DNA of 64,000 nucleotides from Ascidiella aspersa. Taxonomy: Eukaryota. The stretch covers positions 15,934,001 to 15,998,000 of the forward strand of contig OZ004610.1 in assembly GCA_963924565.1 (NCBI GenBank), given 5' to 3'. Both the position numbers and the translations under genes were made by a program. How positions within the stretch are numbered: position 1 is the first letter of the stretch; each line of letters opens with the position of its first letter. The notes below the pieces were generated by a model. The model did no database searches. It worked only from the letters and a program-made list of their open reading frames with translations, and was not told the DNA's origin. Shown here piece by piece: positions 1-64,000 of this stretch.

Positions 1-480
1 GTGATGTCCGCCACGAAAGGGCATCCCGGTCAGCTCTGGCAGAGCATGCGGTTGAACTCCGACACGGAATTGATTGGGATAATTGTAAAATTCTAGACTG
101 GGAACCGCACTATTACAAAAGACGGTTCATTGAATCATTCCGGATTGACAAATCTCCTAACACCATGAATAAAAAGGATTCCTGGTATCCGGCAATCTAC
201 TCGTCGTTGTAGCTATACGCAATAGCTGAAAAACGCTCGTTGTCCGACGGCGCAGTCCTGCACCGGATGACTCCGGCGCGTCACGGCTTATCGCATACTT
301 CAGCGACGTCTAGAATTATTAATCTACGTTTTTTCAATTTTTTACTTCTCTGTATATAAGATGGCTAACGGACTCTCGTTTTAATTATTAACCCTGATGA
401 GGTCAGCTGGCATCTGCTGCCGAAACGTCGGTCTTCGTTCACACCAGAAGAGCGATTTCTATCTATTGATATGTTGCCTG
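1..480 (+). mobile_element. 3' end of a Penelope-like retroelement (GIY-YIG endonuclease C-terminus plus pLTR)
   Basis: Frame 3 (3-212) reads DVRHERASRSALAEHAVELRHGIDWDNCKILDWEPHYYKRRFIESFRIDKSPNTMNKKDSWYPAIYSSL*, matching the SALAEH..H.IDW.N.KIL..E...KR.F.ES..I pattern of PLE GIY-YIG tails. A hammerhead motif follows, as is typical of PLE pLTRs. The right boundary is approximate. Confidence 0.85.
391..432 (+). ncRNA. Minimal type I hammerhead ribozyme motif (PLE-associated)
   Basis: acc-CTGATGA-gg(t)cagc[tggcatct]gctgcc-GAAA-cg-TC-ggt. Catalytic boxes intact, stem I acc/ggt, stem II present, palindromic ACGT in place of stem III. Confidence 0.8.
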
Positions 481-2026
481 GTGGAGCTAACTCTATTTGT
501 AATTCCTAAGTGTTTGCGCTCGTTATCACAAAATAGGATTAGTGGTTCATTCACGTGATTGCTAGCCGGGAGTTGAATTGTGACGTCATAGTATTGCTTT
601 GTGCTAATGAGAATTACGTTTTTACAGCTTGCTGCACTGCCACTGTGGGCTGTACGGACACGGTTTAAAAACTTATCGTGATAGCTTCATTCAAATAAAG
701 TGATTTTTGCGTGACGTATCAACAAGCCAATCTTAGAGTTAAGACTACAAGTACACCCGCTTCATTTGATACCATTAAAAACAACTAGTTATTTTGTGCA
801 TATTTTTAAGGGGGCCGTGAGCAATTAAAAAAATTGCTTGGCGACCGTAGAGTAATTTTTTGAAAAAAGTTTGAGAATCACTGGTCTAAAACAAGTAAGC
901 TTCGCCGTCAGTCACGATTGGCGTTCTAATCATGTTGCTTTGTGGGTTCGCCAAAAGTTAAGAAATTTCGTTATAAAACCACAACGTTACAGAGTTAATA
1001 AAAATACACCACTACTGATTGCATCAAATATAGCCTACAATCCTTCGTCGGGCTGCGAATCGGACACCTGAGTTGCATCAATAAACAGACTAGATCGTTT
1101 TGTTTGTATCCGGTATCACAATTTTAGCATACTTATACATTACCTACGTATTTTTTTCGCGGGAAGTATGCTGTTAGTAAAGTCACATGTTCTTAACTTG
1201 CCCGAGAAAAAACCCCGGAGATATCAGGGCGATTTACGCGCACAGTATACTTTATTTTCCAGACTAGAGTCAGACTAAAGTAGTTAACAATATTAGAGAT
1301 ACTCAAACCATATGTGAAACTAAAAAGTGATTCACATTTAACTTAAAAAAAACGACCTGGTTAAAACAGAAGTATTTTTGATCTCTGGTGTCCGATTGTT
1401 TGACACGGAATCAAATGTTGCTTATGTTTATGCTTTTTTACCAGGTTTACTTAAACTATTGTATGTAGGGTATTTAAGGTTAAGCAAATCGCAAATATTT
1501 AGTGGAAAGATGCAGAGCCATTTTTGGCAGAAAAACAAGCGACTTTAATACGATGACCTACTTATCTCGTTGTATATCTGTATTTTTTTTTTGTATACTT
1601 TGGCGTCTTACACAAAAAGTATTTTAAGTTAACTTTGGCATTCAACTTCCGTTACGCGTCTCGTATAGCGTTAGGTAAAGTCTTGTTTGGTTACCAGGAA
1701 TACCTGAACGTGATCAAAATTTTATCAAAAAAGTTTTGAAAACACATTGCACTACGCACAGTGTACATCCACTGCAGCGGATGGGTGGTGCGTTTACCTT
1801 GTAAAAACAAGACTTATTTCCTAGTACTCGTAGCAAAAGTGGAACACAAGAACGAATAATATCACAAAGAAAAGAGAACATGTATCAATGAAAGCCGATT
1901 TATAAATAGGAGTTCAGTATTTTCCCAATTTATATGCAGAGGTTCAACAAGTGCATGTGTGACAAAATTCTCCAATTTAATTTAGCCGAGGTGAAATGCA
2001 TAGGAAAAAGTCGAAATTGACCAATA

Positions 2027-5000
2027 TTACAGATCTTCATGCGTAATCCTTTGCTTCTCGTCAGGTTCTGAAAAAGAAATAAATGCCCTAGGAATTAGAT
2101 AAATTTTGTAATATATGCCTCAACAAGCAGAAATCAGTTCCCTGATCTTAGATTTTAAATAAATTAAATACTCCAAGCAAATTTGTTAAACTATTTTTTT
2201 AAGCCTTCACACATAACACAATCTCAGTAAATTGCAAATGGCATACCACTTTTCTTTGGTATCGTATGCGAGTTCGATAGCCGTTCTTGTAATGCCTTGA
2301 TTTCATTGTCGTATTCCGGCCACTCCGCTACTATTCGTACAGCGGCAGTTAGCTTTGGCTCTTTAGTCAATGGATTGTTGCACTACAATAGACAAAGAAA
2401 CAACTAAACAAATTAAAAACCACTCGCCTGAGAAAGAATATGGAAACCAATGCGGAAAAGTACTAGAATTTTCACGCTTCATCACTTACATTGCAAGTTT
2501 AGCTCGAATAAAGAGGAAATAAAAATTAATTAAACACCACCACAGTTCTGCCAAACATAGGAATATCATTCAACAAAAATGCTTAAAAATAACATTTAGA
2601 ATAACTAAGAGTTCACCTCCAGATAACAATGAAGTCAAGTTACATAATAAAATCGAACTAAATAGAGCTAATATGTATGCAGAAAAACAGTAATTTTTAC
2701 CAAGTCGATAGTTTTGGCGTTTTGCTTTGATTCTTCACTGCACCAAGTAGCACACCAAAGCCACTCTTGTGGTAACGATTTAATTCCAACCTAAGTAGAA
2801 AAAACTTTTGTTTAGTTGTAAAAAATATTTTCAAATTTGTTTACGATTAACCACTTGAAAACAAAATGTTTGTAAAGCTGATAGTGATACAGATCTAGTG
2901 CCAGTACAGTTTTGCTTGAAAACGAATGGCTGAATCGAGTCAATATGTGCCTTAATTGTGTGTGAGTGCATAAATAAACCGTTTCATTTATGCAGTAGTC
3001 TCTGTACTGTATCACATAGAAACAGCTTATTTATTGTTTAATCATTTATCTCACAGTTTTATTAACGTGTAAGTAACTTGTAAGACAGAGTATAAGATAA
3101 ATTAAATTAAATAGAACTAAACTAGTGTGATAAGGTTCTGTAATTCACGTGATTTATTGTTTTTATTACTTTTAGGGACAGGGCCGGATTAGCTATGAAG
3201 CCCGTGAGGCCTAGGCCTAAGGGCCCTCAAGATCAAGGGGCTTCCTAGATTAGAGTTAGTTAGTTTTTTTGGTATTCAATAGTTATAATCCAATACAGTT
3301 GTGGCGTCCGATGTCACCATTACTAAATATGCGAATTAGTTTTGTCAACCTGGTACATTGTTGCACGATCATTGAATTATTGTCATTCTTTTTTTTTAAA
3401 TAATAGCAGACTTGATTTATTTTCTAGCCTAGTTAGAATGAGATTTTTTGTGTTAGTTGTTAGGTTAGATTGTTTTTTTGATTTAGGTCTAGGGCTCTAT
3501 GCTTACGGGAGTTATGGTAGGCTACTCCGCTTCTGGTACCAGTTTTTAGACAAGTTCCAGCTTGTAAATTACCGGTACTGTAGCAGCACTAAATGACTAG
3601 GCCTACAGCTTCATAATATTCCTTCAAAATATTTGAAGTAAAAAATCCAGAATAGGATAGATCCGAAATAGTGAAGTTATTCTGAATTGGCCATCCCGAT
3701 TACTAGTAACTACCGAATTATCTCCTACTAAAATTATTATCTAAACCAATTCAATTCGGTTGCCTGACTGTTTCATTTATTACATTAACAGAGAGAGATA
3801 GAGAAATATTAGTATTTTTTATTATCTGTGTGCTTGCCCACATTGCTGCGCTAATTACAGCATGTCAAAGAAAAAAGTGGATGCAAAAAACTAAAACACG
3901 GCTGCAGAAAAAAGAAAAAGAGAAGCTTTGCTGAAGCAAACTCCAAGACTATTTACCTACTTTTCGTCAAAACAAGACAGCCAGATTTATCTGATACAGA
4001 TCCAGTATTTCCAAAATATAAAACAGGTGCAGTGGTTACTTCTACGTTAAAGACTGAAACTGGACAGCTAACTGAGCGTCAGGAACAGGATGGTGATGCA
4101 TTAAATAAGAGTGCAAACACTTCAGAAATAACTACTGAACATACTCAAATTGATGCTGCACATACTGACACAGAAATACCTACATGTGACCAAGTAAAAT
4201 GAAATATTTATCCTATAGATGAAGAATTTCTATCTTACTGGTGCGAAAAAGGCCATAAACAATGCCAGAACTGGGAATCTGATTTCACAGCTACAAAACG
4301 TTAGTATTCAAAACAAAGTCCTTATCTTTTAAAAGGAAGGTTTGAGTATGAGAAGTTAAATAAGGAGATTGGTAAACGACAATGGCTTCGGTATTCACAC
4401 AGTACACACAAGGTTTACTGTTTTTATTGCTGTTTGTTCGCTGATAACAAATCAGGACAATTCTGTATGGGTTTTAACTTTTAACGACTGGAAAAACCCT
4501 ACTTATATCAGTAAACATGTTAAAAGCACTCAACATATCACTGCTGTCTCAGGCATATTTCATCCAAGAGGTAATTTATCTTAACGAATTAATGCCCAAT
4601 TAGAATCACAGTTTTTGGAAACTTGAAATCATTGGATAAAGGTTCTACAACGTGCGGTGAAAATAATTATTTGTATTTCTAAAAGAGATTTTGCTTTTGT
4701 GGTTTGGATGAAAAAATGGATCAAAGGATGATGAAAATTATCGGTATTATTGAATCAATATTATTTTTTATCTTTATAAAGTATATACAGGAAAACAGCT
4801 TGCATCTTACCTAACAAACTTTTTGACAGAGTATAAAGTTGATATTGGACTTTGCAGGGGTCAGGGTTTTGATAATGCAAAAAACATGAGTGGAAAATAC
4901 TCAGGAATGCAAGCACACCTTAAAATAAAGTGGCAGATTACATATCTTGTGCTGCTCATTCATTAAACCTTGTGGGTCGCTGTATTGAAGCTGTGCCATT

Positions 5001-8000
5001 CTTTGGCTTAACTAAAGAGGTACACAACTTTTCTCTGCATTAAAACATAGATGGAAGAACTCAACAGATTCACTTGAAAAAGGTCGCCGAGTTACAAAAT
5101 CACTTTCACAAACACGATGGAGTGTTAATGCAGAAACTAATTATGCACTTTGTCATATACATGTTGCTCTTGAACATATTCAGGATAACGCACATGAAAA
5201 AAAGCAGATACAAGAGACAGTCTGAAATAACTCTTTGAAGTCTGAATTATTCTTTTCAACTACTGGAAATCGGCATATTTTTTGATATTTGGAATGACAT
5301 ACTACAACCTTTTGATAAATGTAGCATTAATCTGCAAACTTCAAATGTTGATAGTTCAACAGGTGTTAGGCTCTTTAAATCTTTACAAACGGTGATTCAA
5401 ACAATGAAGGGCAATTTTGATATCTATGAACAAAAGGGAGTTACTAAAACACACAACCAAACTACAAAGCTGTTGCATCTCGTAATCGAAAGAAAACACA
5501 TGATGATGGCCCATCAGCACATTTAACTCCCAAGGAAGCATTTCAAATTCAAACATTCATTCCCACCCGTGATAAACTGATTCAGAAATTGCCGAAAAGG
5601 ATTGTAGCTTATGACAGTATTAATAAAGTGTTTGGGGTCATTGACAACTTTACAATAAATATGGCTACTGAAGACATTGTTTTTAGGGAAGACTTCTCAT
5701 AAAAATGTAATCAATTTGTGGCATATGTAAAAGATTCTCTCAAGAAAAAAGCTACTGAGACAAAATCATGTGGCTATATAGAATAATTATTCAGACCAAG
5801 ATCACTGAGAGTTTTCTAAATGTAAATAGCTATACGCTTGTTATGAATCTGATGATCATACAAAAAGAACGATCTTTTTCCCTTTGACGAGTTAATAACT
5901 ATTTACCTCGAAGGCTAGGAAATAGTAATTTTAAATATACATTGTAATAGTAATACACTATGAGTCCATGACAATTAGTTATATTTAATACATGCTTTTA
6001 TGTTATGTTAATGTCATTTTGCAGTAAATTATTTCAATTTAGCATGTATGTATTTTTATTACCTTTTGTATCTTGGTTTGAAAAAATGGGCCTTTCTCTA
6101 GCAAATAAACTCGGGCCCGCAGTACCCTTAATCCGGCCCGAGTATGAAGCACAATAGATAAAGTTGCATGCCTACTTTAAAACCATGCCATTAACGAATC
6201 GAATATCGCTTAGCCATACAGTTGATAGAAAAAACCTTTACTGCCACATCTCAGTTTCAAAAGTAGCTGGCGAAGTGACAATCGACTCTCTGCTTGATTT
6301 GATTTCTCTGTTGATTAAGACCAGAGATATAGAAGAAAATCCGTTCTCACATAAGTAAGTTGTCGAAAATATTTTTACCATTTTGACCGCTTTGTGGCTA
6401 AGAGACGGATATTTATTTCACGAGGGATTTTTTTTCACTAAAAGTAAAGGTCGCTTTAATTGGAAATTTTGAAATCTTCGATAAAGACATCATTTTGCTG
6501 AGATCTTTTTTTCGTGGATTGTCATTTGCTGGAAATAACGTTGAAAGCTAGGAAGAAAAGGATGATTTCGCATTTCTTCAAGAAGTATTTGCAAGCTTAC
6601 TCATTCAAACTTCATCCATAAAAAATTATGCTAATGAAGAATAAGTCACTTGCAAACAGTGTTTTGCGGCTTACCTGAGATCAAACAGCCGCTAAGAACG
6701 CGCCTCTTGACAACCACCGTAAATAAGAAGAAGATGCTGATGCTGTGAACCCGTAGTATCACATATCAGTTTAATACGCCTTGAATTTAAAGCTCGACTA
6801 CGAATTTCATTTACGATTTTTACTGATATATCTAGCACAGTTTTAAAGGAGACATCCAGTCATGTTGGCAGCTTCATCCGACGCTAATTCCCCAAACTAT
6901 GCCATGCTTGTAAAAATACTGCTATGCCATGCTTGTAAAAAACTCAAAATGTTTGGCATTTCTTCTAAGCCTATAAGGGGCTTTTTACCATTCATTGTTG
7001 TATCCAAACGTTTTTAAACCGTGTTATTTGAAAGCGGCTTTGCCTTCAGTTTTAAGCTACCGATAATATTTTCAGCGTCAGCTAAGATGCTATATTTGAC
7101 TATAGCTTTTCGGAAGAGCCATTTTCCCAATCATGAACGGCTTTTTTGGTTTTGATATTTGAAAAATTTGAACATGATACACGAAGAAGAGATTTTTCGG
7201 TGGTTTGAATCTCGTTAGGTAGTCTTTAAAAATAATACAGTGGTTTACAATCTACTGCTAAAGCATTGCACAACAAATCAACTTTTAAAAAAGGCATTAT
7301 ATTATGCCTACATAAGTGAATGCAGAAAAAAAACGAATTGAAAGGTTGAACAAAAAAAAACTAAGACAGCTTGGTCGAAACCAGCGGTTTTCAAACTTGT
7401 TACATGGCGGACCCCTTTGCCTTCCTCGTAAAAATGCCGGACCCAAATACTTTTTTAAGCCAAAAAATTGTATGAAAATTGTCAAAATATATAAAACTTC
7501 TAAGGACAAAGTAAACCCGAAGCTACAATAATTTTTTTTTGATGCTCTACAGCAGTGGTCGGCAAACTGTGGGCCGCGGCCCAAATGTGAGCCGCAGAGC
7601 CATTTTTAGTGGGCCGCGAGTTACTTTTTAAATAACTTAGTGTTATAATGTAGTTGTGGGACGCGTGATAGCCGTACATTCATGACACTTTATTTTAAAA
7701 GTTGGTGTGGCATTGAATTGTTAAATCGGCTTAGCTTGGAAACCACCACGTGCCAAATGTGGTCCTGGGAGCATGTCGAACTATATTTTTTGCCAACTTA
7801 AACTGTACCTAATTTAAAAAAAACTCGCGCTTCGCGCGTATATTCTTTTTTATAGTATGTTAAACATTTGTTTTATAGTATGTTAAACATTATGATATGG
7901 CAGTGTTTTGGGCACCAAGGCGCCATGTTATATTTCACCTTAAAATTAAATATCCTGAATCCGCCCTTTTTGGCAGTCGTTTTACTTAGTAGGCCTTCAA

Positions 8001-11000
8001 TAGCTTTGAAAAGAGTACTTTGGGCAGCGACAAAAAAGTTTGCCGACCACTGCCCTACAGCCTACACCTACATGCAAATACAAAAATGTTCTGCGGCCTA
8101 AAGAAGGGTAAAAAACACTATATTATCAAATAACGTGTAGAATAAAATTGCTTAACATAATAAGTGCAAATTTTTAAATTACTTGCTTGTTGAATGTTGA
8201 TGTTGTATGTCGGTGCTTACCTGATGGATCATATTGTTGGGAAGGTCCTGGTCCAGGTTTGCTAGTGAATTTGGATCCTGGGAAAGCCCCTGGTACTGTC
8301 CCCGCAGTCTGTCACCGGCCGCAATTCGGCGGAATTTTTTCAAATCGACCACATAAATTGCACTGGCAAGAATGAAACAAAAATGTCAGACTAAACAGCA
8401 ATGCTAATCTGCTGTTAACACAAAATTTGTTTGCGATAAGTTCGGTTGAAAAGAGTAAAAAGAAAGCCACTTTTCACGTCTTACTGGTATAAAATTTGAT
8501 ATTGCTGGACAAAATTAAACAGACATTCCCGATATTGGATTAGGCTAACACTGATCTGAGCGCAAGTTTTTCGATACCTAATGTGGTATTTCCGTCCAGC
8601 AAGGTGGCTCGCCCAGTATCCCCCCTTCCAAAAGCGAAAGCCGTCCATTTCTTTTTTGTCGTCGCAAAACGGAGTGTAGCCGTAAGGATTTCCCTCCAGG
8701 TCCATGTCACGTAATTCCTGCATATTCAGAAAAGTTAGGTTTTGTGTACGCACGTAACAACTACACATATACAACTTGATTTTTTAAGAATGTATAGTTA
8801 AAAATTGTCTTCGAATATGGAGATGAACTGAATAAGCTGCAATATTGATATCACTTTAACCCAAAATATGGTTAAAACTTGTAAGTATTGTAAAATGCTT
8901 AAAACCACCATATACAGTACACATTAGAAAATTGTTCAACCAAAAGTAGTATAAGTTATAAATAATATGACTTTTAAGCCTAATGGTTTTCATAATTTAT
9001 ATACCGTTTTTCTCTCAATATACAGTAAATGGGCAGATGATATGCTTACGGAGAAAACTGAAAAACAGACAGCTTTGGTAATCTACCTTGAGATCAGCAC
9101 GAACAATTTGATCCGCATCCACAAATATGATCTTATCTACTCCAAGAGGAAAAAGTACATCCAAGAAAAGAATCTTGTATCTATATAACGTTAGTATGTG
9201 GTTTAACTAATATACTCCATGGAAAATTACACGAAAAGATCTGCTAACAAACTGAAACGTTTGTACCCACCCCCACATTGTTCTTTGTTTTTCCTTTTGT
9301 TGACGCAGCCACCTTGGCCACTTGTACTGTACCATTTCGAAGTCGAATCCATATTCCTCGGCCATTCGTGGGATAAAATCCTGCAAAAATCAAGGGTTAT
9401 AAGCAGGTTAAGATAGAACAATGTTTGTTTATTTCGATGCTAGTCCCACATTCGTTTAACCATTCCAAGACAACTAAACGTGGATTGTTATAGTCCAACC
9501 GTAAAGTCGTGCACATACAACGTAAAATACTGAAAAGTTTTTTGTTTTATTGTTGTCTCTGTAGCCGCATAGAGCAGTGGTTCTCAACCTTTTTAGCATA
9601 CGGACCGGTAAAACTTTAAGAACAAGTTTTGCGGACCGGTGGACCTTCAAAAATCAAAATAAACCCAAAATTTAATAACGCAACAGTATGCAACTAAAAC
9701 ACTTCTTAGCTTTCACATACAAATGGTCTTAAAGTTTAACACTTAAACGAGTTGTAGCCTACTGTGAAACATTTGGCCAAAATACTTGCAGCATTGTGAC
9801 GTACAATCAAGTCATAGAGCATCTTCGATACCCACGTTTTACTCGCCTTTTTTTGTATAACAGAGATACGGTTTGATATTTGCAGTAAAGTAAGTGTGAA
9901 TCGCACCTTGAACTGTGGAGAAATGTAGTTTTTGAGTACCCAAAACTTGACTGGTGTCTTGGTGTGGCGGAGAACACTAAGCATCATGATCCGCATCAGT
10001 CGCTCGTAAAGATGTCCAGATGCGAGGGAGAAAATATTGAGGACGTCCGTTCCGTTTGCGGAGAGGTCGTCGCCTGATGTTTTCGAGTGCTCGTTGTCGC
10101 TACTTCCCCCGGTTAGCGTACTGCGAAGTTGTTAAAAGTCAGTAGTAACTGTTATGAAAAATATGTGTAGTTTGCAAGTTGTTAACACAAAAAGCGTTCC
10201 GAGAGGCATGGTAATAAATACAGCAATACGGTGTATGAGTTGCTTCAACAAGATGGGAGATATTTGTGTTGCATATCCCTGTCCCTGGTAGTGATTTACA
10301 TTTTCACAAAACATTTTATAAAAAAAGAAAAAAAGCTGACACACTAACAGTGATATTATGTTATCTAATGAATTTAGATTTGCTGACAGCAATATTTGTG
10401 AGTAAAAACTAAAAGATTCTTGACGCCAGTAATCTTGCTGCTTTTAAATGATATATATTTGCGTGGTAAAGATGTTTGGATAATATCGAGTCTGGGTTGG
10501 TACGTAACAGTTACACCAACTTGTTACAAACACGCCTAAAAAATTGTTGTATATAGTATACAAACAAAATCATTTACTTAGCGATAGAGTTCCAAATGCC
10601 ACCAGAATCATTTTTATCTTCTTGTTTTGATTCGCTTGATTCTTCCTCATCCAAAAGTGCAACGTCCACCATCTCCGGTTTCTTTGACACCTAAATCAGA
10701 AGATACAAAATATGCCGTTTAACCAACAACAATGAGCAAATCGAACTCAAACTATCAAATGCATGCAAACTTGCAAGCTGCCCACCTTAACCGATATAAC
10801 TTTGCTTTTGAAGCTGTCCATCAGCACAATGACATCATTTCTGCCGTGTGAAGAATCGGTATTCTCATGGCTGTAACATATTACTTCATTTAACATCGTA
10901 TAAAACGCGAGTGTAGTTAATGTTTTTGTATGAATGTTTAAATTTTGGAAAATTATGTTCGTACTTATTTTACATCAAATTTATCTTAAGGAAACCGTTA

Positions 11001-14000
11001 TAACTGGAATAACCTTTCACAACACAATACTCAGCTAAATAGTTTTGATTTGTTATCAAAATTTGCCAGCTAAACCTCGTGGCTAACTATTTTATTTCAA
11101 CCGAATCGTTTTATATTTTAACAAACAAAATCCAGCTGGCAAAAAATAAATAAAATTTTACATTAAACTTAACATATTTTTAATAAAACGTCTCCCACGC
11201 TTGCCAGGTACCGACCTCGTAATTTGGTAGATTTCGCGCGACCTTCCAGCACGCAGGTTAAGGTGCCACACACCAGGCGTGGTCTTGAGCTGAAAATATC
11301 CGAGGTTTGCCATCACGATGGTATCTACCGACACCGAGCTGCTGTTAACTCCTAACGTGAACTGAAGACCACGCGGAGAAGTACCTTAGTGTTGTAAGAA
11401 TCAATGTGAGGTGGAAAAACACCGGTCCCAGGTAGTCAAACACATTTATAACACAAAGTAAAACAATCGCGATTAATAAGCTTGTGACGATAACGTACGC
11501 AAGAAATACATGAATCCCCAAACAAGGTCGCCCGGCTTTTTTATGAACTAAGCTCAAAGACTAACGTTTTCAAAAGTTAGTGAATCACTCAACATGTTTC
11601 ATACATAATTCGAAAACTGTATAAATGTCATTAACAAAATAACTAACAGTTGACTAGCACTATCCAAACAAGTTGAAAATAAAAAACCTAAAATTCCAAG
11701 ACTATATTTAAAGACATAGGGCAAGATTATTAATACGCAAATCATTTCTAAGACAATCATAGACATTTAATGATCAAATACGTTGTATCAGTCTGTCAAA
11801 AGTCACTGTGTGTTTTGAATTAACATATAGCTAACAAAGACAAAATAATTGTTAGATTTGCTGATATAATTGTTAAGATACAATTTGGTTTCTCGCAGCT
11901 AAATAAGTGGTTATTTAAATACTGACATCGTTTTTTTTATCAGGGATGGCAAACCTTTTTGTTGCGCGGGTCACAAACACGACCTTAATCCTTACAAAAT
12001 GCACAAGTGGGTTATATATTTAATCATGATATGCTAGTTTTATACGAAACTTGGATGATGCGTCGTTTTAAGTGTTATTGTCTAGGTTGGTAAACTCAAG
12101 GTTTTTGGACGATTTCAAAATTGGGATTCCCACGAATATTATTAAATAGTTTACAAATGCTACGGCATATTATGTAATGACAGGCGTTCGGCAGAAAGCC
12201 TTTTAGTATGGTTTACCTAGGGTTTTCAGAATTTTTAGTCTGTGAGCTATTAATTTCCCTCCCTTTTAGCACCCTTTACATTTTACAGCAATAAACCAAA
12301 TTCTATTCGTTTAATGCTTTTCTGCACACAATTTGTTGGAGTGGTCAAGCCAAGATATTTGCCCCAAAATGTGTATAAGGTCTTAAAAGTGATGTCACAT
12401 TTTTCTTTTTATTTAGAAAAGTTTAAGATTTTCTTTGCGTGTTTATTAGTTACCTTCGTTTAGTGTTGGTAATTGAAACCCTCGTCATATTACGTCACAC
12501 CACCCGATGTGCGTGGTAAACTGTTCGCCTAACTCAGGGGTATACGGCTTTTTCGTGCGACGTATGGCTCTTTTGATGAAAGAATCTTGCTTGCAGATAA
12601 ATCTAAGCTACCATTTCGTAGCATGATTTGAATAAAACTGCACGCGGTCACAGCCGCTTTCCTACCTTATTTCTCCTTGTTAACACACATAGAAGCAAAT
12701 TTTTCGGCGATTTAGCGCGAATCCTATTTTTTTACTGTTATCCCGTTTGAGGGAATCTCTTTATATCCAAAAGGCCCTGTTATTTCCATCGGAAATGCGT
12801 AATCAAATTTCTGCAAACTAAGCTAACAGCATAATCCTCCAAAGCTAGCAATTCAGGTCAGACACTATTAAAAAAAGATAGATATATATATATTTCGCGC
12901 ATCGAATAAATTGTCAGGAATTAAGGTCGACATTTATCTTGCAAGGATCAAGGTGATTTCCAATATCACATATTCAGTGCAACAAACTTAGCTAGTTCAT
13001 TTATTCGTGCTAAGTATGTTATTTCCTTTAAATGAGAACAAAATAGAGGGCCTGCTCAATTTACTATTTTTTCCAACCTATAACTAGCTTGTTAAAAAAG
13101 TATTATATGGCTCTCATGGAAATACAACAAAGGACATTTGGCTTTTATGGCTCCCTTAGCTAAAAAGGTTTCCGACCCCTGGCCTAACTGGTGTAACTAC
13201 AGACGTTTAGCCCAAAATAAAAAAAACTAAGTCGGAATATGAACAGTTGGGAGCTGGGACAGAGACAAACGTAACTTAGGTGCCAAAAGCAACGCATACC
13301 CGAGGTAAGATCTTTTGCGTGTCCCTCCAGCGCGAAACACTCCAGCTCGTACTCGGCCTGAACCGAATTGTCGACCTTTTCCAACTTGATATTGTCCAAG
13401 TCGTGGACAGCCTTAACTACCTCGACCAGCCATCCCTCGGGCGGGTGCATGGTTAAGGTCAGTATGGACTTGGACGGCAAATCAATGAACTTGGCGTGTG
13501 GGCCGTTCGACATGCTGTTGTCGACCTGACAAAGACAAGAAAAGACCTATATTCGAGTTTCAACATCGGCCTTATTTCATTACCACCAGAAAAACAAGTT
13601 TTGTTACTTGCTTTTGTTCTTCCAAGCAATGGAAACTGATGAGCGTCATGTATATGCAGCGTTTATTGATTTGTCGAAATGGAACGTTATTGATTTGAAA
13701 CCGTTAAGTTTACTTTTCTTAATTCCATTTGTTTGTCCTTTATACCAGGGTTTCCCAAACTTTTTTGGACCACTTTTTGTTAATCTGTTTTTCTAGGACC
13801 GCAATACAAAGCAAAAAATAAACAAAACTAAATTTTATATATTTACAAAACTGACAACATCAATGGGACGGATGAGATTGCGTCCCTTGCTTAAAACATT
13901 AATTTATCATAAATTCAAAGCGCAACAAGTAAGCTTTACGATACTGGATAGCAAAAGCTTTCGAAATCATTAAGTTGTGAATAACTGGGGCAATTTAATT

Positions 14001-17000
14001 ATTTTTGAAAGAGTACACATACTGTACAACAGGGGTCAGCAAACTTTTTCTAGTCGCCGGTTAAAACCAAACTCAGAAAGGTCTCTGCGGCCGCACAAAA
14101 TTAATTATGTTATTAAAATGTTAGAACAACTGTTAATCAGGCGAGCTTCGGATATGTTTTTGCACTTAAAATCGTGTTTAGTTACTTTCAAGGAGGCAGT
14201 AAAGTGTTGGCGCAAAGCGGGACAAAAAGCGTTTGTTAGGTTCAAAATTCGAGTCCACACGTCGTTATTCATATTGAAAAGTGTAATAAAACCACTTTGA
14301 TAAAACGCGATAACGTTAATGGTTAATCTAGTTCAGTGTTTGTTAACATACTGTATTCCGGGCGCACCTGGCGAGCGCGATTTTTTCTGGGTATACCGGC
14401 ATTTCTTTCAAATTTCTTGGAAGTTTTTATTACATTTCCAAAATAAAAATTAAAAATGTATGTCCAATATTTTTGATGACGTTTTCTGTTTGTATGCGAC
14501 GGCACTTGGGGTCAGTCCTCCACAGCACAAGAAGCGCTAATCTAGTTCAAATGACAGCATCATAACGTAAACAAACCTGATGTATAAAGATCGTTAACGC
14601 AAAGCGCGAAAATTTTTCGCACTTACGTAGTTAAAATAGTCAAAAAGTATGAGAAATGGACTCGTGTCTAGTTTGTCAAAGGACAAATTACGGCCCACGG
14701 GCCGTAGGTTGTCGGCCCCTGCTGTACAACATATATGACTGTGCAAGCATTTAATTTCTTGTCATATCGCCACGGACCACCTGTGCAGTGGTCGCGGACC
14801 ACCAGTGGTCCGCGGACCACAGTTTGGGAAACCCTGCTTTATAACATTCTATTACCGGCTGATTTAATATATGATTGCTTTAATGCATGACTAATCTTGT
14901 AGATATGGCAACACATGTCTAATGCTTATGCTGCAAGACACCCTGTTAAGTTGCTGTTATTCCTGTGTTACCAGGTGTTAGCATTCGTTGTTATGCTCAC
15001 TCGGTATTAATTTTTTTGTTATATACTTATATCATTATACATATAAAATGTTTTATAGTAAATACTACTTTCAGACTTGGCGTTGGTAAAATGAAAGATA
15101 ATTTTATCACCTTAAACTTGAGTTCAGGCTCTATCACGTATCTGTAGAATCGTTTGATGGGCAACTCTGAAAGTTTCTCACGGCAGTTCATGTAGATCTT
15201 CACATTTGCTCCAAGTGCTTCATGGAGCACCTGAATATGACAAATCTTAACTAGAAAACACACGAGCTTCACAAAAGGCTGTAATGCAATTATAATTTTA
15301 ATTTTTAACGAACAATTAACCTGTAAACCACCGAAATTCGAAACAATAAAGGGTTAAATGTTAGGCAGAAAACCGCTATATATAACCTTTGGTGGTTGAG
15401 CATTGAATTGAAGATGAATAGAAAGAACGTGGCGCACATTACTGTTGCAAATTGATTCCCTTACCATAACAATGGGGATAATTTCCTGCGCCTTCTCACT
15501 GGCTGGGTCAACCACTAGGGTGATGTCGTAAGGTGAAGTTTCCGATTCCGTGCCCGCGATCTTTATGACGCTGTGCTGCTGTCGCAAGTTGGAAAGGTCA
15601 CGTCGCTCCAAGTCGGACTTCGGTTGCGAGGCAAGGTGACTGTTAAGCTTCATAATCAGGTCGCTTCCTGTTGACAATTGGTGAGAAATTGTTCAATGAC
15701 ATTTAGATACCATTATCGTTTTGTTGCTCGCGTTTTTTCTGCTTTTTTTCTTCGTGTGTTTTCCGTTTATTGTACAAGCGTTCAATGTCATTCACCCTGA
15801 CGAAGACGGCTTGCATAGGTTGCCGAAACGTTGGTCAAGAAATAAAATTACCAGAGGAGCTGTTTTTTTACTTTATATATTAGATACATTTAGTTGTTGG
15901 GACTGCCAACACTGAAGAAAACATAATGTTAAAGAGACAATTCTAAATTCGGGCCAATCAAAGGTTATTATTTTTTGTGGTAAGGCCTACCTTTTGCAAT
16001 ATAAACCCTCCAAAAAAGTTGGAGGTGATTGTGCATTGAGATTGCACGACAGATATCCTTATCTATATTTCATTGTAGTAGGTAGAAAAACAAATATTTC
16101 TTTAGTAGGCCTAATAAATAATTTGAGCAGCAATAAAACCTAATTTAACGACTTGATTCAACGTAACGTGTTATTTTTTTTGCAACCGGTGGATTTTATA
16201 GCTAATAATATTGATTAATCAATCAAGATATAGTCAGGTGCGACTGTCGCATCATTAATATTAAGTGTTCCCTGAATCAAATATTTCGTAACTGTTGTTA
16301 ACAAACTGTAACAACAACATTTTTTTCCTAATTTAAAAATATCAATTTTGTCCTCCATTCAGGTATTCGCAAATATTTGTAAGGTAATATAACATTTACT
16401 AAAATGTTGTGCTATCGTTGTCTTTTTTAACAGTTTATTTGATTTTTTACTTGCTATGTGGTTCATCATACGAATTGGGGTCGAATATGGACATCTATCG
16501 TTTGATTTAAGTTAAATACAACTGATAAAATTTTAAGAGAAGCGAAAACCTGTTTTATGACACGAAAAATCGTTTTTTAAAGAAGGCCGACTAAACCTGA
16601 CAAACAGTACTGCGCATTATTATCACCTTGTGGTGCTGTAAGTTCTTTCTTGAATGACTTGACAGCCGAATCGATGATTTTTGCTGCTGTCGAGTATATG
16701 AGAGACTCGATTAAGTGGAAGTCATCGGAGGCAAACTTCTCATCGGGCTCGAGAGGTCCGATCACCTGAAATGTATATGATTTAAAAAAATGAAATACGA
16801 TATGTGGTTGTAGCTTCATAACAGTGTCTTGTGTTTGGGTCGTTACAAAAGAGTATGAGAGTTCACATATTACGTGTAAAAAGTAATTGCTGAACTGTTA
16901 AAAGTTTGGACTGTACTTTGATATGTATGTATATTAGGGTTGTTCAAAAAAACACTTTTTTGTCAAATTTCAGTGGGGACCCCCTGGAATTGTTAGGTTG

Positions 17001-20000
17001 CGTCTAAAAACCCCACAAACCAAATCTGAGCACATTTGGTTCAGTATTGACCGTGCTACGTCAATTTGAAAATTCAGATTTGGGCTGAAATTTTGAAAAA
17101 TATGAATTGTCCTCCCCCTAAAAATTTTTTTTTTCTTTTTTTGCATTGCTTTGCAATTGAATAGCCATAAATAAACCTGTTTTGCAGTAAAAAAATGAGT
17201 AGTCATGGTACAAATGTCACATTTTCTGAATTTTCAAATTGACGTAGCACGGTCAATACTGAACCAAACGTGCTCAGATTTGGTTTGTGGGTTTTTTACA
17301 CACAACCTAACAATTCCAGGGGGTCCCCACTGAAATTTGACAAAAAAGTGTTTTTTGAACAACCCTAATCTATATGTTAACCACTTTGCACCTAAACTCA
17401 ATGTTTCCCATCTTACAGAATAGAGGGCCAACTTCAGATGTGCTGTAAAAGGAACATGCGGACATACCTTTCCGTTAGCAACCACCGCAGTTTGTCCGCG
17501 ACGAAGGCCAAGCACGGAAACTGACCAGTCCAGGTGAGCGGCCAATTGGGGCACGGCCACTTCCGGTTGCGTCATCAGTTTTTCGAAGGCGTTTTTATCC
17601 ATTCCGCCCACGAAATAATCCGAGAAGGTTTTTTCCCCAGTGACGATCTTGCGAGCATTTTCCTCTTTCATCTGAAAAAAAATTGGACATTCTTCGCTAG
17701 TTCAATAGGTTTTCCGTCGCGAAGTCACGTAAATCGGTTAAAAAGGGACGCTATTTAAGTATTATTTTATTATTAACTGATTTATCAAAGCCCCATTGTA
17801 TTTTTTGTGGAATGACTATATATTTTAGCCTAACTTCCACGTTCACCTATTCAAGGGGTTGTTAAACTCGGGTCGCGCCCCCAGAGCGGTGCAGCAAAGC
17901 ACGGGGCGCAAAAGGCTCACTGAGAAATAAACATTGTTCTAATTTCTTTAGTACACATTTTTTTAAACAAATCATTTTTTTTAACTATTTCCGTTGCTGA
18001 CACATATCATTTTATTCCAATCAGGCAATCACTTAATCTATTTTTGTCGGCAATATTATTTTTTTGTTTTTTATATATATATAGTTACAGTTCAGCAGGA
18101 TTCTCACCATACACATAGTGTTGTCAGGGGAAGTTCCAAAAGCCAACTTTTACCAGTAAAATGCGAAATGTAAAGGAAATCTTTGAACCCAAAGCCGTGT
18201 ATATTATGGCATATGTTGTGTTGTATGAAATCATATATTTTAGATTTGCAAAGAATGATAATTGTAACTTAATAACACACATATTTTGTTCTTTACATGC
18301 TGATATACATAATAACATTGACAAACTGACGTTTAAGAGAACCAATATCAAACAACTTTCGCATAACTAGTGAGTTTTACATTTAAGTGCCTCTTTGCAC
18401 AGTCTGTGCGATGTTCCTTTTTGTTTGAAAAACCCTGCATATTGCACATAATTATGGCTACAACACATTATATTCGATAAGTTGTTTCAAGGGGGCGCGG
18501 CCACATTCAAGATACCAGGACCTATAACTTAATTTTGGGAAAATAAACGAAACGCTAAACTCAAAGATCAATTTAAGAAGGGTGTGCACTGCGCAGAGTG
18601 CACTGTGCAAATTGATTGATTGATGCGAAAGCAAGACACATATAAAAAAGGCTTAACCTTCTATTGCTAACATTTTTATAACACAGCGTCAGTATAACCA
18701 TGATTAAGCATTTCAAACAAAAAACACACATGAAACATGATATTTACGTTTGACCTTTGCAGCTTCGCCTAAAACCACTTATTGTTATGTTTCTTAAATG
18801 CGGCGTATGACTATTAAATGAAACTATTTGTTTTTATGTGGTGTTTACAATTTAATAAATATTGCTTAAATAAACTTGTCTAAGACACAGTCCACTCTGG
18901 CTGCTTTATAAACTATTATAATATTCTGTATAAAATAATATTAGAGTCATAAAATAACAATCCTATCAGTGTAGTCCTTTAATAGACGACAGCCAAATGA
19001 ACATGATCAACTATCTACTGACCAGTTTGGTGATGAAGTTCCTGGCGTTGTTGGCGCTCTGTGTTGCCAACGCCACTTCATAAGCTCGCGCAAACATCGC
19101 GTTATTGACTCCGCTTTCCATCTTAAGGTTGTGAATAACCGCTAGTCGCGTGTGGCTGCTCGACTTCTATAAAATACAAGGGAAAAAGATTGAAGACTAT
19201 AAAGTACTGACGCATCCCTGAAAACGCATAGTGAAGTTTTCTTAAACGTTACGCAAATGCTAGGGTGCAATTACTAATTCAAGGCGTCACACATCAACAT
19301 AAATGAACTAAATGTAACTTGTCGAGACTTCAAAGTCACAATAAAAAATAATTGCAATTAAAGCTATACAACAAATTAAATTAACATTACACGCGTTACG
19401 CATTTCAAAAGACCCCTAATTGATTTATTATAAAGCAGTCGTGCTTACAACTTGTTTTAACGCGTTGTAAACAATCGCCCTTCCGTCTTCGCTCTCGACA
19501 TCTGCCACCAGCCACATCGTCACTGGCCGAATAAACTTGCTGCCGTCACTTTTTGAGATGTAACTACAAAAAAAAAGAAAAAAACTCTTTCCACCGTAAT
19601 TTACAATAACATTGCATATGTTGGGTATAGTGCGTTGTATGTTTCGTCTTGAACACTTTCAGGTAGAAAAATAATTAGATTAGATGAAATACTTTAAACA
19701 AGAGTGTGTATAACTAGGAAAGGAAAAATCTACTAGAATTTTCGTTGTTGAACAAAATGTAAGAATCCATTATGCTGGGTAGGCTCTCATAACTATTTGC
19801 AAAATCACGTCGTAACAGGTCCGTGTAAATTTTCTAGACTCGTGCTACAGCCGCTGAATATCATAAAAAAGGTGCAATTTGCAATATCATAAAAAAGTTT
19901 ACAACATGTTACAGCAAAAAAGCGAAAGCATTTTTGAAAAGCGATCAGCCTAAAACAAAAATCACTATTAAATTTTCCTCGTGTAGATAGTCTAGATCAG

Positions 20001-23000
20001 GGATGGCGAACCACTGACACGAAGTGACCCACCACTGCCTTCTCAATGACCCACTTGAGGTTCAAAAAATGTAATAAAATGTTAACAAATATTTAAGTGA
20101 CTAAACTTTTGTATTTGTAAATATGTCCAGTTTTAGACGTTTATGACTTCAGAAACGTTTATGACTTCACAAACCTTTAATGACGTTTTGTGTTTAGTAG
20201 CCAGTTTATACTTCATTTAGCACTGAGCACAGTTAAAAATAGTTGCTGGTGTTATCCTAACCTTTCAGGCAAGTCTAAATTAGACCTTTGACTGTAAATT
20301 ATTTTACAAGTAGTGAATATCATAAAAAAATATATCAACCGTCATTTCGAGAGCAATCACGATAATTTGTGCTCTATGAAAGAGAATGAAAAGTTTGAAG
20401 TGATTCAGAGAGTAGTAAAGCAACATAAACAGCAAACCAGTGGCTTTAAGAATATCTTCGGAAAACCACTTTCTGACGGTGCTTACGTAAAAGAAGCTTT
20501 CAAAATATGTTCAGAGATGCTATTTGAAGATTTTCCAAATAAAACTGCTATTCTCAAAAAATTGATCAGCTACCTGTGGCAAGAAACACAGTAAAGGATA
20601 GAATAATTGCGTTGAACGAAGATGTTACTGACCAGATGTTACTAGATTTAAGGAATGCAGGATTGTTCTCAATTTGTTTGGATGAGAGTACAGATGTTAC
20701 CTCATCTTCCCGTTTAGCAGTTATCGCAAGATTTCGAGCAGGAAATATAATGAAAGAAGATCTCATTAAACTAATGATATATCTGAGAAAACTAGAGGTC
20801 GATGTAATGACTGAACTAAAGAAATAATTTACTAAGCTAGGGATAGACATGCAAAATATTGTATCGATAACGACTGACAGCATGATTGGGAAACATATTG
20901 GATTTGTCCAGTTACTAAAACAGGAGTTGAAGCGCAGCTTTGTTGAGTTTCACTGCATCATACAAGCCCTTTGCGCTAAATCCCTGAAATCTCTTAAAAA
21001 CGTTATAACTGTTGTAACAAAAATATTGAACTATATTGCAGCTCATGTTCTTAATAAACGCCAGTTTCCAAATTTGTTGAACTCGTGTGATAGTGAATTT
21101 TTTTTCTGGATTACTTATGTACAATAATGTAAGGTGGTTGAGTTGTGTCAATGTATTAAGCCGATTTGTTGAGTTGTTGGAAGAAGTAACACTATTTTTA
21201 GCTGAAAAAAATCATAATTATCCCGAATTAAGAGAAACTATGTGGTTGACCGATTTGCATTTCTTTGCTGATTTTACAGTGCATAACAATATTTTAAATA
21301 CTAAATTGCAAGGTTGTGGAAACACTGCATTGTCGATGTTTGGGCATGTTAAAGCATTTGAAAAGAAACTCGCTGTCTTTTCTGCAGACCTTGAACAAGG
21401 TAAGCTGAAATATTTTCCACAGCTACAGAAGCACTTTGCCAGCACCGATTTAGCTCACGACCAAAAGAAAAATGCCCTCGACAAGTATGTTTTGCTGACG
21501 AAGCAGGCCAAAGATGTAATGTCAGAAAGATTTGCCCAGTTCCGAGAGCTAGATTCTACATTGCAGTTTATTCTTTCCCCACATACAATTCAATTTGAAA
21601 CTCTTGAATTGTCGAAGTTTGAATGGCTTCGTCTTTCCAACTTTGGAAATATGATAGACTTCCAAGAAAGTGCAATTTGGAAAAAAAATTTATAGATTTG
21701 AATTACCACCTACAAAAAACTGAAGGACAAAATGGATGGCAGCGAAGTTATTGCAATTGAACGCCGTGTGGAAAATATAATCCTCACAGAATGGAATTCC
21801 CTACCAAACTCGTTTGAAAACATGGCGAGTCATGTTTTCACACATGAATTTCACAAAATCGAGTACCAGAAATCGTCTCAGCTCAGATATAGTGCTGCAT
21901 GTGTTAAGTTGAAAACTACACATTACCAGCCTAGGATCACAAGATTTGCAGAGAAGATGCAGCAACAGGTTTCTCATTGATATCATTAAATCTGTGACCC
22001 ACTTTGCTTTTTTTCAGGATTAAGGTCTCGTCTATGACCCATTCACTTAAAAAGGTTCGCCATCCCTGGTCTAGACTCTGTCTAATCCAGTGTTTCTTAA
22101 TCAGGTGAATGGTTCACCCCAGGGTGAATAAAATTTTTGCAAGGGTGAACCAACCGATAGGGGTGAATAAGGGTGAACCGTCAAAAACGGATGATAGCTT
22201 GTGAAACAATCAAACAACCTAAGCAATTTTATGCTGTTATATATATATAGACAAGATAGTTTTACCATATCATGAGACAAGGGTGAATGAAATCTGGAGA
22301 TATATGCTAGGGGTGAACAAAACTAAAAAAGTTTAAAAAGCACTGGTCTAGTCTAAACCCTGATTGGAAATACTTACGACTGGCCAAGAAACTTTGCAAG
22401 AGTTGCAGTTTTATCAGTGGATGATAATTCGCTAAATTCCTTAGCTTTCCAATAAGTGGTTTCTACAAAAATATAAAATAAATTTAGAAATCCAGCTGTG
22501 ACAAAGCCGGTTGGCTTAGGATGTACATTTTTTAGTTTTAAGAATTAAATTGAAAAACTCTAGAAGATTTTACTGGCATATAAACCATTGCAAAAACAAT
22601 GCAACCTTTGATCGAAATAAAGAAATGGTGAACTCGGGGATAATTACTCATTTAGTGCAAGTTGTCATAGAGTATCCTAAAAAATCATGTCGTATATCGA
22701 GTGTTCACACCATTTCAAATTTTATAATTTCATACTAAATCCCGCAGAAGCGAGAAAATTAACGATTGAACCAAGTTGCCGACCTGGCTTAGCAAAGCCG
22801 AGAAAACTCAGGTAGTTGTCTTCGGCTTTGAGAATAATTTCGTTGAAGCGTGACACGACACCAGGTCGCGTCATCAAGTAGTCGAACACGTTCATTTTGT
22901 TGTCGATGTTTCCCATGTAAACCGCGCGCTGAATTCCCGACGTGGCATCTAAAATCTTTTCGATCACCACCTGAAAAAGAAGGGCTAATGTTGTTGAACC

Positions 23001-26000
23001 CTACCGAGTCGAGACTCCAGCCATTTTTCCCTCTGGGTTTCCTTGAGCGGTAGAATAGAACAAACGATAACCAATCCTAATCATGTCTAAAAAACAAATT
23101 TAGCCGCTATTGCCTTACAAGCAACGGACCCTTATCTCCGCCACAAATAAGTTAAAATCGTTTACCTTGTGTCATGCAAAGTATTAACTCGGGCCCTATC
23201 TCTACGCCGGCACCTGCTCCCCAGTGGAGACGAGTTGCCAAGAGGAATGGGCTCTCGACTAAAACACACTTTATTACGCCATTTCCGGCCTCCCTCTTAA
23301 GTAATGGGAAGAACCCCATTTTACTTTCCCGTATAAATTCACCATTGCTAGACAAAATTAAATTACATACAAGTATAGCCAAAATAGTACAAAAAAGCGA
23401 TTTTTTTGTAAAACAACTTTTGAAAGTGAAAGCTGTATTAAACGTCTCAGATTAAAATAGAAGCAATAGACTTGTGCTACTAAAGTGTTTACTTAATTGT
23501 AAACGCATGCAAAAAACTAAAATGGCAACATGCTTTTTTATTCTGTATACAATCAGGTCAGACCAAGGAGCATTGTATGTACAGATTTTTGCCTTATCAC
23601 GGCTTTCGTTGTAATATTTATGCTTATGTTAAGTAGTTCGAGTGATCTTTAAACAAGATTCAAACGCAGATTCTGTCTAACCAGTAAGGGGCCTAATAAA
23701 AAAAGATTTCTCTGTATTTTGGTTGGCAATGTTATTTAAACATCCTTGAATCGTACCTGTTCAAAGTTGTCAGGTGAAATGTCGTCTTCCGTTAGCAGCA
23801 TTCCATTTAGCAAAACGTTTACTTCGCCGGTCAACCCAGACCTGGCGTAAAACGCTTTGCCCAGTTTACGTTGTTCATCGTACTCTGAACTATAAACAAA
23901 GGGCCACATGTTTTGTTCTATACTTACGTTCAATATTAAAGTTGTATAAACTCCGTGGAGAAACACGATGCTAATGTTTTTTAGTACTATTTTCAAATTG
24001 TTTGGTAACAAATAGCATTCTTAATAGCCCAAGTGATTTTACAAAAATGAACCTTTCTTTAAAATATGTCATTTTCGGGGGCCTGTTTTTGTTTAGGTTT
24101 AACATCACATCTGGGGTCTCTCCTTATGTTTAAAATAGGGATTTTTGTAATGTAATTTTATACTCCAAAGTGTTTAAAATCACTTCATATCCAAGCAAAA
24201 TGGACAAAAGCATTCACGAACTTACTCTGGGCCGAAAATGTCATCGAGTTCCGCATCTTTAAACTTTTTTTTTAGTCTTTCTTTCACGTGTTCAACGGTG
24301 ATCACGTCATCTTCGCCCAGTGATTTAAATATCTGCCACAAGCGACAGACGTCTTTGTTTTGTCGATATATTTCACAGACTAAATATGAACTATACGAAA
24401 CAGAATAGCTGTCAATACATTCAGGCAGATTCTGTTATTCGAAAGGAAACTCCATATCTATAGCCGTCAAATAATAATTAACGTTATCCCGGTGCTACTC
24501 TGCTCTATTGTGTAAGTTTAAGTTTTTCTAAACTTAACCTTGATAACAATCAATTAAAAGTCAAAAATTTTGTGTGAATTTTTTTTTACTATTGAGCTAT
24601 TTTGGCGTAAACAAATATTGAGTTTAATAAAGGAAATAGACTTACCCCAGCAAAAAAGGAGAACGTTTTCTCAGAATCATCCAGCTCATCTTTAGCGTAG
24701 TTGTAAGCTCTCACCAGAGCAACTCCAGCATCTTTGTTGCCATCCACGTTGGGCGAGTCGTCAACCACCATCGAGAAACCTCAAAGTATCGACAAGCGTT
24801 TGAGATGTAAATGCAAACCCTGTTTGGCTTTGGTAAATATTATGTTTCGAAATTAACAAGGTGGCGTTTCTTGTATTAAAACAGGAGCAAAATTGCATTT
24901 TTCGTCAAAATGGTAAATGCTACATATGAGCAAATATGTTGATTTAATCAAAGACTCAAAAAACTAACACAAAATTGTAATGCAACGAAAATGTTGGAAA
25001 TAATTTAAATTAAATTTACGAAAAGAAAATACATTTGTTTGCAATAGAATGCACGAAAAATAGCCAGTTTGACTACCATAATGTTGGCATGCACTTTTAA
25101 AGCAATATGCCCCAAAAGCATGACTTTCTTAACAGTCTAAAAGTTTGCCGCCAAACGCCAGTTACCGATTCGGAGAGGCACGTCGTTCGCCCAAAAAATC
25201 TCGGCTGACTCAACGAGGTACTTCATGTCTTCGTGCGTGGGATCGCAAACGATTACCAGGTGAAACATGTTCTTCCTAATCCTTCGCAGGGTGCCGGGAA
25301 AGGCTGGCCTCAGCATCTCGTGCAGGTTGGAAGGCCAGCGCGAGTACTTCTCGTCGTTTTCCACGTCGTTCAGCCACTGTTCAACCGACAAATTATTGGT
25401 AAAAGTTTGAGGGACGCCCGAGCCCCCGACCATTGCGTTTTCGGCAAGTACGTATTATATATATATTAGGGGATATATTGGTCAAGACCGAATTGGGGGA
25501 TGGGGTAACCTTTAAAGGATAACATTACGTAAACGCAAAAATGGTTCATAATAAAAAAAACAATGAAATTTAAAGCCATTACGCAAATACTTTTTAGTGC
25601 ATTACCACATAAAAATAAAAATGGAATAACGGGTAATTACTTTTGATCATATTAAGAGAGTAATGCAATAAAGCAACATAACAAACTTTTACAATTTTTT
25701 TATATTTTACATGCGTCTCAAAAGTTCTCGGAAACAAGTGATCTATTAAGCATTAAAAAACTCGCTGCAAAATACGACGGTACTTTTTTAATGCCGTATT
25801 ACTATTGCTTGACGTGATACTTTTGCAACACAAAGGGATTTTAACAGTGAATAAAATCTGCAAAATATCCACACGTGGCACTTCATGTAGCCACCAGTCC
25901 AACTGCATTTGATTCACGCATAATAAAGATTAAGTGAAGGAATTCTAATCGCCAAGTAATTGGAAAGAAGACAAAATAATGCCTCGCTGAATGAACATAT

Positions 26001-29000
26001 TTTAAGTAAGTACTATGAATGTTGCACAACTGCGATCTACACTTCCCCCACTCCCGCCGCTACCCACATAATAAATATATAAGTTTAAACTAAAATTTCA
26101 TCAATTTTAACAAAAATTGTAGATTTTCACTCTAATGCCCCGGGGATATACGTTAAAAAATCTTAGTAAAAAACAAATGACAGTTTGATTCAGCCAACTC
26201 CTGTTTACAACTTTTATTTAAAATATTTTGAAAGAACCCCTTAGTAAACCAAACGCTCATGTCGGTATTTATGGTACACAAATTCAGTGATTTTTAACCA
26301 TTTAATCCAGTTGACATAAAATTGCTTTTTAAAGCTAAAATCCAACTTTAGAACCGAAGTTTGTTAAGCGTTATTTAGATCAGTAGACGAACAAATATAA
26401 CTTTTTTATATAACTTCTCCCGCAACGGCTCACCGAAATCATTCGCCTAATCAGGAATTCGGTGTAAAATTATAACTGCTCAGCTTATTAACTTTCAGCT
26501 TTTAAAACTCCCCCTGAGTGAAGAACGCTTTCCCAGCCCGTAACATCTCTAATAAGGAAGTAACCGGTGGCCAAGATAAAAAAGTAAAATTTCAATACCG
26601 GGCCCTTACCATAATGGACTTGTCGCGAATATCAAGCATGTAATTTTCAGGCACATCGTTTTGCAGATTGACCCGCATCATCTTCTGGATATCGTCGCTA
26701 TTTAAATCTAACTTTTTGAGTCCGTCAATCAGCCTACCCTCACTGTGTAACACGTCCAGGATCCTAGTGAAGCGAACAAAATAAAAGTTATCGGATGCGC
26801 TCATCAGCACTAGGCAATTTGTTATTAGCTTGGTAAATATTTTATGCGCCGTAATAAACTTGCAACACATTTTGTAACACTATTACTCAAGAAATCAGTT
26901 TACGTCTGGTTTGTTGTATTTCACCAGGGAACCAAAATAAATTCCGCAATTATGCGATTGCAAAACTCAATATAGAACAATGTGTAATTTTATAGTCTAA
27001 CACAGAGGTAGCCAACACGTTGGCCGTGATCGACCGGTCGATCGCCGCATTTTACCTGGTCGATCGCGTCCAATATGTGTTACGACATTACAGTAACTAT
27101 CGCACACAAGCGCAACATTAAAATGACCAATTGTTGTTTGTACAAGCCTAAGAAAGCGTTCTTTGACGTAACAAATTAACCTTCATCGCTGACTTGGAAT
27201 GCAATTAACGCTCAAAATGTTGTATAAGTGTTTTTGTGATTTTTACTGAACCAGTCGATCGCGAGTCCCTAAAAATATTTCAGTCGATCGCAATCAAACA
27301 TAAGTTGGCTACACCTGGTCTCACAAAAGAATAACGAGTCCCGTTTGACTTGTCCAATTACCTACTTTTGTGTTGGTATGCAAACAAATACAAACCTAAA
27401 TTTGAAACTACAGCCCAAATCGAAACAAAAAAATAACTCGGACAGCGTCTTTCACTACGTTACAATGACTAAGTAGGAATTTCCACAAAATGTTTGCTTA
27501 TTTTGCGAATCTGTCGTAGTTAGTGGAAACATTAGTTTGACTACCAAGTATACAATTCACCGCTTTAAGTACCCTTAAACCAGCTACAATCATTTTTCAT
27601 GGCACCTTTTCAACTTCTACCACTCACGAAAACAAGTTAAGGAAGTCGAGATTGACCGGGAGACGGTTTATGGAAAGGTAAGCGCTGCCGGGCCAAAGGC
27701 CATAGCGCATCTTCCACCGCTAGAGGTACATAAAAACATTACGATTTACACGCGTGCATAAAAATATGTATAACTATTATCTGCACCCATTTCATTGGCG
27801 GTCAAACGTATTTTACAACCGTCAGTAGTGATCCAGCTGTAATCAAATTATTTTTTTACAGAAAGGGTGCAGATAACAAGCTTGCTTACTTAAACATGTC
27901 AGAATCGGCAACATCAATTTGTAATCCGTTGAGCAGGAATAGTGAGTCACCAGCATCCAGTTCAAACCCCTGTAACCTCTGTAATGCCATATGTGTACTT
28001 ATGAGCACATTTTCTTGGTTTTTGAGACTTACAACTTTACAACAAAAAGACAGTTGCCAATTGCTGCAATGTTGCAGAATTGTGTTGTGTAAATTTTATA
28101 TTTGCAAGAGCATTTTTTTCAAAATTAACATGGAAAAGTTAGTAAACAAACAGTTAGAGTAGAAACCTGTTGGTTAATCTTAATTTCTCCCCGGATGTCA
28201 TCAGAGACTTGCTGCTTGACAAGGGACCTGAACAACATATTACAACATGTCAAATTGTAAATTATGTTATAAACCCTTTTTTAGGCATTTACTATATATA
28301 CACTATAAATTACCTGACTTTGATTGGAAAATTTAGACTGATATCTTTCAGCACTTTCATTTGCTCCTCAGGTGGAGATGAAAGAACTCTTGCAGCTGCC
28401 TAAACAACAAAATCGTGAAGCCAAAAATCATTACAGCTTTGCTCGGTTGCAATCGTATGGAACATTTTTTTTTGATAGAAATACAAAATAAGGCCAACAG
28501 AGAAAGGTTTATTACAGTGCCAAATGTACTAAAGAGTTACACATTTCTCAAATAATATATGCAAACACCACTTAAATCAATGGGATACCTTGAATAAACT
28601 TCAATGTGTCACTTTGCACATTGTTAAAGCATGTTGTTGACCTTATGATATGTAATTAACATAAGTGTGTAAGCAAAATCCTTGACGCAAAAAGAAAACC
28701 AACAGATTTAACAAAGTTTTAAAAAAACACAAAATATTTTTCCAAATTAAGGTTTTTTGAAAAACAAAGTTTTAGATGGGATAGGTGTTTGTAAACATAT
28801 AAAAGTTAAAATATGAAGCACTTTAACCTGAAAACTAAGATCCTGAAGTTGCCAAACTTTCATCGGAGCCATTTCATTGGTTGATTCGGTAAGGTGATTG
28901 CGGAATTTAGTCAACTGTTCCGAAAGATTAGGATGAAGTTTGCGTAACTTGGGAAAATCGAAACCTTCAATTTCAATGTCATCTTCATTCTCACTGGTGG

Positions 29001-31309
29001 AATGTTCCGAGTCATCTGCCATTTAGTCTTGTTTTAATAACAGTATTTAAAAAAATTATAAAAAAATTTATATGTCAAACCTTTCACTTTACTATCATCC
29101 AGAGCTTTGTACTCTGTACTTTTTAGAGCAAGTTCAACACCATAACCTTTGATTAAAGTAGAAAACACAATAAAAACATGTTCAATATCGTTACATTATT
29201 TGATGTTAAATGAACTATAACAGTGTGTTGTAATTAGGAATAATTAATGTTGATATATATAACTTTATAATATCATCATGTTTATTCATTAGTTGTAATG
29301 AAAAGTATTGGACAAAAAAAACATTGAAATAAAAATGGTGATTTTTCCTATTCTTAACATACTAAAAACACAATAAAAAGGAAACATGGTCTACACTGGT
29401 ATATTATGTGATGTTAACTCAACTATAACAGTGTTGCAATAAAGATTTATTAATATTAATAAAACTTTATAGCATCCTGATTTATCATGTTTAATCATTG
29501 ATTGTAAAAAGTAATTGACAAAGTCAGACATTGAAAAAAAATATAGAAGGTGTACATTTTCTTATTGTTTGACAAAAACATAGTCTGTATAGGTACATTA
29601 TTTGATGTTAAATCAACTATAACAGTGTGTTGCAATTAAGAACAATTGATGTGGAAATAACTTTATAATATCATCATGTTTAAGCAATAATTGTAATGAA
29701 AAGTAATTGACAAAAACAGACATTGCAAAACATATATAAGGTGTGCTTTTATATTTTTAACAATAACAAAATGTTTTTCTTGCCTGAGAGTCTAGCTTTC
29801 CGTTTGGGTCTTGCACGGATAAAATGCCTAAATACATATTTTGCAATTCCTTCATTTGCAAGACGTTTCATAAACTCATGAGCATCTTTAAATTGTGGAT
29901 CCTCAATGTTACCATACAATACCACAGAACGATTCAGTGACTGTGAAACTACAACAATTTTGAAAAGTTTACTTCCAGTTATTGAAGTCATTTAAACACC
30001 TGTGTCACCATATATATATCAGAGGTTCTTAAACTTGTGTGTCATAAAGCCCTGGTGCATATTTTTTTTCTAAGGCCATCCAACAAGTGATTCATTTTTG
30101 TATCTAAACCTAATGGTGGTACTTAAATGCTCAAATTATTATTATCCCATGACATATTAATTCAAATTTAATGTTGCGAAAAAAAAATACAGCAATTATT
30201 CATGATTTTTATGAAACCCAAAAAAAATGATTTGGTATAAACATTTCAGTAATTTAATGAAAATGTTATCATTTGGTGTTGCAAGTCAAACAAACATTTC
30301 AATAAGGGTTGGAACTGGCAAGAAATGTTTGAGAACCACTTCCATAATTCAAAAAAAATGTTTATATAATTTTAGTCAATTCTACTCATACAAAAAATAA
30401 AATTTGTAAAAGTGTGGTACCAGGATAAACATGGTCTTGTTTGAAAACAGCTGGTGCATTGTTATTTTCCTTCAACGATTTCACTATCTGGTGAACCTGT
30501 TTAAAGTCACAAACCACTTTTCCATGTACATCAAAAAATAGGTCACATCCAGTGGGGTCCACTGATTTTGCTACCTAACAAAATATATTATGTCTCAAGC
30601 AACAACTTTGGTTAACTGAATGACATTTATCTTGTGTACATACAGCCTTAGTAACTAAGGACATTGCAGAAACAGTTTGATGCTTTACTTTATAAATCTA
30701 AATATACAATATTTTTAAATTATAAGTAGTTTTTTTTAAGTTGTTCTTTTTTAAAACATACTTGGTTAAACATCTCAATTCTTGGTGAGTAAGCTCTTAG
30801 GGAAAGAGACAATTTAAGAAGTTTTATTTTAAGTGAGTCATCTCCATCATTTAAGACCATTTTAGCAGCCTTTAGCGAGGCCTCATACATTGTCCGTGCA
30901 GATTGTACAGAGTTAACAAGTCCAAAGTTAACCACAGTATCAACATAGCTCCAAAACAAGCCCGCATTTTCGTCTGCTAAAAATTCACTAAAAAAATCAA
31001 AATTCAAGGTTTTGTAACACTACAAATTTAATATTTCATATAAATAACTTTACTTCACATAAGAATTATGCACTACATAACAATTCAGCATGTTAGGAAC
31101 TTTAATAGGACTTAAACATATTCCATAAATAGTATAGCTGCACTTCAACATTTTTTAAATGTTGTCACTTACCTAGCTTCCAAAATAACTGGTGTGTTTG
31201 GCCACTTGCTCTGTAATCCAGCAATCACTGGTTTTGATATAGCAGAAACCTTGCTATCCAGAACAAGCACAGTGAGACATACCAAAAGTGTCTGCCATGA
31301 CTTGCCCAT
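2027..31309 (-). CDS. UGGT: UDP-glucose:glycoprotein glucosyltransferase (ER folding sensor, GT24), 34 coding exons, 1555 aa
   Basis: Phase-consistent exons: 31173-31309, 30762-30987, 30421-30574, 29784-29948, 29081-29146, 28828-29015, 28314-28399, 28167-28227, 27890-27978 (alt 27628-27719), 26610-26763, 25166-25376, 24646-24779, 24226-24332, 23757-23889, 22784-22970, 22378-22462, 19449-19563, 19023-19166, 17468-17671, 16627-16765, 15465-15667, 15111-15230, 13300-13525, 11216-11384, 10786-10870, 10578-10690, 9907-10120, 9271-9380, 9087-9180, 8578-8717, 8221-8362, 2701-2790, 2247-2382, 2027-2067 (sum 4668 nt). Signal peptide [23 protein letters not shown]. Motifs [74 protein letters not shown] (DxD), [17 protein letters not shown] and C-terminal HEDL*. 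Confidence 0.97.
3179..6141 (+). mobile_element. Decayed hAT DNA transposon (ZMYM1-like / hAT transposase pseudogene) in a UGGT intron
   Basis: TIRs cagggccggatta (3179) and taatccggccc (6129-6139). Transposase remnants [36 protein letters not shown] and KSLSQTRWS, with frameshifts and stops. No clean TSD. Confidence 0.85.
6320..7140 (-). pseudogene. Degenerate Buster/Charlie-type hAT transposase fragment (internally deleted)
   Basis: Minus-strand remnants [33 protein letters not shown] and [27 protein letters not shown] (dimerisation-domain TTYLCE.GFS motif). Confidence 0.7.
7553..8052. mobile_element. hAT MITE (inserted into an older MITE starting at about 7382)
   Basis: TIR cagtggtcggcaaact / agtttgccgaccactg, TSD ctctacag / ccctacag. 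Confidence 0.85.
12535..13181. mobile_element. hAT MITE
   Basis: caggggt...gacccctg ends (left TIR partly deleted), perfect TSD gcctaact. Confidence 0.8.
13746..14836. mobile_element. Nested hAT MITEs (outer 13746-14836, inner 14030-14721)
   Basis: Outer TIR cagggtttcccaaact / agtttgggaaaccctg, TSD ctttatac / ctttataa. Inner ends caggggtc / ggcccctg, perfect TSD ctgtacaa. The inner element has a second copy at 56853-57421. Confidence 0.88.
15711..15879 (+). mobile_element. Short PLE pLTR-derived insertion carrying the hammerhead
   Basis: Flanked by the direct repeat ttagatac (15703-15710 and 15880-15887). Shares the hammerhead architecture and downstream motif with the PLE at 1-480. Confidence 0.6.
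15794..15835 (+). ncRNA. Second minimal hammerhead ribozyme motif, in a solo PLE pLTR fragment in a UGGT intron
   Basis: acc-CTGACGA-agacggctt[gcat]aggttgcc-GAAA-cg-TT-ggt, followed by accagaggagc (compare accagaagagc after the motif at 391-432). Confidence 0.7.
16935..17367. mobile_element. Foldback-like hAT MITE with about 145-bp terminal inverted repeats
   Basis: 16935-17078 is a near-perfect reverse complement of 17225-17367 (tagggttgttcaaaaaa...tttgaacaacccta). TSD atgtatat / atctatat. Confidence 0.9.
19998..22068 (+). mobile_element. Buster/SPIN/GTF2IRD2-like hAT transposon with frameshifted transposase
   Basis: Perfect 15-bp TIRs cagggatggcgaacc / ggttcgccatccctg, TSD gtctagat / gtctagac. 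ORF pieces with [34 protein letters not shown] and QQQVSH*. Confidence 0.93.
22088..22345. mobile_element. hAT MITE with subterminal gggtgaa repeats
   Basis: cagtgtttctta / taaaaagcactg ends, TSD gtctaatc / gtctagtc, multiple gggtgaa motifs. Confidence 0.75.
27003..27317. mobile_element. hAT MITE with gtcgatcg subterminal motifs
   Basis: cagaggtagccaac / gttggctacacctg, TSD gtctaaca / gtctcaca. Confidence 0.8.
27628..27719 (-). CDS. UGGT: Alternative (putative mutually exclusive) UGGT exon 9b
   Basis: ctctag|CGG...TTT TC|gtgagt, 92 nt, open frame [30 protein letters not shown](S). Same start phase (0) and end phase (2) as exon 27890-27978 ([29 protein letters not shown](K)) and alignable to it. 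Confidence 0.8.
29162..29748. repeat. Degenerate tandem repeat, about 3 units of about 200 bp, filling UGGT intron 4
   Basis: The block gatgttaa(a/c)t(g/c)aactataacagtg...aactttata...atcatgttta...ttgtaa...aaagta...gaca...acattg recurs three times. Confidence 0.8.
30020..30341. mobile_element. Degenerate hAT MITE
   Basis: cagaggttcttaaac / gtttgagaaccact ends; TSD unclear. Confidence 0.55.
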
Positions 31310-31625
31310 TTGGAACAAAATATATTCGCTATGTCTCCTGGTAATGCAAAAGTTTGTATACTACAGTACAGTGGCAATTACTGGGTTGCAAAACATAAAG
31401 TACAGTGCAGTGGTAACATTAGTTTAAATAGATGGTAAAACTGATAAATTTTAGTTACCAACAATTTGTTTTTAATTTTACAACCCAATGAACACAAACA
31501 TGTAAACAATTGTGATCTAGCCAATCTTACCACTTTACATGTAGTACACAGTGTTGTTCGTATAAACAGAATGAAGCAATGGTAACATGGTTGTTTTCTA
31601 ATTCACCAAACTGCTATGCTTAGTC

Positions 31626-32355
31626 CAGTGGTTCCCTAACTGGGGTCATGGCCCGAAAAAAAATTCTGCTTGTTTTGTTTTACTAAAATAATTAATTGTT
31701 AACATATCTTACGTTTCTTGTTATAGCGAAAAATTTATAGTATATGACTATGACTTCTTATTCAGTAGCTGCATTTTTTGTTTATCCTGCTAGTAGACAT
31801 ATTCCATTCAAAACCGGAAAGAGGAATAAGTGATATTGTGTGTTGTTGTTCAATGTGTTTATAGAAAAATTGTCCAACTATATGGGCGAAAGCAATTTTG
31901 AGATTTTCATTTCAGTTGCTAAACCAGGGGTTCTTAAACTTTTTTTACCGCAGACCCCTAAAATTTTTTTTGGTCTTGCGTGGACCAGGGTAGGGAAAAA
32001 ACTTCAAAAATGATGTCATAAATTGACGTCACAATACAAATAAACTTCAAAAACTGTGCTGATTTCGGTCCAAAAATGTGAAAGTGAAATGGAGTCTAAA
32101 TACATTCAGTGCAAATCCGTTTTATTTTTAATTTAACTGTTTTATTGGAAAAATACACTGATATTTCAATTCGGCCTTTATGAACCCACTAAAACTAGTT
32201 CACAGGGTCCATGGACCCCAGTTTAAGAACCCCTATACTAGACTAATATATGTGATTTGGACGATTGGGTCAACGGCTGCCAAAAGTTAATGGCACACAA
32301 TGAGCCACAAACTATTTTTCAACAAAAGTTTGACCACAAAGTTAGGGAACCACTA
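31626..32355. mobile_element. Nested hAT MITEs (outer 31626-32355, inner 31925-32235)
   Basis: Outer cagtggttccctaact / agttagggaaccacta, TSD gcttagtc / ggttagtc. Inner caggggttcttaaact / agtttaagaacccct, homologous to 59788-60103. Confidence 0.83.
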
Positions 32356-33279
32356 GGTTAGTCTGTACAAGACTTATAGTGTTTATTCTACTAGTTGTCT
32401 TCTGTTTTTTTTTTGCTGCTAAACAAAAAACACCTCTCAATTTTTGATTGGTAGCTTTAGTTCATAAATGTATTAAAAGAAAATATTCCTTTTATAAATG
32501 TAGGAAAGGAAAGTGAATTAAAATTAGATAAATTTAACAAAAAGGTATTAAGTGTATTTTTTTAATTAGACTCCATATGTTTGAAAAAATATTTCCTTTA
32601 CAGCCCTTTTGTCCGCAGCGGTAAAGTTTTTCACCGCTCTTAGTCCACATATTTATTATGTTTTAGTAGGGTAAATAAAGCTTTAGGAACATTTATCGTA
32701 CAAAAGACTTTCGTCAATTTTGCTGCGATAAACCACAAATATGAATGCAATATAAGGGGTTCAAAACGAGCCAAACACTATACAGTATACAGATTACAGA
32801 ATCCAAATCGCTTTTTTGATGACTAATGGTTACATTTGCATGTGGCTTAAAAAGTGATAACTACTTCTTGTTTAAAAAACATGACACATCATTATTTTTA
32901 TTTCATTTTCAGAAGCATTTAACAAAGTACCAGTTACTACTTTAACTCTGAGAAAACATCCTAATAATATTGGAAAACAGTGCAATGCATTTCTAATACG
33001 TCTAATGATCCATGTTCGCCCTGCAGTAAGATGAATAGTTATTATTTATATCGGACAGAAGGCAATAAAATAATACATGATCGATAGCAGGATGTTCCGG
33101 GTCTATACGTGCCAAACGATTTTGCAAAAGAGTTCTGCTTACACCTAGTCCTAGCCTCCTTCCAAATGCCACAAAATTTGCGCACCAAAAAAGTGTCTTG
33201 AAAATTTTTTGTTTGATTGCAATTTGAATGGAGCAAGTGACAGGCGTTTAAAAATTACCGCGATAGCTTATGAATATTA

Positions 33280-34250
33280 GTATCGGTTATCGGTGATAAA
33301 AACGCATGGCCTCAACTATCAACGAGTCATGTGTGGTGTTGGAAAGGTGTGATCAAGCGCTACACGATTTTTTTGGTTTCTTGGTGCGTAGATAATATTT
33401 TTTTTGAAAATTATTGCAAATATTAATATTGATTATTCTTTTTTCTGATTTTGTAAATATATACCATTCTTATCGTTGTTGTAAAAAATTTTTCCAAAAA
33501 ATTTAAGAAAAATATGTATATTTTACCGTTAAAATTTATTCGGGAATTTTGTGTGTTCTTTTAAAGCTTACTTTTAGAACAATCGACACTGCTACTGATG
33601 GTAATTAACCTACTTGAGTTTTTAGATGTTTCTCAATGTTTCCAAAACGTTTCACCGTGTGGTTTGATTACAAAAGACTACATCACACCAACAGCTTAAT
33701 TGTGATCGCTGTTGTATCAACGGCATGCCACTTCATCACTCTTTTTTGAGTACCGGTATAGTTTATAGGGAGCTTACCCGCCTAGGGAGACTGGACGAAC
33801 TTAAAGATGATTTTCAAAAAAGATCCCATTTTCCTAAGGGGGTGATTCGCAAGATTATACGTTTGGCAACGCTCTGGGAGGAACGTGTTGGACCGTCGAA
33901 AAAAATTAAAACTTCAAAGAAAATTCCTTGGGCAACTGCATTTCCCAATCTCCTACAACTATCAAAGAAAAAAACGATCTTACCAACAGAGTGGTATGGT
34001 ATAACATAAAAAAGGCCTCAAACTCTCACAGACAAGTTTACAAATCCCGCATATGCTAGCGCAAGCGTCGAGATTATTACCTACTCTTTCATTTAGGCGG
34101 TAAATTAAAATTTAAAGCAGATTTTTATAAAATGGTTTATTCCAATTTTACATTAACCGCAAGCGTTGCTTTTTAAGTACCTTCAATTGGATAGGATTAA
34201 TATATACGGAGGCCACTTATCAAGGGGGGTCTTAATTGTGGAACTTTCTC
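33280..34250 (+). pseudogene. Degenerate Penelope-like reverse transcriptase fragment
   Basis: Fragments across frames in the expected order: VIGDKNA, (Y)VDNIF, LEFLDV, GLITKDYITPTA, GIVYRELTRLGRLDE, KIPWATAFPNLLQL. Many stops and frameshifts; boundaries approximate. Confidence 0.5.
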
Positions 34251-34651
34251 GCAAAACTAACGTGCGTTGTAACCTTCCAATTTCAGTTGCATTACCTATG
34301 AACCTTCATGCTAATATGAAAATGTTTTCTTCATTAATTTTTAAAGAATATTCCTCCTTGTCTTAACATTCTCTTCATCCAAAGTGCCGATAGCCAGTGC
34401 CACATTTAGCATAATGAATTGACCTTAACTCGTCCAAACTGATATAAAAACGATCCACTGAATCATGATAGTTAAACATAATATTTGAGAATTTTTAGAG
34501 TTGAGGTAAAAAATTTAGGTCGTAACTTGACGTCCAATTTAACTTTGAAACTTGCTGTTCTTGGTGCAAAAAAACACCTTAAGCGTTTATACTTGTTAAA
34601 CTTTCAAATTGGGGATCTTGTTAAACTTTTCAAGTTGGGGATCATCTAAGT

Positions 34652-35192
34652 CAGGGGTGACGAACACGTGGCCCGCGGGCCTCTTTGCGATGCGATATCA
34701 TAAGCTGATAGCCGAATTAAATAACGCGTATATCAGCGGTTCTAAACCCGGGGCGCGCCCCCCTGGACAAGCAATTCTGGGGGGCGCGAGCTTTACTTAA
34801 TTATTTAATTTTCTTCAGTGATTTTAATGATTTCGTTTAGGTTAGGCTTAACTATTTTTCATAACGCTTAACTATTTTCATATTGTCTCACTGATATTAA
34901 TCATAAAATGCCGAATTGCTTTTCGTATGGGGCATAGATAAATTACAAAAGGGGGCGCGGCTAAAAAAAGGTTAAGAACCACTGGCGTATATCATACAGG
35001 AATCGTAGAAACTGTTCTGTAAATCCATACAGTAACCATCAATTCAGAATTCAACTGTTTATTCATTGTTTTTAAATAAAATATACTAATAATAATTAAA
35101 TTTAACACCATGAGCCTGAAAGCGGTGTGGCCCGCTTACTCAGCGGTAACTGACAAAGTGGCCCGCGACAGCAAATAGGTTCGTCACCCCTG
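34652..35192. mobile_element. Nested hAT MITEs (outer 34652-35192, inner 34734-34984)
   Basis: Outer caggggtgacgaac / gttcgtcacccctg with perfect TSD atctaagt. Inner cagcggttct / agaaccactg with perfect TSD gcgtatat. Confidence 0.9.
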
Positions 35193-35567
35193 ATCTAAGT
35201 GTTAAATACAATACAACCGCCATATTAGATTCTCGCGAAGCGACCAAAACTTTTTTTAATATTACTGGTAAGATTAAACAACAAAATAGAAAGACTAGCG
35301 AAAATCGAAATATCACCATCAAGAAGCGACAGGTTGGGTTAAAAGGCAAGCCCAATTATTTTTGTATAAGTTACCAGTTTTTCTAGAGTTTAAAGCACAC
35401 ATATCGATTTCAAAGAAACAAGCATAGAAAGCGTCGGTAATGCTGTTGCACTTAGAGCGATATGACTAGGCTCACCATGACGTCCCGGTTTTTAGGCTTT
35501 TTTCCGGTGTTTTAATTACCAAAATGTTAAGTTACCTGAGTGTTCAAGTTATATAAAAAACACTTAC

Positions 35568-35650
35568 CTGAGGGTAGTCTTCACTGATCACTAGTATACA
35601 GATTGTATCCCGCCATTTTTTCTCTGGTAACATTGTTTTTTTGGTGGCGG
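35568..35650 (-). promoter_or_regulatory. Candidate non-coding first exon / promoter of UGGT
   Basis: Strong donor CAG|gtaagt at 35567, YY1-like AAAATGGCGG motif near 35610-35619, and an acceptor ttaccag 28 nt upstream of the UGGT ATG (31338). The joining is not demonstrated. Confidence 0.3.
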
Positions 35651-36422
35651 CAAAACTAAAAATTACACTGGCATTTGTATTGACACTGTTACAAAATGTT
35701 TATGCTCCCCTCCAAAATCAAGATCATCGTCCTGCACCTGACCAGTTTTATAATTTTTAATGACAATATATTACATCACCTACTTGTGGCCAATTCGATT
35801 AACCATAGTTAATTTATAACTAATTTGGTCCTATCGTGGGAGGCTTATAAAGTTCACACGTACTTCCAAACTCTGCTTGGTTAAGATTTTATTTATTTTG
35901 TATAAACACACTTTTTCCTCAAAAGTTACGTTTATTATGTGAGTGTGAAGAGATTTCACCTAACTGACATTTTTGTTTTTGAAAATTTTTGTCTTATATA
36001 TAAAATCCATTACAGGTCTCTATGGCTAGTATGAAATTTTATCTTATTGACAAGTCTGAATGGTAGTTGTATTTAAATTAAAGTACGGTAGTTAAAATAT
36101 TTGAGTGTATTGTATCATTAACTAACCGAATTTATGTTTGCGGTTATGTTTAGGCCCTAAAGACTTTTTTGTTACAGCATTTTCTTTAATATGAGATCAA
36201 CCTCGAGTGTTTATAACCATTTTGAATTTTGACGCCTATAAGCAGTATAGATGACGTCATTATAACGTCTTAGACACGACAATTTAGCTGGGTCTATTTT
36301 GAAACTTAATTCCTGGCACGTTTCCTGTGATAGATCAACAAAAAAAACTTTCCGTTGTTAGAACTTTGAGGTTTAGGCTTTTTTCACTTATAGATTTACT
36401 GGTCTAATAGTAATATTTAACG

Positions 36423-36428
36423 TTTATT
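36423..36428 (-). terminator. Candidate polyadenylation signal of the neprilysin-like gene
   Basis: AATAAA on the minus strand about 165 nt after the TAA. Confidence 0.5.
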
Positions 36429-36593
36429 GACGAAATCATCTGTTAAATATATTTACAGAAATTTTGATTACAATGCAAACATAGAATGCATGAAAAATAT
36501 TAGGCACTTGAGAATAAACATATCGCACACGAATTATAATTGAACTCATCATTTGTTTCATTCGCCAAGATCTGGCGTAACCCTGCTTTTGTT

Positions 36594-39500
36594 TTACCAG
36601 ACTCTGCACGTGTGATCCGGAGCCATTGCGTCCACACCTCTTCTACAATTGAAGGCATTTTCAAACTCCTCGAAGTTTTGGGAAGGAACAACCACCCTAT
36701 GTTAAGACAAATTGGACATGCTGACAAACTATTAAGGTGTGTGATAGCTTAATCTTATGTAAAAGCCCATATTACTTTTGTGACTTTTGTTAAAATGAAT
36801 TTAAAATTGGTATAGTTCATTTCTTTCTGGATGTGACCTACCTGTATTCACCGGGGCTGTGACTATCAGTTGTCAACAGGCGAACTGCATATTCCTCTGT
36901 ATATTTACTGCACCACACCTTATAGAAAGTAACAATTTTTACAGTTCTGTAAGCAAGTTAATTTAGAAGACAAAGTGAATTGTTTCCCATCTAAATTAAA
37001 TTATTGTTCAGTTAAAAATATTACAAAATATGAAGTCACTTTGTCGGGAACTGTTCACCTGAGCGTAACCAATGAACAAAAGCTGATCTTGTGTAAATTT
37101 GCTTAAGCCTGGCAGTCTCAAATCCCCTTTCGGGTTTACTTCTTGCCATTTCTTGTAGGCCTGTGGAAAATGTATTAGATTATTTATTCCCAAATGATTT
37201 GTTATGGTTTTACCGACACTTTGACTTAACATTCGACGTTAAGCTATGTTTTAAGTTAAGGTTTTAGTTTTGGTGATATATGTCATCTCAAAATAAACTT
37301 ACTAAATAGGTTTGACGCAAACCACCATTGTCGGCAATGTTTTCCCCAAGTGTCAGTTCCCCATTAATCTGAAAATATAATTATTGGAAATTGTTACATG
37401 CTATTTATTAAAGGTTAGTATTCCTTAGCTTTGAATTCACGATATAATTTTGTTAATAAGGTGTGGTAAGGGAGCACAGGGCCACTGTCGCTTCCAGTTT
37501 TTGGCCTAATGCCTAGGTGCTTTACTGCGCGTTGTTCGTGTCGTTTACTTTTTTATAATCAAAAAATACATTCAAAATGTCACAGTCATCCTTTAATTAT
37601 ATATCAAACATCGTGTAAGCTGCTTTAAAAAAATACTTAGTTAACCCTTGCATGTGGGCACAGTTGTTATTCAAGGTTTTATAAATTTCTAGAGACCACA
37701 ATTCCGTATCAACTAGTTTTACCAATAAACTGTAATAAAAGCTAGCTCTGATTTGGAAAATGTGTGGATCAACCCAAATTTACAGTTTTGCCAACTGTTA
37801 TCAGAAGTGGGCAAATTCTTTTGGAGTATGGGTTGTAATAAACTGACAAATTTGTGGCCTCTTTATTTCTCACATGTTGATCACGTGCTTCTTCCCACGA
37901 TATGGCCGAGTATTGGTCGACCATACACTGCGACTTGTTCTTAAAGTTCTCTTTGGAAAAATCGGTCCACCAGTCGTTAAGATTTCCGGATCCGTCAAAC
38001 TGTGCCCCGGAATCGTCAAAGCCGTGTGTGATCTAAAAACATTGTGGAACCGGAACGTGCTTAAACGCAGTTTAAAAAAATACTATTTTGCTTATACGGA
38101 CAAAGTTTGCAATATTTAAATCGGAACAATTAACTGTCCGATTTAACCTAAATCGGTCAACATTTCGTTGCGAATTATAGGTTAAATAGGACACTATTTA
38201 AATCGGAAACTATATTTGTCTATTTAAATTTATTTGGAAAGACTTACATTCCGTTGTAAGTTTAACGCAAATGGTTTATAGGGCGTATCAAAGTTAGTAA
38301 ATTTCCTGTTATGATGTTTGAGCTATATTAAAACTGTTTTGTGTATAGGAACATGTTTGTTGCTGGGGTGTCACTATAAGTTTTTTTCTACTTTCCGTTT
38401 TTTTTTCTACTTTTCCGCAAGAAATAAAATTGGTATGTCTTACCGATGAGGAGACACCTAAATTCTGAGAAATGATACGAACACTATTATCACAATGTTA
38501 GGGCCATTAGATCGAAGAATACGCATTTGTTCTAGCTTAAAAATGGCAGATTACTGAAGTTTTGAGTAATAACGTCAATCATCAATTGAAAAAGGAGCCC
38601 ACGCCTGAACACAAACCAATTTTATTTGAACTCAAAGCAGAAATTAAATTTGACTAATTTTGATACGCCCTATAAACCACTATTTCTTTGTAATTTAGTT
38701 TAGGGCAGGGTTTCTCAACCGTGGCCCTCGGCCTGGGGGGCCACGGAGCGCTGATTGGGGGGTCACGGGCATAACCCTCTAGCTAGGTCGTAGTGTTGCA
38801 AAACTAACCTACCCAATTGTAATATTTTTCAAAATTTGCCAGTTTAATTCGAATCCAAATTGTAATCGAATCCGCTTCTGCCGTTTATATCGGGTAAGTG
38901 GAACCGATCAAATTTGTTCGTTTTATTGCGGAAAGTATATCCTATAGTCGTACACACGCGAGTTGCAAGATTAACACCGCCTATCGCTGTGGCGAAACAA
39001 TTATATCGTGCCGCTTCGTGTAGCTTAATAACGTGGCGTTAGTGTTTTTGCGGGCGACCAATAACTTTCTGATAACGGTCGCAGGTGCAGAGATTTCTCA
39101 GTTTTTTAAGATTTGTACCCACTTCTCAGCAAGAAGGCTGTCGTAATGTGCGTTTAATTCGCAACTTTGCGAAGCTAGACTTTATGATCTGGCGTGCAGT
39201 AAAACGAAATCCAGAAATCGTCTTTACGTATGTAATGACATTCGCTTGTCTTAATATAAAACAAAGCCGAATAAAGAAAATTGGAGAAATAGAAGAAAAA
39301 GCTTTGCAATAGTAAGTGCTTTTATTCGTTTAATAGCTATATTTATTGTTATCGAGGATTAGTACAGTAAGTGAAAACACATTAAATACAAGGCTAGTTT
39401 TTTAAAGCAAGGGGGCCACGAGGGTTTAGCGCTTTTCAAAGGGGGCCACGGAGCATAAAAGGTTGAGAACCACTAGTTAAGGGGGACATATAAACTTTTC

Positions 39501-42500
39501 GATTTAATTGTTTTCTGATTTAACCTCACTCAGACAACATTACATTCCGATTTAGATGTTGTATGATTAATCCTAAATTGGAAATTAATTTTGTCCAATT
39601 TAACTATTTTCCTATTTAACTTATATCGACCAAAATTACACTATGATTTAAGCTAAATCGGACAAAAAAGATGTTCGTTTAAGTGAATTAGTTTTTTTCC
39701 GAACGGCGACTCATAAACGTAAACATTAAAACTTGAGGACAATATTGCAAAAAATTGCGTTCTTGTTAGAATTGCCATCCAAAGGAAAATGAAAAAAAAA
39801 TCTCGTTTGTATCTGGATTGCTGTCTTGATTTTGCAGACTGATATATTTTTGAAGTGGCAGCATCTTATCAACGATTTGTTTGCAATTATATTCACTCCA
39901 ACGGGTCACATAAATACACTCGATTTGACACCTTACCTCGTGACCAATAACCATTCCTATTCCACCGTAGTTCATAGAGGTCGGCTGCCCGGCATCGTAG
40001 AAAGGGGGTTGCAATATTCCTGCCGGAAATACGATCTGGTTTCGCGACGGCGAGTAAAATGCATTCACAATCGCTGGGCCAGTTATCCACCTGCGATATT
40101 ACACCTTATGTTAAATGAACAAATGTCTTAACAATTGTCTTGAATATTTATGATTTGAAATGTATTTTGCGTTCATTCAGAATCTATCTTTAGTTTTTCT
40201 ATAGCACATCACATTTTCAAGATGTTGTAAATTTAAGTTTCCAGAAAAACGCACTTAAAACAATACACAGCTAAAATAGATGGACTTGTCTAAAATATTA
40301 CTGTTTTGTACAAATGGCGCGAGTCATCACGATACAGCATCTATAACAGGTGTCGTCAAATATTCCCTTATTCTAAAAACTTTGGTGACGGGATTCCATT
40401 GACTAATGTCGATGTTAAATGGTCTACCCTGTTTGTCACAAACAGCACCAAGGTTTTTTTAAAAAAAGTTTAAGTAGGAATGCAGAAATTTTGAATGATA
40501 TGCACTAACCCATCTAGGTGAAACAACATCAAATTCTATAACGCGGTTACATTTGGTAAAAATTTAGACCACAACCATTAAATGCCTGCAAAGCAAGTAA
40601 TTCCAACATTTTGAAATGTGCCTTTGGCACTCTTTAAATATGTTGTCCATCAAGATTCCTTGTTGTTGTTTTTTTTAAAACCTGAGAATACTGTAATATT
40701 TTCGAAGTCAGTCACTTAGGATTTCTCATATGGTCTCGTCTGATATAATGATCTTGGTAGTACAGTTGTTCTACAAGTACCAGAAGCAGCATTGTTTTGT
40801 TAATCCGACTTGCATATCCATAATATTATGGCTGTAGCAAAAGGGTCCGCACCTACTGTTCAGTAGGTACAAGTTTTGTTTTCGCAATCTCTTATTACTG
40901 TATCAATCTAAAGAATTTTTTTTATTTAAATCTTATTGTACGTCTGAATTTTTTGGAAAAGAGACATATCTCCAATAAGGTTGTTTACACTTTTCTGGGA
41001 AACAGAATTAGTTTTAAACATTTGTTTGATCCTTACGCAAACTCGCCAGATTAACTGGGTTAAACTTTCTTCACGAAAATTTTGAAACTTACCAGAGACA
41101 ATTCAAGACTTTCATAATGCGGAAGCCGGACATAGGTACTTCATGCGGTACAGCCATTCTTACTCAGCTGTAAAGTAGCCTACATTCTAATTTAGGATAA
41201 TAAAAAAATATACCACTTTTTTAACAGATTCATCAAAAAAACATCTTCCTTATAATATATATGCTGTTCTTATCAAATGTGACTTTTGACATAGATTAAA
41301 TGCTGCTTGAATTACTTTACTATTATATCGCAATATCTTTATTACATCGCCATTAGGCAAGTATTAAAAAAATGTGAGTATCTTAAAAACCTGATATGCT
41401 AGAAAAAAATCAGACAGTTTTAAAATTGACGCTAAAAATCATTTAAGAAAGAATCGTTCCCATCTCCGTTTAATATTAGCTGTTGACCTGTGTAAGTCAC
41501 GCACTTACTCATCAAAATCGACTTCTTTAGTTATCTTGGTTAAACTCTTGTCTTCATTAAATTCGATCAAGTTTTGTACTGTTTCCAGATATACCCCCGA
41601 CACAACGGCCGCTTTGTAATCTTCGTCCATTTGTTTATCGTTGGGATCTACGATGTAGTCTGGGTAAGCAATGATTGGTCGTATTTGATCTGCTTTAGTA
41701 GCAGCCGCTGCTTTCGTTGTGTCATCCATCCAGTCATTGCCGGGCAGCAGCTCTTTAAAAACCGTTCTGATGTCCTCCACCATTTGAACTGTCTGCAAAA
41801 AAATTAATGTTTCTTTGTCTAAATTGGGCAACGTTATATCTCTACGAGCCAATTTTTAAGGTTTAATTCGGCGAAAAAGCATTCTCCCAACATATTGAAG
41901 TTTAAAAAGTGAAGACTTAAGAGCCAATTATTTTGTTTTGCTAGGTGACTTTTAGCAGCAGGCGTACAACAAAAGATAAAATTTACACTTTTGTATTACA
42001 AAACAGTTTTTATCACAAAACTAATGCTAATCCTGAGTCGACGGTATGATTTATTTTCAAGGACAAACGAAGCCACAAAAATTACCCATATATGACTTAA
42101 GCAAGTTGTTGATATAACTTTAATCGCTTTTTAATATGCTCAATTTAGTTGAAAATAGCAATGACCACATTTAGGTAGAAATAAAAATCGTGGTTACACA
42201 CTTTCCAGTTGAGTATTGGACTTTGCTATAAAAAGCACAATAAAAAATATTTTAATGTATTACCGAAACACATAAAGGCATAAAAATCAATGCAGTGTGT
42301 ATTCTTTAGCATTTACGTATCAAAACATTTCCAAAGAACGACAACCGAAGTATAAAGTACGCTAATGATTTGAATTCATCACAAATGAAGTTCTTACCAT
42401 TGCGTCATCTAATTAAAAACACTTACGGCCACTTTGTTAGCCTCTGGAAAGGCGTCGGTTACGAAAAGTGAGCCCACAGGCATTGGAAAGTAACTGTTGG

Positions 42501-45500
42501 TGGTGTCGGAGCAGGTCTTCCACCTTGCCTCTTCACTTGTCGTTCCGGACACCGCCTGTCGGTAGGTGGCGTACGTGGCCCTCAAACCTGAGCTCATGTA
42601 GCTTATGCGATCTTTCATGATGCGCCATACCAGATAATTTTGTACAAGCCTGAAAAGAAGATCTGCACTGAAGCCAACCACTGGCGTGTTATAAACATAA
42701 AAACGCAATCTCTAAATACACCAATGGCCACAATAATTGCATTACCTACTACAATGTCCAACAAATGGTACAACAATCTACAAGAGCTTTCTGTACTAAC
42801 CAATTACAAAATGTAACTTACTCCCATCGATTGTTAATTATAGCAGTCACATTTTTGAGATATTTTGGAGCGTAAGTTACTACGTTTGTATCTGTTGTAA
42901 ACTCTGCCCCGGGAATTTTGCTGAACATTGTTTGGACGTAATCAATCCATTGAATTGTGTCGGTAACATTTGTGCCCATTTCTGCGATGGTGAACTTCTT
43001 ATAAATGGCCAAGCTGTCCCGACGTTCGCTAGCAGGTGCCATAGACCCGGCTAATTCAGTTTCGAACTCGATGATCTGAATACAAGTACAGTTATACGAA
43101 CTATGAAAAAAGTTTAAAAGTTTTACTACAACTAATTAAGTTAATTCTAAATTCGCCCGATTTATATAACTATAAAGTCGTAGTATGTATAGTTTTTGAA
43201 TATTAACGTACAAAGAACGTCACTTCGATTAGCATACCTGATCAACTGTTTGAACAATATTAGTTACATCAGAGTATCCCTTGGCCTTGCCAATTTCCGT
43301 CATAAAATCAATCATAAATGTTCTATATCCTTGCTTTGATTTATTGTAGCTGTCTTTCAGATAATAGTCCAAGTTTGGCATGCCAAGGCTGGGTTGATCA
43401 ATCTACAATTCATATAAAGATTTTGTCATAAACAGATGCAGTAGGTTTACCTAACGCAAACACAAATGAATAAAAAAATGCAATTTATTTCTAATTTAAC
43501 GCGGATCCAGGATTTTTGTTTGGAAGGGGCGATGAAAATAATTTTCAAATGACACAAATTAATGCCATAGTGTAACACATCGAATTTTTGCAATTATTAG
43601 GTTTAAATTGACGAACTTTTTATTTAAAGGAGACGTGGCGTAATAATTTGTTTTGAGCTAATTTAATTATCGCAAACAAGTTGTAAACCTTTTGCCCTGA
43701 ATGTTTCCACAAAAACACATCGTATAACTTTTTTTTTAAGTGCAAAAAATCTTGTAATGCGTTTATGTTAATAAGCTGGAGAAATGTTAATGACGATACA
43801 ACACCCATATTATACCCCCTCCGGTAATCTACCCCTGTAAACCTTTTTATAAGCGAAACAGTCGAAATGCCATAAGAACGGGCCTCTATACAACCCTCTT
43901 ATCGGTTAGCCTTGTAACTGAAAGGTTTGTTGGGCCACCATTCCGCTATGTTTTTTTTTAGATTATGTATACAACCGTTATCAACCACCATGCACTTTCC
44001 AATAGGATGTAAAAGGTTTGTTTAAGTTGGGCATGTAAGACCATTAGTAAACTCATTTGGGAACAGAGTCAACCTTTTACTAACATCACGATCTGTCAAT
44101 CAGTTGCGTGACTAACAAAACCACTGAAAATGGCGTTTGTGGTCGCTCAGTTAGTTTGAACTCCTGCCGAACGTCATGCCCTTTCTGCTGGAAATGCGTA
44201 TCCGAGGAACAAAAAGCAAGTCTGTGCACGTCATTACTGCAACAAACGTTTGGTGGGAAATGGTATTGATCATCATTCTTGCATCATAAAATGCTCCGTC
44301 TACAAAACGTTAGGTTTGTGTTTGCCTAAAAACAAACTTCTTTGTGGGCTCCTTGCTACACCGGATAAGATTTGTTAAACAGAGGTTGTTTTCTTCCATA
44401 CAATGCAATCGCCTCCCCCACCAAACTCCCTATCTTACACAGCATCACCAAATTGTGAGTCCCGTATTCATATATAAACAGACAAGTTCGGCACCGTATA
44501 TTTCTACGCAGGTTGTCTTTAACTTTTTATCGATTGATTGGCTGTATACTTTTTGTGTAATAAATAGGGCGATTGTTTTTTGACTTGTCAAAAAAAAGTC
44601 AAATTTTTGTCAAAATTTACACGTTAGGTTAAAATTTGTCACAATTATTTCAAGTCAGAATCGACCAAAAATTCACATCAAACAATTACAAAATTAAAAA
44701 AATAACTATAGTCAGCTTTTCAAAAAATCGTTCAGTTTTTTTTTAAATTCGTTGTTTAATTATTTCAAAAAAAATTAGTTTTGATTTATATTCAACGGCA
44801 TGTTAACTGTATTATATCTTCATTAGAGCAGAATACGGTATATGCGAGCAGAATTACACACCGAGGCCTCTCTGATTTGGACAAATGTATTGAACAGTAT
44901 TTGCTGTGTTTGTCGCTTGCGATTTGCAATTATCCCATTTCGTATTTCGATAACTTGGTCTTCGTTGGTTTCTGCAATCATTTTTACGTTGTATTTTGAC
45001 TGTTTACCACCACAATTTTTAAATTCAGTATTTTTTAGATGTTTGTCTTTTTGAAATGACAAAAAATATCAACTAAGCATTTTCATGAGTTTCGCATTAA
45101 CCCGAAAAAATAACTGATGATCGTGTTCGATTTGTAGTCAGTAAAACATCAAAAACGTGCGGTTGACGATGCCAAAACACTAATATAGTACCCCAGACAA
45201 CAATATGTTGTTTAAACCAATGTTTTTCTAACAGGTCAAAATTTTGTTAAAACAAATTATTTTTATGTCAAAATTCGTCAAAATTTTAATTTTTCAGGTC
45301 AAAAATTTGGCAACAGATGTTCCTAGGATATGGCATTTTAGCAACAAATATATTTTTCCAGCACCATTGCGAGAAAAACAATCCCGCTTCGGGCGTCATG
45401 ACCTTTGTTGTTTAACCAACAGCCCACTGTCAATTTGGTTCACGCCAGGCGACTGGTGACCTTTTATTACCACATCACGGAATTTTTTGCCCGGCCAACA

Positions 45501-48500
45501 TTGGAACCTATAGACATTTGCTTCGAGATGTACATTTACTTTCAATTTGTTGCCACCGGGTTAGTTTTTTGACGTAAAAACGCCACGCCTTTCAAACAAA
45601 CTAAATAAACTTACTTGGATATACTATGAAAAGTATTTACGCCTAGCTTAATTTACTTGATCTCCCTAAGGCAATACTATGTCGCTCCATACAACACGCA
45701 AAACTAATCCTTAGTGGCAACTGAATACTTATAATTTAGCCAACTGTTCAGATATAAGTATTTCTTGCTTTTTGGGGTCATTTTATTATACAAGCCTTAT
45801 AAAACCACAACATAGCGCTGTAAATTTCAAATATTGGCGAAAGAAATGAACCTTAAATTGATGGTTTGGAATCCTATGTGTGTTTTTGTTGTCAAAACGT
45901 TAAACATAATTAAACATCAAAAACACCTTTGAATAAAGCTAATTTAACCTGGCATGACATTACAAATATTTCGGAATTGTTTGTAGACAAGTAGACGAAA
46001 TAGGCCTGGTTAAACCTAAGTTAATTAACAAATTTTTTCAAAAATACATTTGCCAGAAGAGCTCTACAAACCTGATATTATGCCTGGTAGCAATAGCTTA
46101 TATACTAAGTTAATTAACTATAGGTATTGAATAATAAAATTCCGCAATAAAAACATTTGTATCAAGTTACATAATAAGCTTACCTGCAGTATGTTAGCCG
46201 TCGAAATCATATCGTCAGCGCTTACCCATGACGATATAATAGCGTATGTGCTAAATTTTGAACGGAAGTTGGCAAGGGTAGTTTCAAATTGAAAAGTTGC
46301 AGCATCGAAAGCATCCCCGACGACTGGCCAACCTCCAGCGTTAGCAATAATGTCTACGGCCGGATCTGCCCCACTACTGTCGATTTTTCCTGGTGGAAAT
46401 TATTTTGTAAATTTTATAACGAAAGTGGGGGAGTTTATGTAATATGGTCTTACCAGTATCAAGGCAAAGGTTGTAAAATGATTTTGCTTTCACTATTGAT
46501 TCTCTTTCGCCATCCTTTTCTGTTTCTAACACACCTGCACATAAAGGTTGACATACAACAACGTATTTTTTTTTCGGACTCCAGCCAAGACCAAAATAAG
46601 AACAATTTCAACGTCGGAATAAAACACACTTCGGAATAAGACCAAAAGAGCAATAATACCTAATAGTCGTAACACAAACAAATCGGATTAATACCTAAAC
46701 CCCTCGGAATTGCACCTATGGCCGAAATCAGGCCTCTCCAACATTTTAACTAAACCCAAACCTCACCCCTAAGTACATCATTAACTTTCCTAACAATTTC
46801 AACCCCAACCAATTTTTTAACCCACCCATTAACCACCAATAACCCCAAACAGCCCAAACAATCCGATGCCAAAACAACGGCGCCATTCAAACTAGGTCGC
46901 CCGAACGTTTACATCATAATGGCCGATGCTGCAGGCTCATGGTCCCTGATCGTCCCATACCCTCTATCTACAGTTTTAGGGGTTATTTTGGCCTTTTAGA
47001 CCTCATTCCGATGAATTTAGGACTTATTCTGACAGGTTTATGTCTTATTCAGACGATTAAGTTTTTATTCTGTCGTGGATATTATTGCGTACGGCTTTAT
47101 TATGTCCTTAGTTTTAATACTATAGTTTTATACATTTTTCTGCTGTTGGTATTTTTTAATTTGGTATGATTTTTATTATAACCATCAACGTTTTAATTAC
47201 ACATTCAGTGAATCTTTTTCTGGGCAATAGATGGAAGCCAGACGACAAGGCGAAAAGCGAACTTTAAAAACATTAAGCAGTTCTATTTCTTAAAGTTTAA
47301 AATTGAAGAGGTGTTACTTCAGTACAAATGCTACGTCATAAGGGAGCTATCGATAAGTGCAAATCAAGAAGTTTCTTTGTGCTTTTACGTAGTTAAAACA
47401 GGCAAAAAGTACAGTTTGTTCGGAGGGGGTGGATCCGCCCCAGTGTACAAACTGTGTTTTCTTTTTGTGCTGAAAGCCACAACGTTTGCTTTTTGATTTA
47501 CCTAATCGTTATTTTTATTTTTTTTAAATCTAATATGTAAACACGCTAGGCTTCAAGTATGCTCTATATTTCTAATATTGGTTAAACATTTACACATTAT
47601 TATTATCAAATGGGTCTATCTAAAGAAAATAATCCAACATTGTGTTGCTAGGCTCAATCAATACGTTACGTATTATAGCAATGGATTTCTTAGATGTAAC
47701 AAAAAGCAATTTCCCATGCATATAGTAAAACTATTTTTTTTCGTTTGAAAAAGATTAGGGGAAGTACGGGACCCATGGAACATGGGGACCAATGGAACAC
47801 TGGCATATTGCGCCCCCTGTTGGCAGAACGAAATAAATTTTTGGTTTGAGGGAATAATTTTGTGTACAGAACTTTGTCTAAAATGTTCTACAGCGTGCTT
47901 TTGGAAATGGTTGATTTATTCCATTTTTTTCACTTTTCCAGGTGAAAAATGTACTTTTTAGCTTGATCTTCGTAAGGTGTTTTGATAGTCTTTAGGCAAT
48001 TGTAAAGCAGTGAATATTTTTCTGTGGAGAGAGGGGACATTTAGGTACATGTTGAAAGTTAGTATGATTAATTTGGTTCAGAGTACTGGCTAGCCATGAG
48101 TGTTTTTATTAATAATGGCGATTAGAAGTCTGTTCCATTGGTTTCTCCATCATTTTGTGATCGTATCCTTAGATTTTAAGGATAGTAGTATGCCAACTTT
48201 TAAGACAAGAACATCTAATAAGGGGTTGTTCACTAAGGACCAGGGCTACGGAGTCGGACTCGGCACTCGAAGGAGTCGGACTCGGGACTCGAGTAAGACC
48301 ACGTAAAACTACCAGAGTCCCGAGTCCGACGTGCACATGCGCAGTACCAAAAACCGATATTGTCGTCAATTGCAGTTTGTTATAGCGGTATAAGATATGA
48401 TGGATGTTTTCAAATAATTTATTGTGACTGGATGACTTATATGACATCCCTATGAGTGGATTGCTAAATACCCACCGTATTTAGTTACATAAATTGGCGG

Positions 48501-51500
48501 AATACAGACTGTAGAGTCAGAGTCGGACTCGACGAAATCGTACATTTGATTATTATTATATTTGCAGATATGTTCTCCTAAAAAAGAAAAACAATTTGAT
48601 ATAATTAACCCCGGCATATTTTATTAGAAATAATAAAAAAAAGTCATTTTAGCATTTTGTGCTTGTTTCCATGTGTTTTAATTTATCTCGTAAAATAATT
48701 TTTCTTGTGTCACTATTTCTACACCATTAACTGAGTAGTTATGCACTTCAGGAATACTCAGCGCAGTGTTTTTAGATGCAGTCATGCTCTGTTTCATAAG
48801 TCCCATGGGGTGTTCCATAGGTCCTGTGGGGTGGGACCGATGGAACAAAAAGTTACGTTTTTTATATTTAAAACAAAACTTAGAAGGATATGTCGAAATT
48901 TCAATTATTTTTTCCATGATAGGTACCCATGGCTGTAAGCTTTCCGAAGAAAATAACCGCGAGTGTTTTTGAGTTGTATTTCGAAAGAGATTACCGAAAA
49001 AACAAATCCGTTCCATGGGTCCCGCACTACCCCTAATGTTGTTTCCGCGATATATCTTGTGAAACTAAGACTGGGGTTCTTAAACTTTACTTTCTCACTT
49101 AACTATTTTGAAACAAACTGTACGCGATTGAATATCCGCAAACCAAAAAATATTTTGTAAATATTTTAGTCACGACTTCATACACTAGATGTGTTCGTTA
49201 AGTTTAGCATTGCTTCACAATAAATAACATCTGAAAATTCGGAACACTATATACGGATCTGTTCATAAGTTTAAGGGTGAAAATAACGGCCCAAATAGAA
49301 CAATAAAGCATGTCGCTTTTTACATCTGAAAATTGTTATGGAAATTTGCACGCGAGTCATGTTCAAACTGAAAGAATATTAGAAACCTTTCTCCCAACAG
49401 TGAGTACCTAAATATAAACAACTTCCACATATTTATTTGACATACGAAATAACGACAATGTTTTAAAAGACTTTCACAGACAAAAGTGGCTACTGCAGTG
49501 GATTGTTGTCGAAAATCTTTAAAGCGTTAATACGATAAATATATTTGGTTACCCAACAATTTCTCTTGCACACTGGCGGAACACGTAGCCCACTTAAAGA
49601 TCCCCTTAACGAGTCTAACTTGAGATGGCTCAGATAAAAAATGGTAAAAAACTGGTTTCCTACAAAGTTCGCGATATCTTGTTTCACCGTGGCTACACCA
49701 AACACCAGCAAAGGGTGTCGCCCGAGACACTTGTTTGTTAAAGCTGCAAATTAAATATAGGTCGAGAATGAATAACTCCAGGCACACATAAAACGATTAT
49801 CATTGAACAACGGACCGTAGCGATTCCATAAGCGTCACAACGCACATTTAGCAGCATTTGTTTGCTTCAATGCAATCACTTGTTTGCCCATTTACGCGGC
49901 AACCAACAGTCCTATTTGGTTTAATCACAAGGCGACCTCATGAGGGTTATCTACTGTAATGCTACGTCACAGCTATAATTTGCTGGTTAAACTTTTACCA
50001 CTCTCGCAAACATTGCGCGGACTGTTTGCAACACTGTACGGACTGCATGTGTATCTTCACAACATAAAATTTTCACCCCTTCTGCTGTACATTGCATTTT
50101 CCTATGTTAAGCGGATCCGTTGTATTAATGACACAAATTTAAAAAAACAGGTAAGCAATGCCAAGCGCTTGTGTAAGACGTTATACTTAGTTGTTAATTT
50201 ATGTTTTTGCCTTATGTTTGGACATCGATGAAGATTATGCACTCTATCTGGCATATATAAGGCATAGTTTATAGATAAGCAGACACGACCGCATTTTTAT
50301 AAAATAGATAAACATTCCACCTGGAACGGTTGATGAGATCATACGATATACGACCATGCAAACATACACTTACGTTTTAGAATGGCGGAAACATCATCAC
50401 GGAGTCCGTTAAAAGTGGAAACCGATGACTGATCGGATGCGATGATGTGATTTTGAATCCAGTTACCGCATGCGTATTGGTAGAAGTCTTCGCACGGATC
50501 GGCTGTCTGATTCATGGCGTTCAAAATGCGAGAGGCTGCACGCAATTATCAATATTTGACCTTGGTTTTGTCGGGTGCATCGACCGGGTCTACGTTGACA
50601 ACAAGCATCGAAAACGATTCTATGCTTTTAAGTCTGTTTTTCCTAATGTTTTTCGGGTAATAAATGTCGTAATGGTGATAATTTATACACAATAATTAAA
50701 CTTTAAATATTACGTTGAAAAGATATTAGAAAACAGTCAATCCAATTCAATAGTTAATAGCACTCGTTTTGTTTTGAAACCGTTGCTTTGTCAATTTGGG
50801 TTAGACTTACAACGTACTCTTCAGGCATGTGTTAACGAGACGCGAAAAAGGCGTTGTGGTAAAACCCGAGGCTTTTTTATACAGTGTCTGTTATCAAAAA
50901 CAATTAGTGATTTTATGTTACATGTGACTTTGTTTTGAAACAGAAATGATAGTTTAGGTAGAAATCACAAAAAGCATCTTTTCTAGGTAGTACTCACCGC
51001 TGGCTTATCTATCTGTGCTTATCTATCTGTACAACAATTACACTTTAAGGCAGAAAACTACCTCTGCTTTACGTGAGCATTAACTTTATGCGGGCGATTT
51101 AGGATACAATTAAAATCGATCAATAAGGTCCCAATTTAAAATTTAGGCACACAATGGTAGCAATCAATAAAGAATGCTGGGGAGCAGATGAAGAAAATGC
51201 CTTAGGGCGATATTCTGACAGAAGTTGGGGCAATTGCCTATTTCAAACGTTCGATGTTAGACTTTTTAGTAACAAAAACGTTTGAATTCTAACTCAGGCA
51301 AGTAGGGAGTTGAAACCTGCTGTGATGCAATCTTCCGTTTCGCAGATTTCCGGATCGGTGGCTGAAATAACAAAAGTGACATACACCAAATAAAATCATT
51401 AAAAAATTCGCTATTTGTTATTCAATGCTGTTTCAACGTGCAATGTTTACAGTATTGCTAAACGGTTTAAATTGATTTAAATAAAGTAAACTTCAGTGTG

Positions 51501-52230
51501 CCAAATTTGTGTGCAAGGTAAGTTTAATTCATTTACATTCGTGGTCACGTAGTCGAACAACTCAAAAAAGATGGACAACCAAGATCAATTTATTCAGCTT
51601 GTACTACCAATAATAACACCGAGCATACATTCGACGTTGATCGATAAACTGCATTAACATACATGATGCACAAAAGAAACACAGAACTTTGCAAACAAAG
51701 GTACCTGATAATCTTGTTTTATATAACGTCTAATTTTCTTTTGCGTAGTAATTTCAAGGTCTGAAATAGTCTTTTGAAACTAACAAATACATTATCGGCC
51801 TTACATTTCGGTATTAATTAGGAAAATGGCATCTATGTTCGGTTTTTATTCAATTAGTCCAATCGTGTAACCTATAAATTTAACGTAGTAACACATGGAG
51901 CACCATTTCTGAGAAAGTAATTAAAAACATCATTTCGTGAAACGGTACTACTGACAAAACATCCAGGCATTTAAGTTTGATATAATTTGTTTAACTATAA
52001 ACGACGATATTTATAACGATACGAAATATGTATAGTAAGTAGACAGTACAATTTTAATTACTATTATCTGTCATAATATAATTATTGGCCAATGACTTAC
52101 GTGCTGCCTCCGTAACGGAATTCAAACTGAGTCCGTACAACACTGCAAGGACTATTGTGGCAATCGTCATTATTACGGCCACAGCAGCCCAAACTTTATA
52201 CTTTTTGGTCGATTCTTTCTGTTCCGTCAT
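36594..52230 (-). CDS. M13-family zinc metallopeptidase (neprilysin / endothelin-converting-enzyme-like), type II membrane protein, 15 exons, 736 aa
   Basis: Exons 52101-52230, 51317-51361, 50374-50535, 46454-46534, 46184-46389, 43238-43402, 42822-43075, 42427-42649, 41509-41792, 39937-40090, 37874-38032, 37303-37368, 37059-37160, 36842-36918, 36594-36696 (2211 nt). Short basic tail plus TM ([26 protein letters not shown]). Motifs [40 protein letters not shown] (HExxH), [14 protein letters not shown] and terminal CRVW*. Confidence 0.95.
38272..38679. mobile_element. TIR element (MITE) in a neprilysin intron
   Basis: About 33-bp inverted ends tggtttatagggcgtatcaaagttagtaaattt / aaatttgactaattttgatacgccctataaacca. 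Confidence 0.75.
38706..39475. mobile_element. hAT MITE with gggggccacg subterminal repeats
   Basis: cagggtttctcaacc / ggttgagaaccacta, TSD gtttaggg / gttaaggg. Confidence 0.8.
47758..49033. mobile_element. Non-autonomous TIR element with TA target duplication (Tc1/mariner/pogo-like), containing a nested gagtcggactc-rich hAT fragment (about 48241-48535)
   Basis: TA|ggggaagtacgggacccatggaac ... gttccatgggtcccgcactacccc|TA, with internal atggaac and cccatgg repeats. Confidence 0.75.
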
Positions 52231-52348
52231 TTTTGTTCTAACTGTTTATTGTCACTAGAAATTTCTTTGCGAAACGTATTTTTTTATCAGATCCGACCCT
52301 AAGCACGAGCGATAGTGAACTGAGTCAACACCGGGAGCCGCGTAAACT

Positions 52349-52354
52349 TTTATT
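52349..52354 (-). terminator. Candidate polyadenylation signal (AATAAA) of the HSPA12-like gene
   Basis: AATAAA on the minus strand about 63 nt after the TGA. Confidence 0.6.
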
Positions 52355-52416
52355 GCAATCTCGCGCGTATGATTGAACTTTGACCCCCTGCTGGCCGCCG
52401 CCACGCATCGCGTACC

Positions 52417-55400
52417 TCAAGAAATAAATTCGATTTTGGCATCGGCGCGCGTTCCGCTCGACACGTCGACGCAGTCTATCTTGATTTCTGTGTCGCCGAA
52501 CATCATCGATACGTGCAGCTCTCGACGCCGCCGCTGCTGCGCCATTAGCGACGCTTTCGGTAGTTTGATGCGCAGCGTCGCGCTCTTGGAAACGTCGCCC
52601 TCGTCGATGAACTTTACGTCAGAGCGCGCGCAGCAGTAAAAGTTGATGACCAGCTCACTCTGGTCCGGTCGCACGGGGGCGTAGCTGCGCTGCACTACGT
52701 CACCGAGAGCGATCGCGTCGCCCGACTTGACGTAGGAGTCGAAGACGTCCTTGCACCAGATCGTAGAGCCACGGGCGAGCTTCTTGCTAACGGGATGGAT
52801 TTCCGCGTTGTATTTGTTTAGTATTCCTGTTAATTAAGGCATTGGTTTTCTTTAAGGAAGTTTAACGACTTACACACGCAAGTCTAGTCTGCACTATGAA
52901 GATATTTCTTAGAATGACCTCCAAAGGTACTCGACGAATTAACCAGTAATGCGCAATTACTTGCTACTTTTTCGATAGAAATGATTTATCTTTGCAAATA
53001 AAAAATATATATATATATGATTTGTACATGGTTTAAATACGAAAATATTTACTTTCGATAACAAAAATGCTTTCGGAATATCTAAGCACGTTTAAATTAA
53101 TTTGCTCGTGACAACAAAATGACCCGTAATGCAATGTTTTCACTTTTGTTTATTTCCGATTCTATTTATTTTGGATTGGCCTAAATGAATTCTAACCATC
53201 AAAAACAATCTTTGTTCACGCCCAAAGCATTTAACTTACCTACGCCGTAGGTCATGTGACTGGTGCGCATGCGAACCGTTGTTGGGTCGAGGCCGAACAG
53301 GACGGCGCCCTTGAGGATGGTTAGGCTGGCATCGGTCGGGATAATGACCTTCGCTCTTCCCCCTACTGCCCTTATCACCACACTCTGCAGCATCCTCGAC
53401 TCCGCGAAGCCCCCGACCAGGAAGAGGTGGGAAATGCGATCGTTCAGGTGTGAAGTCACATGGGAGGCGATCGAGTCGAGCGTGACGGTGAAGAGGTCAC
53501 GCATGAGCGAGGACGAGATTCGTAGCATGCCCTGAATTTAAAGTAAACGTCTGTTAAATAAGCGGTACCATCCTGGGTATTAATCGATGTAGAAGTGTGG
53601 ATGTATACCAGATGATACAAAGCTTTGCCCCAGGGTGACAATAGAGTTTGATTAACATAAACTGCTCATCTACAGTAACCCTACTTTCATTCCGGTGACA
53701 GGATGTTAATACTAATATATGTATTTCTCACCAATATTTTTTATATTGATATGATATAAACAAAAGGTAAAACAACTCATGCATAATGATGGGATTAACA
53801 AGATAGTAGATACTGGGAAATATGTCTTTATTTTCTAGTAATGTCTTATGTAATTTTAGCCCGGCGCACCTCATAACACCTGTAGTCCCCCAAAGCGAAA
53901 TTTTTGTCACATATTTGAAGGTTGTTGATAAATAAAGTTCCTTTCAATGTGTTCTTTGTGCTAATACCAGTTTCCAAAAAATTGTGTTGTTTTGTGTATT
54001 GCTATGCATTGCACTTGACGTACCTGCGGCGACCACTTAATGTTTGGATCAGAGAAGTTTCGCAGCGCCGTTTCCACGGCAAATCCCCTGACCTTACGGT
54101 GAAGGTCGATAAAGGAAAACGGGAGGGCGACGTTGAGTGGAGAAATGCGGTCAGGACTAGTTGAACGTTTTCGCGACTCCCAGGCTATCATCATGTCCAC
54201 CTTGATGTGAAATGCGCGGTATTATATTCTGTGGTGCGGTTAGTTTCAGGCTTGAGTTGCCAAAATATAAACAATATGATAAACCTACAATTATACCCAA
54301 ACCATTTTACTTCTTATACCACCCTATTTAAGGCAAGTCACATACTGCAACATAAACAAAATTATGTGGGCCACGTTCTATAAAGTAACCACATATTGTT
54401 TCTTTGTAGGCTATACTGCAAACATGTTTAAAACAATATAATAAAATTATTAATTTATATTTTTTTGTAGATCATAATTTTTTATCTGTCACATAAGTCA
54501 TTATTTTGCCTTAACCGATTAATTATGCTCTGACAGCTACTTTTATTTTTTGGTTTTAGTTTCGTTCAATATTTTGTTTTAATTAGTTTAGCTTGTGTTT
54601 ACCAATTCATTTGATTAAATATCAATGCCAAATGCTGTCAATGCGGCCTTTTCTTACGTGAAGTAACAAAAACATGCAGCCCCTCTCACCCATCCAATGG
54701 GCCTCTTTTTCTGGAAGGTCTCTATGAACTTGGCGCCAAAAATCCGTCGCAGAAGATTCTCGAAGCTGCGGTCGACCGCGACGCTTCCCATCGCATCGCC
54801 GCTCGCCGCTTCCACTTCCTTCAAACCGCCGCTGGCCAAGACCTCGTGGATTGTGACGTCGACCGTCCCGCCGCCACAATCGACCACCATATACTGGCTG
54901 CCGATCGTCAGGGTTTCCTCGACGGTGACGTCATCGCCCGATCCGGCCTGGATTTGCGAGAGGCGCGACTTTCGACAGAAGATGGACGCGGCTTCCGGCT
55001 CCAGGGCAATCACAAGTTGCTGAGGAAAGTGCTCCGAAGCCAGGCCGGCCTTGACAAAACACGTTAAACTATAGTGTTGAGTAACACGAAACGTAAAATT
55101 TTCGCAAGAACCTTTGTATCTATCAACCTGCAAGTCGACATTCGTTTATTCATATGGTTCAGGTTCGCTAATGGATTTTCTTTAGATAAATCTTGTTTTT
55201 TTATATAATTTGTATTTTGATACCTGGTAAGCTGCCTGTCGCATAAATTGCTTCGCTTGAGGTCGCCAGATAGCTGGAACTGTAACAACCCAGCGGACAT
55301 CGTTACTGCGCATGCGCGTGCCCAGTTCGTCGGAAAGCTCCTGTGCAGAAAGAAAAAATTGACAGATTCCCAAAATACTGACAATGTTTGACGAGTCATA

Positions 55401-58400
55401 TCCAGTGCAAAGCAAACTTGAAAACGTTGATAACCGTGGTTTATCCGCAATAAAATTCTAGTCTAACTTTCGTTTCATTGTACACACTTTAATATCTATC
55501 GCTTAATAACACGAAAAGTCGAGCCTAAATATGCGAACAACAAATAGATGTGATCAGTTATGACAGTTTCCAGGTATGATAGTGTTAAATCTAAGTCTAA
55601 ACTGGCGAACATAACAATGATGTTGCACATTTCTTTAACCGGTATAGTAAATGAAACGCAGGTTAAAGAGTAAAAGACTAAATGTCAATTAAGCACGTGA
55701 TAACAGTGTTAAAAAGATCAAAATAGAAAGTAGTAATTATCCTCTAACTAAAAATTCTTAAGCCACTATCACAGGAAAGTGATACGACGTTTGGCCCGGT
55801 AATTTGAATGCTGTATTGCTTAAGGAATACCAAAATATAAGTAAAAAAATAAAAAAATAAATTATAGTACAATTTAAATTTAACTTACCATTGCCTTATT
55901 TTATCACGAACCTAGTTAATACAGTAAAGCCGGTTCAGAAGAATTCTGCTTTAAAGAATATGTTGTGCAAAAATAATGATACTGTGTGCTACATTTAGGA
56001 TATAACTATTCACGCATTACCAAGTTATCTAAGGTTAGCCCAAAACAAATTAGTGAGTAAAGAACTCTGATCGTTTAAATTTATCTCACGTTCGTTATCA
56101 AACTCGTCAAACAATTTATTAATTCGAAAATCCTAAATTGTTGTAGAACTCAGGCGTTACGTAAAACCAGTGCACCAACCTGTAGGGCGTGTTGTTTAAA
56201 GAACCGTAAGGCATGTCCAAACACTTGAAGGGCTGGAACCAGGATTCCATTAGCTGACTCCAGCTGTGTCAGTTTGCTTAAATTCTGCAGTTCAACACAC
56301 GAACTGTTACACTTATTTTTTTATAAGAAATAAATGAACGAGTTGTTCTAAGCGTGTTTAATTCAATTGGTTGTTACCATTGGAATATAAACTCGCAAAT
56401 TGGTGAGTATAGAACATGGGAAATGCCAAATACCAGGGCATCGCAAAATAAAGTAGTCTTCATAAAATGCTAAAAATAGCAGTGGGTTGAAAATAAAACT
56501 TCACCTGCCCTTAAAAAAAAACATTAGATTTAAGTTCAAAGGCACAAAAAAGATAGTTTACCATAAAACGTCCCAGTTCTCGAACTGCTTCTTTACTGCA
56601 ATCCCCAACGTTATACTATTGATTCATACCTGGTCGGAATGCAGCTTCATCTTGAAACGGTCAAGGAAAATCCACTTTTTCGCTTCGTTGACATCCAGAT
56701 CATGATAAAAATCTCGTGCTTCGAAACCAAATGAGTGAAATTCGCCCTGTTGATTGATAAGGTTAAAAATAAAGCTACAGTCAATTTTTTTTGAAAAACA
56801 AAACAAAGACAATTGCATTTTTAGATGACCCTTATGTTAGAATGGTCTATTTCAGATCGGCAACTTTTTTCTAGTCGCGTGCCAAAACCAAACTCAGAAA
56901 GGTCTCTGCGGGCAGCACAAAATGATAACTAAGAATTGTGATGTTACCTGACGACTGTGTTTAATTACATTTACAGAGGCAGTAAAGTGTTGACGCAAAG
57001 CGCGAAAAAAGGCGTTTGCTTCGTATAAAATTCGAGCTCACACGTCGCCATCCATACTACTAAAGAAAAGTGTAATAAAACTACTTCGCGCTAACATTTA
57101 AAGTTTATATAGCTCAATGTTTGTTAACCTTTTAAGCCAAGACACGCATGGCGAGCGAAGCAAGCGCGATTTTATTTTTGGGTGTACAGGTATTTCTTTT
57201 AAATTTCTTGCAAGTTTTTATTACGTTGCCGAAAATGAAAAAAAAATGAAAAAATATATGTCTAATCATTTTTAATGCGTTTTCCGTAGTTGCCTGACGC
57301 ACTTGGCAGAAAATTTTGCAATTACGTAGTTAAAATAGTCAAAAAGTATGTGAAATAGACTCGTGTCTAATTTGTCAAAAAGGCGGCGGGCCGGATGCGG
57401 GTCGTAGGTTGCCGAGCCCTGGTCTATTTGATACATTACTAACTGGTGTGATTACGCCTGGTCAGAAGTATTCCGGTTGTTTTGCCGATATTAAACGAAA
57501 GATGTACGCTAAAGCGTTTTAATCCATAGTTTATATTACTTAGTTTAAAATAATATACTCAAAATTATTGTTTTTTTTTAATAAATTACCTATTTATTTT
57601 ACAGCAAAGATCTGGTATTATTATTTATCAATCGCAAAAGTTATAAGTGACAGTTGTTATCTTCTTATATACAAAAGCAAACTTTTTCATTCTAACACAA
57701 AATATTTTAAGCAACACAGTGATTTTTGGTTACCCTGGCATACACCCCAGAAATGTAGGTTTTAATTGCGATTACACGCAAATACCATTTTTGTTATAAA
57801 ATTAACGTACCGTATTATTCAAAGAGTGCAACTCTGGTGATTTGCTATAAGACGTGATTTAATTAGTACATACTTTTGGCTTGTTAGTGCCCTTTCTCGC
57901 AAAACGGGGAAACTGGAATATATTTTCTTAAAGAGTACCCTAAAACCTGGAACCAATAAATGCCAATTTTGGATAAAGCTAAAGTTATTTTGGTCCTACC
58001 GATGGTTGGAGCAAAACAATTGTTGGCGTCTTTTGATTTGTCACTCCAGGATCGCCGCCCGACCATTTTCTCATCAAATGTACAGAGTCGGGCTGGTGAA
58101 CGAAGCTGAACGCGTACCCGCTGCATCATAATAATACTCAGCGTAAACAATGTTGTCACCTCAGGAAGATGAATTGTAACGGATTTACAATCGAGTACCT
58201 GTAGGTCGTGCCGAAGTCAATGGCGACTACTACGAAATGCGGTTGACGTGGCGTTGTTCCTTGTAAGGAAAACCTGTAAAAAAATCAATATCGCAAGGGT
58301 AAGATGCGGTCGTCGTAACTGCGATTGTTTAAAAAAAATAAAATACATTATTGACTAAATGGTAATAAATTTACCCTGATGATAAAGAGGAACGTGACGT

Positions 58401-60349
58401 GTTTAGTGACGGCACGTCATCAACCGGTGACTTGGGAACCTCGTCGTAGATATGTTGCGAAGACGTCATATCAATATCTGGCTTTAAATGAGCAGCAGGG
58501 CGATCCTGGGCCAATTTCTGTCTCTTAGCGATGATTTCTGCAGCAGATGGGGCATTCGCTGTAGTAATGTGCTTTTGCAAAAAGCAGCAACGCCTTGTTG
58601 CTTCTCTTATCGATGTTTCACAACAGCTGAAGCGCTTTTACTAGGTATACTACACTGGTCGTTGTGAAAATGCGTCTAGTGTTGCTGTCAGCCGAACGTA
58701 AACCATCAGTCGACGGGCGTGTGCTAAAAGCGAAACCAGATCGACGCTGGACAGACGGATAGTTGCCGCGTCTCCGTTTATGACATCACAAGGCACGCGG
58801 GGATCGTGGAGAGGCCCAAGTCGCGACCCGACCAAAGCGAAGCAAATGAAAGTCGATACTGAAACGCGTCCACCCTTTGTCACGGAGCGATTTAAATCTC
58901 GTTAAGAGCGCGCGACCTTCGCCCAAAAGAATGTGGATTGTGACTTGTGTGATGTTGCCATCCCGATTATAGCTTTGTTTCTCTCAAGTTATAAACATAT
59001 CGGGCAAGCCAGAGATACCGGTGGGAACCCAATCTACAATGTTTGCATTGTTGCGACACTATATGAAATATTGAAGTACCATACACGATATGACATACCA
59101 ATGCGATATGTGGAGTTATAATGAGCTATAAATAATGCGGCAATACTTAGCTGGCCTATACTCACGTGGTTTCAGCTTTCCGCGTATTTTTCCCAGGAAG
59201 CTTGATTCGTCAGGTAACCTTAAACAATGAAATGCAAGTATATGGACATATTTGAGGCAAAAATTGTGAACAATTTTTATTTAAGAATTATTTAAATAAG
59301 CAAAAAACTTTCAAACTAAAAATTGAGATTAATAATATTAAAACCGGTAACAGAGTAGCCTACACTGTTTGGTCCAATTTAATGATTATTTTGTAATTTG
59401 ATATATATATAAAGGTATATATATATAAGGCTGTCCGTAACTATATTTAAGTCTAGTTGCCGGCGTATTTAAGAATGCCTGTTAAGACCATAATTATCAC
59501 CTCCTCGTTACTGCCGCAGCTTTTACGATGGTGACGTCATTGCTGACGTTTACCAAGGAAGAGTTCTTGGGCGTCATGGGGATGTCCTCAACGTCGTCGA
59601 GAGAGTTGTCCTTCCGGTGAATTACCGTCAGCGTACTTGACGAGTTTCTATCCATAAGGATATCCTCGACGTCATAGTAGTCATCTTCGATGTCTTTGGG
59701 CGTTGCTGGTTCCTCTTCGGCCTCGTACAGAGTCGATAGGCTGTCATCTAAAAATGCTAACTTGTCAGCAAGCCGCAATGTGTAACCCATGGGTTTTTTA
59801 ACTTTTTTCACCGCGGACCCCTTAATTTTTTGGCTCTTTGTGGACCACGGTAGACAATAACTTTTTTCGTAAACTGACGACGTCACAGTAAATAGACTTC
59901 AGAATATGCCGATGATTTAACGGTGGGGGGGGGGGGATCTAAATACATTCAGTGCTAAACCTTTCACTTTTGATTAAAATCTTTCCTTTAAAAAATTGAT
60001 TAGTTTTACCTGTACACTAATATTTCAATTCGTCCTTCATGGAAGCCCTACAATTAGTTCACGGACCGCCAGCTGTACATGGACCCCAGTTTAAGAACCC
60101 CTGGTGTAACGACTAACATAAACAGGTGTCAGCTTGTAGAAAGTTTTAATGCATAAGTTGTGTTAGCTGGGTACTTCACGATTACCATTATACTTTATGA
60201 ATAAATACAAATTTAAAATGCGTATACGCTTACAAATGATTGCATATAGCAAAAGTGGGCGAGTTGGCATAACTAATTTAGAAAATAATGTGAAATTTTT
60301 GCCTACCGTCGTCACTGCTATGTTCCGTGCTGCTGTCACTGCCGCCCAT
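52417..60349 (-). CDS. HSPA12: Heat shock 70 kDa protein 12-like (atypical Hsp70) with long N-terminal extension, about 766 aa
   Basis: Core exons 58199-58273, 58000-58120, 56630-56746, 56180-56284, 55224-55340, 54690-55049, 54024-54200, 53240-53531, 52417-52826. Motifs [84 protein letters not shown]. The N-terminal exons 60307-60349(60428), 59501-59747, 59166-59218 and 58375-58558 are phase-consistent but lack homology support, so the start is uncertain (alternative ATG at 61209). Confidence 0.88.
56853..57421. mobile_element. hAT MITE, same family as 14030-14721
   Basis: Shared sequence aaaaccaaactcagaaaggtctctgcgg...acgtagttaaaatagtcaaaaagtatg, perfect TSD gtctattt. Confidence 0.88.
59788..60103. 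mobile_element. hAT MITE, same family as 31925-32235
   Basis: catgggttttttaact (degenerate TIR) / agtttaagaacccctg, TSD gtgtaacc / gtgtaacg, shared tctaaatacattcagtgc and catggaccccagtttaagaacccct. Confidence 0.8.
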
Positions 60350-61180
60350 GGTAACCGGCACAATACGTGTTCTAACGTCGCAGCCTGGTGGAGCCGGCGC
60401 CTTGACGACTGACAACTTTTCCCGGTTGCTGTGACGCATAAATGCTTTTATTGTAATTTTAACAAAACTCTGTTTATAGGAAAACAAGAAGAAAACATTT
60501 CAACATCTTTGACAGATAAAAAAATAACAGACAATTGAAAAACATGGGATTATTAAAGTTTAGTTTTGTCGTATTGTTGCAACTTGCTACACGCAGTAGT
60601 GCGTTTTTAATTCGTTGCTTCGTTTAAACTGTGTTCCAAACAAAATATGCTTTATACCAATTTGGAATAAATGGGATGTAAAAGTTCATGAATAAATATA
60701 TATTCGTAGGTCTACGGGAGTGAGAGCTTGCATTTCAGCGTATAATGACGTCTTGCGATTTTTATCATTGCGTCATTTTTTGGAACGTATTTTGCAAACG
60801 TGCCAAACTATTGACCTAATCACTTTGCTACAGTCACGAAATTGGTAACTGCGTGAACGATAAAGCTTTTAAAAAAATCAAAGCATTGTTGGAAAAGTTT
60901 AAATGTTTAATCCTATGGCATGAATAGTTAACGATTAAATGTTGTATAGTAAAAGTATACATATGTTTATTTGGTGTCGTTATTGCTAGTTGTTGCAGCA
61001 GCTAAACACATCACACGTACAGCAAGCGTGACTGTGCTATGTCCACGGATGCGCCTAATAAAACTTTTTAACCGGAAGGAGTGAATTAGAAAAAAACAAC
61101 CAGTTGACCTATTACCAAAAACACGAAGAATATACACACAAAAAAACAATATTGTTGTAAAGCTTAACAGTGTTACTCAC

Positions 61181-61209
61181 AAATTTCCAGTTCCCCAATT
61201 CCTGATCAT
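61181..61209 (-). other. Possible upstream coding exon of the HSPA12-like gene (MIRNWGTGN-F)
   Basis: Strong donor TT|gtgagt at 61180. Phase 2 joins in frame to the acceptor cacag|C AAC CGG at 60428, which reads open into MGGSDSS. No homology evidence. Confidence 0.35.
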
Positions 61210-64000
61210 CTTCACGTTTCTTATGAGGCCAGTCTGGCTTAGCTTTGGTATACTAAGAGCAGTATCACGTGGCTCGATCTTTGTAAGGAGGAAACATAAT
61301 ACGTTTCGACATCGGTGGACGGCGACGAAATATCGCTAACAATACATTGGGCGTGTCAATACAACTCCGTTTTATATTGGTGAATTCCAATTGTGTTGCT
61401 GTTTAATGCATCATCGTCTTCCATTTTCACTTTCTGATCAATGACACGGCAATAGTTATTTGGTAATATATTTGCTTATTTACTATGCATTTTGTTTTAA
61501 ATGTTCGGTCACTATATTTCCAGAATGTTCAAATAAAATTTCAGAAAGATATTATGCAAGTTGTAAAACTCAGGGCTACGTCAGTTGGTAGACTAAGCTT
61601 GCATAAAAGATTGGGGAACCGTAAAAACAATACAAGAAATATCTTGCAAAGCATCGGTGTGTTAAAACCTTTAAGAGTTCCAGAAACTAAAGATGTAACT
61701 ATACTGGATTAACGAAGTATTAAATATTTCCTTAATTCTAACCGATCGAAATACCTTCGAAGATCGAGAGTTTGACTTTAGTAGAGTTGCCAAAAAGTGG
61801 AAGTATAAAAAATACTAATAGAAACACAGTTTGGTGGTTTATTACCTCTTCGTATATTTTCAAGTTGTTGAAGTTGGTCGTGTATATATAAAAGGAATGG
61901 CAATTCGGGATGCTCAAAAACGTACTTTTGCGAAGTAGTTATTTTAAACTGCAAGAACAGAAAAATCCATAGATCCGAGGATCGATTTATAACACCTATA
62001 ACGAAAGAAATTATCATTATGCCAAAGCCTAGCAGCAACGATTACGATGTAAGTAGAAATCTGAGTATAATATTACGGCGTGATCTTCTGCCGTATTTCG
62101 TTTTTCGCCAGCTTGAAAGCGAAAACATGAAATCTAACAAAATGGCCTAAAGCAAGTAAATCACCGATTAAGATTATCTCGGGAATAAAGCTTTTGTATA
62201 AATGTCAACAGGCAGCCGTTAGTTTTCGATGCGACGAGTTGTCATTAACCATTCAGACGATGTTCGCCATTTACATAAATACATTGTATCATTACCAGAA
62301 TTCTAGCGTACCGACAGTGGCAGCAAGTGGCCAATTAGACTTCTTGGATCGTATTTTGCTTGAGCAAATTGCAGTAACGTCGGGAAACACAATCGCGTGT
62401 CATATCGCGAAGCAAATTTTGACACGAATCTTGTTTTGTGACGTCATGGAAGGTATCTATTATCTTTCGAAAGGGCTCGCTGGCGGCCATACAGGCAAGC
62501 ATAAATAGCGGGTGCATGTCAACAAGAGAAGTGTTTTACATACGACTGCAAACAGGAGACACGCAGTGTTATAATTCGTTTGTTGTGAAGAAGGTGTGTG
62601 AAAATTTAGGTGGTAGTATGACGTAATAGTCAAAGCACTAATGCAGTTCGAACATAGGTCATGTCCAAAGAGTGTTTGCTGACTTTTCGGCGAAGCGTAA
62701 AAAGAAATGTGTAAAAGTGTTTAAAAAGGCAGACTGGTTATACTAAGCTATCCCTGTATGTTCGTTCAGTAAGCGAAACAAACAAGTTTCTAAATGAATT
62801 TATTTAGGCGATAGAATGTATGATAAAAAGGTAATAATTCAGGTATTAAAGTGCACCATGCTTGGAAAAAGGGTTTATAGTCGAAATTTTAAAAACATTT
62901 GTTTGGTGAAAATAACGTGTAACCCTATAATAGGTATAGGCTATGTAAAATAAGCACACATTTTGATTGATACTTGGCGAAAATAGCCAACGCATTGGTC
63001 TTATAAAACGTTAAAATGCAAGTTTAACGCTTATATCAAACAAACTATACATTCGCAACGTCGCCAAATTTTCTATATACGAGTAGGCTATATCAAATTG
63101 AAATTTCTACTTGCTTTTTGTTTTCTAAATTAGGATGATAGTATGTAGCAAAGAATAACCCGTCACACAAAAGTTTAAACGATAGTTTTTCTGTCAAAAG
63201 GATCGGCCTCCAGTAATTTTTAGAAATGCTATAGGATCTACCACAGGGATTAGCACTGCAATGACCCAGCCCGAGAGTGGTCGCATGATTAGGTGTAAAT
63301 GTTTTAAACTTTGCACAAAAATTCGATTGTTTTCTTTTTGCAAAATTTATCCTTTCAATATCGCCATCAATGAGGAATATAGATGGTTTACTTTTCGCAA
63401 TGCTTTTAATATGTGGTAACATTTTTGTGCAGATAAAGTAGAGATTAAAATGAATTTTACGATTGAATTGTTGGTGTTTCTTACAGTTTGTTATTTCGGT
63501 AAGTATTATCTTTCTATATTTTGAACGACGTATTTTTTACACATTTTATACCGATAATATCTGACATAGACGCCGTTAATAACGAACCTATTTAGGCGAC
63601 CCAAACAAAACTTTTTGTCAATTTTTGTAAACCGCCACCACATTGTGCGCATTGTGGCATAAAATAAGTTTTGCGAAAAATCCCTGTATATCGTGTAGTA
63701 GAACAATAGTTGACGCATTGGGGCCCATACAGAGAAGCACATTTTTCGATACAGTTGTGCTCATTAAGATAATTTCCGGAACAAAATTTTAGTGTCCCTG
63801 ACGTAAAGCTGCACAAAAAACACGTGAAAAGTAAAATAAATAACGTTTATCTAGTTTAAGGGTGATGTTCACCGTGCTGCAAAATACGTTATGGATTAGC
63901 GGCAAAGCAAAACAATTAACAGCGAAAAGAAGATACCAATTGTTTGCCATCCCAGATAAATGATTAAATATTTTGTCTTTACAGTTGTATGCGCACCACA

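What the first reader, a model, noticed from the sequence alone, without database searches (positions are those of the whole stretch)
27628..27978. Duplicated, frame-incompatible exon pair in UGGT: two candidate isoforms of the ER misfold sensor from one gene
Seen in sequence: two exons lie between exon 8 (ends phase 0) and exon 10 (needs phase 2). Exon 9a, 27890-27978 (89 nt), encodes [30 protein letters not shown]. Exon 9b, 27628-27719 (92 nt), encodes [31 protein letters not shown]. Both have canonical AG/GT sites and open frames, and either alone restores the frame. Including both, or neither, frameshifts. They align (R...G...L..N.L.(I/V)(D/N)......F). Established: this segment (about aa 362-391) lies in the N-terminal thioredoxin-like substrate-recognition region of UGGT, and vertebrates diversify UGGT by gene duplication (UGGT1/UGGT2). 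Inference: this lineage may diversify it by mutually exclusive splicing instead. 9a is acidic while 9b is basic and aromatic (W, Y, W, Y), which could change client or partner binding. I know of no description of this, but I could not search.
Basis: partly seen in the sequence, partly recalled or inferred. Interest (0 to 1): 0.9.

Follow-up and report, generated by a model that had tools for sequence, protein, structure and literature searches.

The report
Conserved alternative exon pair in UGGT
The single gene for the ER folding sensor UGGT in this probable sea squirt carries two old, very different versions of one small exon, only one of which can be used per mRNA. A distant relative keeps both intact, so the gene probably makes an acidic and a basic form of one sensor domain, although no RNA with the second version has been seen yet.

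Summary
Exon 9a (27978-27890, 89 nt) and exon 9b (27719-27628, 92 nt) lie between exon 8 and exon 10 of a minus-strand UGGT gene. Both have AG/GT borders and open frames. Either alone keeps the reading frame. Both together, or neither, give an early stop.

9b is not a chance ORF. It matches the same UGGT segment as 9a far above 6000 random windows, yet 9a and 9b are almost unrelated to each other (4 of 22 residues).

A related species found in metagenome contigs (L012, L014) has the same 9a/9b pair, although its synonymous sites against this genome are saturated. Its 9b is intact, in the same phase, with AG/GT borders and pN/pS 0.45. The charge contrast is also kept (9a -4/-4, 9b +3/+4). In both species an RNA stem of 15-18 bp occupies the same place in the 9a-9b intron.

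UGGT is single-copy in this genome.

The weak point is expression. The one RNA run, read shallowly, shows five 9a-to-10 junction reads and none on 9b.

Verdict: a selected, probably mutually exclusive exon pair, a new member of a known kind. The scan has noted many such candidate pairs in this genome, and a sibling note covers the stem.

The parts
2230..31309 (-). UGGT gene (UDP-glucose:glycoprotein glucosyltransferase). The start codon and signal peptide are at about 31309. The last coding exons are at about 2272-2379 and 2701-2790, after a 5.4 kb intron.
   Evidence: tblastn of 137 full-length UGGTs on the window gives up to 25 collinear pieces at about 50% identity. All PF18404 exon matches in the genome lie in this locus.
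28167..28227 (-). Exon 8 (61 nt). It ends in phase 0 with ..INQQ and donor GTTTCT.
   Evidence: Sequence; tblastn piece ending in NQ. The same intron position follows NQ in protein fragment P0278.
27890..27978 (-). Exon 9a (89 nt, 29 codons plus 2 nt). This is the canonical, acidic version (net charge -4), and it keeps the family's GDS and NG motifs.
   Evidence: Segment HMM 23.2 bits, E 8.5e-6 in the window. Five RNA reads join 27890 to 26763. It is 55% identical to the relative's 9a.
27720..27889 (-). Intron between 9a and 9b (170 nt), with a stem. The 5' arm is 27876-27862 (intron +14 to +28). The 3' arm is 27791-27777 and ends 57 nt before 9b.
   Evidence: The arms are 15 nt long and 93% complementary. 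The fold is -39.6 kcal/mol, z -2.4. The relative has an analogous stem in the same position.
27628..27719 (-). Exon 9b (92 nt, 30 codons plus 2 nt). This is the divergent, basic version (net charge +3). It has NR instead of NG and 53% G+C, against 31-38% in the flanking introns.
   Evidence: It is unique in the genome. No RNA read lies on it in run X3. Its orthologue is at L012:5428-5516.
26764..27627 (-). Intron between 9b and exon 10 (864 nt). It contains a very high-copy MITE-like repeat at 27003-27317.
   Evidence: Depth is 10,000-24,000 in the DNA contigs there. The terminal inverted repeats are 27003-27016 and 27304-27317.
26610..26763 (-). Exon 10 (154 nt). Its first base completes the split codon, giving K after 9a and S after 9b. 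It ends in phase 0.
   Evidence: junction reads.

Best explanation
Exons 9a and 9b are an old tandem duplicate of one UGGT exon, and both are kept by selection for their protein sequence.

The exon encodes about 30 residues of the thioredoxin-like domain that Pfam calls PF18401. By inference this is the first part of TRXL4. The segment is a Pro-Gly loop, a strand, the NG turn, a second strand and the start of a helix.

An mRNA can carry only one of the two. Including both (181 nt) or neither shifts the frame and gives an early stop, so such mRNAs would be removed by nonsense-mediated decay (inferred).

A conserved stem in the 9a-9b intron loops out most of that intron. It leaves roughly 70-80 nt between the 9a donor and the 9b acceptor, which may additionally hinder 9a-to-9b splicing (inferred).

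9a gives the canonical acidic segment. 9b gives a basic one that lacks the NG glycine. The single UGGT gene would therefore make two sensor variants that differ on one face of that domain.

Shown:
- homology
- frame logic
- single copy
- conservation and constraint in a second species
- use of 9a

Inferred:
- use of 9b
- NMD
- the role of the stem
- any functional difference
For: 1. Both exons match the same UGGT segment. Best local score against 84 distinct UGGT segments is 65 for 9a and 56-60 for 9b. The null is 23.4 +/- 3.8, maximum 45 of 6000.

2. 9a and 9b are near-random to each other: 4 of 22 residues, 27 of 65 nt, score 20. Each keeps a different subset of family residues. The duplication is therefore old and 9b has not decayed.

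3. 9b has exon-like composition, 53% G+C against 31-38% in the introns.

4. Under simulated neutral decay, an AG-exon-GT unit of this size stays intact with P of about 0.05-0.12 at 0.2 substitutions per site, and 0.01 or less at 0.5.

5. The related species (L012, and L014 at 99.2% identity) has 9a' at 4945-5033 and 9b' at 5428-5516. Both are 89 nt, with AG/GT borders, in the same order and phase.
- 9b' scores 54 against the family (null 23.3 +/- 3.9, maximum 42).
- 9b' scores 44 against our 9b (null 15.4 +/- 4.0, maximum 35 of 5290).

6. Synonymous sites between the two species are saturated (pS 0.68-0.97). For 9b, pN is 0.38 and pN/pS 0.45, close to exon 10 (0.47) and 9a (0.35).

7. The two 9b exons share marks that 9a and other UGGTs lack: W(R)KMR at the start, no G after N, NLF at the end, and donor GTGAGT.

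8. Net charge is -4/-4 for 9a and +3/+4 for 9b. The family mean is -3.7.

9. The stem lies in the same place in both species although the sequences differ. The 5' arm starts at +14 or +21, and the 3' arm ends 57 or 59 nt before 9b.

10. UGGT is single-copy in the 308.6 Mb assembly.
Against: - No read covers 9b or its junctions in the only RNA run. Power is very low: 6% of the run was read, exons had 1-3x depth, and there were five 9a-10 junction reads.
- The segment HMM scores 9b at 2.3 bits, rank about 25 of 2952 ORF pieces in the window. 9b has lost the near-invariant glycine of NG and two conserved aspartates.
- Only one related species could be examined.
- The two 9b exons are only 35% identical. 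The relative's 9b is almost as close to our 9a (score 38) as to our 9b (44). Independent duplications cannot be excluded on 30 residues.
- pN/pS rests on a short alignment that was optimised on the protein.
Confidence: 0.75

Rival explanations
1. 9b is a regulatory 'poison' exon, not a coding alternative. It would be spliced in together with 9a to create a premature stop and lower UGGT output through nonsense-mediated decay. It would be conserved for that reason.
For: - 9a plus 9b gives a stop inside 9b (read by hand).
- No 9b-only transcript has been seen.
- The conserved intronic stem could equally be a regulator of such inclusion.
Against: A poison exon needs no open frame in the 9b-only reading, no fixed length class and no family-like residues. 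Yet:
- both species keep an open frame, a length of 2 mod 3, and PG / N-x-L / F positions of the UGGT fold, with synonymous changes under them;
- pN/pS is 0.45;
- nucleotide identity is only 51%, unlike typical conserved poison exons.
Confidence: 0.1
2. 9b is a relic. It was an alternative exon for a long time, is no longer used in this species, and has not yet had time to break.
For: - There is no RNA coverage in the run examined.
- The NG glycine and two conserved aspartates are lost.
- Intactness is compatible with neutral drift of less than about 0.1 substitutions per site.
Against: - The exon is intact in two species separated by saturated synonymous divergence. Recent death in both would have to be coincidental.
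- Its 53% G+C has not relaxed towards the 31-38% of the introns.
- The loss of the NG glycine is shared by both 9b exons, so it is an old, tolerated feature and not fresh damage.
Confidence: 0.1
3. 9b is a chance open frame with splice-like borders, in other words not a real feature.
For: - The open frame is only as long as the exon.
- The profile HMM score is insignificant.
- Twenty-one frame-compatible AG..GT intervals exist between exons 8 and 10.
Against: - Its pairwise family scores lie 8-11 standard deviations above 6000 random windows.
- It is the only non-9a candidate above 28.
- A matching exon sits at the same place in another species.
Confidence: 0.02

Closest known systems
Tandem-duplicated, mutually exclusive exon substitutions (catalogued for human and fly genes: PMC8373072, PMC9741552, PMC5740500, PMC9013439)
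   Same: - Adjacent homologous exons of nearly equal length and the same phase.
- Canonical splice sites.
- Old and conserved across species.
- The swap replaces a homologous stretch inside one folded domain.
- The frame is incompatible when both are included.
   Different: - No paper in the held library links UGGT to such an event.
- RefSeq isoforms of UGGT in ten invertebrate species do not differ in this segment.
- Transcript proof of exclusivity is still missing here.
RNA-structure-controlled exon choice (competing stems in Dscam-type clusters and mammalian ATE1: PMC6071210, PMC7797038) and steric hindrance as in alpha-tropomyosin exons 2/3 (from my own knowledge)
   Same: A stem of 15-18 bp lies in the intron between the two alternatives, at the same position in two species whose sequences there are unrelated. 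If it forms, the donor of 9a and the branch region of 9b come within a few tens of nucleotides of each other.
   Different: - It is a single intra-intronic hairpin, not a docking site competing for several selector sites.
- The linear intron (170 or 394 nt) is not itself too short.
- No effect on splicing has been tested.
Vertebrate UGGT1/UGGT2 paralogues
   Same: Two versions of the folding sensor that share the catalytic domain and differ in the N-terminal sensing part.
   Different: - Here there is one gene, and only about 30 residues of one thioredoxin-like domain differ.
- Whether the two forms differ in clients or partners is unknown.

Membership tests
UGGT (GT24 glucosyltransferase with four thioredoxin-like domains) | C-terminal Glyco_transf_24 catalytic domain | tested here: met
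   PF18404 matches seven exon pieces of this locus above the cut-off, covering positions 1-268. One exon is 90-94% identical to animal UGGTs.
UGGT (GT24 glucosyltransferase with four thioredoxin-like domains) | N-terminal thioredoxin-like domains collinear with known UGGTs, including the domain that holds exon 9 | tested here: met
   There are 25 collinear tblastn pieces over about 1430 residues against full-length UGGTs. In relative P0172 the segment (366-395) lies in PF18401, which spans 299-432. PF18401 run directly on the genome gives only a weak exon-10 match of 19.4 bits.
Mutually exclusive exons from tandem exon duplication | Neighbouring exons are homologous, with the same phase, similar length and canonical splice sites | tested here: met
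   The exons are 89 and 92 nt, both 2 mod 3, with AG/GT borders, and both align to the same family columns.
Mutually exclusive exons from tandem exon duplication | Mature mRNAs contain exactly one of the two | tested here: inconclusive
   The 9a-to-10 junction has five reads. There are no reads on 9b and no 9a-9b junction, at 1-3x depth in one run. The frame logic predicts exclusivity.
Mutually exclusive exons from tandem exon duplication | Both copies are conserved under purifying selection in other species | tested here: met
   One related species (L012/L014) has both copies intact, with pN/pS 0.35 for 9a and 0.45 for 9b at saturated pS.
RNA-structure-regulated exon choice | Conserved base pairing in the intervening intron | tested here: met
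   The stems are 15 nt at 93% and 18 nt at 94% complementarity, at matching positions in two species. This is a two-species comparison, with no alignment-based covariation test.
RNA-structure-regulated exon choice | Disrupting or restoring the pairing changes exon choice | not testable with these tools
   This needs a minigene experiment with arm mutations and compensatory mutations.

The most novel reading that the evidence does not exclude
The tunicate lineage splits the work of the ER folding sensor between two splice forms of a single UGGT gene. The canonical form has an acidic TRXL4 segment. The other form is charge-reversed and lacks the NG glycine. The two would differ in client range or in docking of the SEP15/SELENOF partner. 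The choice would be enforced by a conserved intronic hairpin that turns a long intron into an effectively too-short one, that is, structure-induced steric hindrance.
Probability: 0.2. Interest if true: 0.75.

Novelty: new member of a known kind. Interest (0 to 1): 0.55.

Why it matters
How UGGT recognises misfolded glycoproteins is still unclear, and its flexible thioredoxin-like domains are the suspects.

A natural pair of isoforms would help. They differ in only about 30 residues of one such domain, show a conserved swing of 7-8 charge units, and come from an animal with a single UGGT gene. That is a ready-made experiment: express both forms and compare clients, partners and activity.

[quoted passage not shown] It further offers a compact two-species example of a conserved intronic stem between alternative exons.

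Tried and rejected
- A profile HMM of the segment does not support 9b (2.3 bits). I kept this as evidence against and relied on pairwise scores with an empirical null.
- The search for homologous proteins gave little:
  - The exon-10 ORF found nothing.
  - A profile of full-length UGGTs plus our exons as separate rows returned only distant animals, about 50% identical, with no tunicate in the best 120.
  - The exon-6 ORF found three Logan fragments (P0276 79%, P0277 59%, P0278).
- Alignment A3 (one full-length row plus 32 exon rows) was misaligned and was dropped.
- The RNA evidence is limited to one run at 6% sampling.
- Polymorphism has no power:
  - There is no difference in 9a or 9b between the two DNA samples of this species.
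  - There is also none between L012 and L014, which differ at only 10 SNPs and 2 indels in 1.9 kb.
- Folding the relative's whole 9a-9b intron is not better than shuffles (z -0.9). Only the single 18-nt stem stands out.
All searches were exon by exon, by reference.

Full report
**1. What is in the sequence**

The window holds a UGGT gene on the minus strand, running from about 31309 (start codon and signal peptide) to about 2272. Full-length UGGTs from many animals lay on it in up to 25 collinear pieces at about 50% identity.

Read on the minus strand:
- Exon 8 is 28227-28167 and ends in phase 0.
- Exon 9a is 27978-27890 (89 nt).
- Exon 9b is 27719-27628 (92 nt).
- Exon 10 starts at 26763 with the third base of a split codon.

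Both 9a and 9b are preceded by AG and followed by GT (GTAAGC and GTGAGT). Both are open in phase 0, and each alone restores the frame. Read by hand, including both gives a TAA inside 9b. Skipping both gives a TGA eight codons into exon 10.

**2. Is 9b more than a chance open frame?**

The frame of 9b is exactly as long as the exon (31 codons). Twenty-one frame-compatible open AG..GT intervals exist between exons 8 and 10. The borders alone therefore prove little.

The similarity does. I took 84 distinct versions of this segment from full-length UGGTs. The best BLOSUM62 local score is 65 for 9a and 56-60 for 9b, and the top-ten means are 60 and 53-57. For 6000 random stop-free 30-residue windows of the same DNA, the best score is 23.4 +/- 3.8 with a maximum of 45. 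No other candidate interval exceeds 28.

A profile HMM of the segment points the other way. It gives 23.2 bits to 9a but only 2.3 bits to 9b. The reason is that 9b has R in place of the nearly invariant G of the NG turn, and N in place of two conserved D. I report this as a real oddity of 9b, not as evidence that it is unrelated.

**3. Age and state of the duplicate**

- 9a and 9b are almost unrelated to each other: 4 of 22 residues, 27 of 65 nucleotides, local score 20.
- Each is about as close to vertebrate UGGT1 as the other, through different retained residues.
- 9b has 53% G+C, between introns of 31-38%.
- In a simple neutral-decay simulation, a unit of this size keeps AG, GT, phase and an open frame with probability about 0.05-0.12 at 0.2 substitutions per site, and 0.01 or less at 0.5.

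An old duplicate that was never used should be long gone.

**4. The cross-species test**

A scan of metagenome contigs found four contigs of one related species (L011-L014). The query was an alignment of our exon 6 with those two fragments (A4). Against our gene, this species' exon 11 is 86% identical, exon 6 is 66-68% and exon 10 is 47%.

In L012, the orthologue of exon 8 is followed by:
- 9a' at 4945-5033,
- 9b' at 5428-5516,
- exon 10' at 5859.

Both 9a' and 9b' are 89 nt, have AG/GT borders and are in the same phase.

9b' scores 54 against the UGGT family (null 23.3 +/- 3.9, maximum 42 of 3000). It scores 44 against our 9b (null 15.4 +/- 4.0, maximum 35 of 5290).

Synonymous sites between the two species are saturated in every exon (pS 0.68-0.97). 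For 9b, pN is 0.38 and pN/pS is 0.45, close to exon 10 (0.47) and 9a (0.35).

The two 9b exons share features that neither 9a nor other UGGTs have:
- W(R)KMR at the start,
- no glycine after the N,
- NLF at the end,
- a GTGAGT donor.

Net charge is -4 and -4 for the two 9a exons, and +3 and +4 for the two 9b exons. The family mean is -3.7.

L012 and L014 are 99.2% identical over this interval. They show no difference in either exon, but the expected number of differences is below one.

This is the result that moves 9b from a curiosity to an exon under selection for its protein sequence. It rests on one relative. On 30 residues I cannot exclude two independent duplications.

**5. Expression**

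No indexed RNA run holds the stretch. One raw RNA run of the same species (X3) was laid on 24200-29100:
- About 6% of the run was read.
- Exon depth is 1-3x, and all reads are in the orientation expected for a minus-strand gene.
- Five reads (three start positions) join 27890 to 26763, so 9a is used.
- Depth over 27644-27807 is zero, and over 27480-27643 it is 0.02.

With five junction reads, this bounds 9b use only loosely.

**6. How exclusivity may be enforced**

Frame incompatibility with decay of the double-inclusion and double-skip forms is sufficient in principle (inferred).

There is also a stem in the 170-nt intron between 9a and 9b. Its arms are 27876-27862 and 27791-27777, 15 nt long and 93% complementary. 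The fold energy z-score is -2.4.

The relative's 394-nt intron has exactly one inverted repeat of 12 nt or more. It is 18 nt long and 94% complementary, and its sequence is unrelated to ours. Its position matches ours:

| | 5' arm starts at intron position | 3' arm ends this far before 9b |
|---|---|---|
| This genome | +14 | 57 nt |
| Relative (L012) | +21 | 59 nt |

If the stem forms, the 9a donor and the 9b acceptor are separated by roughly 70-80 unpaired nucleotides. The branch region would then be close enough to the donor for a tropomyosin-like steric block. That reading is an inference.

**7. Where the segment sits**

In a hemichordate UGGT (P0172), the segment is residues 366-395, inside Pfam PF18401, which spans 299-432.

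The same Pfam domain holds the KVWQLQD motif. Its V and W are V278 and W279 in the numbering of PMC11348098. That paper assigns them to TRXL4 and to a predicted secondary contact with the SEP15 thioredoxin-like domain.

So the alternative exon most likely changes the first part of TRXL4. The P-G...NG pattern resembles the cis-proline loop and the following hairpin of thioredoxin. That resemblance is from my own knowledge and was not tested.

**8. Copy number and novelty**

The GT24 domain matches only this locus in the 308.6 Mb assembly, apart from one weak hit elsewhere (32 bits, on a different contig). 9b matches only itself.

No paper in the held library connects UGGT with mutually exclusive or tandem-duplicated exons.

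RefSeq isoforms of UGGT in ten invertebrate species never differ in this segment. These species were a hemichordate, sea stars, amphioxus, gastropods and a tick.

The mechanism class is well known, so this is a new member of a known kind.

Other agents' notes call this genome a probable sea squirt. My data agree only in that the protein is about equally distant (about 50%) from vertebrates, amphioxus and a hemichordate.

**9. Limits**

- Every search used single exons by reference.

Noticed in passing
window 27003-27317: A MITE-like repeat of about 315 nt with 14-nt terminal inverted repeats lies in the 9b-10 intron. Depth in the DNA contigs is 10,000-24,000, against 50-100 around it. The RNA run has reads on both strands with many loose ends at 27271 and 27316-27318.
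   Followed up: partly
window 2791-8214: This 5.4 kb intron near the 3' end of UGGT carries several plus-strand open frames of 60-115 codons (about 3855-5700). It may be an inserted mobile element. It was not examined.
   Followed up: no
window 37000-50500 and 52000-55200, minus strand: The upstream neighbours look like an M13 (neprilysin/ECE-like) peptidase gene and an HSPA12-like HSP70 gene, judged from open-frame translations only. A first-reader note (s1-791093) proposes an operon across their 186-nt gap.
   Followed up: no
proteins P0172/P0279/P0280, P0191/P0289, P0197/P0291/P0292, P0219/P0293/P0294: RefSeq UGGT isoforms of a hemichordate and three sea stars differ by the same 4-residue insert (SSSF, SSFF, LSSM, SSFV) at about residue 1220. 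This looks like a conserved 12-nt microexon in Ambulacraria. Gastropod isoforms differ at about 240-252 and 752-762.
   Followed up: partly
L021:3475-3624: In this lophotrochozoan-like contig, the counterparts of exon 9 and exon 10 are contiguous, with no intron between them, and there is only one exon-9 copy. Its start (W.QRYGL.PG.SA) is closer to our 9b than to our 9a.
   Followed up: partly
G000:C3:13089332-13089988 (L008): An intronless 695-codon open frame matches the GT24 model weakly (32 bits, positions 1-217). It is probably another GT8-clan transferase and not a second UGGT.
   Followed up: no

What the first reader, a model, noticed from the sequence alone, without database searches (positions are those of the whole stretch)
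27777..27876. 16-bp RNA stem between exons 9a and 9b as a candidate switch enforcing mutual exclusivity
Seen in sequence: the 170-nt intron between the two exons contains ttatctgcaccc(a)tttc (27777-27793) and gaaagggtgcagataa (27861-27876), a 16-bp inverted repeat with one bulge. It starts 13 nt after the 9a donor and loops out about 67 nt. Established: steric hindrance from a short 5' splice site to branch-point distance, and intronic RNA pairing, are known mechanisms of mutually exclusive splicing. Inference: folding shrinks the effective 9a-to-9b intron to about 70 nt and brings the donor to roughly 50 nt from a likely branch point. That could block 9a-9b joining or mask one site.
Basis: partly seen in the sequence, partly recalled or inferred. 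Interest (0 to 1): 0.75.

Follow-up and report, generated by a model that had tools for sequence, protein, structure and literature searches.

The report
Hairpin between two alternative UGGT exons
A strong RNA hairpin sits in the short intron between two alternative versions of one exon of the protein-folding sensor gene UGGT, and a related species has a differently spelled hairpin in the same place, so it may help the cell use only one version at a time, though this is not yet shown.

Summary
A 16-bp, one-bulge inverted repeat (27777-27793 / 27861-27876) lies in the 170-nt intron between minus-strand UGGT exons 9a and 9b. It dominates the predicted fold, with pair probabilities near 1.0. No dinucleotide shuffle of the intron matched it (0 of 1000). 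It is single-copy in the 308-Mb genome, whereas three other strong hairpins in the window are multi-copy repeats.

A related species (metagenome contigs L009-L011) keeps exon 9b in the same place and phase. Its 394-nt 9a-9b intron carries a sequence-unrelated 18-bp stem, 17 of 18 paired (0 of 1000 shuffles). It is the most exceptional stem among 13 introns there. Folding leaves 69 nt unpaired here and 79 nt in the relative.

Docking/selector-type pairings are at chance. RNA reads show exon 8 to 9a and 9a to exon 10 only; no read touches 9b, at low depth. Double inclusion or double skipping shifts the frame, so exclusivity does not need the stem.

Weaknesses:
- There is no strand asymmetry.
- The relative's helix looks like a DNA palindrome.
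- 79 nt is not shorter than a 77-nt intron in the same gene.

Verdict: the structure is real and recurs; its switch function is plausible but unproven.

The parts
28167..28227 (-). UGGT exon 8 (61 nt), the constitutive exon upstream of the pair
   Evidence: Reading frame and AG/GT sites. The RNA joint 28167|27978 is seen in 4 reads.
27890..27978 (-). Exon 9a (89 nt, starts in phase 0, ends 2 nt into a codon). This is the version seen in RNA.
   Evidence: joints exon 8 to 9a, 4 reads; 9a to exon 10, 5 reads. Scores 27.2 bits against a profile of 28 UGGT homologues. Matches Pfam Thioredoxin_13 positions 70-93, E 0.01.
27720..27889 (-). The 170-nt GT..AG intron between 9a and 9b
27861..27876 (-). 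5' arm of the RNA stem (intron positions +14 to +29)
   Evidence: pair probabilities 0.85-1.0.
27794..27860 (-). The 67-nt looped-out segment. It holds an inner 9-bp helix and a UACUGAC branch-site-like word. One polymorphism in run X2 (27838 T>A) lies here.
27777..27793 (-). 3' arm of the RNA stem with the one-base bulge. It ends 56 nt before the 9b acceptor AG.
27773..27775 (-). Weak 3-bp extension of the helix, pairing with 27879-27881
   Evidence: pair probabilities 0.43-0.83.
27628..27719 (-). Exon 9b (92 nt, same phase as 9a), a conserved paralogue of 9a. Not seen in the one RNA run.
   Evidence: Depth is 0 over it.
26610..26763 (-). Exon 10 (154 nt), the common acceptor for 9a or 9b
   Evidence: The joint 27889|26764 is seen in 5 reads. 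Matches Pfam Thioredoxin_13 positions 94-127.

Best explanation
Shown: the helix is a real, single-copy structure that dominates the predicted fold. It lies in the intron separating two old, paralogous, same-phase exons (9a and 9b) of the ER folding-sensor gene UGGT. A related species has a sequence-unrelated helix at the same place in the same intron.

Inferred: the helix is kept, or insertions into this intron are tolerated only if they fold back on themselves, because it holds the effective length of the separating intron at about 70-80 nt. That leaves 13-20 nt after the 9a donor and 56-59 nt before the 9b acceptor. The 9a 5' splice site and the 9b branch point then lie at or under the roughly 50-60 nt that both spliceosome halves need. 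This disfavours joining 9a to 9b, so a transcript carries 9a or 9b. The frameshift caused by carrying both or neither, and the resulting decay, acts as a backstop.
For: Stem in the window:
- Real, and it dominates the ensemble.
- 0 of 1000 shuffles reach -28.1 kcal/mol.
- Unique in the genome, with positive controls for repeat detection.

Exon 9b is a conserved exon:
- The relative has it between 9a and exon 10, with AG|...|GTGAGT sites, 89 nt, same phase.
- Our 9b against the relative's 9b scores 47 in global alignment; 0 of 3000 shuffles reach that.
- The relative's 9b against our 9a scores 33; 0 of 3000 shuffles reach that.
- 11 residues are identical between the two 9b versions, and 5 of them use different codons.
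- Our 9b scores 9.5 bits against a UGGT profile that holds neither 9a nor 9b. Only 1 of 1560 window decoys and 1 of 2000 shuffles of 9b score higher.

Stem in the relative's 394-nt intron:
- 18 nt, 17 of 18 paired, starting 20 nt after the donor and ending 59 nt before the acceptor, plus a nested perfect 10-bp helix.
- Present in both the MFE and the centroid structure, with pair probabilities 0.8-1.0.
- 0 of 1000 shuffles reach it.

Intron controls:
- In the relative, of 13 introns only this one beats all 100 shuffles.
- In the window, of 14 introns, three do: this one and two whose hairpins are repeats.
- Among the seven window introns under 400 nt, it is the only one.

Thresholds of about 50 nt (PMC7969005) and 60 nt (PMC13762713) were read in passages.
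Against: - No RNA evidence that 9b is used. There are 0 reads over 27603-27876, against 5 joint reads for 9a to exon 10. Only about 6% of one run was read, so up to roughly 45% use of 9b is not excluded.
- Exclusivity at the protein level needs no stem. Reading 9b after 9a hits a stop at codon 17 (codon 16 in the relative). Skipping both exons gives a stop at codon 8 of exon 10.
- The relative's gene holds a plain intron of about 77 nt, so a folded 79 nt is not clearly unspliceable. The smallest inferred introns here are 86 and 92 nt, against 69 nt folded.
- Branch points are not mapped.
- No strand asymmetry: sense -28.1 against antisense -25.3 here, and -66.4 against -66.6 in the relative. 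The relative's helix runs on for about 50 imperfect base pairs, as in a DNA palindrome or foldback element.
- Only one independent relative. L009-L011 are 99.0-99.3% identical to each other.
- Known intra-intron stems usually activate splicing by bringing splice sites together (review PMC11802352, passage read).
- The arms and 3' tails of the two species cannot be aligned, so there is no compensatory-change evidence.
Confidence: 0.4

Rival explanations
1. The hairpins are incidental. Each species independently acquired a small palindromic or foldback insertion, or carries a decayed single-copy MITE, in an intron that happens to lie between 9a and 9b. The helix has no role in splicing. Exclusivity rests on the incompatible frames, on decay of misjoined transcripts, and on protein factors.
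For: - The hairpins differ in sequence and size (100 nt against 315 nt).
- There is no G-U strand asymmetry, and the relative has a symmetric imperfect helix of about 50 bp.
- Three of the seven strong hairpins in this window are transposon-like repeats, two of them inside UGGT introns.
- Two other strong hairpins in the window are also single-copy, so unique hairpins occur about once per 16-21 kb.
- The frames alone give a stop on double inclusion.
Against: - The hairpin is single-copy in a 308-Mb genome, yet its arms are still perfect.
- The same orthologous intron carries the most exceptional stem of 13 introns in the relative. That is about 1 in 13 by rank, or an estimated 2-5% from the hairpin density in L009.
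- The unpaired remainder is nearly the same in both species: 69 and 79 nt.
- The relative's intron has no match in this genome and no second copy in about 18 kb of the relative's own sequence.
Confidence: 0.33
2. The stem is functional but works the other way or on exon choice. By looping out most of the intron it brings the 9b acceptor close to 9a and exon 8. Alternatively it hides a cryptic branch site and AG (the UACUGAC in the loop and the ..UGCAG in the 3' arm). Either way it tunes how often 9b is chosen, or it drives a regulated, unproductive 9a+9b product.
For: - Intra-intron pairings that bring splice signals together are described as activating in 14-3-3, MHC, SF1, DNM1, PLP1 and ATE1 (review PMC11802352, passage read).
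- The folded intron is about the size of normal short introns in these genes (77-92 nt).
- The loop holds a strong branch-like word about 37 nt upstream of an AG that lies in the 3' arm.
Against: - No 9a-9b joint read was seen (low depth; decay could hide such reads).
- The cryptic-site motif is not shared with the relative.
- No competing pairings exceed chance. All six intron-by-intron comparisons lie within their 200 shuffles.
Confidence: 0.17
3. Exon 9b is not a used exon but a dead duplicate. In that case there is nothing for the stem to regulate.
For: - 0 reads over 9b.
- 9b has Arg (Glu in the relative) where 27 of 28 homologues have the Gly of the N-G-[LMIK] motif; the other has D-G.
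- No Pfam match at E up to 0.1.
- 9a against 9b within the window is only weakly similar: 277 of 2000 local shuffles and 113 of 2000 global shuffles reach the observed score, and 18 of 3000.
- Neither exon finds the other in the own-genome protein search.
Against: - The open frame, both splice sites, the length class (2 mod 3) and a shared W.KMR..PG...N.L....NLF pattern are kept in a species whose introns cannot be aligned and whose exon 10 is only 47% identical.
- 5 of the 11 conserved residues use different codons.
Confidence: 0.1

Closest known systems
Steric-hindrance mutually exclusive exons (OGDH exons 4a/4b with distant branch points, PMC7969005, passages read; alpha-tropomyosin exons 2/3, recalled)
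   Same: Two alternative exons are separated by an intron in which the upstream donor and the downstream branch point are too close (under about 50 nt) to be used together. Intron size is under constraint, and insertions disturb the pattern.
   Different: Here the linear donor-to-branch distance is about 130-150 nt (about 370 nt in the relative). It falls to the threshold only if the helix forms. No distant branch point was shown, and no branch point is mapped.
Competing docking-site/selector RNA structures (Dscam exon 6, 14-3-3 xi, MHC; cited in PMC5740500 and PMC11802352, passages read)
   Same: Intronic base pairing inside a cluster of mutually exclusive exons. The sequence is poorly conserved while the pairing is kept.
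   Different: There is one helix with both arms inside the separating intron. Nothing competes with it. Pairings between the three flanking introns are at chance in both species (80-185 of 200 shuffles do as well).
Dscam exon 17: steric hindrance combined with RNA secondary structures (Yue et al. 2013, RNA Biol; seen only as a reference-list entry; full text not held)
   Same: A two-exon cluster for which both steric hindrance and intron RNA structure are invoked.
   Different: As I recall it, the hindrance there comes from linear proximity, and the structures mask or approximate splice sites. I could not read the paper, so this comparison is unverified.
Intron-bridging stems that shorten the donor-to-branch distance and help splicing (yeast introns, recalled; SF1, PLP1 and ATE1 per PMC11802352)
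   Same: The same architecture: a helix near the two ends of an intron that loops out its middle.
   Different: Those stems promote removal of the intron that holds them. The reading preferred here is the opposite effect, because the remainder is at the lower size limit.
MITE or foldback transposon insertion
   Same: Terminal inverted repeats around an unrelated core of 100-315 nt, lying in an intron. Other introns of this gene hold such elements.
   Different: Single copy in the genome, with no family. No informative target-site duplication is present; the flanking TA is part of the palindrome.

Membership tests
Mutually exclusive exon pair (criteria of Pillmann 2011 / Hatje 2017, PMC5740500 passages) | Neighbouring internal exons of similar length, translated in the same frame | tested here: met
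   Lengths are 89 and 92 nt here and 89 and 89 nt in the relative. All start in phase 0 and end 2 nt into a codon, with GT-AG sites.
Mutually exclusive exon pair (criteria of Pillmann 2011 / Hatje 2017, PMC5740500 passages) | Sequence similarity between the two exons | tested here: met
   Weak within the window (277 of 2000 local and 113 of 2000 global shuffles reach the score; 18 of 3000). Clear through the relative: its 9b against our 9a gives 0 of 3000, and its own 9a against 9b gives 0 of 3000. The profile score for 9b is 9.5 bits.
Mutually exclusive exon pair (criteria of Pillmann 2011 / Hatje 2017, PMC5740500 passages) | Transcripts that carry one exon or the other, never both | tested here: inconclusive
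   Only exon 8 to 9a (4 reads) and 9a to exon 10 (5 reads) were seen. There are 0 reads on 9b. One RNA run, about 6% of it read.
Steric-hindrance splicing | Donor-to-branch-point distance under about 50-60 nt in the separating intron | tested here: inconclusive
   By linear distance this is not met (170-nt and 394-nt introns). Folded, the range is 34-51 nt here and 44-61 nt in the relative, assuming the branch point lies 18-35 nt before the acceptor. This range is my own arithmetic from the stem positions. Branch points are not mapped.
Docking-site/selector competing structures | One docking sequence able to pair with a selector next to each alternative exon | tested here: not met
   Best pairings between the introns 8-9a, 9a-9b and 9b-10 lie within the shuffle range in both species.
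Transposon terminal inverted repeats (MITE) | Many copies of the element or of its arms in the genome | tested here: not met
   The element matches only itself. The arm occurs 5 times against 3 for the control. The same tool finds at least 128, 40 and 40 copies for three other hairpins. The relative's genome could not be searched; there is no second copy in about 18 kb and no match in this genome.
Curated RNA families (Rfam 15) | A match to a covariance model over the hairpin | tested here: not met
   No match overlaps 27777-27876 at E up to 10.
UGGT (UDP-glucose:glycoprotein glucosyltransferase) gene | UGGT-type thioredoxin-like domains in the exons | tested here: met
   Exon 11 matches Thioredoxin_14 at E 3e-29. 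Exons 9a and 10 match Thioredoxin_13 positions 70-127. Another exon matches Thioredoxin_15. The full-length homologue P0003 carries all UGGT domains.

The most novel reading that the evidence does not exclude
Steric exclusion made by folding. The intron between two mutually exclusive exons must stay functionally short, so over evolution it accepts only insertions that zip themselves up into a helix. The helix, whatever its sequence, is what keeps the 9a donor and the 9b branch point too close to be used together. This would be a rule for exon pairs in this lineage rather than a one-off. A first-stage note, s1-794476, reports another stem inside an intron separating mutually exclusive exons elsewhere in this genome; I did not check it. 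It would also give UGGT, the sensor of misfolded glycoproteins in the ER, two sensor-domain versions from one gene.
Probability: 0.25. Interest if true: 0.75.

Novelty: new variant of a known kind. Interest (0 to 1): 0.58.

Why it matters
Two mechanisms specific to mutually exclusive splicing are recognised: introns that are too short, and competing RNA pairings. A helix that makes a long intron behave as a too-short one would link the two. It would also explain how such introns can grow without breaking the switch.

The idea is directly testable, because two natural versions with unrelated sequences exist.

Separately, a conserved alternative exon in the second thioredoxin-like domain of UGGT would mean one gene can make two misfold sensors. 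Vertebrates have two UGGT genes (recalled). I found no paper describing mutually exclusive exons in UGGT (6 papers hold both terms, 4 were listed, none on this by title or abstract).

Tried and rejected
- Known RNA family: an Rfam scan of 27000-28500 at E up to 10 gave 5 chance-level matches, none on the hairpin. A snoRNA or pre-miRNA reading was dropped: the loop is 67 nt and I saw no C/D boxes on reading the sequence.
- Repeat family: rejected (with controls 57-59).
- Docking/selector or exon-looping pairings: the pairs that the repeat finder hinted at (pair I1; one search pairs I6 and I7) do not exceed shuffles.
- Palindromic symmetry of the inner part of the hairpins: not significant.
- Homology of the arms or 3' tails between species: none. 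Only the first 13-20 nt after the donor are alike (5 of 2000 shuffles), partly because of the donor consensus.
- Solved structures with the 30-aa exon peptides: 0 hits each.
- Own-genome protein search with 9a and 9b: each found only itself, and no second UGGT copy.
- More relatives: the viral contig collection gave none. Prokaryote genome contigs gave two GC-rich fragments (L013, L014), and the metagenome scan gave L012. These share only a short motif and hold no 9a or 9b, so I dropped them.
- Two closer relatives are known only as protein pieces, P0001 (76% identity) and P0002 (72%).
- Polymorphism: run X2 differs at 27838 (in the loop) and 27592, with nothing in the arms. At about 0.3% divergence that carries no information. 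In the relative, one C/T difference in the nested helix keeps a G-U pair. This is an anecdote only.
- Intron sizes in ascidians: a paper search found nothing usable. That the genome is a sea squirt's rests on earlier notes of the scan and was not checked here.
Full report
WHAT IS THERE

The window's minus strand carries a UGGT gene. Exon translations match the UGGT-type thioredoxin-like Pfam domains: exon 11 matches Thioredoxin_14 at E 3e-29, and exons 9a and 10 match Thioredoxin_13 positions 70-127. Exons were searched one at a time, and I made no joined model.

From the sequence and from RNA joints, the local structure is:
- exon 8: 28227-28167
- intron of 188 nt
- exon 9a: 27978-27890 (89 nt)
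- intron: 27889-27720 (170 nt)
- exon 9b: 27719-27628 (92 nt)
- intron of 864 nt
- exon 10: 26763-26610

On the RNA, the 5' arm is 27876-27861 and the 3' arm is 27793-27777. There are 16 pairs with one bulged base and a 67-nt loop. The stem starts at intron position +14 and ends 56 nt before the acceptor.

IS IT MORE THAN CHANCE?

The stem appears in the MFE and centroid folds of the intron, with pair probabilities of 0.85-1.0. Its duplex energy is -28.1 kcal/mol. No dinucleotide shuffle of the intron reaches that (0 of 1000; mean -7.3, minimum -22.8).

Real DNA is richer in hairpins than shuffled DNA. The window holds 2 perfect stems of at least 12 bp with short loops, against 0.81 expected. 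It holds seven loci with a stem at least this strong and a loop up to 400 nt.
- Three of these loci are multi-copy repeats (16.9-17.4 kb, 48.3 kb and 14.8 kb; at least 128, 40 and 40 matches).
- Two are single-copy.
- One was not tested.
- Ours is single-copy, and its arm 16-mer occurs 5 times with up to 1 mismatch, against 3 for the control.

Empirically, a single-copy hairpin of this strength falls in a given 170-nt stretch with a probability of roughly 1%. Rfam has nothing on it.

IS 9b A REAL EXON?

Within the window the case is thin.
- 9a and 9b are barely similar. 277 of 2000 local shuffles and 113 of 2000 global shuffles match the observed score. Under another scoring scheme, 18 of 3000 do.
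- There is no DNA similarity between them.
- Neither exon finds the other in the genome search.
- 9b has no Pfam match.
- 9b has Arg where 27 of 28 UGGT homologues have the Gly of the N-G-[LMIK] motif; the other has D-G.
- The single RNA run shows 4 reads joining exon 8 to 9a, 5 reads joining 9a to exon 10, and depth 0 over 27603-27876. Only about 6% of the run was read.

Against that, a profile built from the matching segment of 28 homologues, holding neither 9a nor 9b, scores 9b at 9.5 bits. The alignment is end to end. One of 1560 open frames in the window and 1 of 2000 shuffles of 9b score higher.

The decisive evidence came from a relative. Scanning metagenome contigs with the exon 11 peptide gave three contigs, L009-L011, with 86% identity in that exon. 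They are 99.0-99.3% identical to each other, so they count as one species.
- In L009, exons 7, 8, 9a, 10 and 11 lie in order.
- Between 9a (4945-5033) and exon 10 (from 5859) lies an open 89-nt exon, 5428-5516.
- It has an AG acceptor, a GTGAGT donor and the same phase.
- Its peptide aligns with our 9b: score 47, 0 of 3000 shuffles.
- Its peptide also aligns with 9a: score 33 against ours and 30 against its own, 0 of 3000 shuffles each.
- 11 residues are identical between the two 9b versions, and 5 of them use different codons.

The introns of the two species cannot be aligned, and exon 10 is only 47% identical. Keeping this frame, these splice sites and this peptide pattern therefore points to selection on a translated exon.

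Reading 9b after 9a gives a stop at codon 17 (codon 16 in the relative). Skipping both exons gives a stop at codon 8 of exon 10. The two exons can therefore only be used productively one at a time.

THE STEM IN THE RELATIVE

The relative's 9a-9b intron is 394 nt (5034-5427) and shares no sequence with ours. Even so, it holds an 18-nt inverted repeat with 17 of 18 positions paired, at 5054-5071 and 5351-5368. It begins 20 nt after the donor and ends 59 nt before the acceptor. A nested perfect 10-bp helix lies inside it.
- It is in the MFE and centroid folds, with pair probabilities 0.8-1.0.
- 0 of 1000 shuffles of that intron reach its -32.2 kcal/mol.
- It is the second strongest hairpin in the 16.7-kb contig.

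I compared approximate introns of the same gene.
- In the relative, of 13 introns only this one beats all 100 shuffles. The next best is beaten by 1 of 100.
- In the window, of 14 introns, this one and two whose hairpins are repeats beat all 100 shuffles. A fourth is beaten by 1 of 100.
- Among the seven window introns under 400 nt, it is the only one.

As an independent replicate, this is worth about 1 in 13 by rank, or an estimated 2-5% from hairpin density. That is suggestive rather than overwhelming, and it rests on one species.

After folding, the unpaired remainder is 13 + 56 = 69 nt here and 20 + 59 = 79 nt in the relative.

WHAT THE STEM IS NOT

It is not part of a docking/selector system. 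The best pairings among the three introns around 9a and 9b are ordinary in both species (80 to 185 of 200 shuffles do as well).

HOW IT MIGHT WORK

Linear distances rule out simple steric hindrance, because the introns are 170 and 394 nt. If the helix forms, and the branch point lies the usual 18-35 nt before the acceptor, the donor-to-branch path is about 34-51 nt here and 44-61 nt in the relative. The branch point should lie in that tail, because the AG-free zone before each acceptor starts 2-15 nt after the 3' arm (my reading).

These distances straddle the thresholds used in the field: about 50 nt (PMC7969005, passages) and 60 nt (PMC13762713, passages). The same OGDH paper argues that the intron between such exons is size-restricted and that insertions disturb the pattern.

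That suggests the reading I prefer. The intron must stay functionally short, and only insertions that fold back on themselves are tolerated. This would explain two helices of unrelated sequence and different size with nearly the same unpaired remainder.

WHY I HOLD THIS AT ONLY ABOUT 0.4

- No read shows 9b in use.
- The frames already make joint inclusion unproductive. Hatje et al. report that 20 of the 28 human-Drosophila orthologous genes with validated mutually exclusive exons (71%) have such incompatible frames (PMC5740500, passage).
- The relative splices a plain intron of about 77 nt in the same gene, so 79 nt is not clearly too short. Here the smallest inferred introns are 86 and 92 nt, against 69 nt folded.
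- The helices are as stable on the antisense strand as on the sense strand, and the relative's helix runs on for about 50 imperfect pairs, like a DNA palindrome.
- There is no compensatory-change evidence, because nothing aligns.
- Published intra-intron stems mostly help splicing (PMC11802352, passage).

The main rival, incidental foldback insertions, gets 0.33. A functional stem with another effect gets 0.17. A dead 9b gets 0.10.

COMPARISON AND NOVELTY

The closest known systems are steric-hindrance exon pairs and competing RNA structures. This would be a variant that joins the two.

My searches found no description of folding-made steric exclusion. In one search, 2 papers hold all five terms, and neither describes it in the abstracts or passages I saw. 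My searches found no description of alternative exons in UGGT either. The Dscam exon 17 paper that combines both ideas is not held, so I know it only from reference lists and from memory.

Earlier notes of this scan flagged the same exon pair (s1-790835). They also flagged another stem in an intron separating mutually exclusive exons elsewhere in this genome (s1-794476). I could not locate or test the second note.

Noticed in passing
window 27055-27328: A very high-copy repeat lies in the 9b-exon 10 intron. Summed contig depth is about 16,000-22,000, against 50-100 beside it, in both DNA runs. Many variant contigs and loose ends pile up at 27240, 27271 and 27316-27319. RNA reads from both strands also accumulate there.
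   Followed up: no
window 16940-17370: A foldback-like element of about 430 nt with long, near-perfect inverted arms (duplex down to -55 kcal/mol) lies in a UGGT intron. It has at least 128 matches genome-wide at 86-97% identity, often as head-to-head pairs.
   Followed up: partly
window 14765-14830 and 48250-48340: Two short hairpin elements (66 and 91 nt) each belong to abundant repeat families. At least 40 matches were scored for each, out of 270 and 1999 candidates. They are probably MITE-like.
   Followed up: partly
window 52570-52645 and 54935-55065: Two further strong hairpins (-28.2 and -28.3 kcal/mol) are single-copy in the genome. Their setting was not examined.
   Followed up: partly
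window 38279-38679: A strong inverted repeat (-36.9 kcal/mol, arms about 400 nt apart) lies in the neighbouring minus-strand gene region. Its copy number was not tested.
   Followed up: no
window 25440-25690 and 26233-26500: Low RNA depth (0.5-3x) falls upstream of the part of exon 11 that aligns to homologues, and in the exon 10-11 intron. All 4 reads at 25463-25469 differ from the assembly (A>G and a 2-nt deletion). Exon 11 may start further upstream than the homology suggests, or these reads may be unspliced RNA.
   Followed up: no
L009 5141 (alignment A1 column 202): One of only two differences among the three relative contigs in this region is a C/T change in the nested 10-bp helix. It turns a G-C pair into a G-U pair, so pairing is kept.
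   Followed up: partly
L013, L014: Two contigs filed under bacterial genome bins (Burkholderiales and Desulfobulbaceae MAGs) encode a short UGGT-like [10 protein letters not shown] motif. They may be eukaryotic contamination of those bins.
   Followed up: no

What the first reader, a model, noticed from the sequence alone, without database searches (positions are those of the whole stretch)
52231..52416. HSPA12 to neprilysin gap of only 186 nt with a polyA signal and an unpaired acceptor: candidate SL trans-spliced operon
Seen in sequence: the HSPA12 TGA (52417) and the neprilysin ATG (52230) are co-oriented and 186 nt apart. The gap contains AATAAA (52354-52349) and then an acceptor-like aaatttctag (AG at 52256-52255) 24 nt before the ATG. 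I see no obvious partner donor in the gap and almost no room for a promoter. Established: tunicates and nematodes resolve polycistronic transcripts by spliced-leader trans-splicing. Inference: either a dicistronic unit coupling an atypical Hsp70 to a peptide-degrading ectoenzyme, or the CpG-rich last HSPA12 exon doubles as the neprilysin promoter.
Basis: partly seen in the sequence, partly recalled or inferred. Interest (0 to 1): 0.7.

Follow-up and report, generated by a model that had tools for sequence, protein, structure and literature searches.

The report
Overlapping sea-squirt genes, likely not operon
In a sea squirt, a neprilysin-like peptidase gene starts only 186 bases behind an Hsp70-like gene (HSPA12), a pairing apparently kept in two other sea squirts, but the peptidase likely has its own promoter squeezed into that gap rather than being cut out of a shared transcript.

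Summary
The animal is an ascidian with tandem Ciona-type spliced-leader (SL) RNA genes (615 matches, control 6), so an operon was possible, and the pair is adjacent by gene number in Ciona and Clavelina. The evidence nonetheless points away from an operon. The AG at 52256 scores like a background AG, and a donor-like site opens the gap. Contigs of one spliced (RNA-derived) run cross five AGs without a leader. Spliced HSPA12 sequence runs 56 nt past the AATAAA. The listed model of the Ciona neighbour has an experimentally mapped non-SL 5' end and 144-166 TPM in eggs, where HSPA12 has about 0. The gap holds a TATA-like/Inr/DPE-like set (A+1 = 52321; found post hoc), 14 nt before the second contig begins. 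Best reading (0.65): two independent genes whose transcription units overlap tail to head. Unexplained: the second contig ignores the peptidase's exon-1 donor and stops at an AATAAA in intron 1. No raw reads covered the locus.

The parts
52417..61209 (-). HSPA12 gene, coding span, 14 exons, 802 aa
   Evidence: Model; 74% identity over 806 columns to Ciona and Clavelina HSPA12; last two introns seen as joints in run X3
52417..52826 (-). Coding part of the last HSPA12 exon
52231..52416 (-). 186-nt gap: HSPA12 3' UTR and, likely, peptidase core promoter plus 5' UTR
52410..52418 (-). Donor-like site directly behind the HSPA12 stop; not used in the X3 contig
   Evidence: Score 4.45, above 18 of 27 real donors; contig reads through unspliced
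52347..52354 (-).
   Evidence: HSPA12 contig passes it by 56 nt; position; TATA consensus recalled; Ciona TATA boxes lie at -32 to -29, so one base outside
52318..52323 (-). Initiator-like hexamer, A+1 = 52321 (candidate peptidase transcription start; 91-nt leader without ATG). Its AG is also a rival trans-splice acceptor
   Evidence: consensus from PMC5580651
52289..52294 (-). DPE-like hexamer at exactly +28 to +33
   Evidence: consensus and spacing from PMC5580651
52255..52256 (-).
52245..52250 (-). Second AATAAA, A-rich downstream, crossed by the X3 contig
52101..52230 (-). Peptidase exon 1: short tail and membrane anchor, strong donor at 52100
   Evidence: Hydropathy peak at residues 13-31; donor score 6.2; aligns from the second Met of the Ciona and Clavelina relatives
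36594..52230 (-). M13 (neprilysin/MMEL1-like) peptidase gene, 15 exons, 736 aa
51593..52307 (.). Unspliced 715-nt contig of run X3 (depth 14) over exon 1 and 508 nt of intron 1; strand not shown by contigs
51589..51594 (-). AATAAA in peptidase intron 1 where that contig stops; candidate poly(A) signal
   Evidence: 2 TGTA upstream, no A-run downstream; its downstream G+T content is not exceptional, reached by 24% of 38 intronic AATAAA
52054..52230 (-). 58-codon frame read from exon 1 into intron 1 (would be a membrane-anchored stub)
   Evidence: Translation; no evidence of translation

Best explanation
HSPA12 and the neprilysin-like peptidase lie 186 bases apart on one strand and are likely two independently transcribed genes, with the peptidase likely starting from its own core promoter inside the gap (predicted start at or near 52321) and not trans-spliced. 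Shown: spliced HSPA12 sequence reaches at least 52293, 29 bases past that predicted start, so the two units would overlap tail to head. Inferred from Ciona: the peptidase is loaded into eggs, when HSPA12 is silent, so the overlap costs little. Inferred: where HSPA12 is transcribed, its polymerase would run over the peptidase promoter. The unspliced RNA over exon 1 that stops in intron 1 is either a peptidase transcript polyadenylated early (about 60%) or the far end of a long HSPA12 3' UTR (about 35%); neither gives peptidase.
For: (1) Ciona neighbour: HSPA12A is KY21.Chr1.1897, the mmel1 best hit is KY21.Chr1.1898; its listed model is v1.nonSL1-1, and nonSL means an experimentally determined non-trans-spliced 5' end (PMC6836712). 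(2) Ciona TPM in 4 of 4 egg samples: 144-166 for 1898 against 0-0.03 for 1897; 1897 stays under the paper's 2-TPM cut-off in 16 of 16 samples. (3) Run X3: a 715-nt contig begins at 52307, aligns over its whole length with one other letter, and crosses the AGs at 52300, 52266, 52256, 52243 and 52239 without leader letters. (4) The two X3 contigs overlap by only 15 nt (52293-52307) and are not joined, as two separate RNAs meeting there would give. (5) Inr-like and DPE-like motifs at the strict spacing, plus a TATA-like word: Inr+DPE in 21 of 5000 gap shuffles, all three in 0 of 5000; the contig begins at +15. (6) The proposed acceptor is at background level.
Against: Contigs cannot show starts, ends, strand or level, drop rare forms, and come from one run whose kind is not on record; I infer RNA from its two GT-AG joints. 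The motif set was noticed after the contig end, and Inr+DPE is not enriched in this genome (10,081 matches against 13,363 control, with an uneven strand count) nor by spacing in the window (4 hits at the right spacing, 1-4 at eight others); PMC4691747 found no positional preference for DPE in Ciona promoters. The TATA-like word sits at -33, outside Ciona's -32 to -29. The nonSL label is one isoform picked after isoforms were collapsed; SL isoforms of 1898 may exist. I did not see the coordinates, strand or sequence of 1898, and its identity with P0133 is inferred. Ciona operon partners also accumulate independently. About 20% of Ciona genes are in operons, so a short gap has a high prior of being one. 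No spliced peptidase exon was seen in X3 within 50300-54300, so peptidase transcription from this start is not shown.
Confidence: 0.65

Rival explanations
1. Ciona-type operon: one transcript from the HSPA12 promoter is cut by SL trans-splicing at an AG in the gap, more plausibly 52321, 52300 or 52266 than 52256.
For: SL genes present; adjacency kept in Ciona and Clavelina; transcription crosses the gap; AG 52321 ranks at the 76th-87th decoy percentile on intron letters alone, lies about 30 nt behind the AATAAA, and the second contig begins 12 nt after it, so a leader there could simply be missing from the contig; operons are common in Ciona.
Against: HSPA12 sequence runs 27 nt past AG 52321 and the second contig crosses all later AGs; listed Ciona model nonSL and abundant in eggs with HSPA12 near 0; AG 52321 has T at +1, seen in 0 of 27 real acceptors.
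Confidence: 0.15
2. The peptidase has its own promoter further upstream, in the last HSPA12 exon or intron, and is trans-spliced as a single-gene transcript whose discarded 5' part overlaps the HSPA12 3' end.
For: Ciona outrons average 438 nt (PMC4691747), which would put the start inside 52417-52826; explains uncoupled expression; CpG is highest in that exon.
Against: nonSL label in Ciona; no leader in the contig; CpG does not mark Ciona promoters.
Confidence: 0.12
3. A cis-spliced or unresolved two-gene mRNA: the donor at 52415 or the exon-1 donor is used inside one long transcript, and the peptidase is translated by reinitiation.
For: Donor-like site at 52415 and YTRAY branch-like words ahead of AG 52300 and 52266.
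Against: No such joint in X3; a 27-codon out-of-frame ORF lies between the genes; high egg peptidase with no HSPA12 in Ciona.
Confidence: 0.04
4. The 51593-52307 contig is unrelated to either gene (antisense RNA, or a fragment cut by coverage and polymorphism), and the short gap reflects only genome compaction.
For: Contigs show no strand; X2 has other alleles at 51604 and 51567, near the contig end.
Against: No plus-strand AATAAA or ATTAAA between 51921 and 52422; flanks and HSPA12 introns have no depth, so not DNA; this genome is not compact here (5,284 nt from the peptidase stop to the next ATG).
Confidence: 0.04

Closest known systems
Ciona SL-resolved operons (Satou 2006, PMC1488885, passages and section 17 read; Satou 2008, PMC2760879, passages read)
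   Same: Ascidian, same 16-nt leader in the genome, co-oriented genes with little or no DNA between transcripts.
   Different: There the upstream 3' end abuts the acceptor AG exactly and the downstream mRNA carries the leader; here neither is seen, and the listed Ciona neighbour model is nonSL.
Ciona robusta KY21.Chr1.1897 (HSPA12A) and KY21.Chr1.1898 (mmel1 best hit) (supplement rows of PMC10962819 and PMC10951915)
   Same: Same gene pair, consecutive numbers; likely the orthologous locus.
   Different: Gap length and strand of 1898 not seen; 1897 ends at 12,965,080 and 1899 starts at 12,977,904. The neighbour beyond differs: AKR1C in Ciona, UGGT here.
Clavelina lepadiformis HSPA12 (XP_076804136, CAK8698570-71) and MMEL1-like genes (XP_076804137-143, CAK8698572-75)
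   Different: Clavelina appears to have several M13 copies there, some with a cysteine-rich N-terminus instead of the anchor; no second copy was found beside the gene here.
Same-strand overlapping genes with a promoter in the upstream gene's 3' end, and intronic polyadenylation (general classes; recalled, no call)
   Same: Downstream start inside the upstream 3' UTR; short RNA ending at a poly(A) signal in intron 1.
   Different: Not shown here by capped or tailed reads.
C. elegans SL1-type operons (passages in PMC1488885 and PMC9258526)
   Same: No intercistronic DNA, AATAAA in the upstream gene, products thought to be mutually exclusive per transcript.
   Different: Those need trans-splicing of the downstream gene, for which there is no sign here.

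Membership tests
Ciona-type SL-resolved operon | Genome encodes SL RNA (leader exon followed by a donor) | tested here: met
   615 matches with at most 1 mismatch against 6 control; 584-bp tandem unit. Sm site not identified; no Rfam match in 5 of 5 loci
Ciona-type SL-resolved operon | Same strand, under 100 nt between transcripts | tested here: met
   X3 contigs overlap at 52293-52307; coding gap 186 nt
Ciona-type SL-resolved operon | Downstream mRNA carries the leader at an AG in the gap (this species) | tested here: inconclusive
   No leader letters; 5 AGs crossed; AG 52321 lies upstream of the contig start; contigs drop rare forms; raw run X5 laid 0 reads
Ciona-type SL-resolved operon | Downstream gene's 5' end is an SL site in the Ciona orthologue | tested here: not met
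   Only model seen is KY21.Chr1.1898.v1.nonSL1-1; other isoforms not seen
Ciona-type SL-resolved operon | Upstream mRNA 3' end abuts the acceptor AG | tested here: inconclusive
   HSPA12 contig stops at 52293, at no AG and without tail letters; contigs cannot show ends
Ciona-type SL-resolved operon | Acceptor has no upstream partner donor | tested here: inconclusive
   Donor-like site at 52415, though unused in X3
Ciona-type SL-resolved operon | Downstream gene has no promoter of its own | not testable with these tools
   Needs capped-end data; motif set and Ciona label argue against
Inr-DPE core promoter (Drosophila type) | TCA+1GTY with RGWYV(T) at +28 to +32/33 | tested here: met
Inr-DPE core promoter (Drosophila type) | The pair is a used promoter type in this genome (enriched over control) | tested here: not met
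   PMC4691747
Inr-DPE core promoter (Drosophila type) | Transcription starts at A+1 and depends on the motifs | not testable with these tools
   Needs CAGE and reporter mutants
HSPA12 | Full-length similarity and clade with named HSPA12 proteins | tested here: met
   74% over 806 columns; 100/100 clade with Ciona and Clavelina proteins. 0 of 3 single exons hit Pfam
M13 peptidase (neprilysin family) | Peptidase_M13_N and M13 domains, HExxH and ExxxD zinc motifs, N-terminal anchor | tested here: met
   Pfam hits in 4 of 4 exons scanned; HEITH at 567, GENIAD at 629, anchor 13-31 (motifs recalled)
M13 peptidase (neprilysin family) | Peptidase activity | not testable with these tools
   No assay

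The most novel reading that the evidence does not exclude
The conserved tail-to-head overlap is a switch. In oocytes the gap promoter makes full peptidase mRNA. In tissues that express HSPA12, RNA over peptidase exon 1 skips its strong donor and is polyadenylated in intron 1, either as the HSPA12 3' UTR swallowing the exon or as a short mRNA for a 58-residue membrane stub. One 186-nt stretch then serves as 3' UTR, promoter and off-switch, and its AATAAA doubles as a TATA-like element. Such pairs would be counted as operons by distance rules in ascidian genomes.
Probability: 0.2. Interest if true: 0.55.

Novelty: new member of a known kind. Interest (0 to 1): 0.3.

Why it matters
Either outcome is a known kind of arrangement: about a fifth of Ciona genes are in operons, and overlapping same-strand genes are known. 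The value is modest and mostly cautionary: a short gap with AATAAA and an AG in an SL-using ascidian is not enough to call an operon. The pair has apparently stayed adjacent in three ascidian lineages despite uncoupled expression in Ciona, which a promoter embedded in the neighbour's 3' end would explain. An abundant neprilysin-like peptidase in the Ciona egg (30 peptides) may bear on peptide control of oocytes; that is my inference. I found no paper on this gene pair in the listings.

Tried and rejected
No RNA holder listed by the run search. Raw RNA run X5 laid 0 reads on both stretches: no test, since I never showed the organism in that run. X4 gave only short low-depth pieces with intron cover. 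Homologue search with peptidase exon 41511-41792 found nothing among 84 candidates. Accession numbers of the Ciona proteins (XP_018666648, XP_018668047) did not show adjacency; gene numbers from supplements did. Coordinates of KY21.Chr1.1898 were not found: absent from the stored, cut files of PMC10962819 and PMC10461979, no hit in PMC10810493 or PMC11155486, no KH id; files 2 and 3 of PMC2760879 (KH models) were not searched and could hold the Ciona operon status. Adjacency in Styela was not tested (no peptidase accession). CpG-island reading rejected. Leader letters at the 52307 contig end rejected: the contig aligns whole with one other letter. Internal oligo-dT priming at 51593 unlikely: at most 11 A in 20 nt within 80 nt downstream. 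The bacterial promoter scan does not apply. The SL fold was unremarkable (z -0.96). No structure or complex jobs were needed.

Full report
Observation. The stop (52419-52417), the ATG (52230), the 186-nt gap, the AATAAA (52354) and the AG (52256) are as described. Exon models give unbroken frames for both genes: an 802-aa HSPA12 in 14 exons and a 736-aa M13 peptidase in 15 exons with anchor, HEITH and GENIAD. DNA-like contigs of X1 and X2 cross the gap in one piece; X1 may be this DNA's source and X2 is from the same study.

The signals are weak. AATAAA occurs in 25 of 85 intronic windows of this length and in 399 of 2000 shuffles of the gap; the gap has a second one at 52250. The AG is one of 11. 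With matrices from the 27 real acceptors of the two genes it ranks at the 6th to 82nd percentile of 847 decoys in five settings and above 0, 3, 0, 0 and 10 of the 27 real sites. The training set is small and the ranks move with the setting, so I read this as 'not distinguishable from background'. A donor-like site opens the gap at 52415, so 'unpaired' is not secure.

Organism. One HSPA12 exon is 82-83% identical to Ciona and Clavelina proteins and 68% to Styela; the whole protein groups with Ciona and Clavelina at 100/100. The Ciona leader (PMC1488885 Table 1) followed by GT matches 615 times against 6 for the control, largely in 584-bp tandem units among the places listed.

Conservation. In Clavelina, HSPA12 and MMEL1-like proteins have consecutive accessions in two annotations. 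In Ciona robusta HSPA12A is KY21.Chr1.1897 and the mmel1 best hit is KY21.Chr1.1898 (supplement rows). Adjacency is inferred from numbering; gap length and strand were not seen. The closest Ciona peptidase I retrieved is 62% identical over 749 columns; that it is the product of 1898 is inferred.

RNA of this species. Run X3 is not on record as RNA, but its contigs skip the last two HSPA12 introns at GT-AG ends. Two contigs were laid on 50300-54300. One is spliced HSPA12, ending at 52293, 56 nt past the AATAAA (cleavage 10-30 nt behind the hexamer is the usual distance; recalled). The other covers 51593-52307 unspliced at depth 14 against 6.2: it crosses five AGs with genomic letters, passes the exon-1 donor and stops at an AATAAA in intron 1. 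They overlap by 15 nt and are not joined. Peptidase exons 2 and 3 have no depth. The two contigs account for the run's word share (0.49 observed, 0.52 expected). Contigs cannot show starts, ends, strand or level, and a hole proves nothing. Raw run X5 gave 0 reads twice, which is no test.

Ciona data. The egg-proteome table lists KY21.Chr1.1898.v1.nonSL1-1 with 30 peptides, and the RNA table gives 144-166 TPM in eggs falling to about 1 in larvae, while 1897 is 0-0.03 in eggs and at most 1.6 in any of 16 samples (PMC10951915 supplement rows). nonSL denotes an experimentally determined non-trans-spliced 5' end (PMC6836712 passages; defined for the KY set, assumed for KY21). This is the strongest argument against an operon. 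Its limits: one isoform label after collapsing, another species, and operon partners can accumulate independently.

Candidate promoter. The gap holds an Inr-like hexamer with A+1 at 52321, a DPE-like hexamer at exactly +28 to +33, and the AATAAAAG word starting at -33 (consensus from PMC5580651 passages). Shuffles give Inr+DPE in 21 of 5000 and all three in 0 of 5000. The second contig begins at +15 and the HSPA12 contig ends at +29. Against: I looked after seeing the contig end; the pair is not enriched genome-wide; DPE showed no positional preference in Ciona and TATA boxes lie at -32 to -29 (PMC4691747 passages). The AG inside the Inr-like word is also the best rival acceptor.

Mechanism. 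Shown: two intact genes, SL genes in the genome, spliced HSPA12 sequence to 52293, unspliced sequence over exon 1 into intron 1 with no leader. Inferred: own start near 52321, egg expression as in Ciona, overlap of the units, and interference or early polyadenylation where HSPA12 is on. I give this 0.65, a Ciona-type operon 0.15, an upstream promoter with outron 0.12, others 0.08. Whether the 715-nt RNA belongs to the peptidase or to HSPA12 is open. The break at the predicted start favours the peptidase; rising depth towards 51593 and the ignored donor fit a long HSPA12 3' UTR.

Comparison and novelty. It is not filed as a Ciona-type operon: the SL 5' end was not met in the Ciona model seen and is inconclusive here. 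It works like a tail-to-head overlap with an embedded promoter, a known kind. Papers seen: PMC1488885 (passages, section 17), PMC11155486 (parts 1-2 of 5, supplement search), PMC2760879, PMC4691747, PMC6836712, PMC5580651, PMC9258526, PMC4640811 (passages), PMC10951915 (passages, supplement rows), PMC10962819, PMC10461979 (supplement rows), PMC10810493 (supplement search, no hit). Listings showed nothing on this pair. Unseen supplements (KH models, cut tables) may settle the Ciona status. Interest 0.3.

Noticed in passing
L023 (G000:C3:5233900-5243500) 1099-8305; L024 (G000:C3:5284300-5293700) 1097-8655; L026 (G000:C2:36740500-36749500): The SL RNA gene array is interrupted by at least two different non-LTR retroelements of 7.2 and 7.6 kb (L023: zinc-knuckle ORF1, endonuclease plus reverse transcriptase ORF2; ORF2s 36% identical), both in SL orientation and just 3' of the SL donor. 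L026 holds a 97-98% copy between two SL-exon matches without the 584-bp unit. One paper search found no report in tunicates; earlier notes of this scan describe the same kind in other sea squirts.
   Followed up: partly
window 61181-61209 and 60307-60428: HSPA12 begins about 860 nt further upstream than the first in-exon ATG; the two extra exon parts match the Ciona and Clavelina N-termini.
   Followed up: yes
window 52325-52408: A 27-codon ORF, out of frame with the peptidase, starts 9 nt behind the HSPA12 stop and ends just before the candidate start.
   Followed up: no
window about 8400-31310 (minus strand); 35567: A UGGT gene follows the peptidase, its ATG 5,284 nt behind the stop, with a good acceptor just before it and a donor-like site near 35567 that may end a non-coding first exon. 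CpG is depleted at 28001-32000 (0.29-0.38), as expected of a methylated gene body. In Ciona UGGT lies 32 gene numbers from HSPA12.
   Followed up: no
window 21081-21692 (+): A 204-codon open frame inside the UGGT span, no Pfam hit; looks like a DNA-transposon remnant (recalled impression).
   Followed up: no
P0109, P0119, P0120, P0121, P0130 (Clavelina): Some Clavelina M13 models carry a cysteine-rich N-terminal domain, with a signal-peptide-like start in P0130, in place of the membrane anchor.
   Followed up: no
G000:C5:33863259-33881583, C7:23164416-23171869, C7:18169529: Three further, more distant M13 loci in this genome.
   Followed up: no
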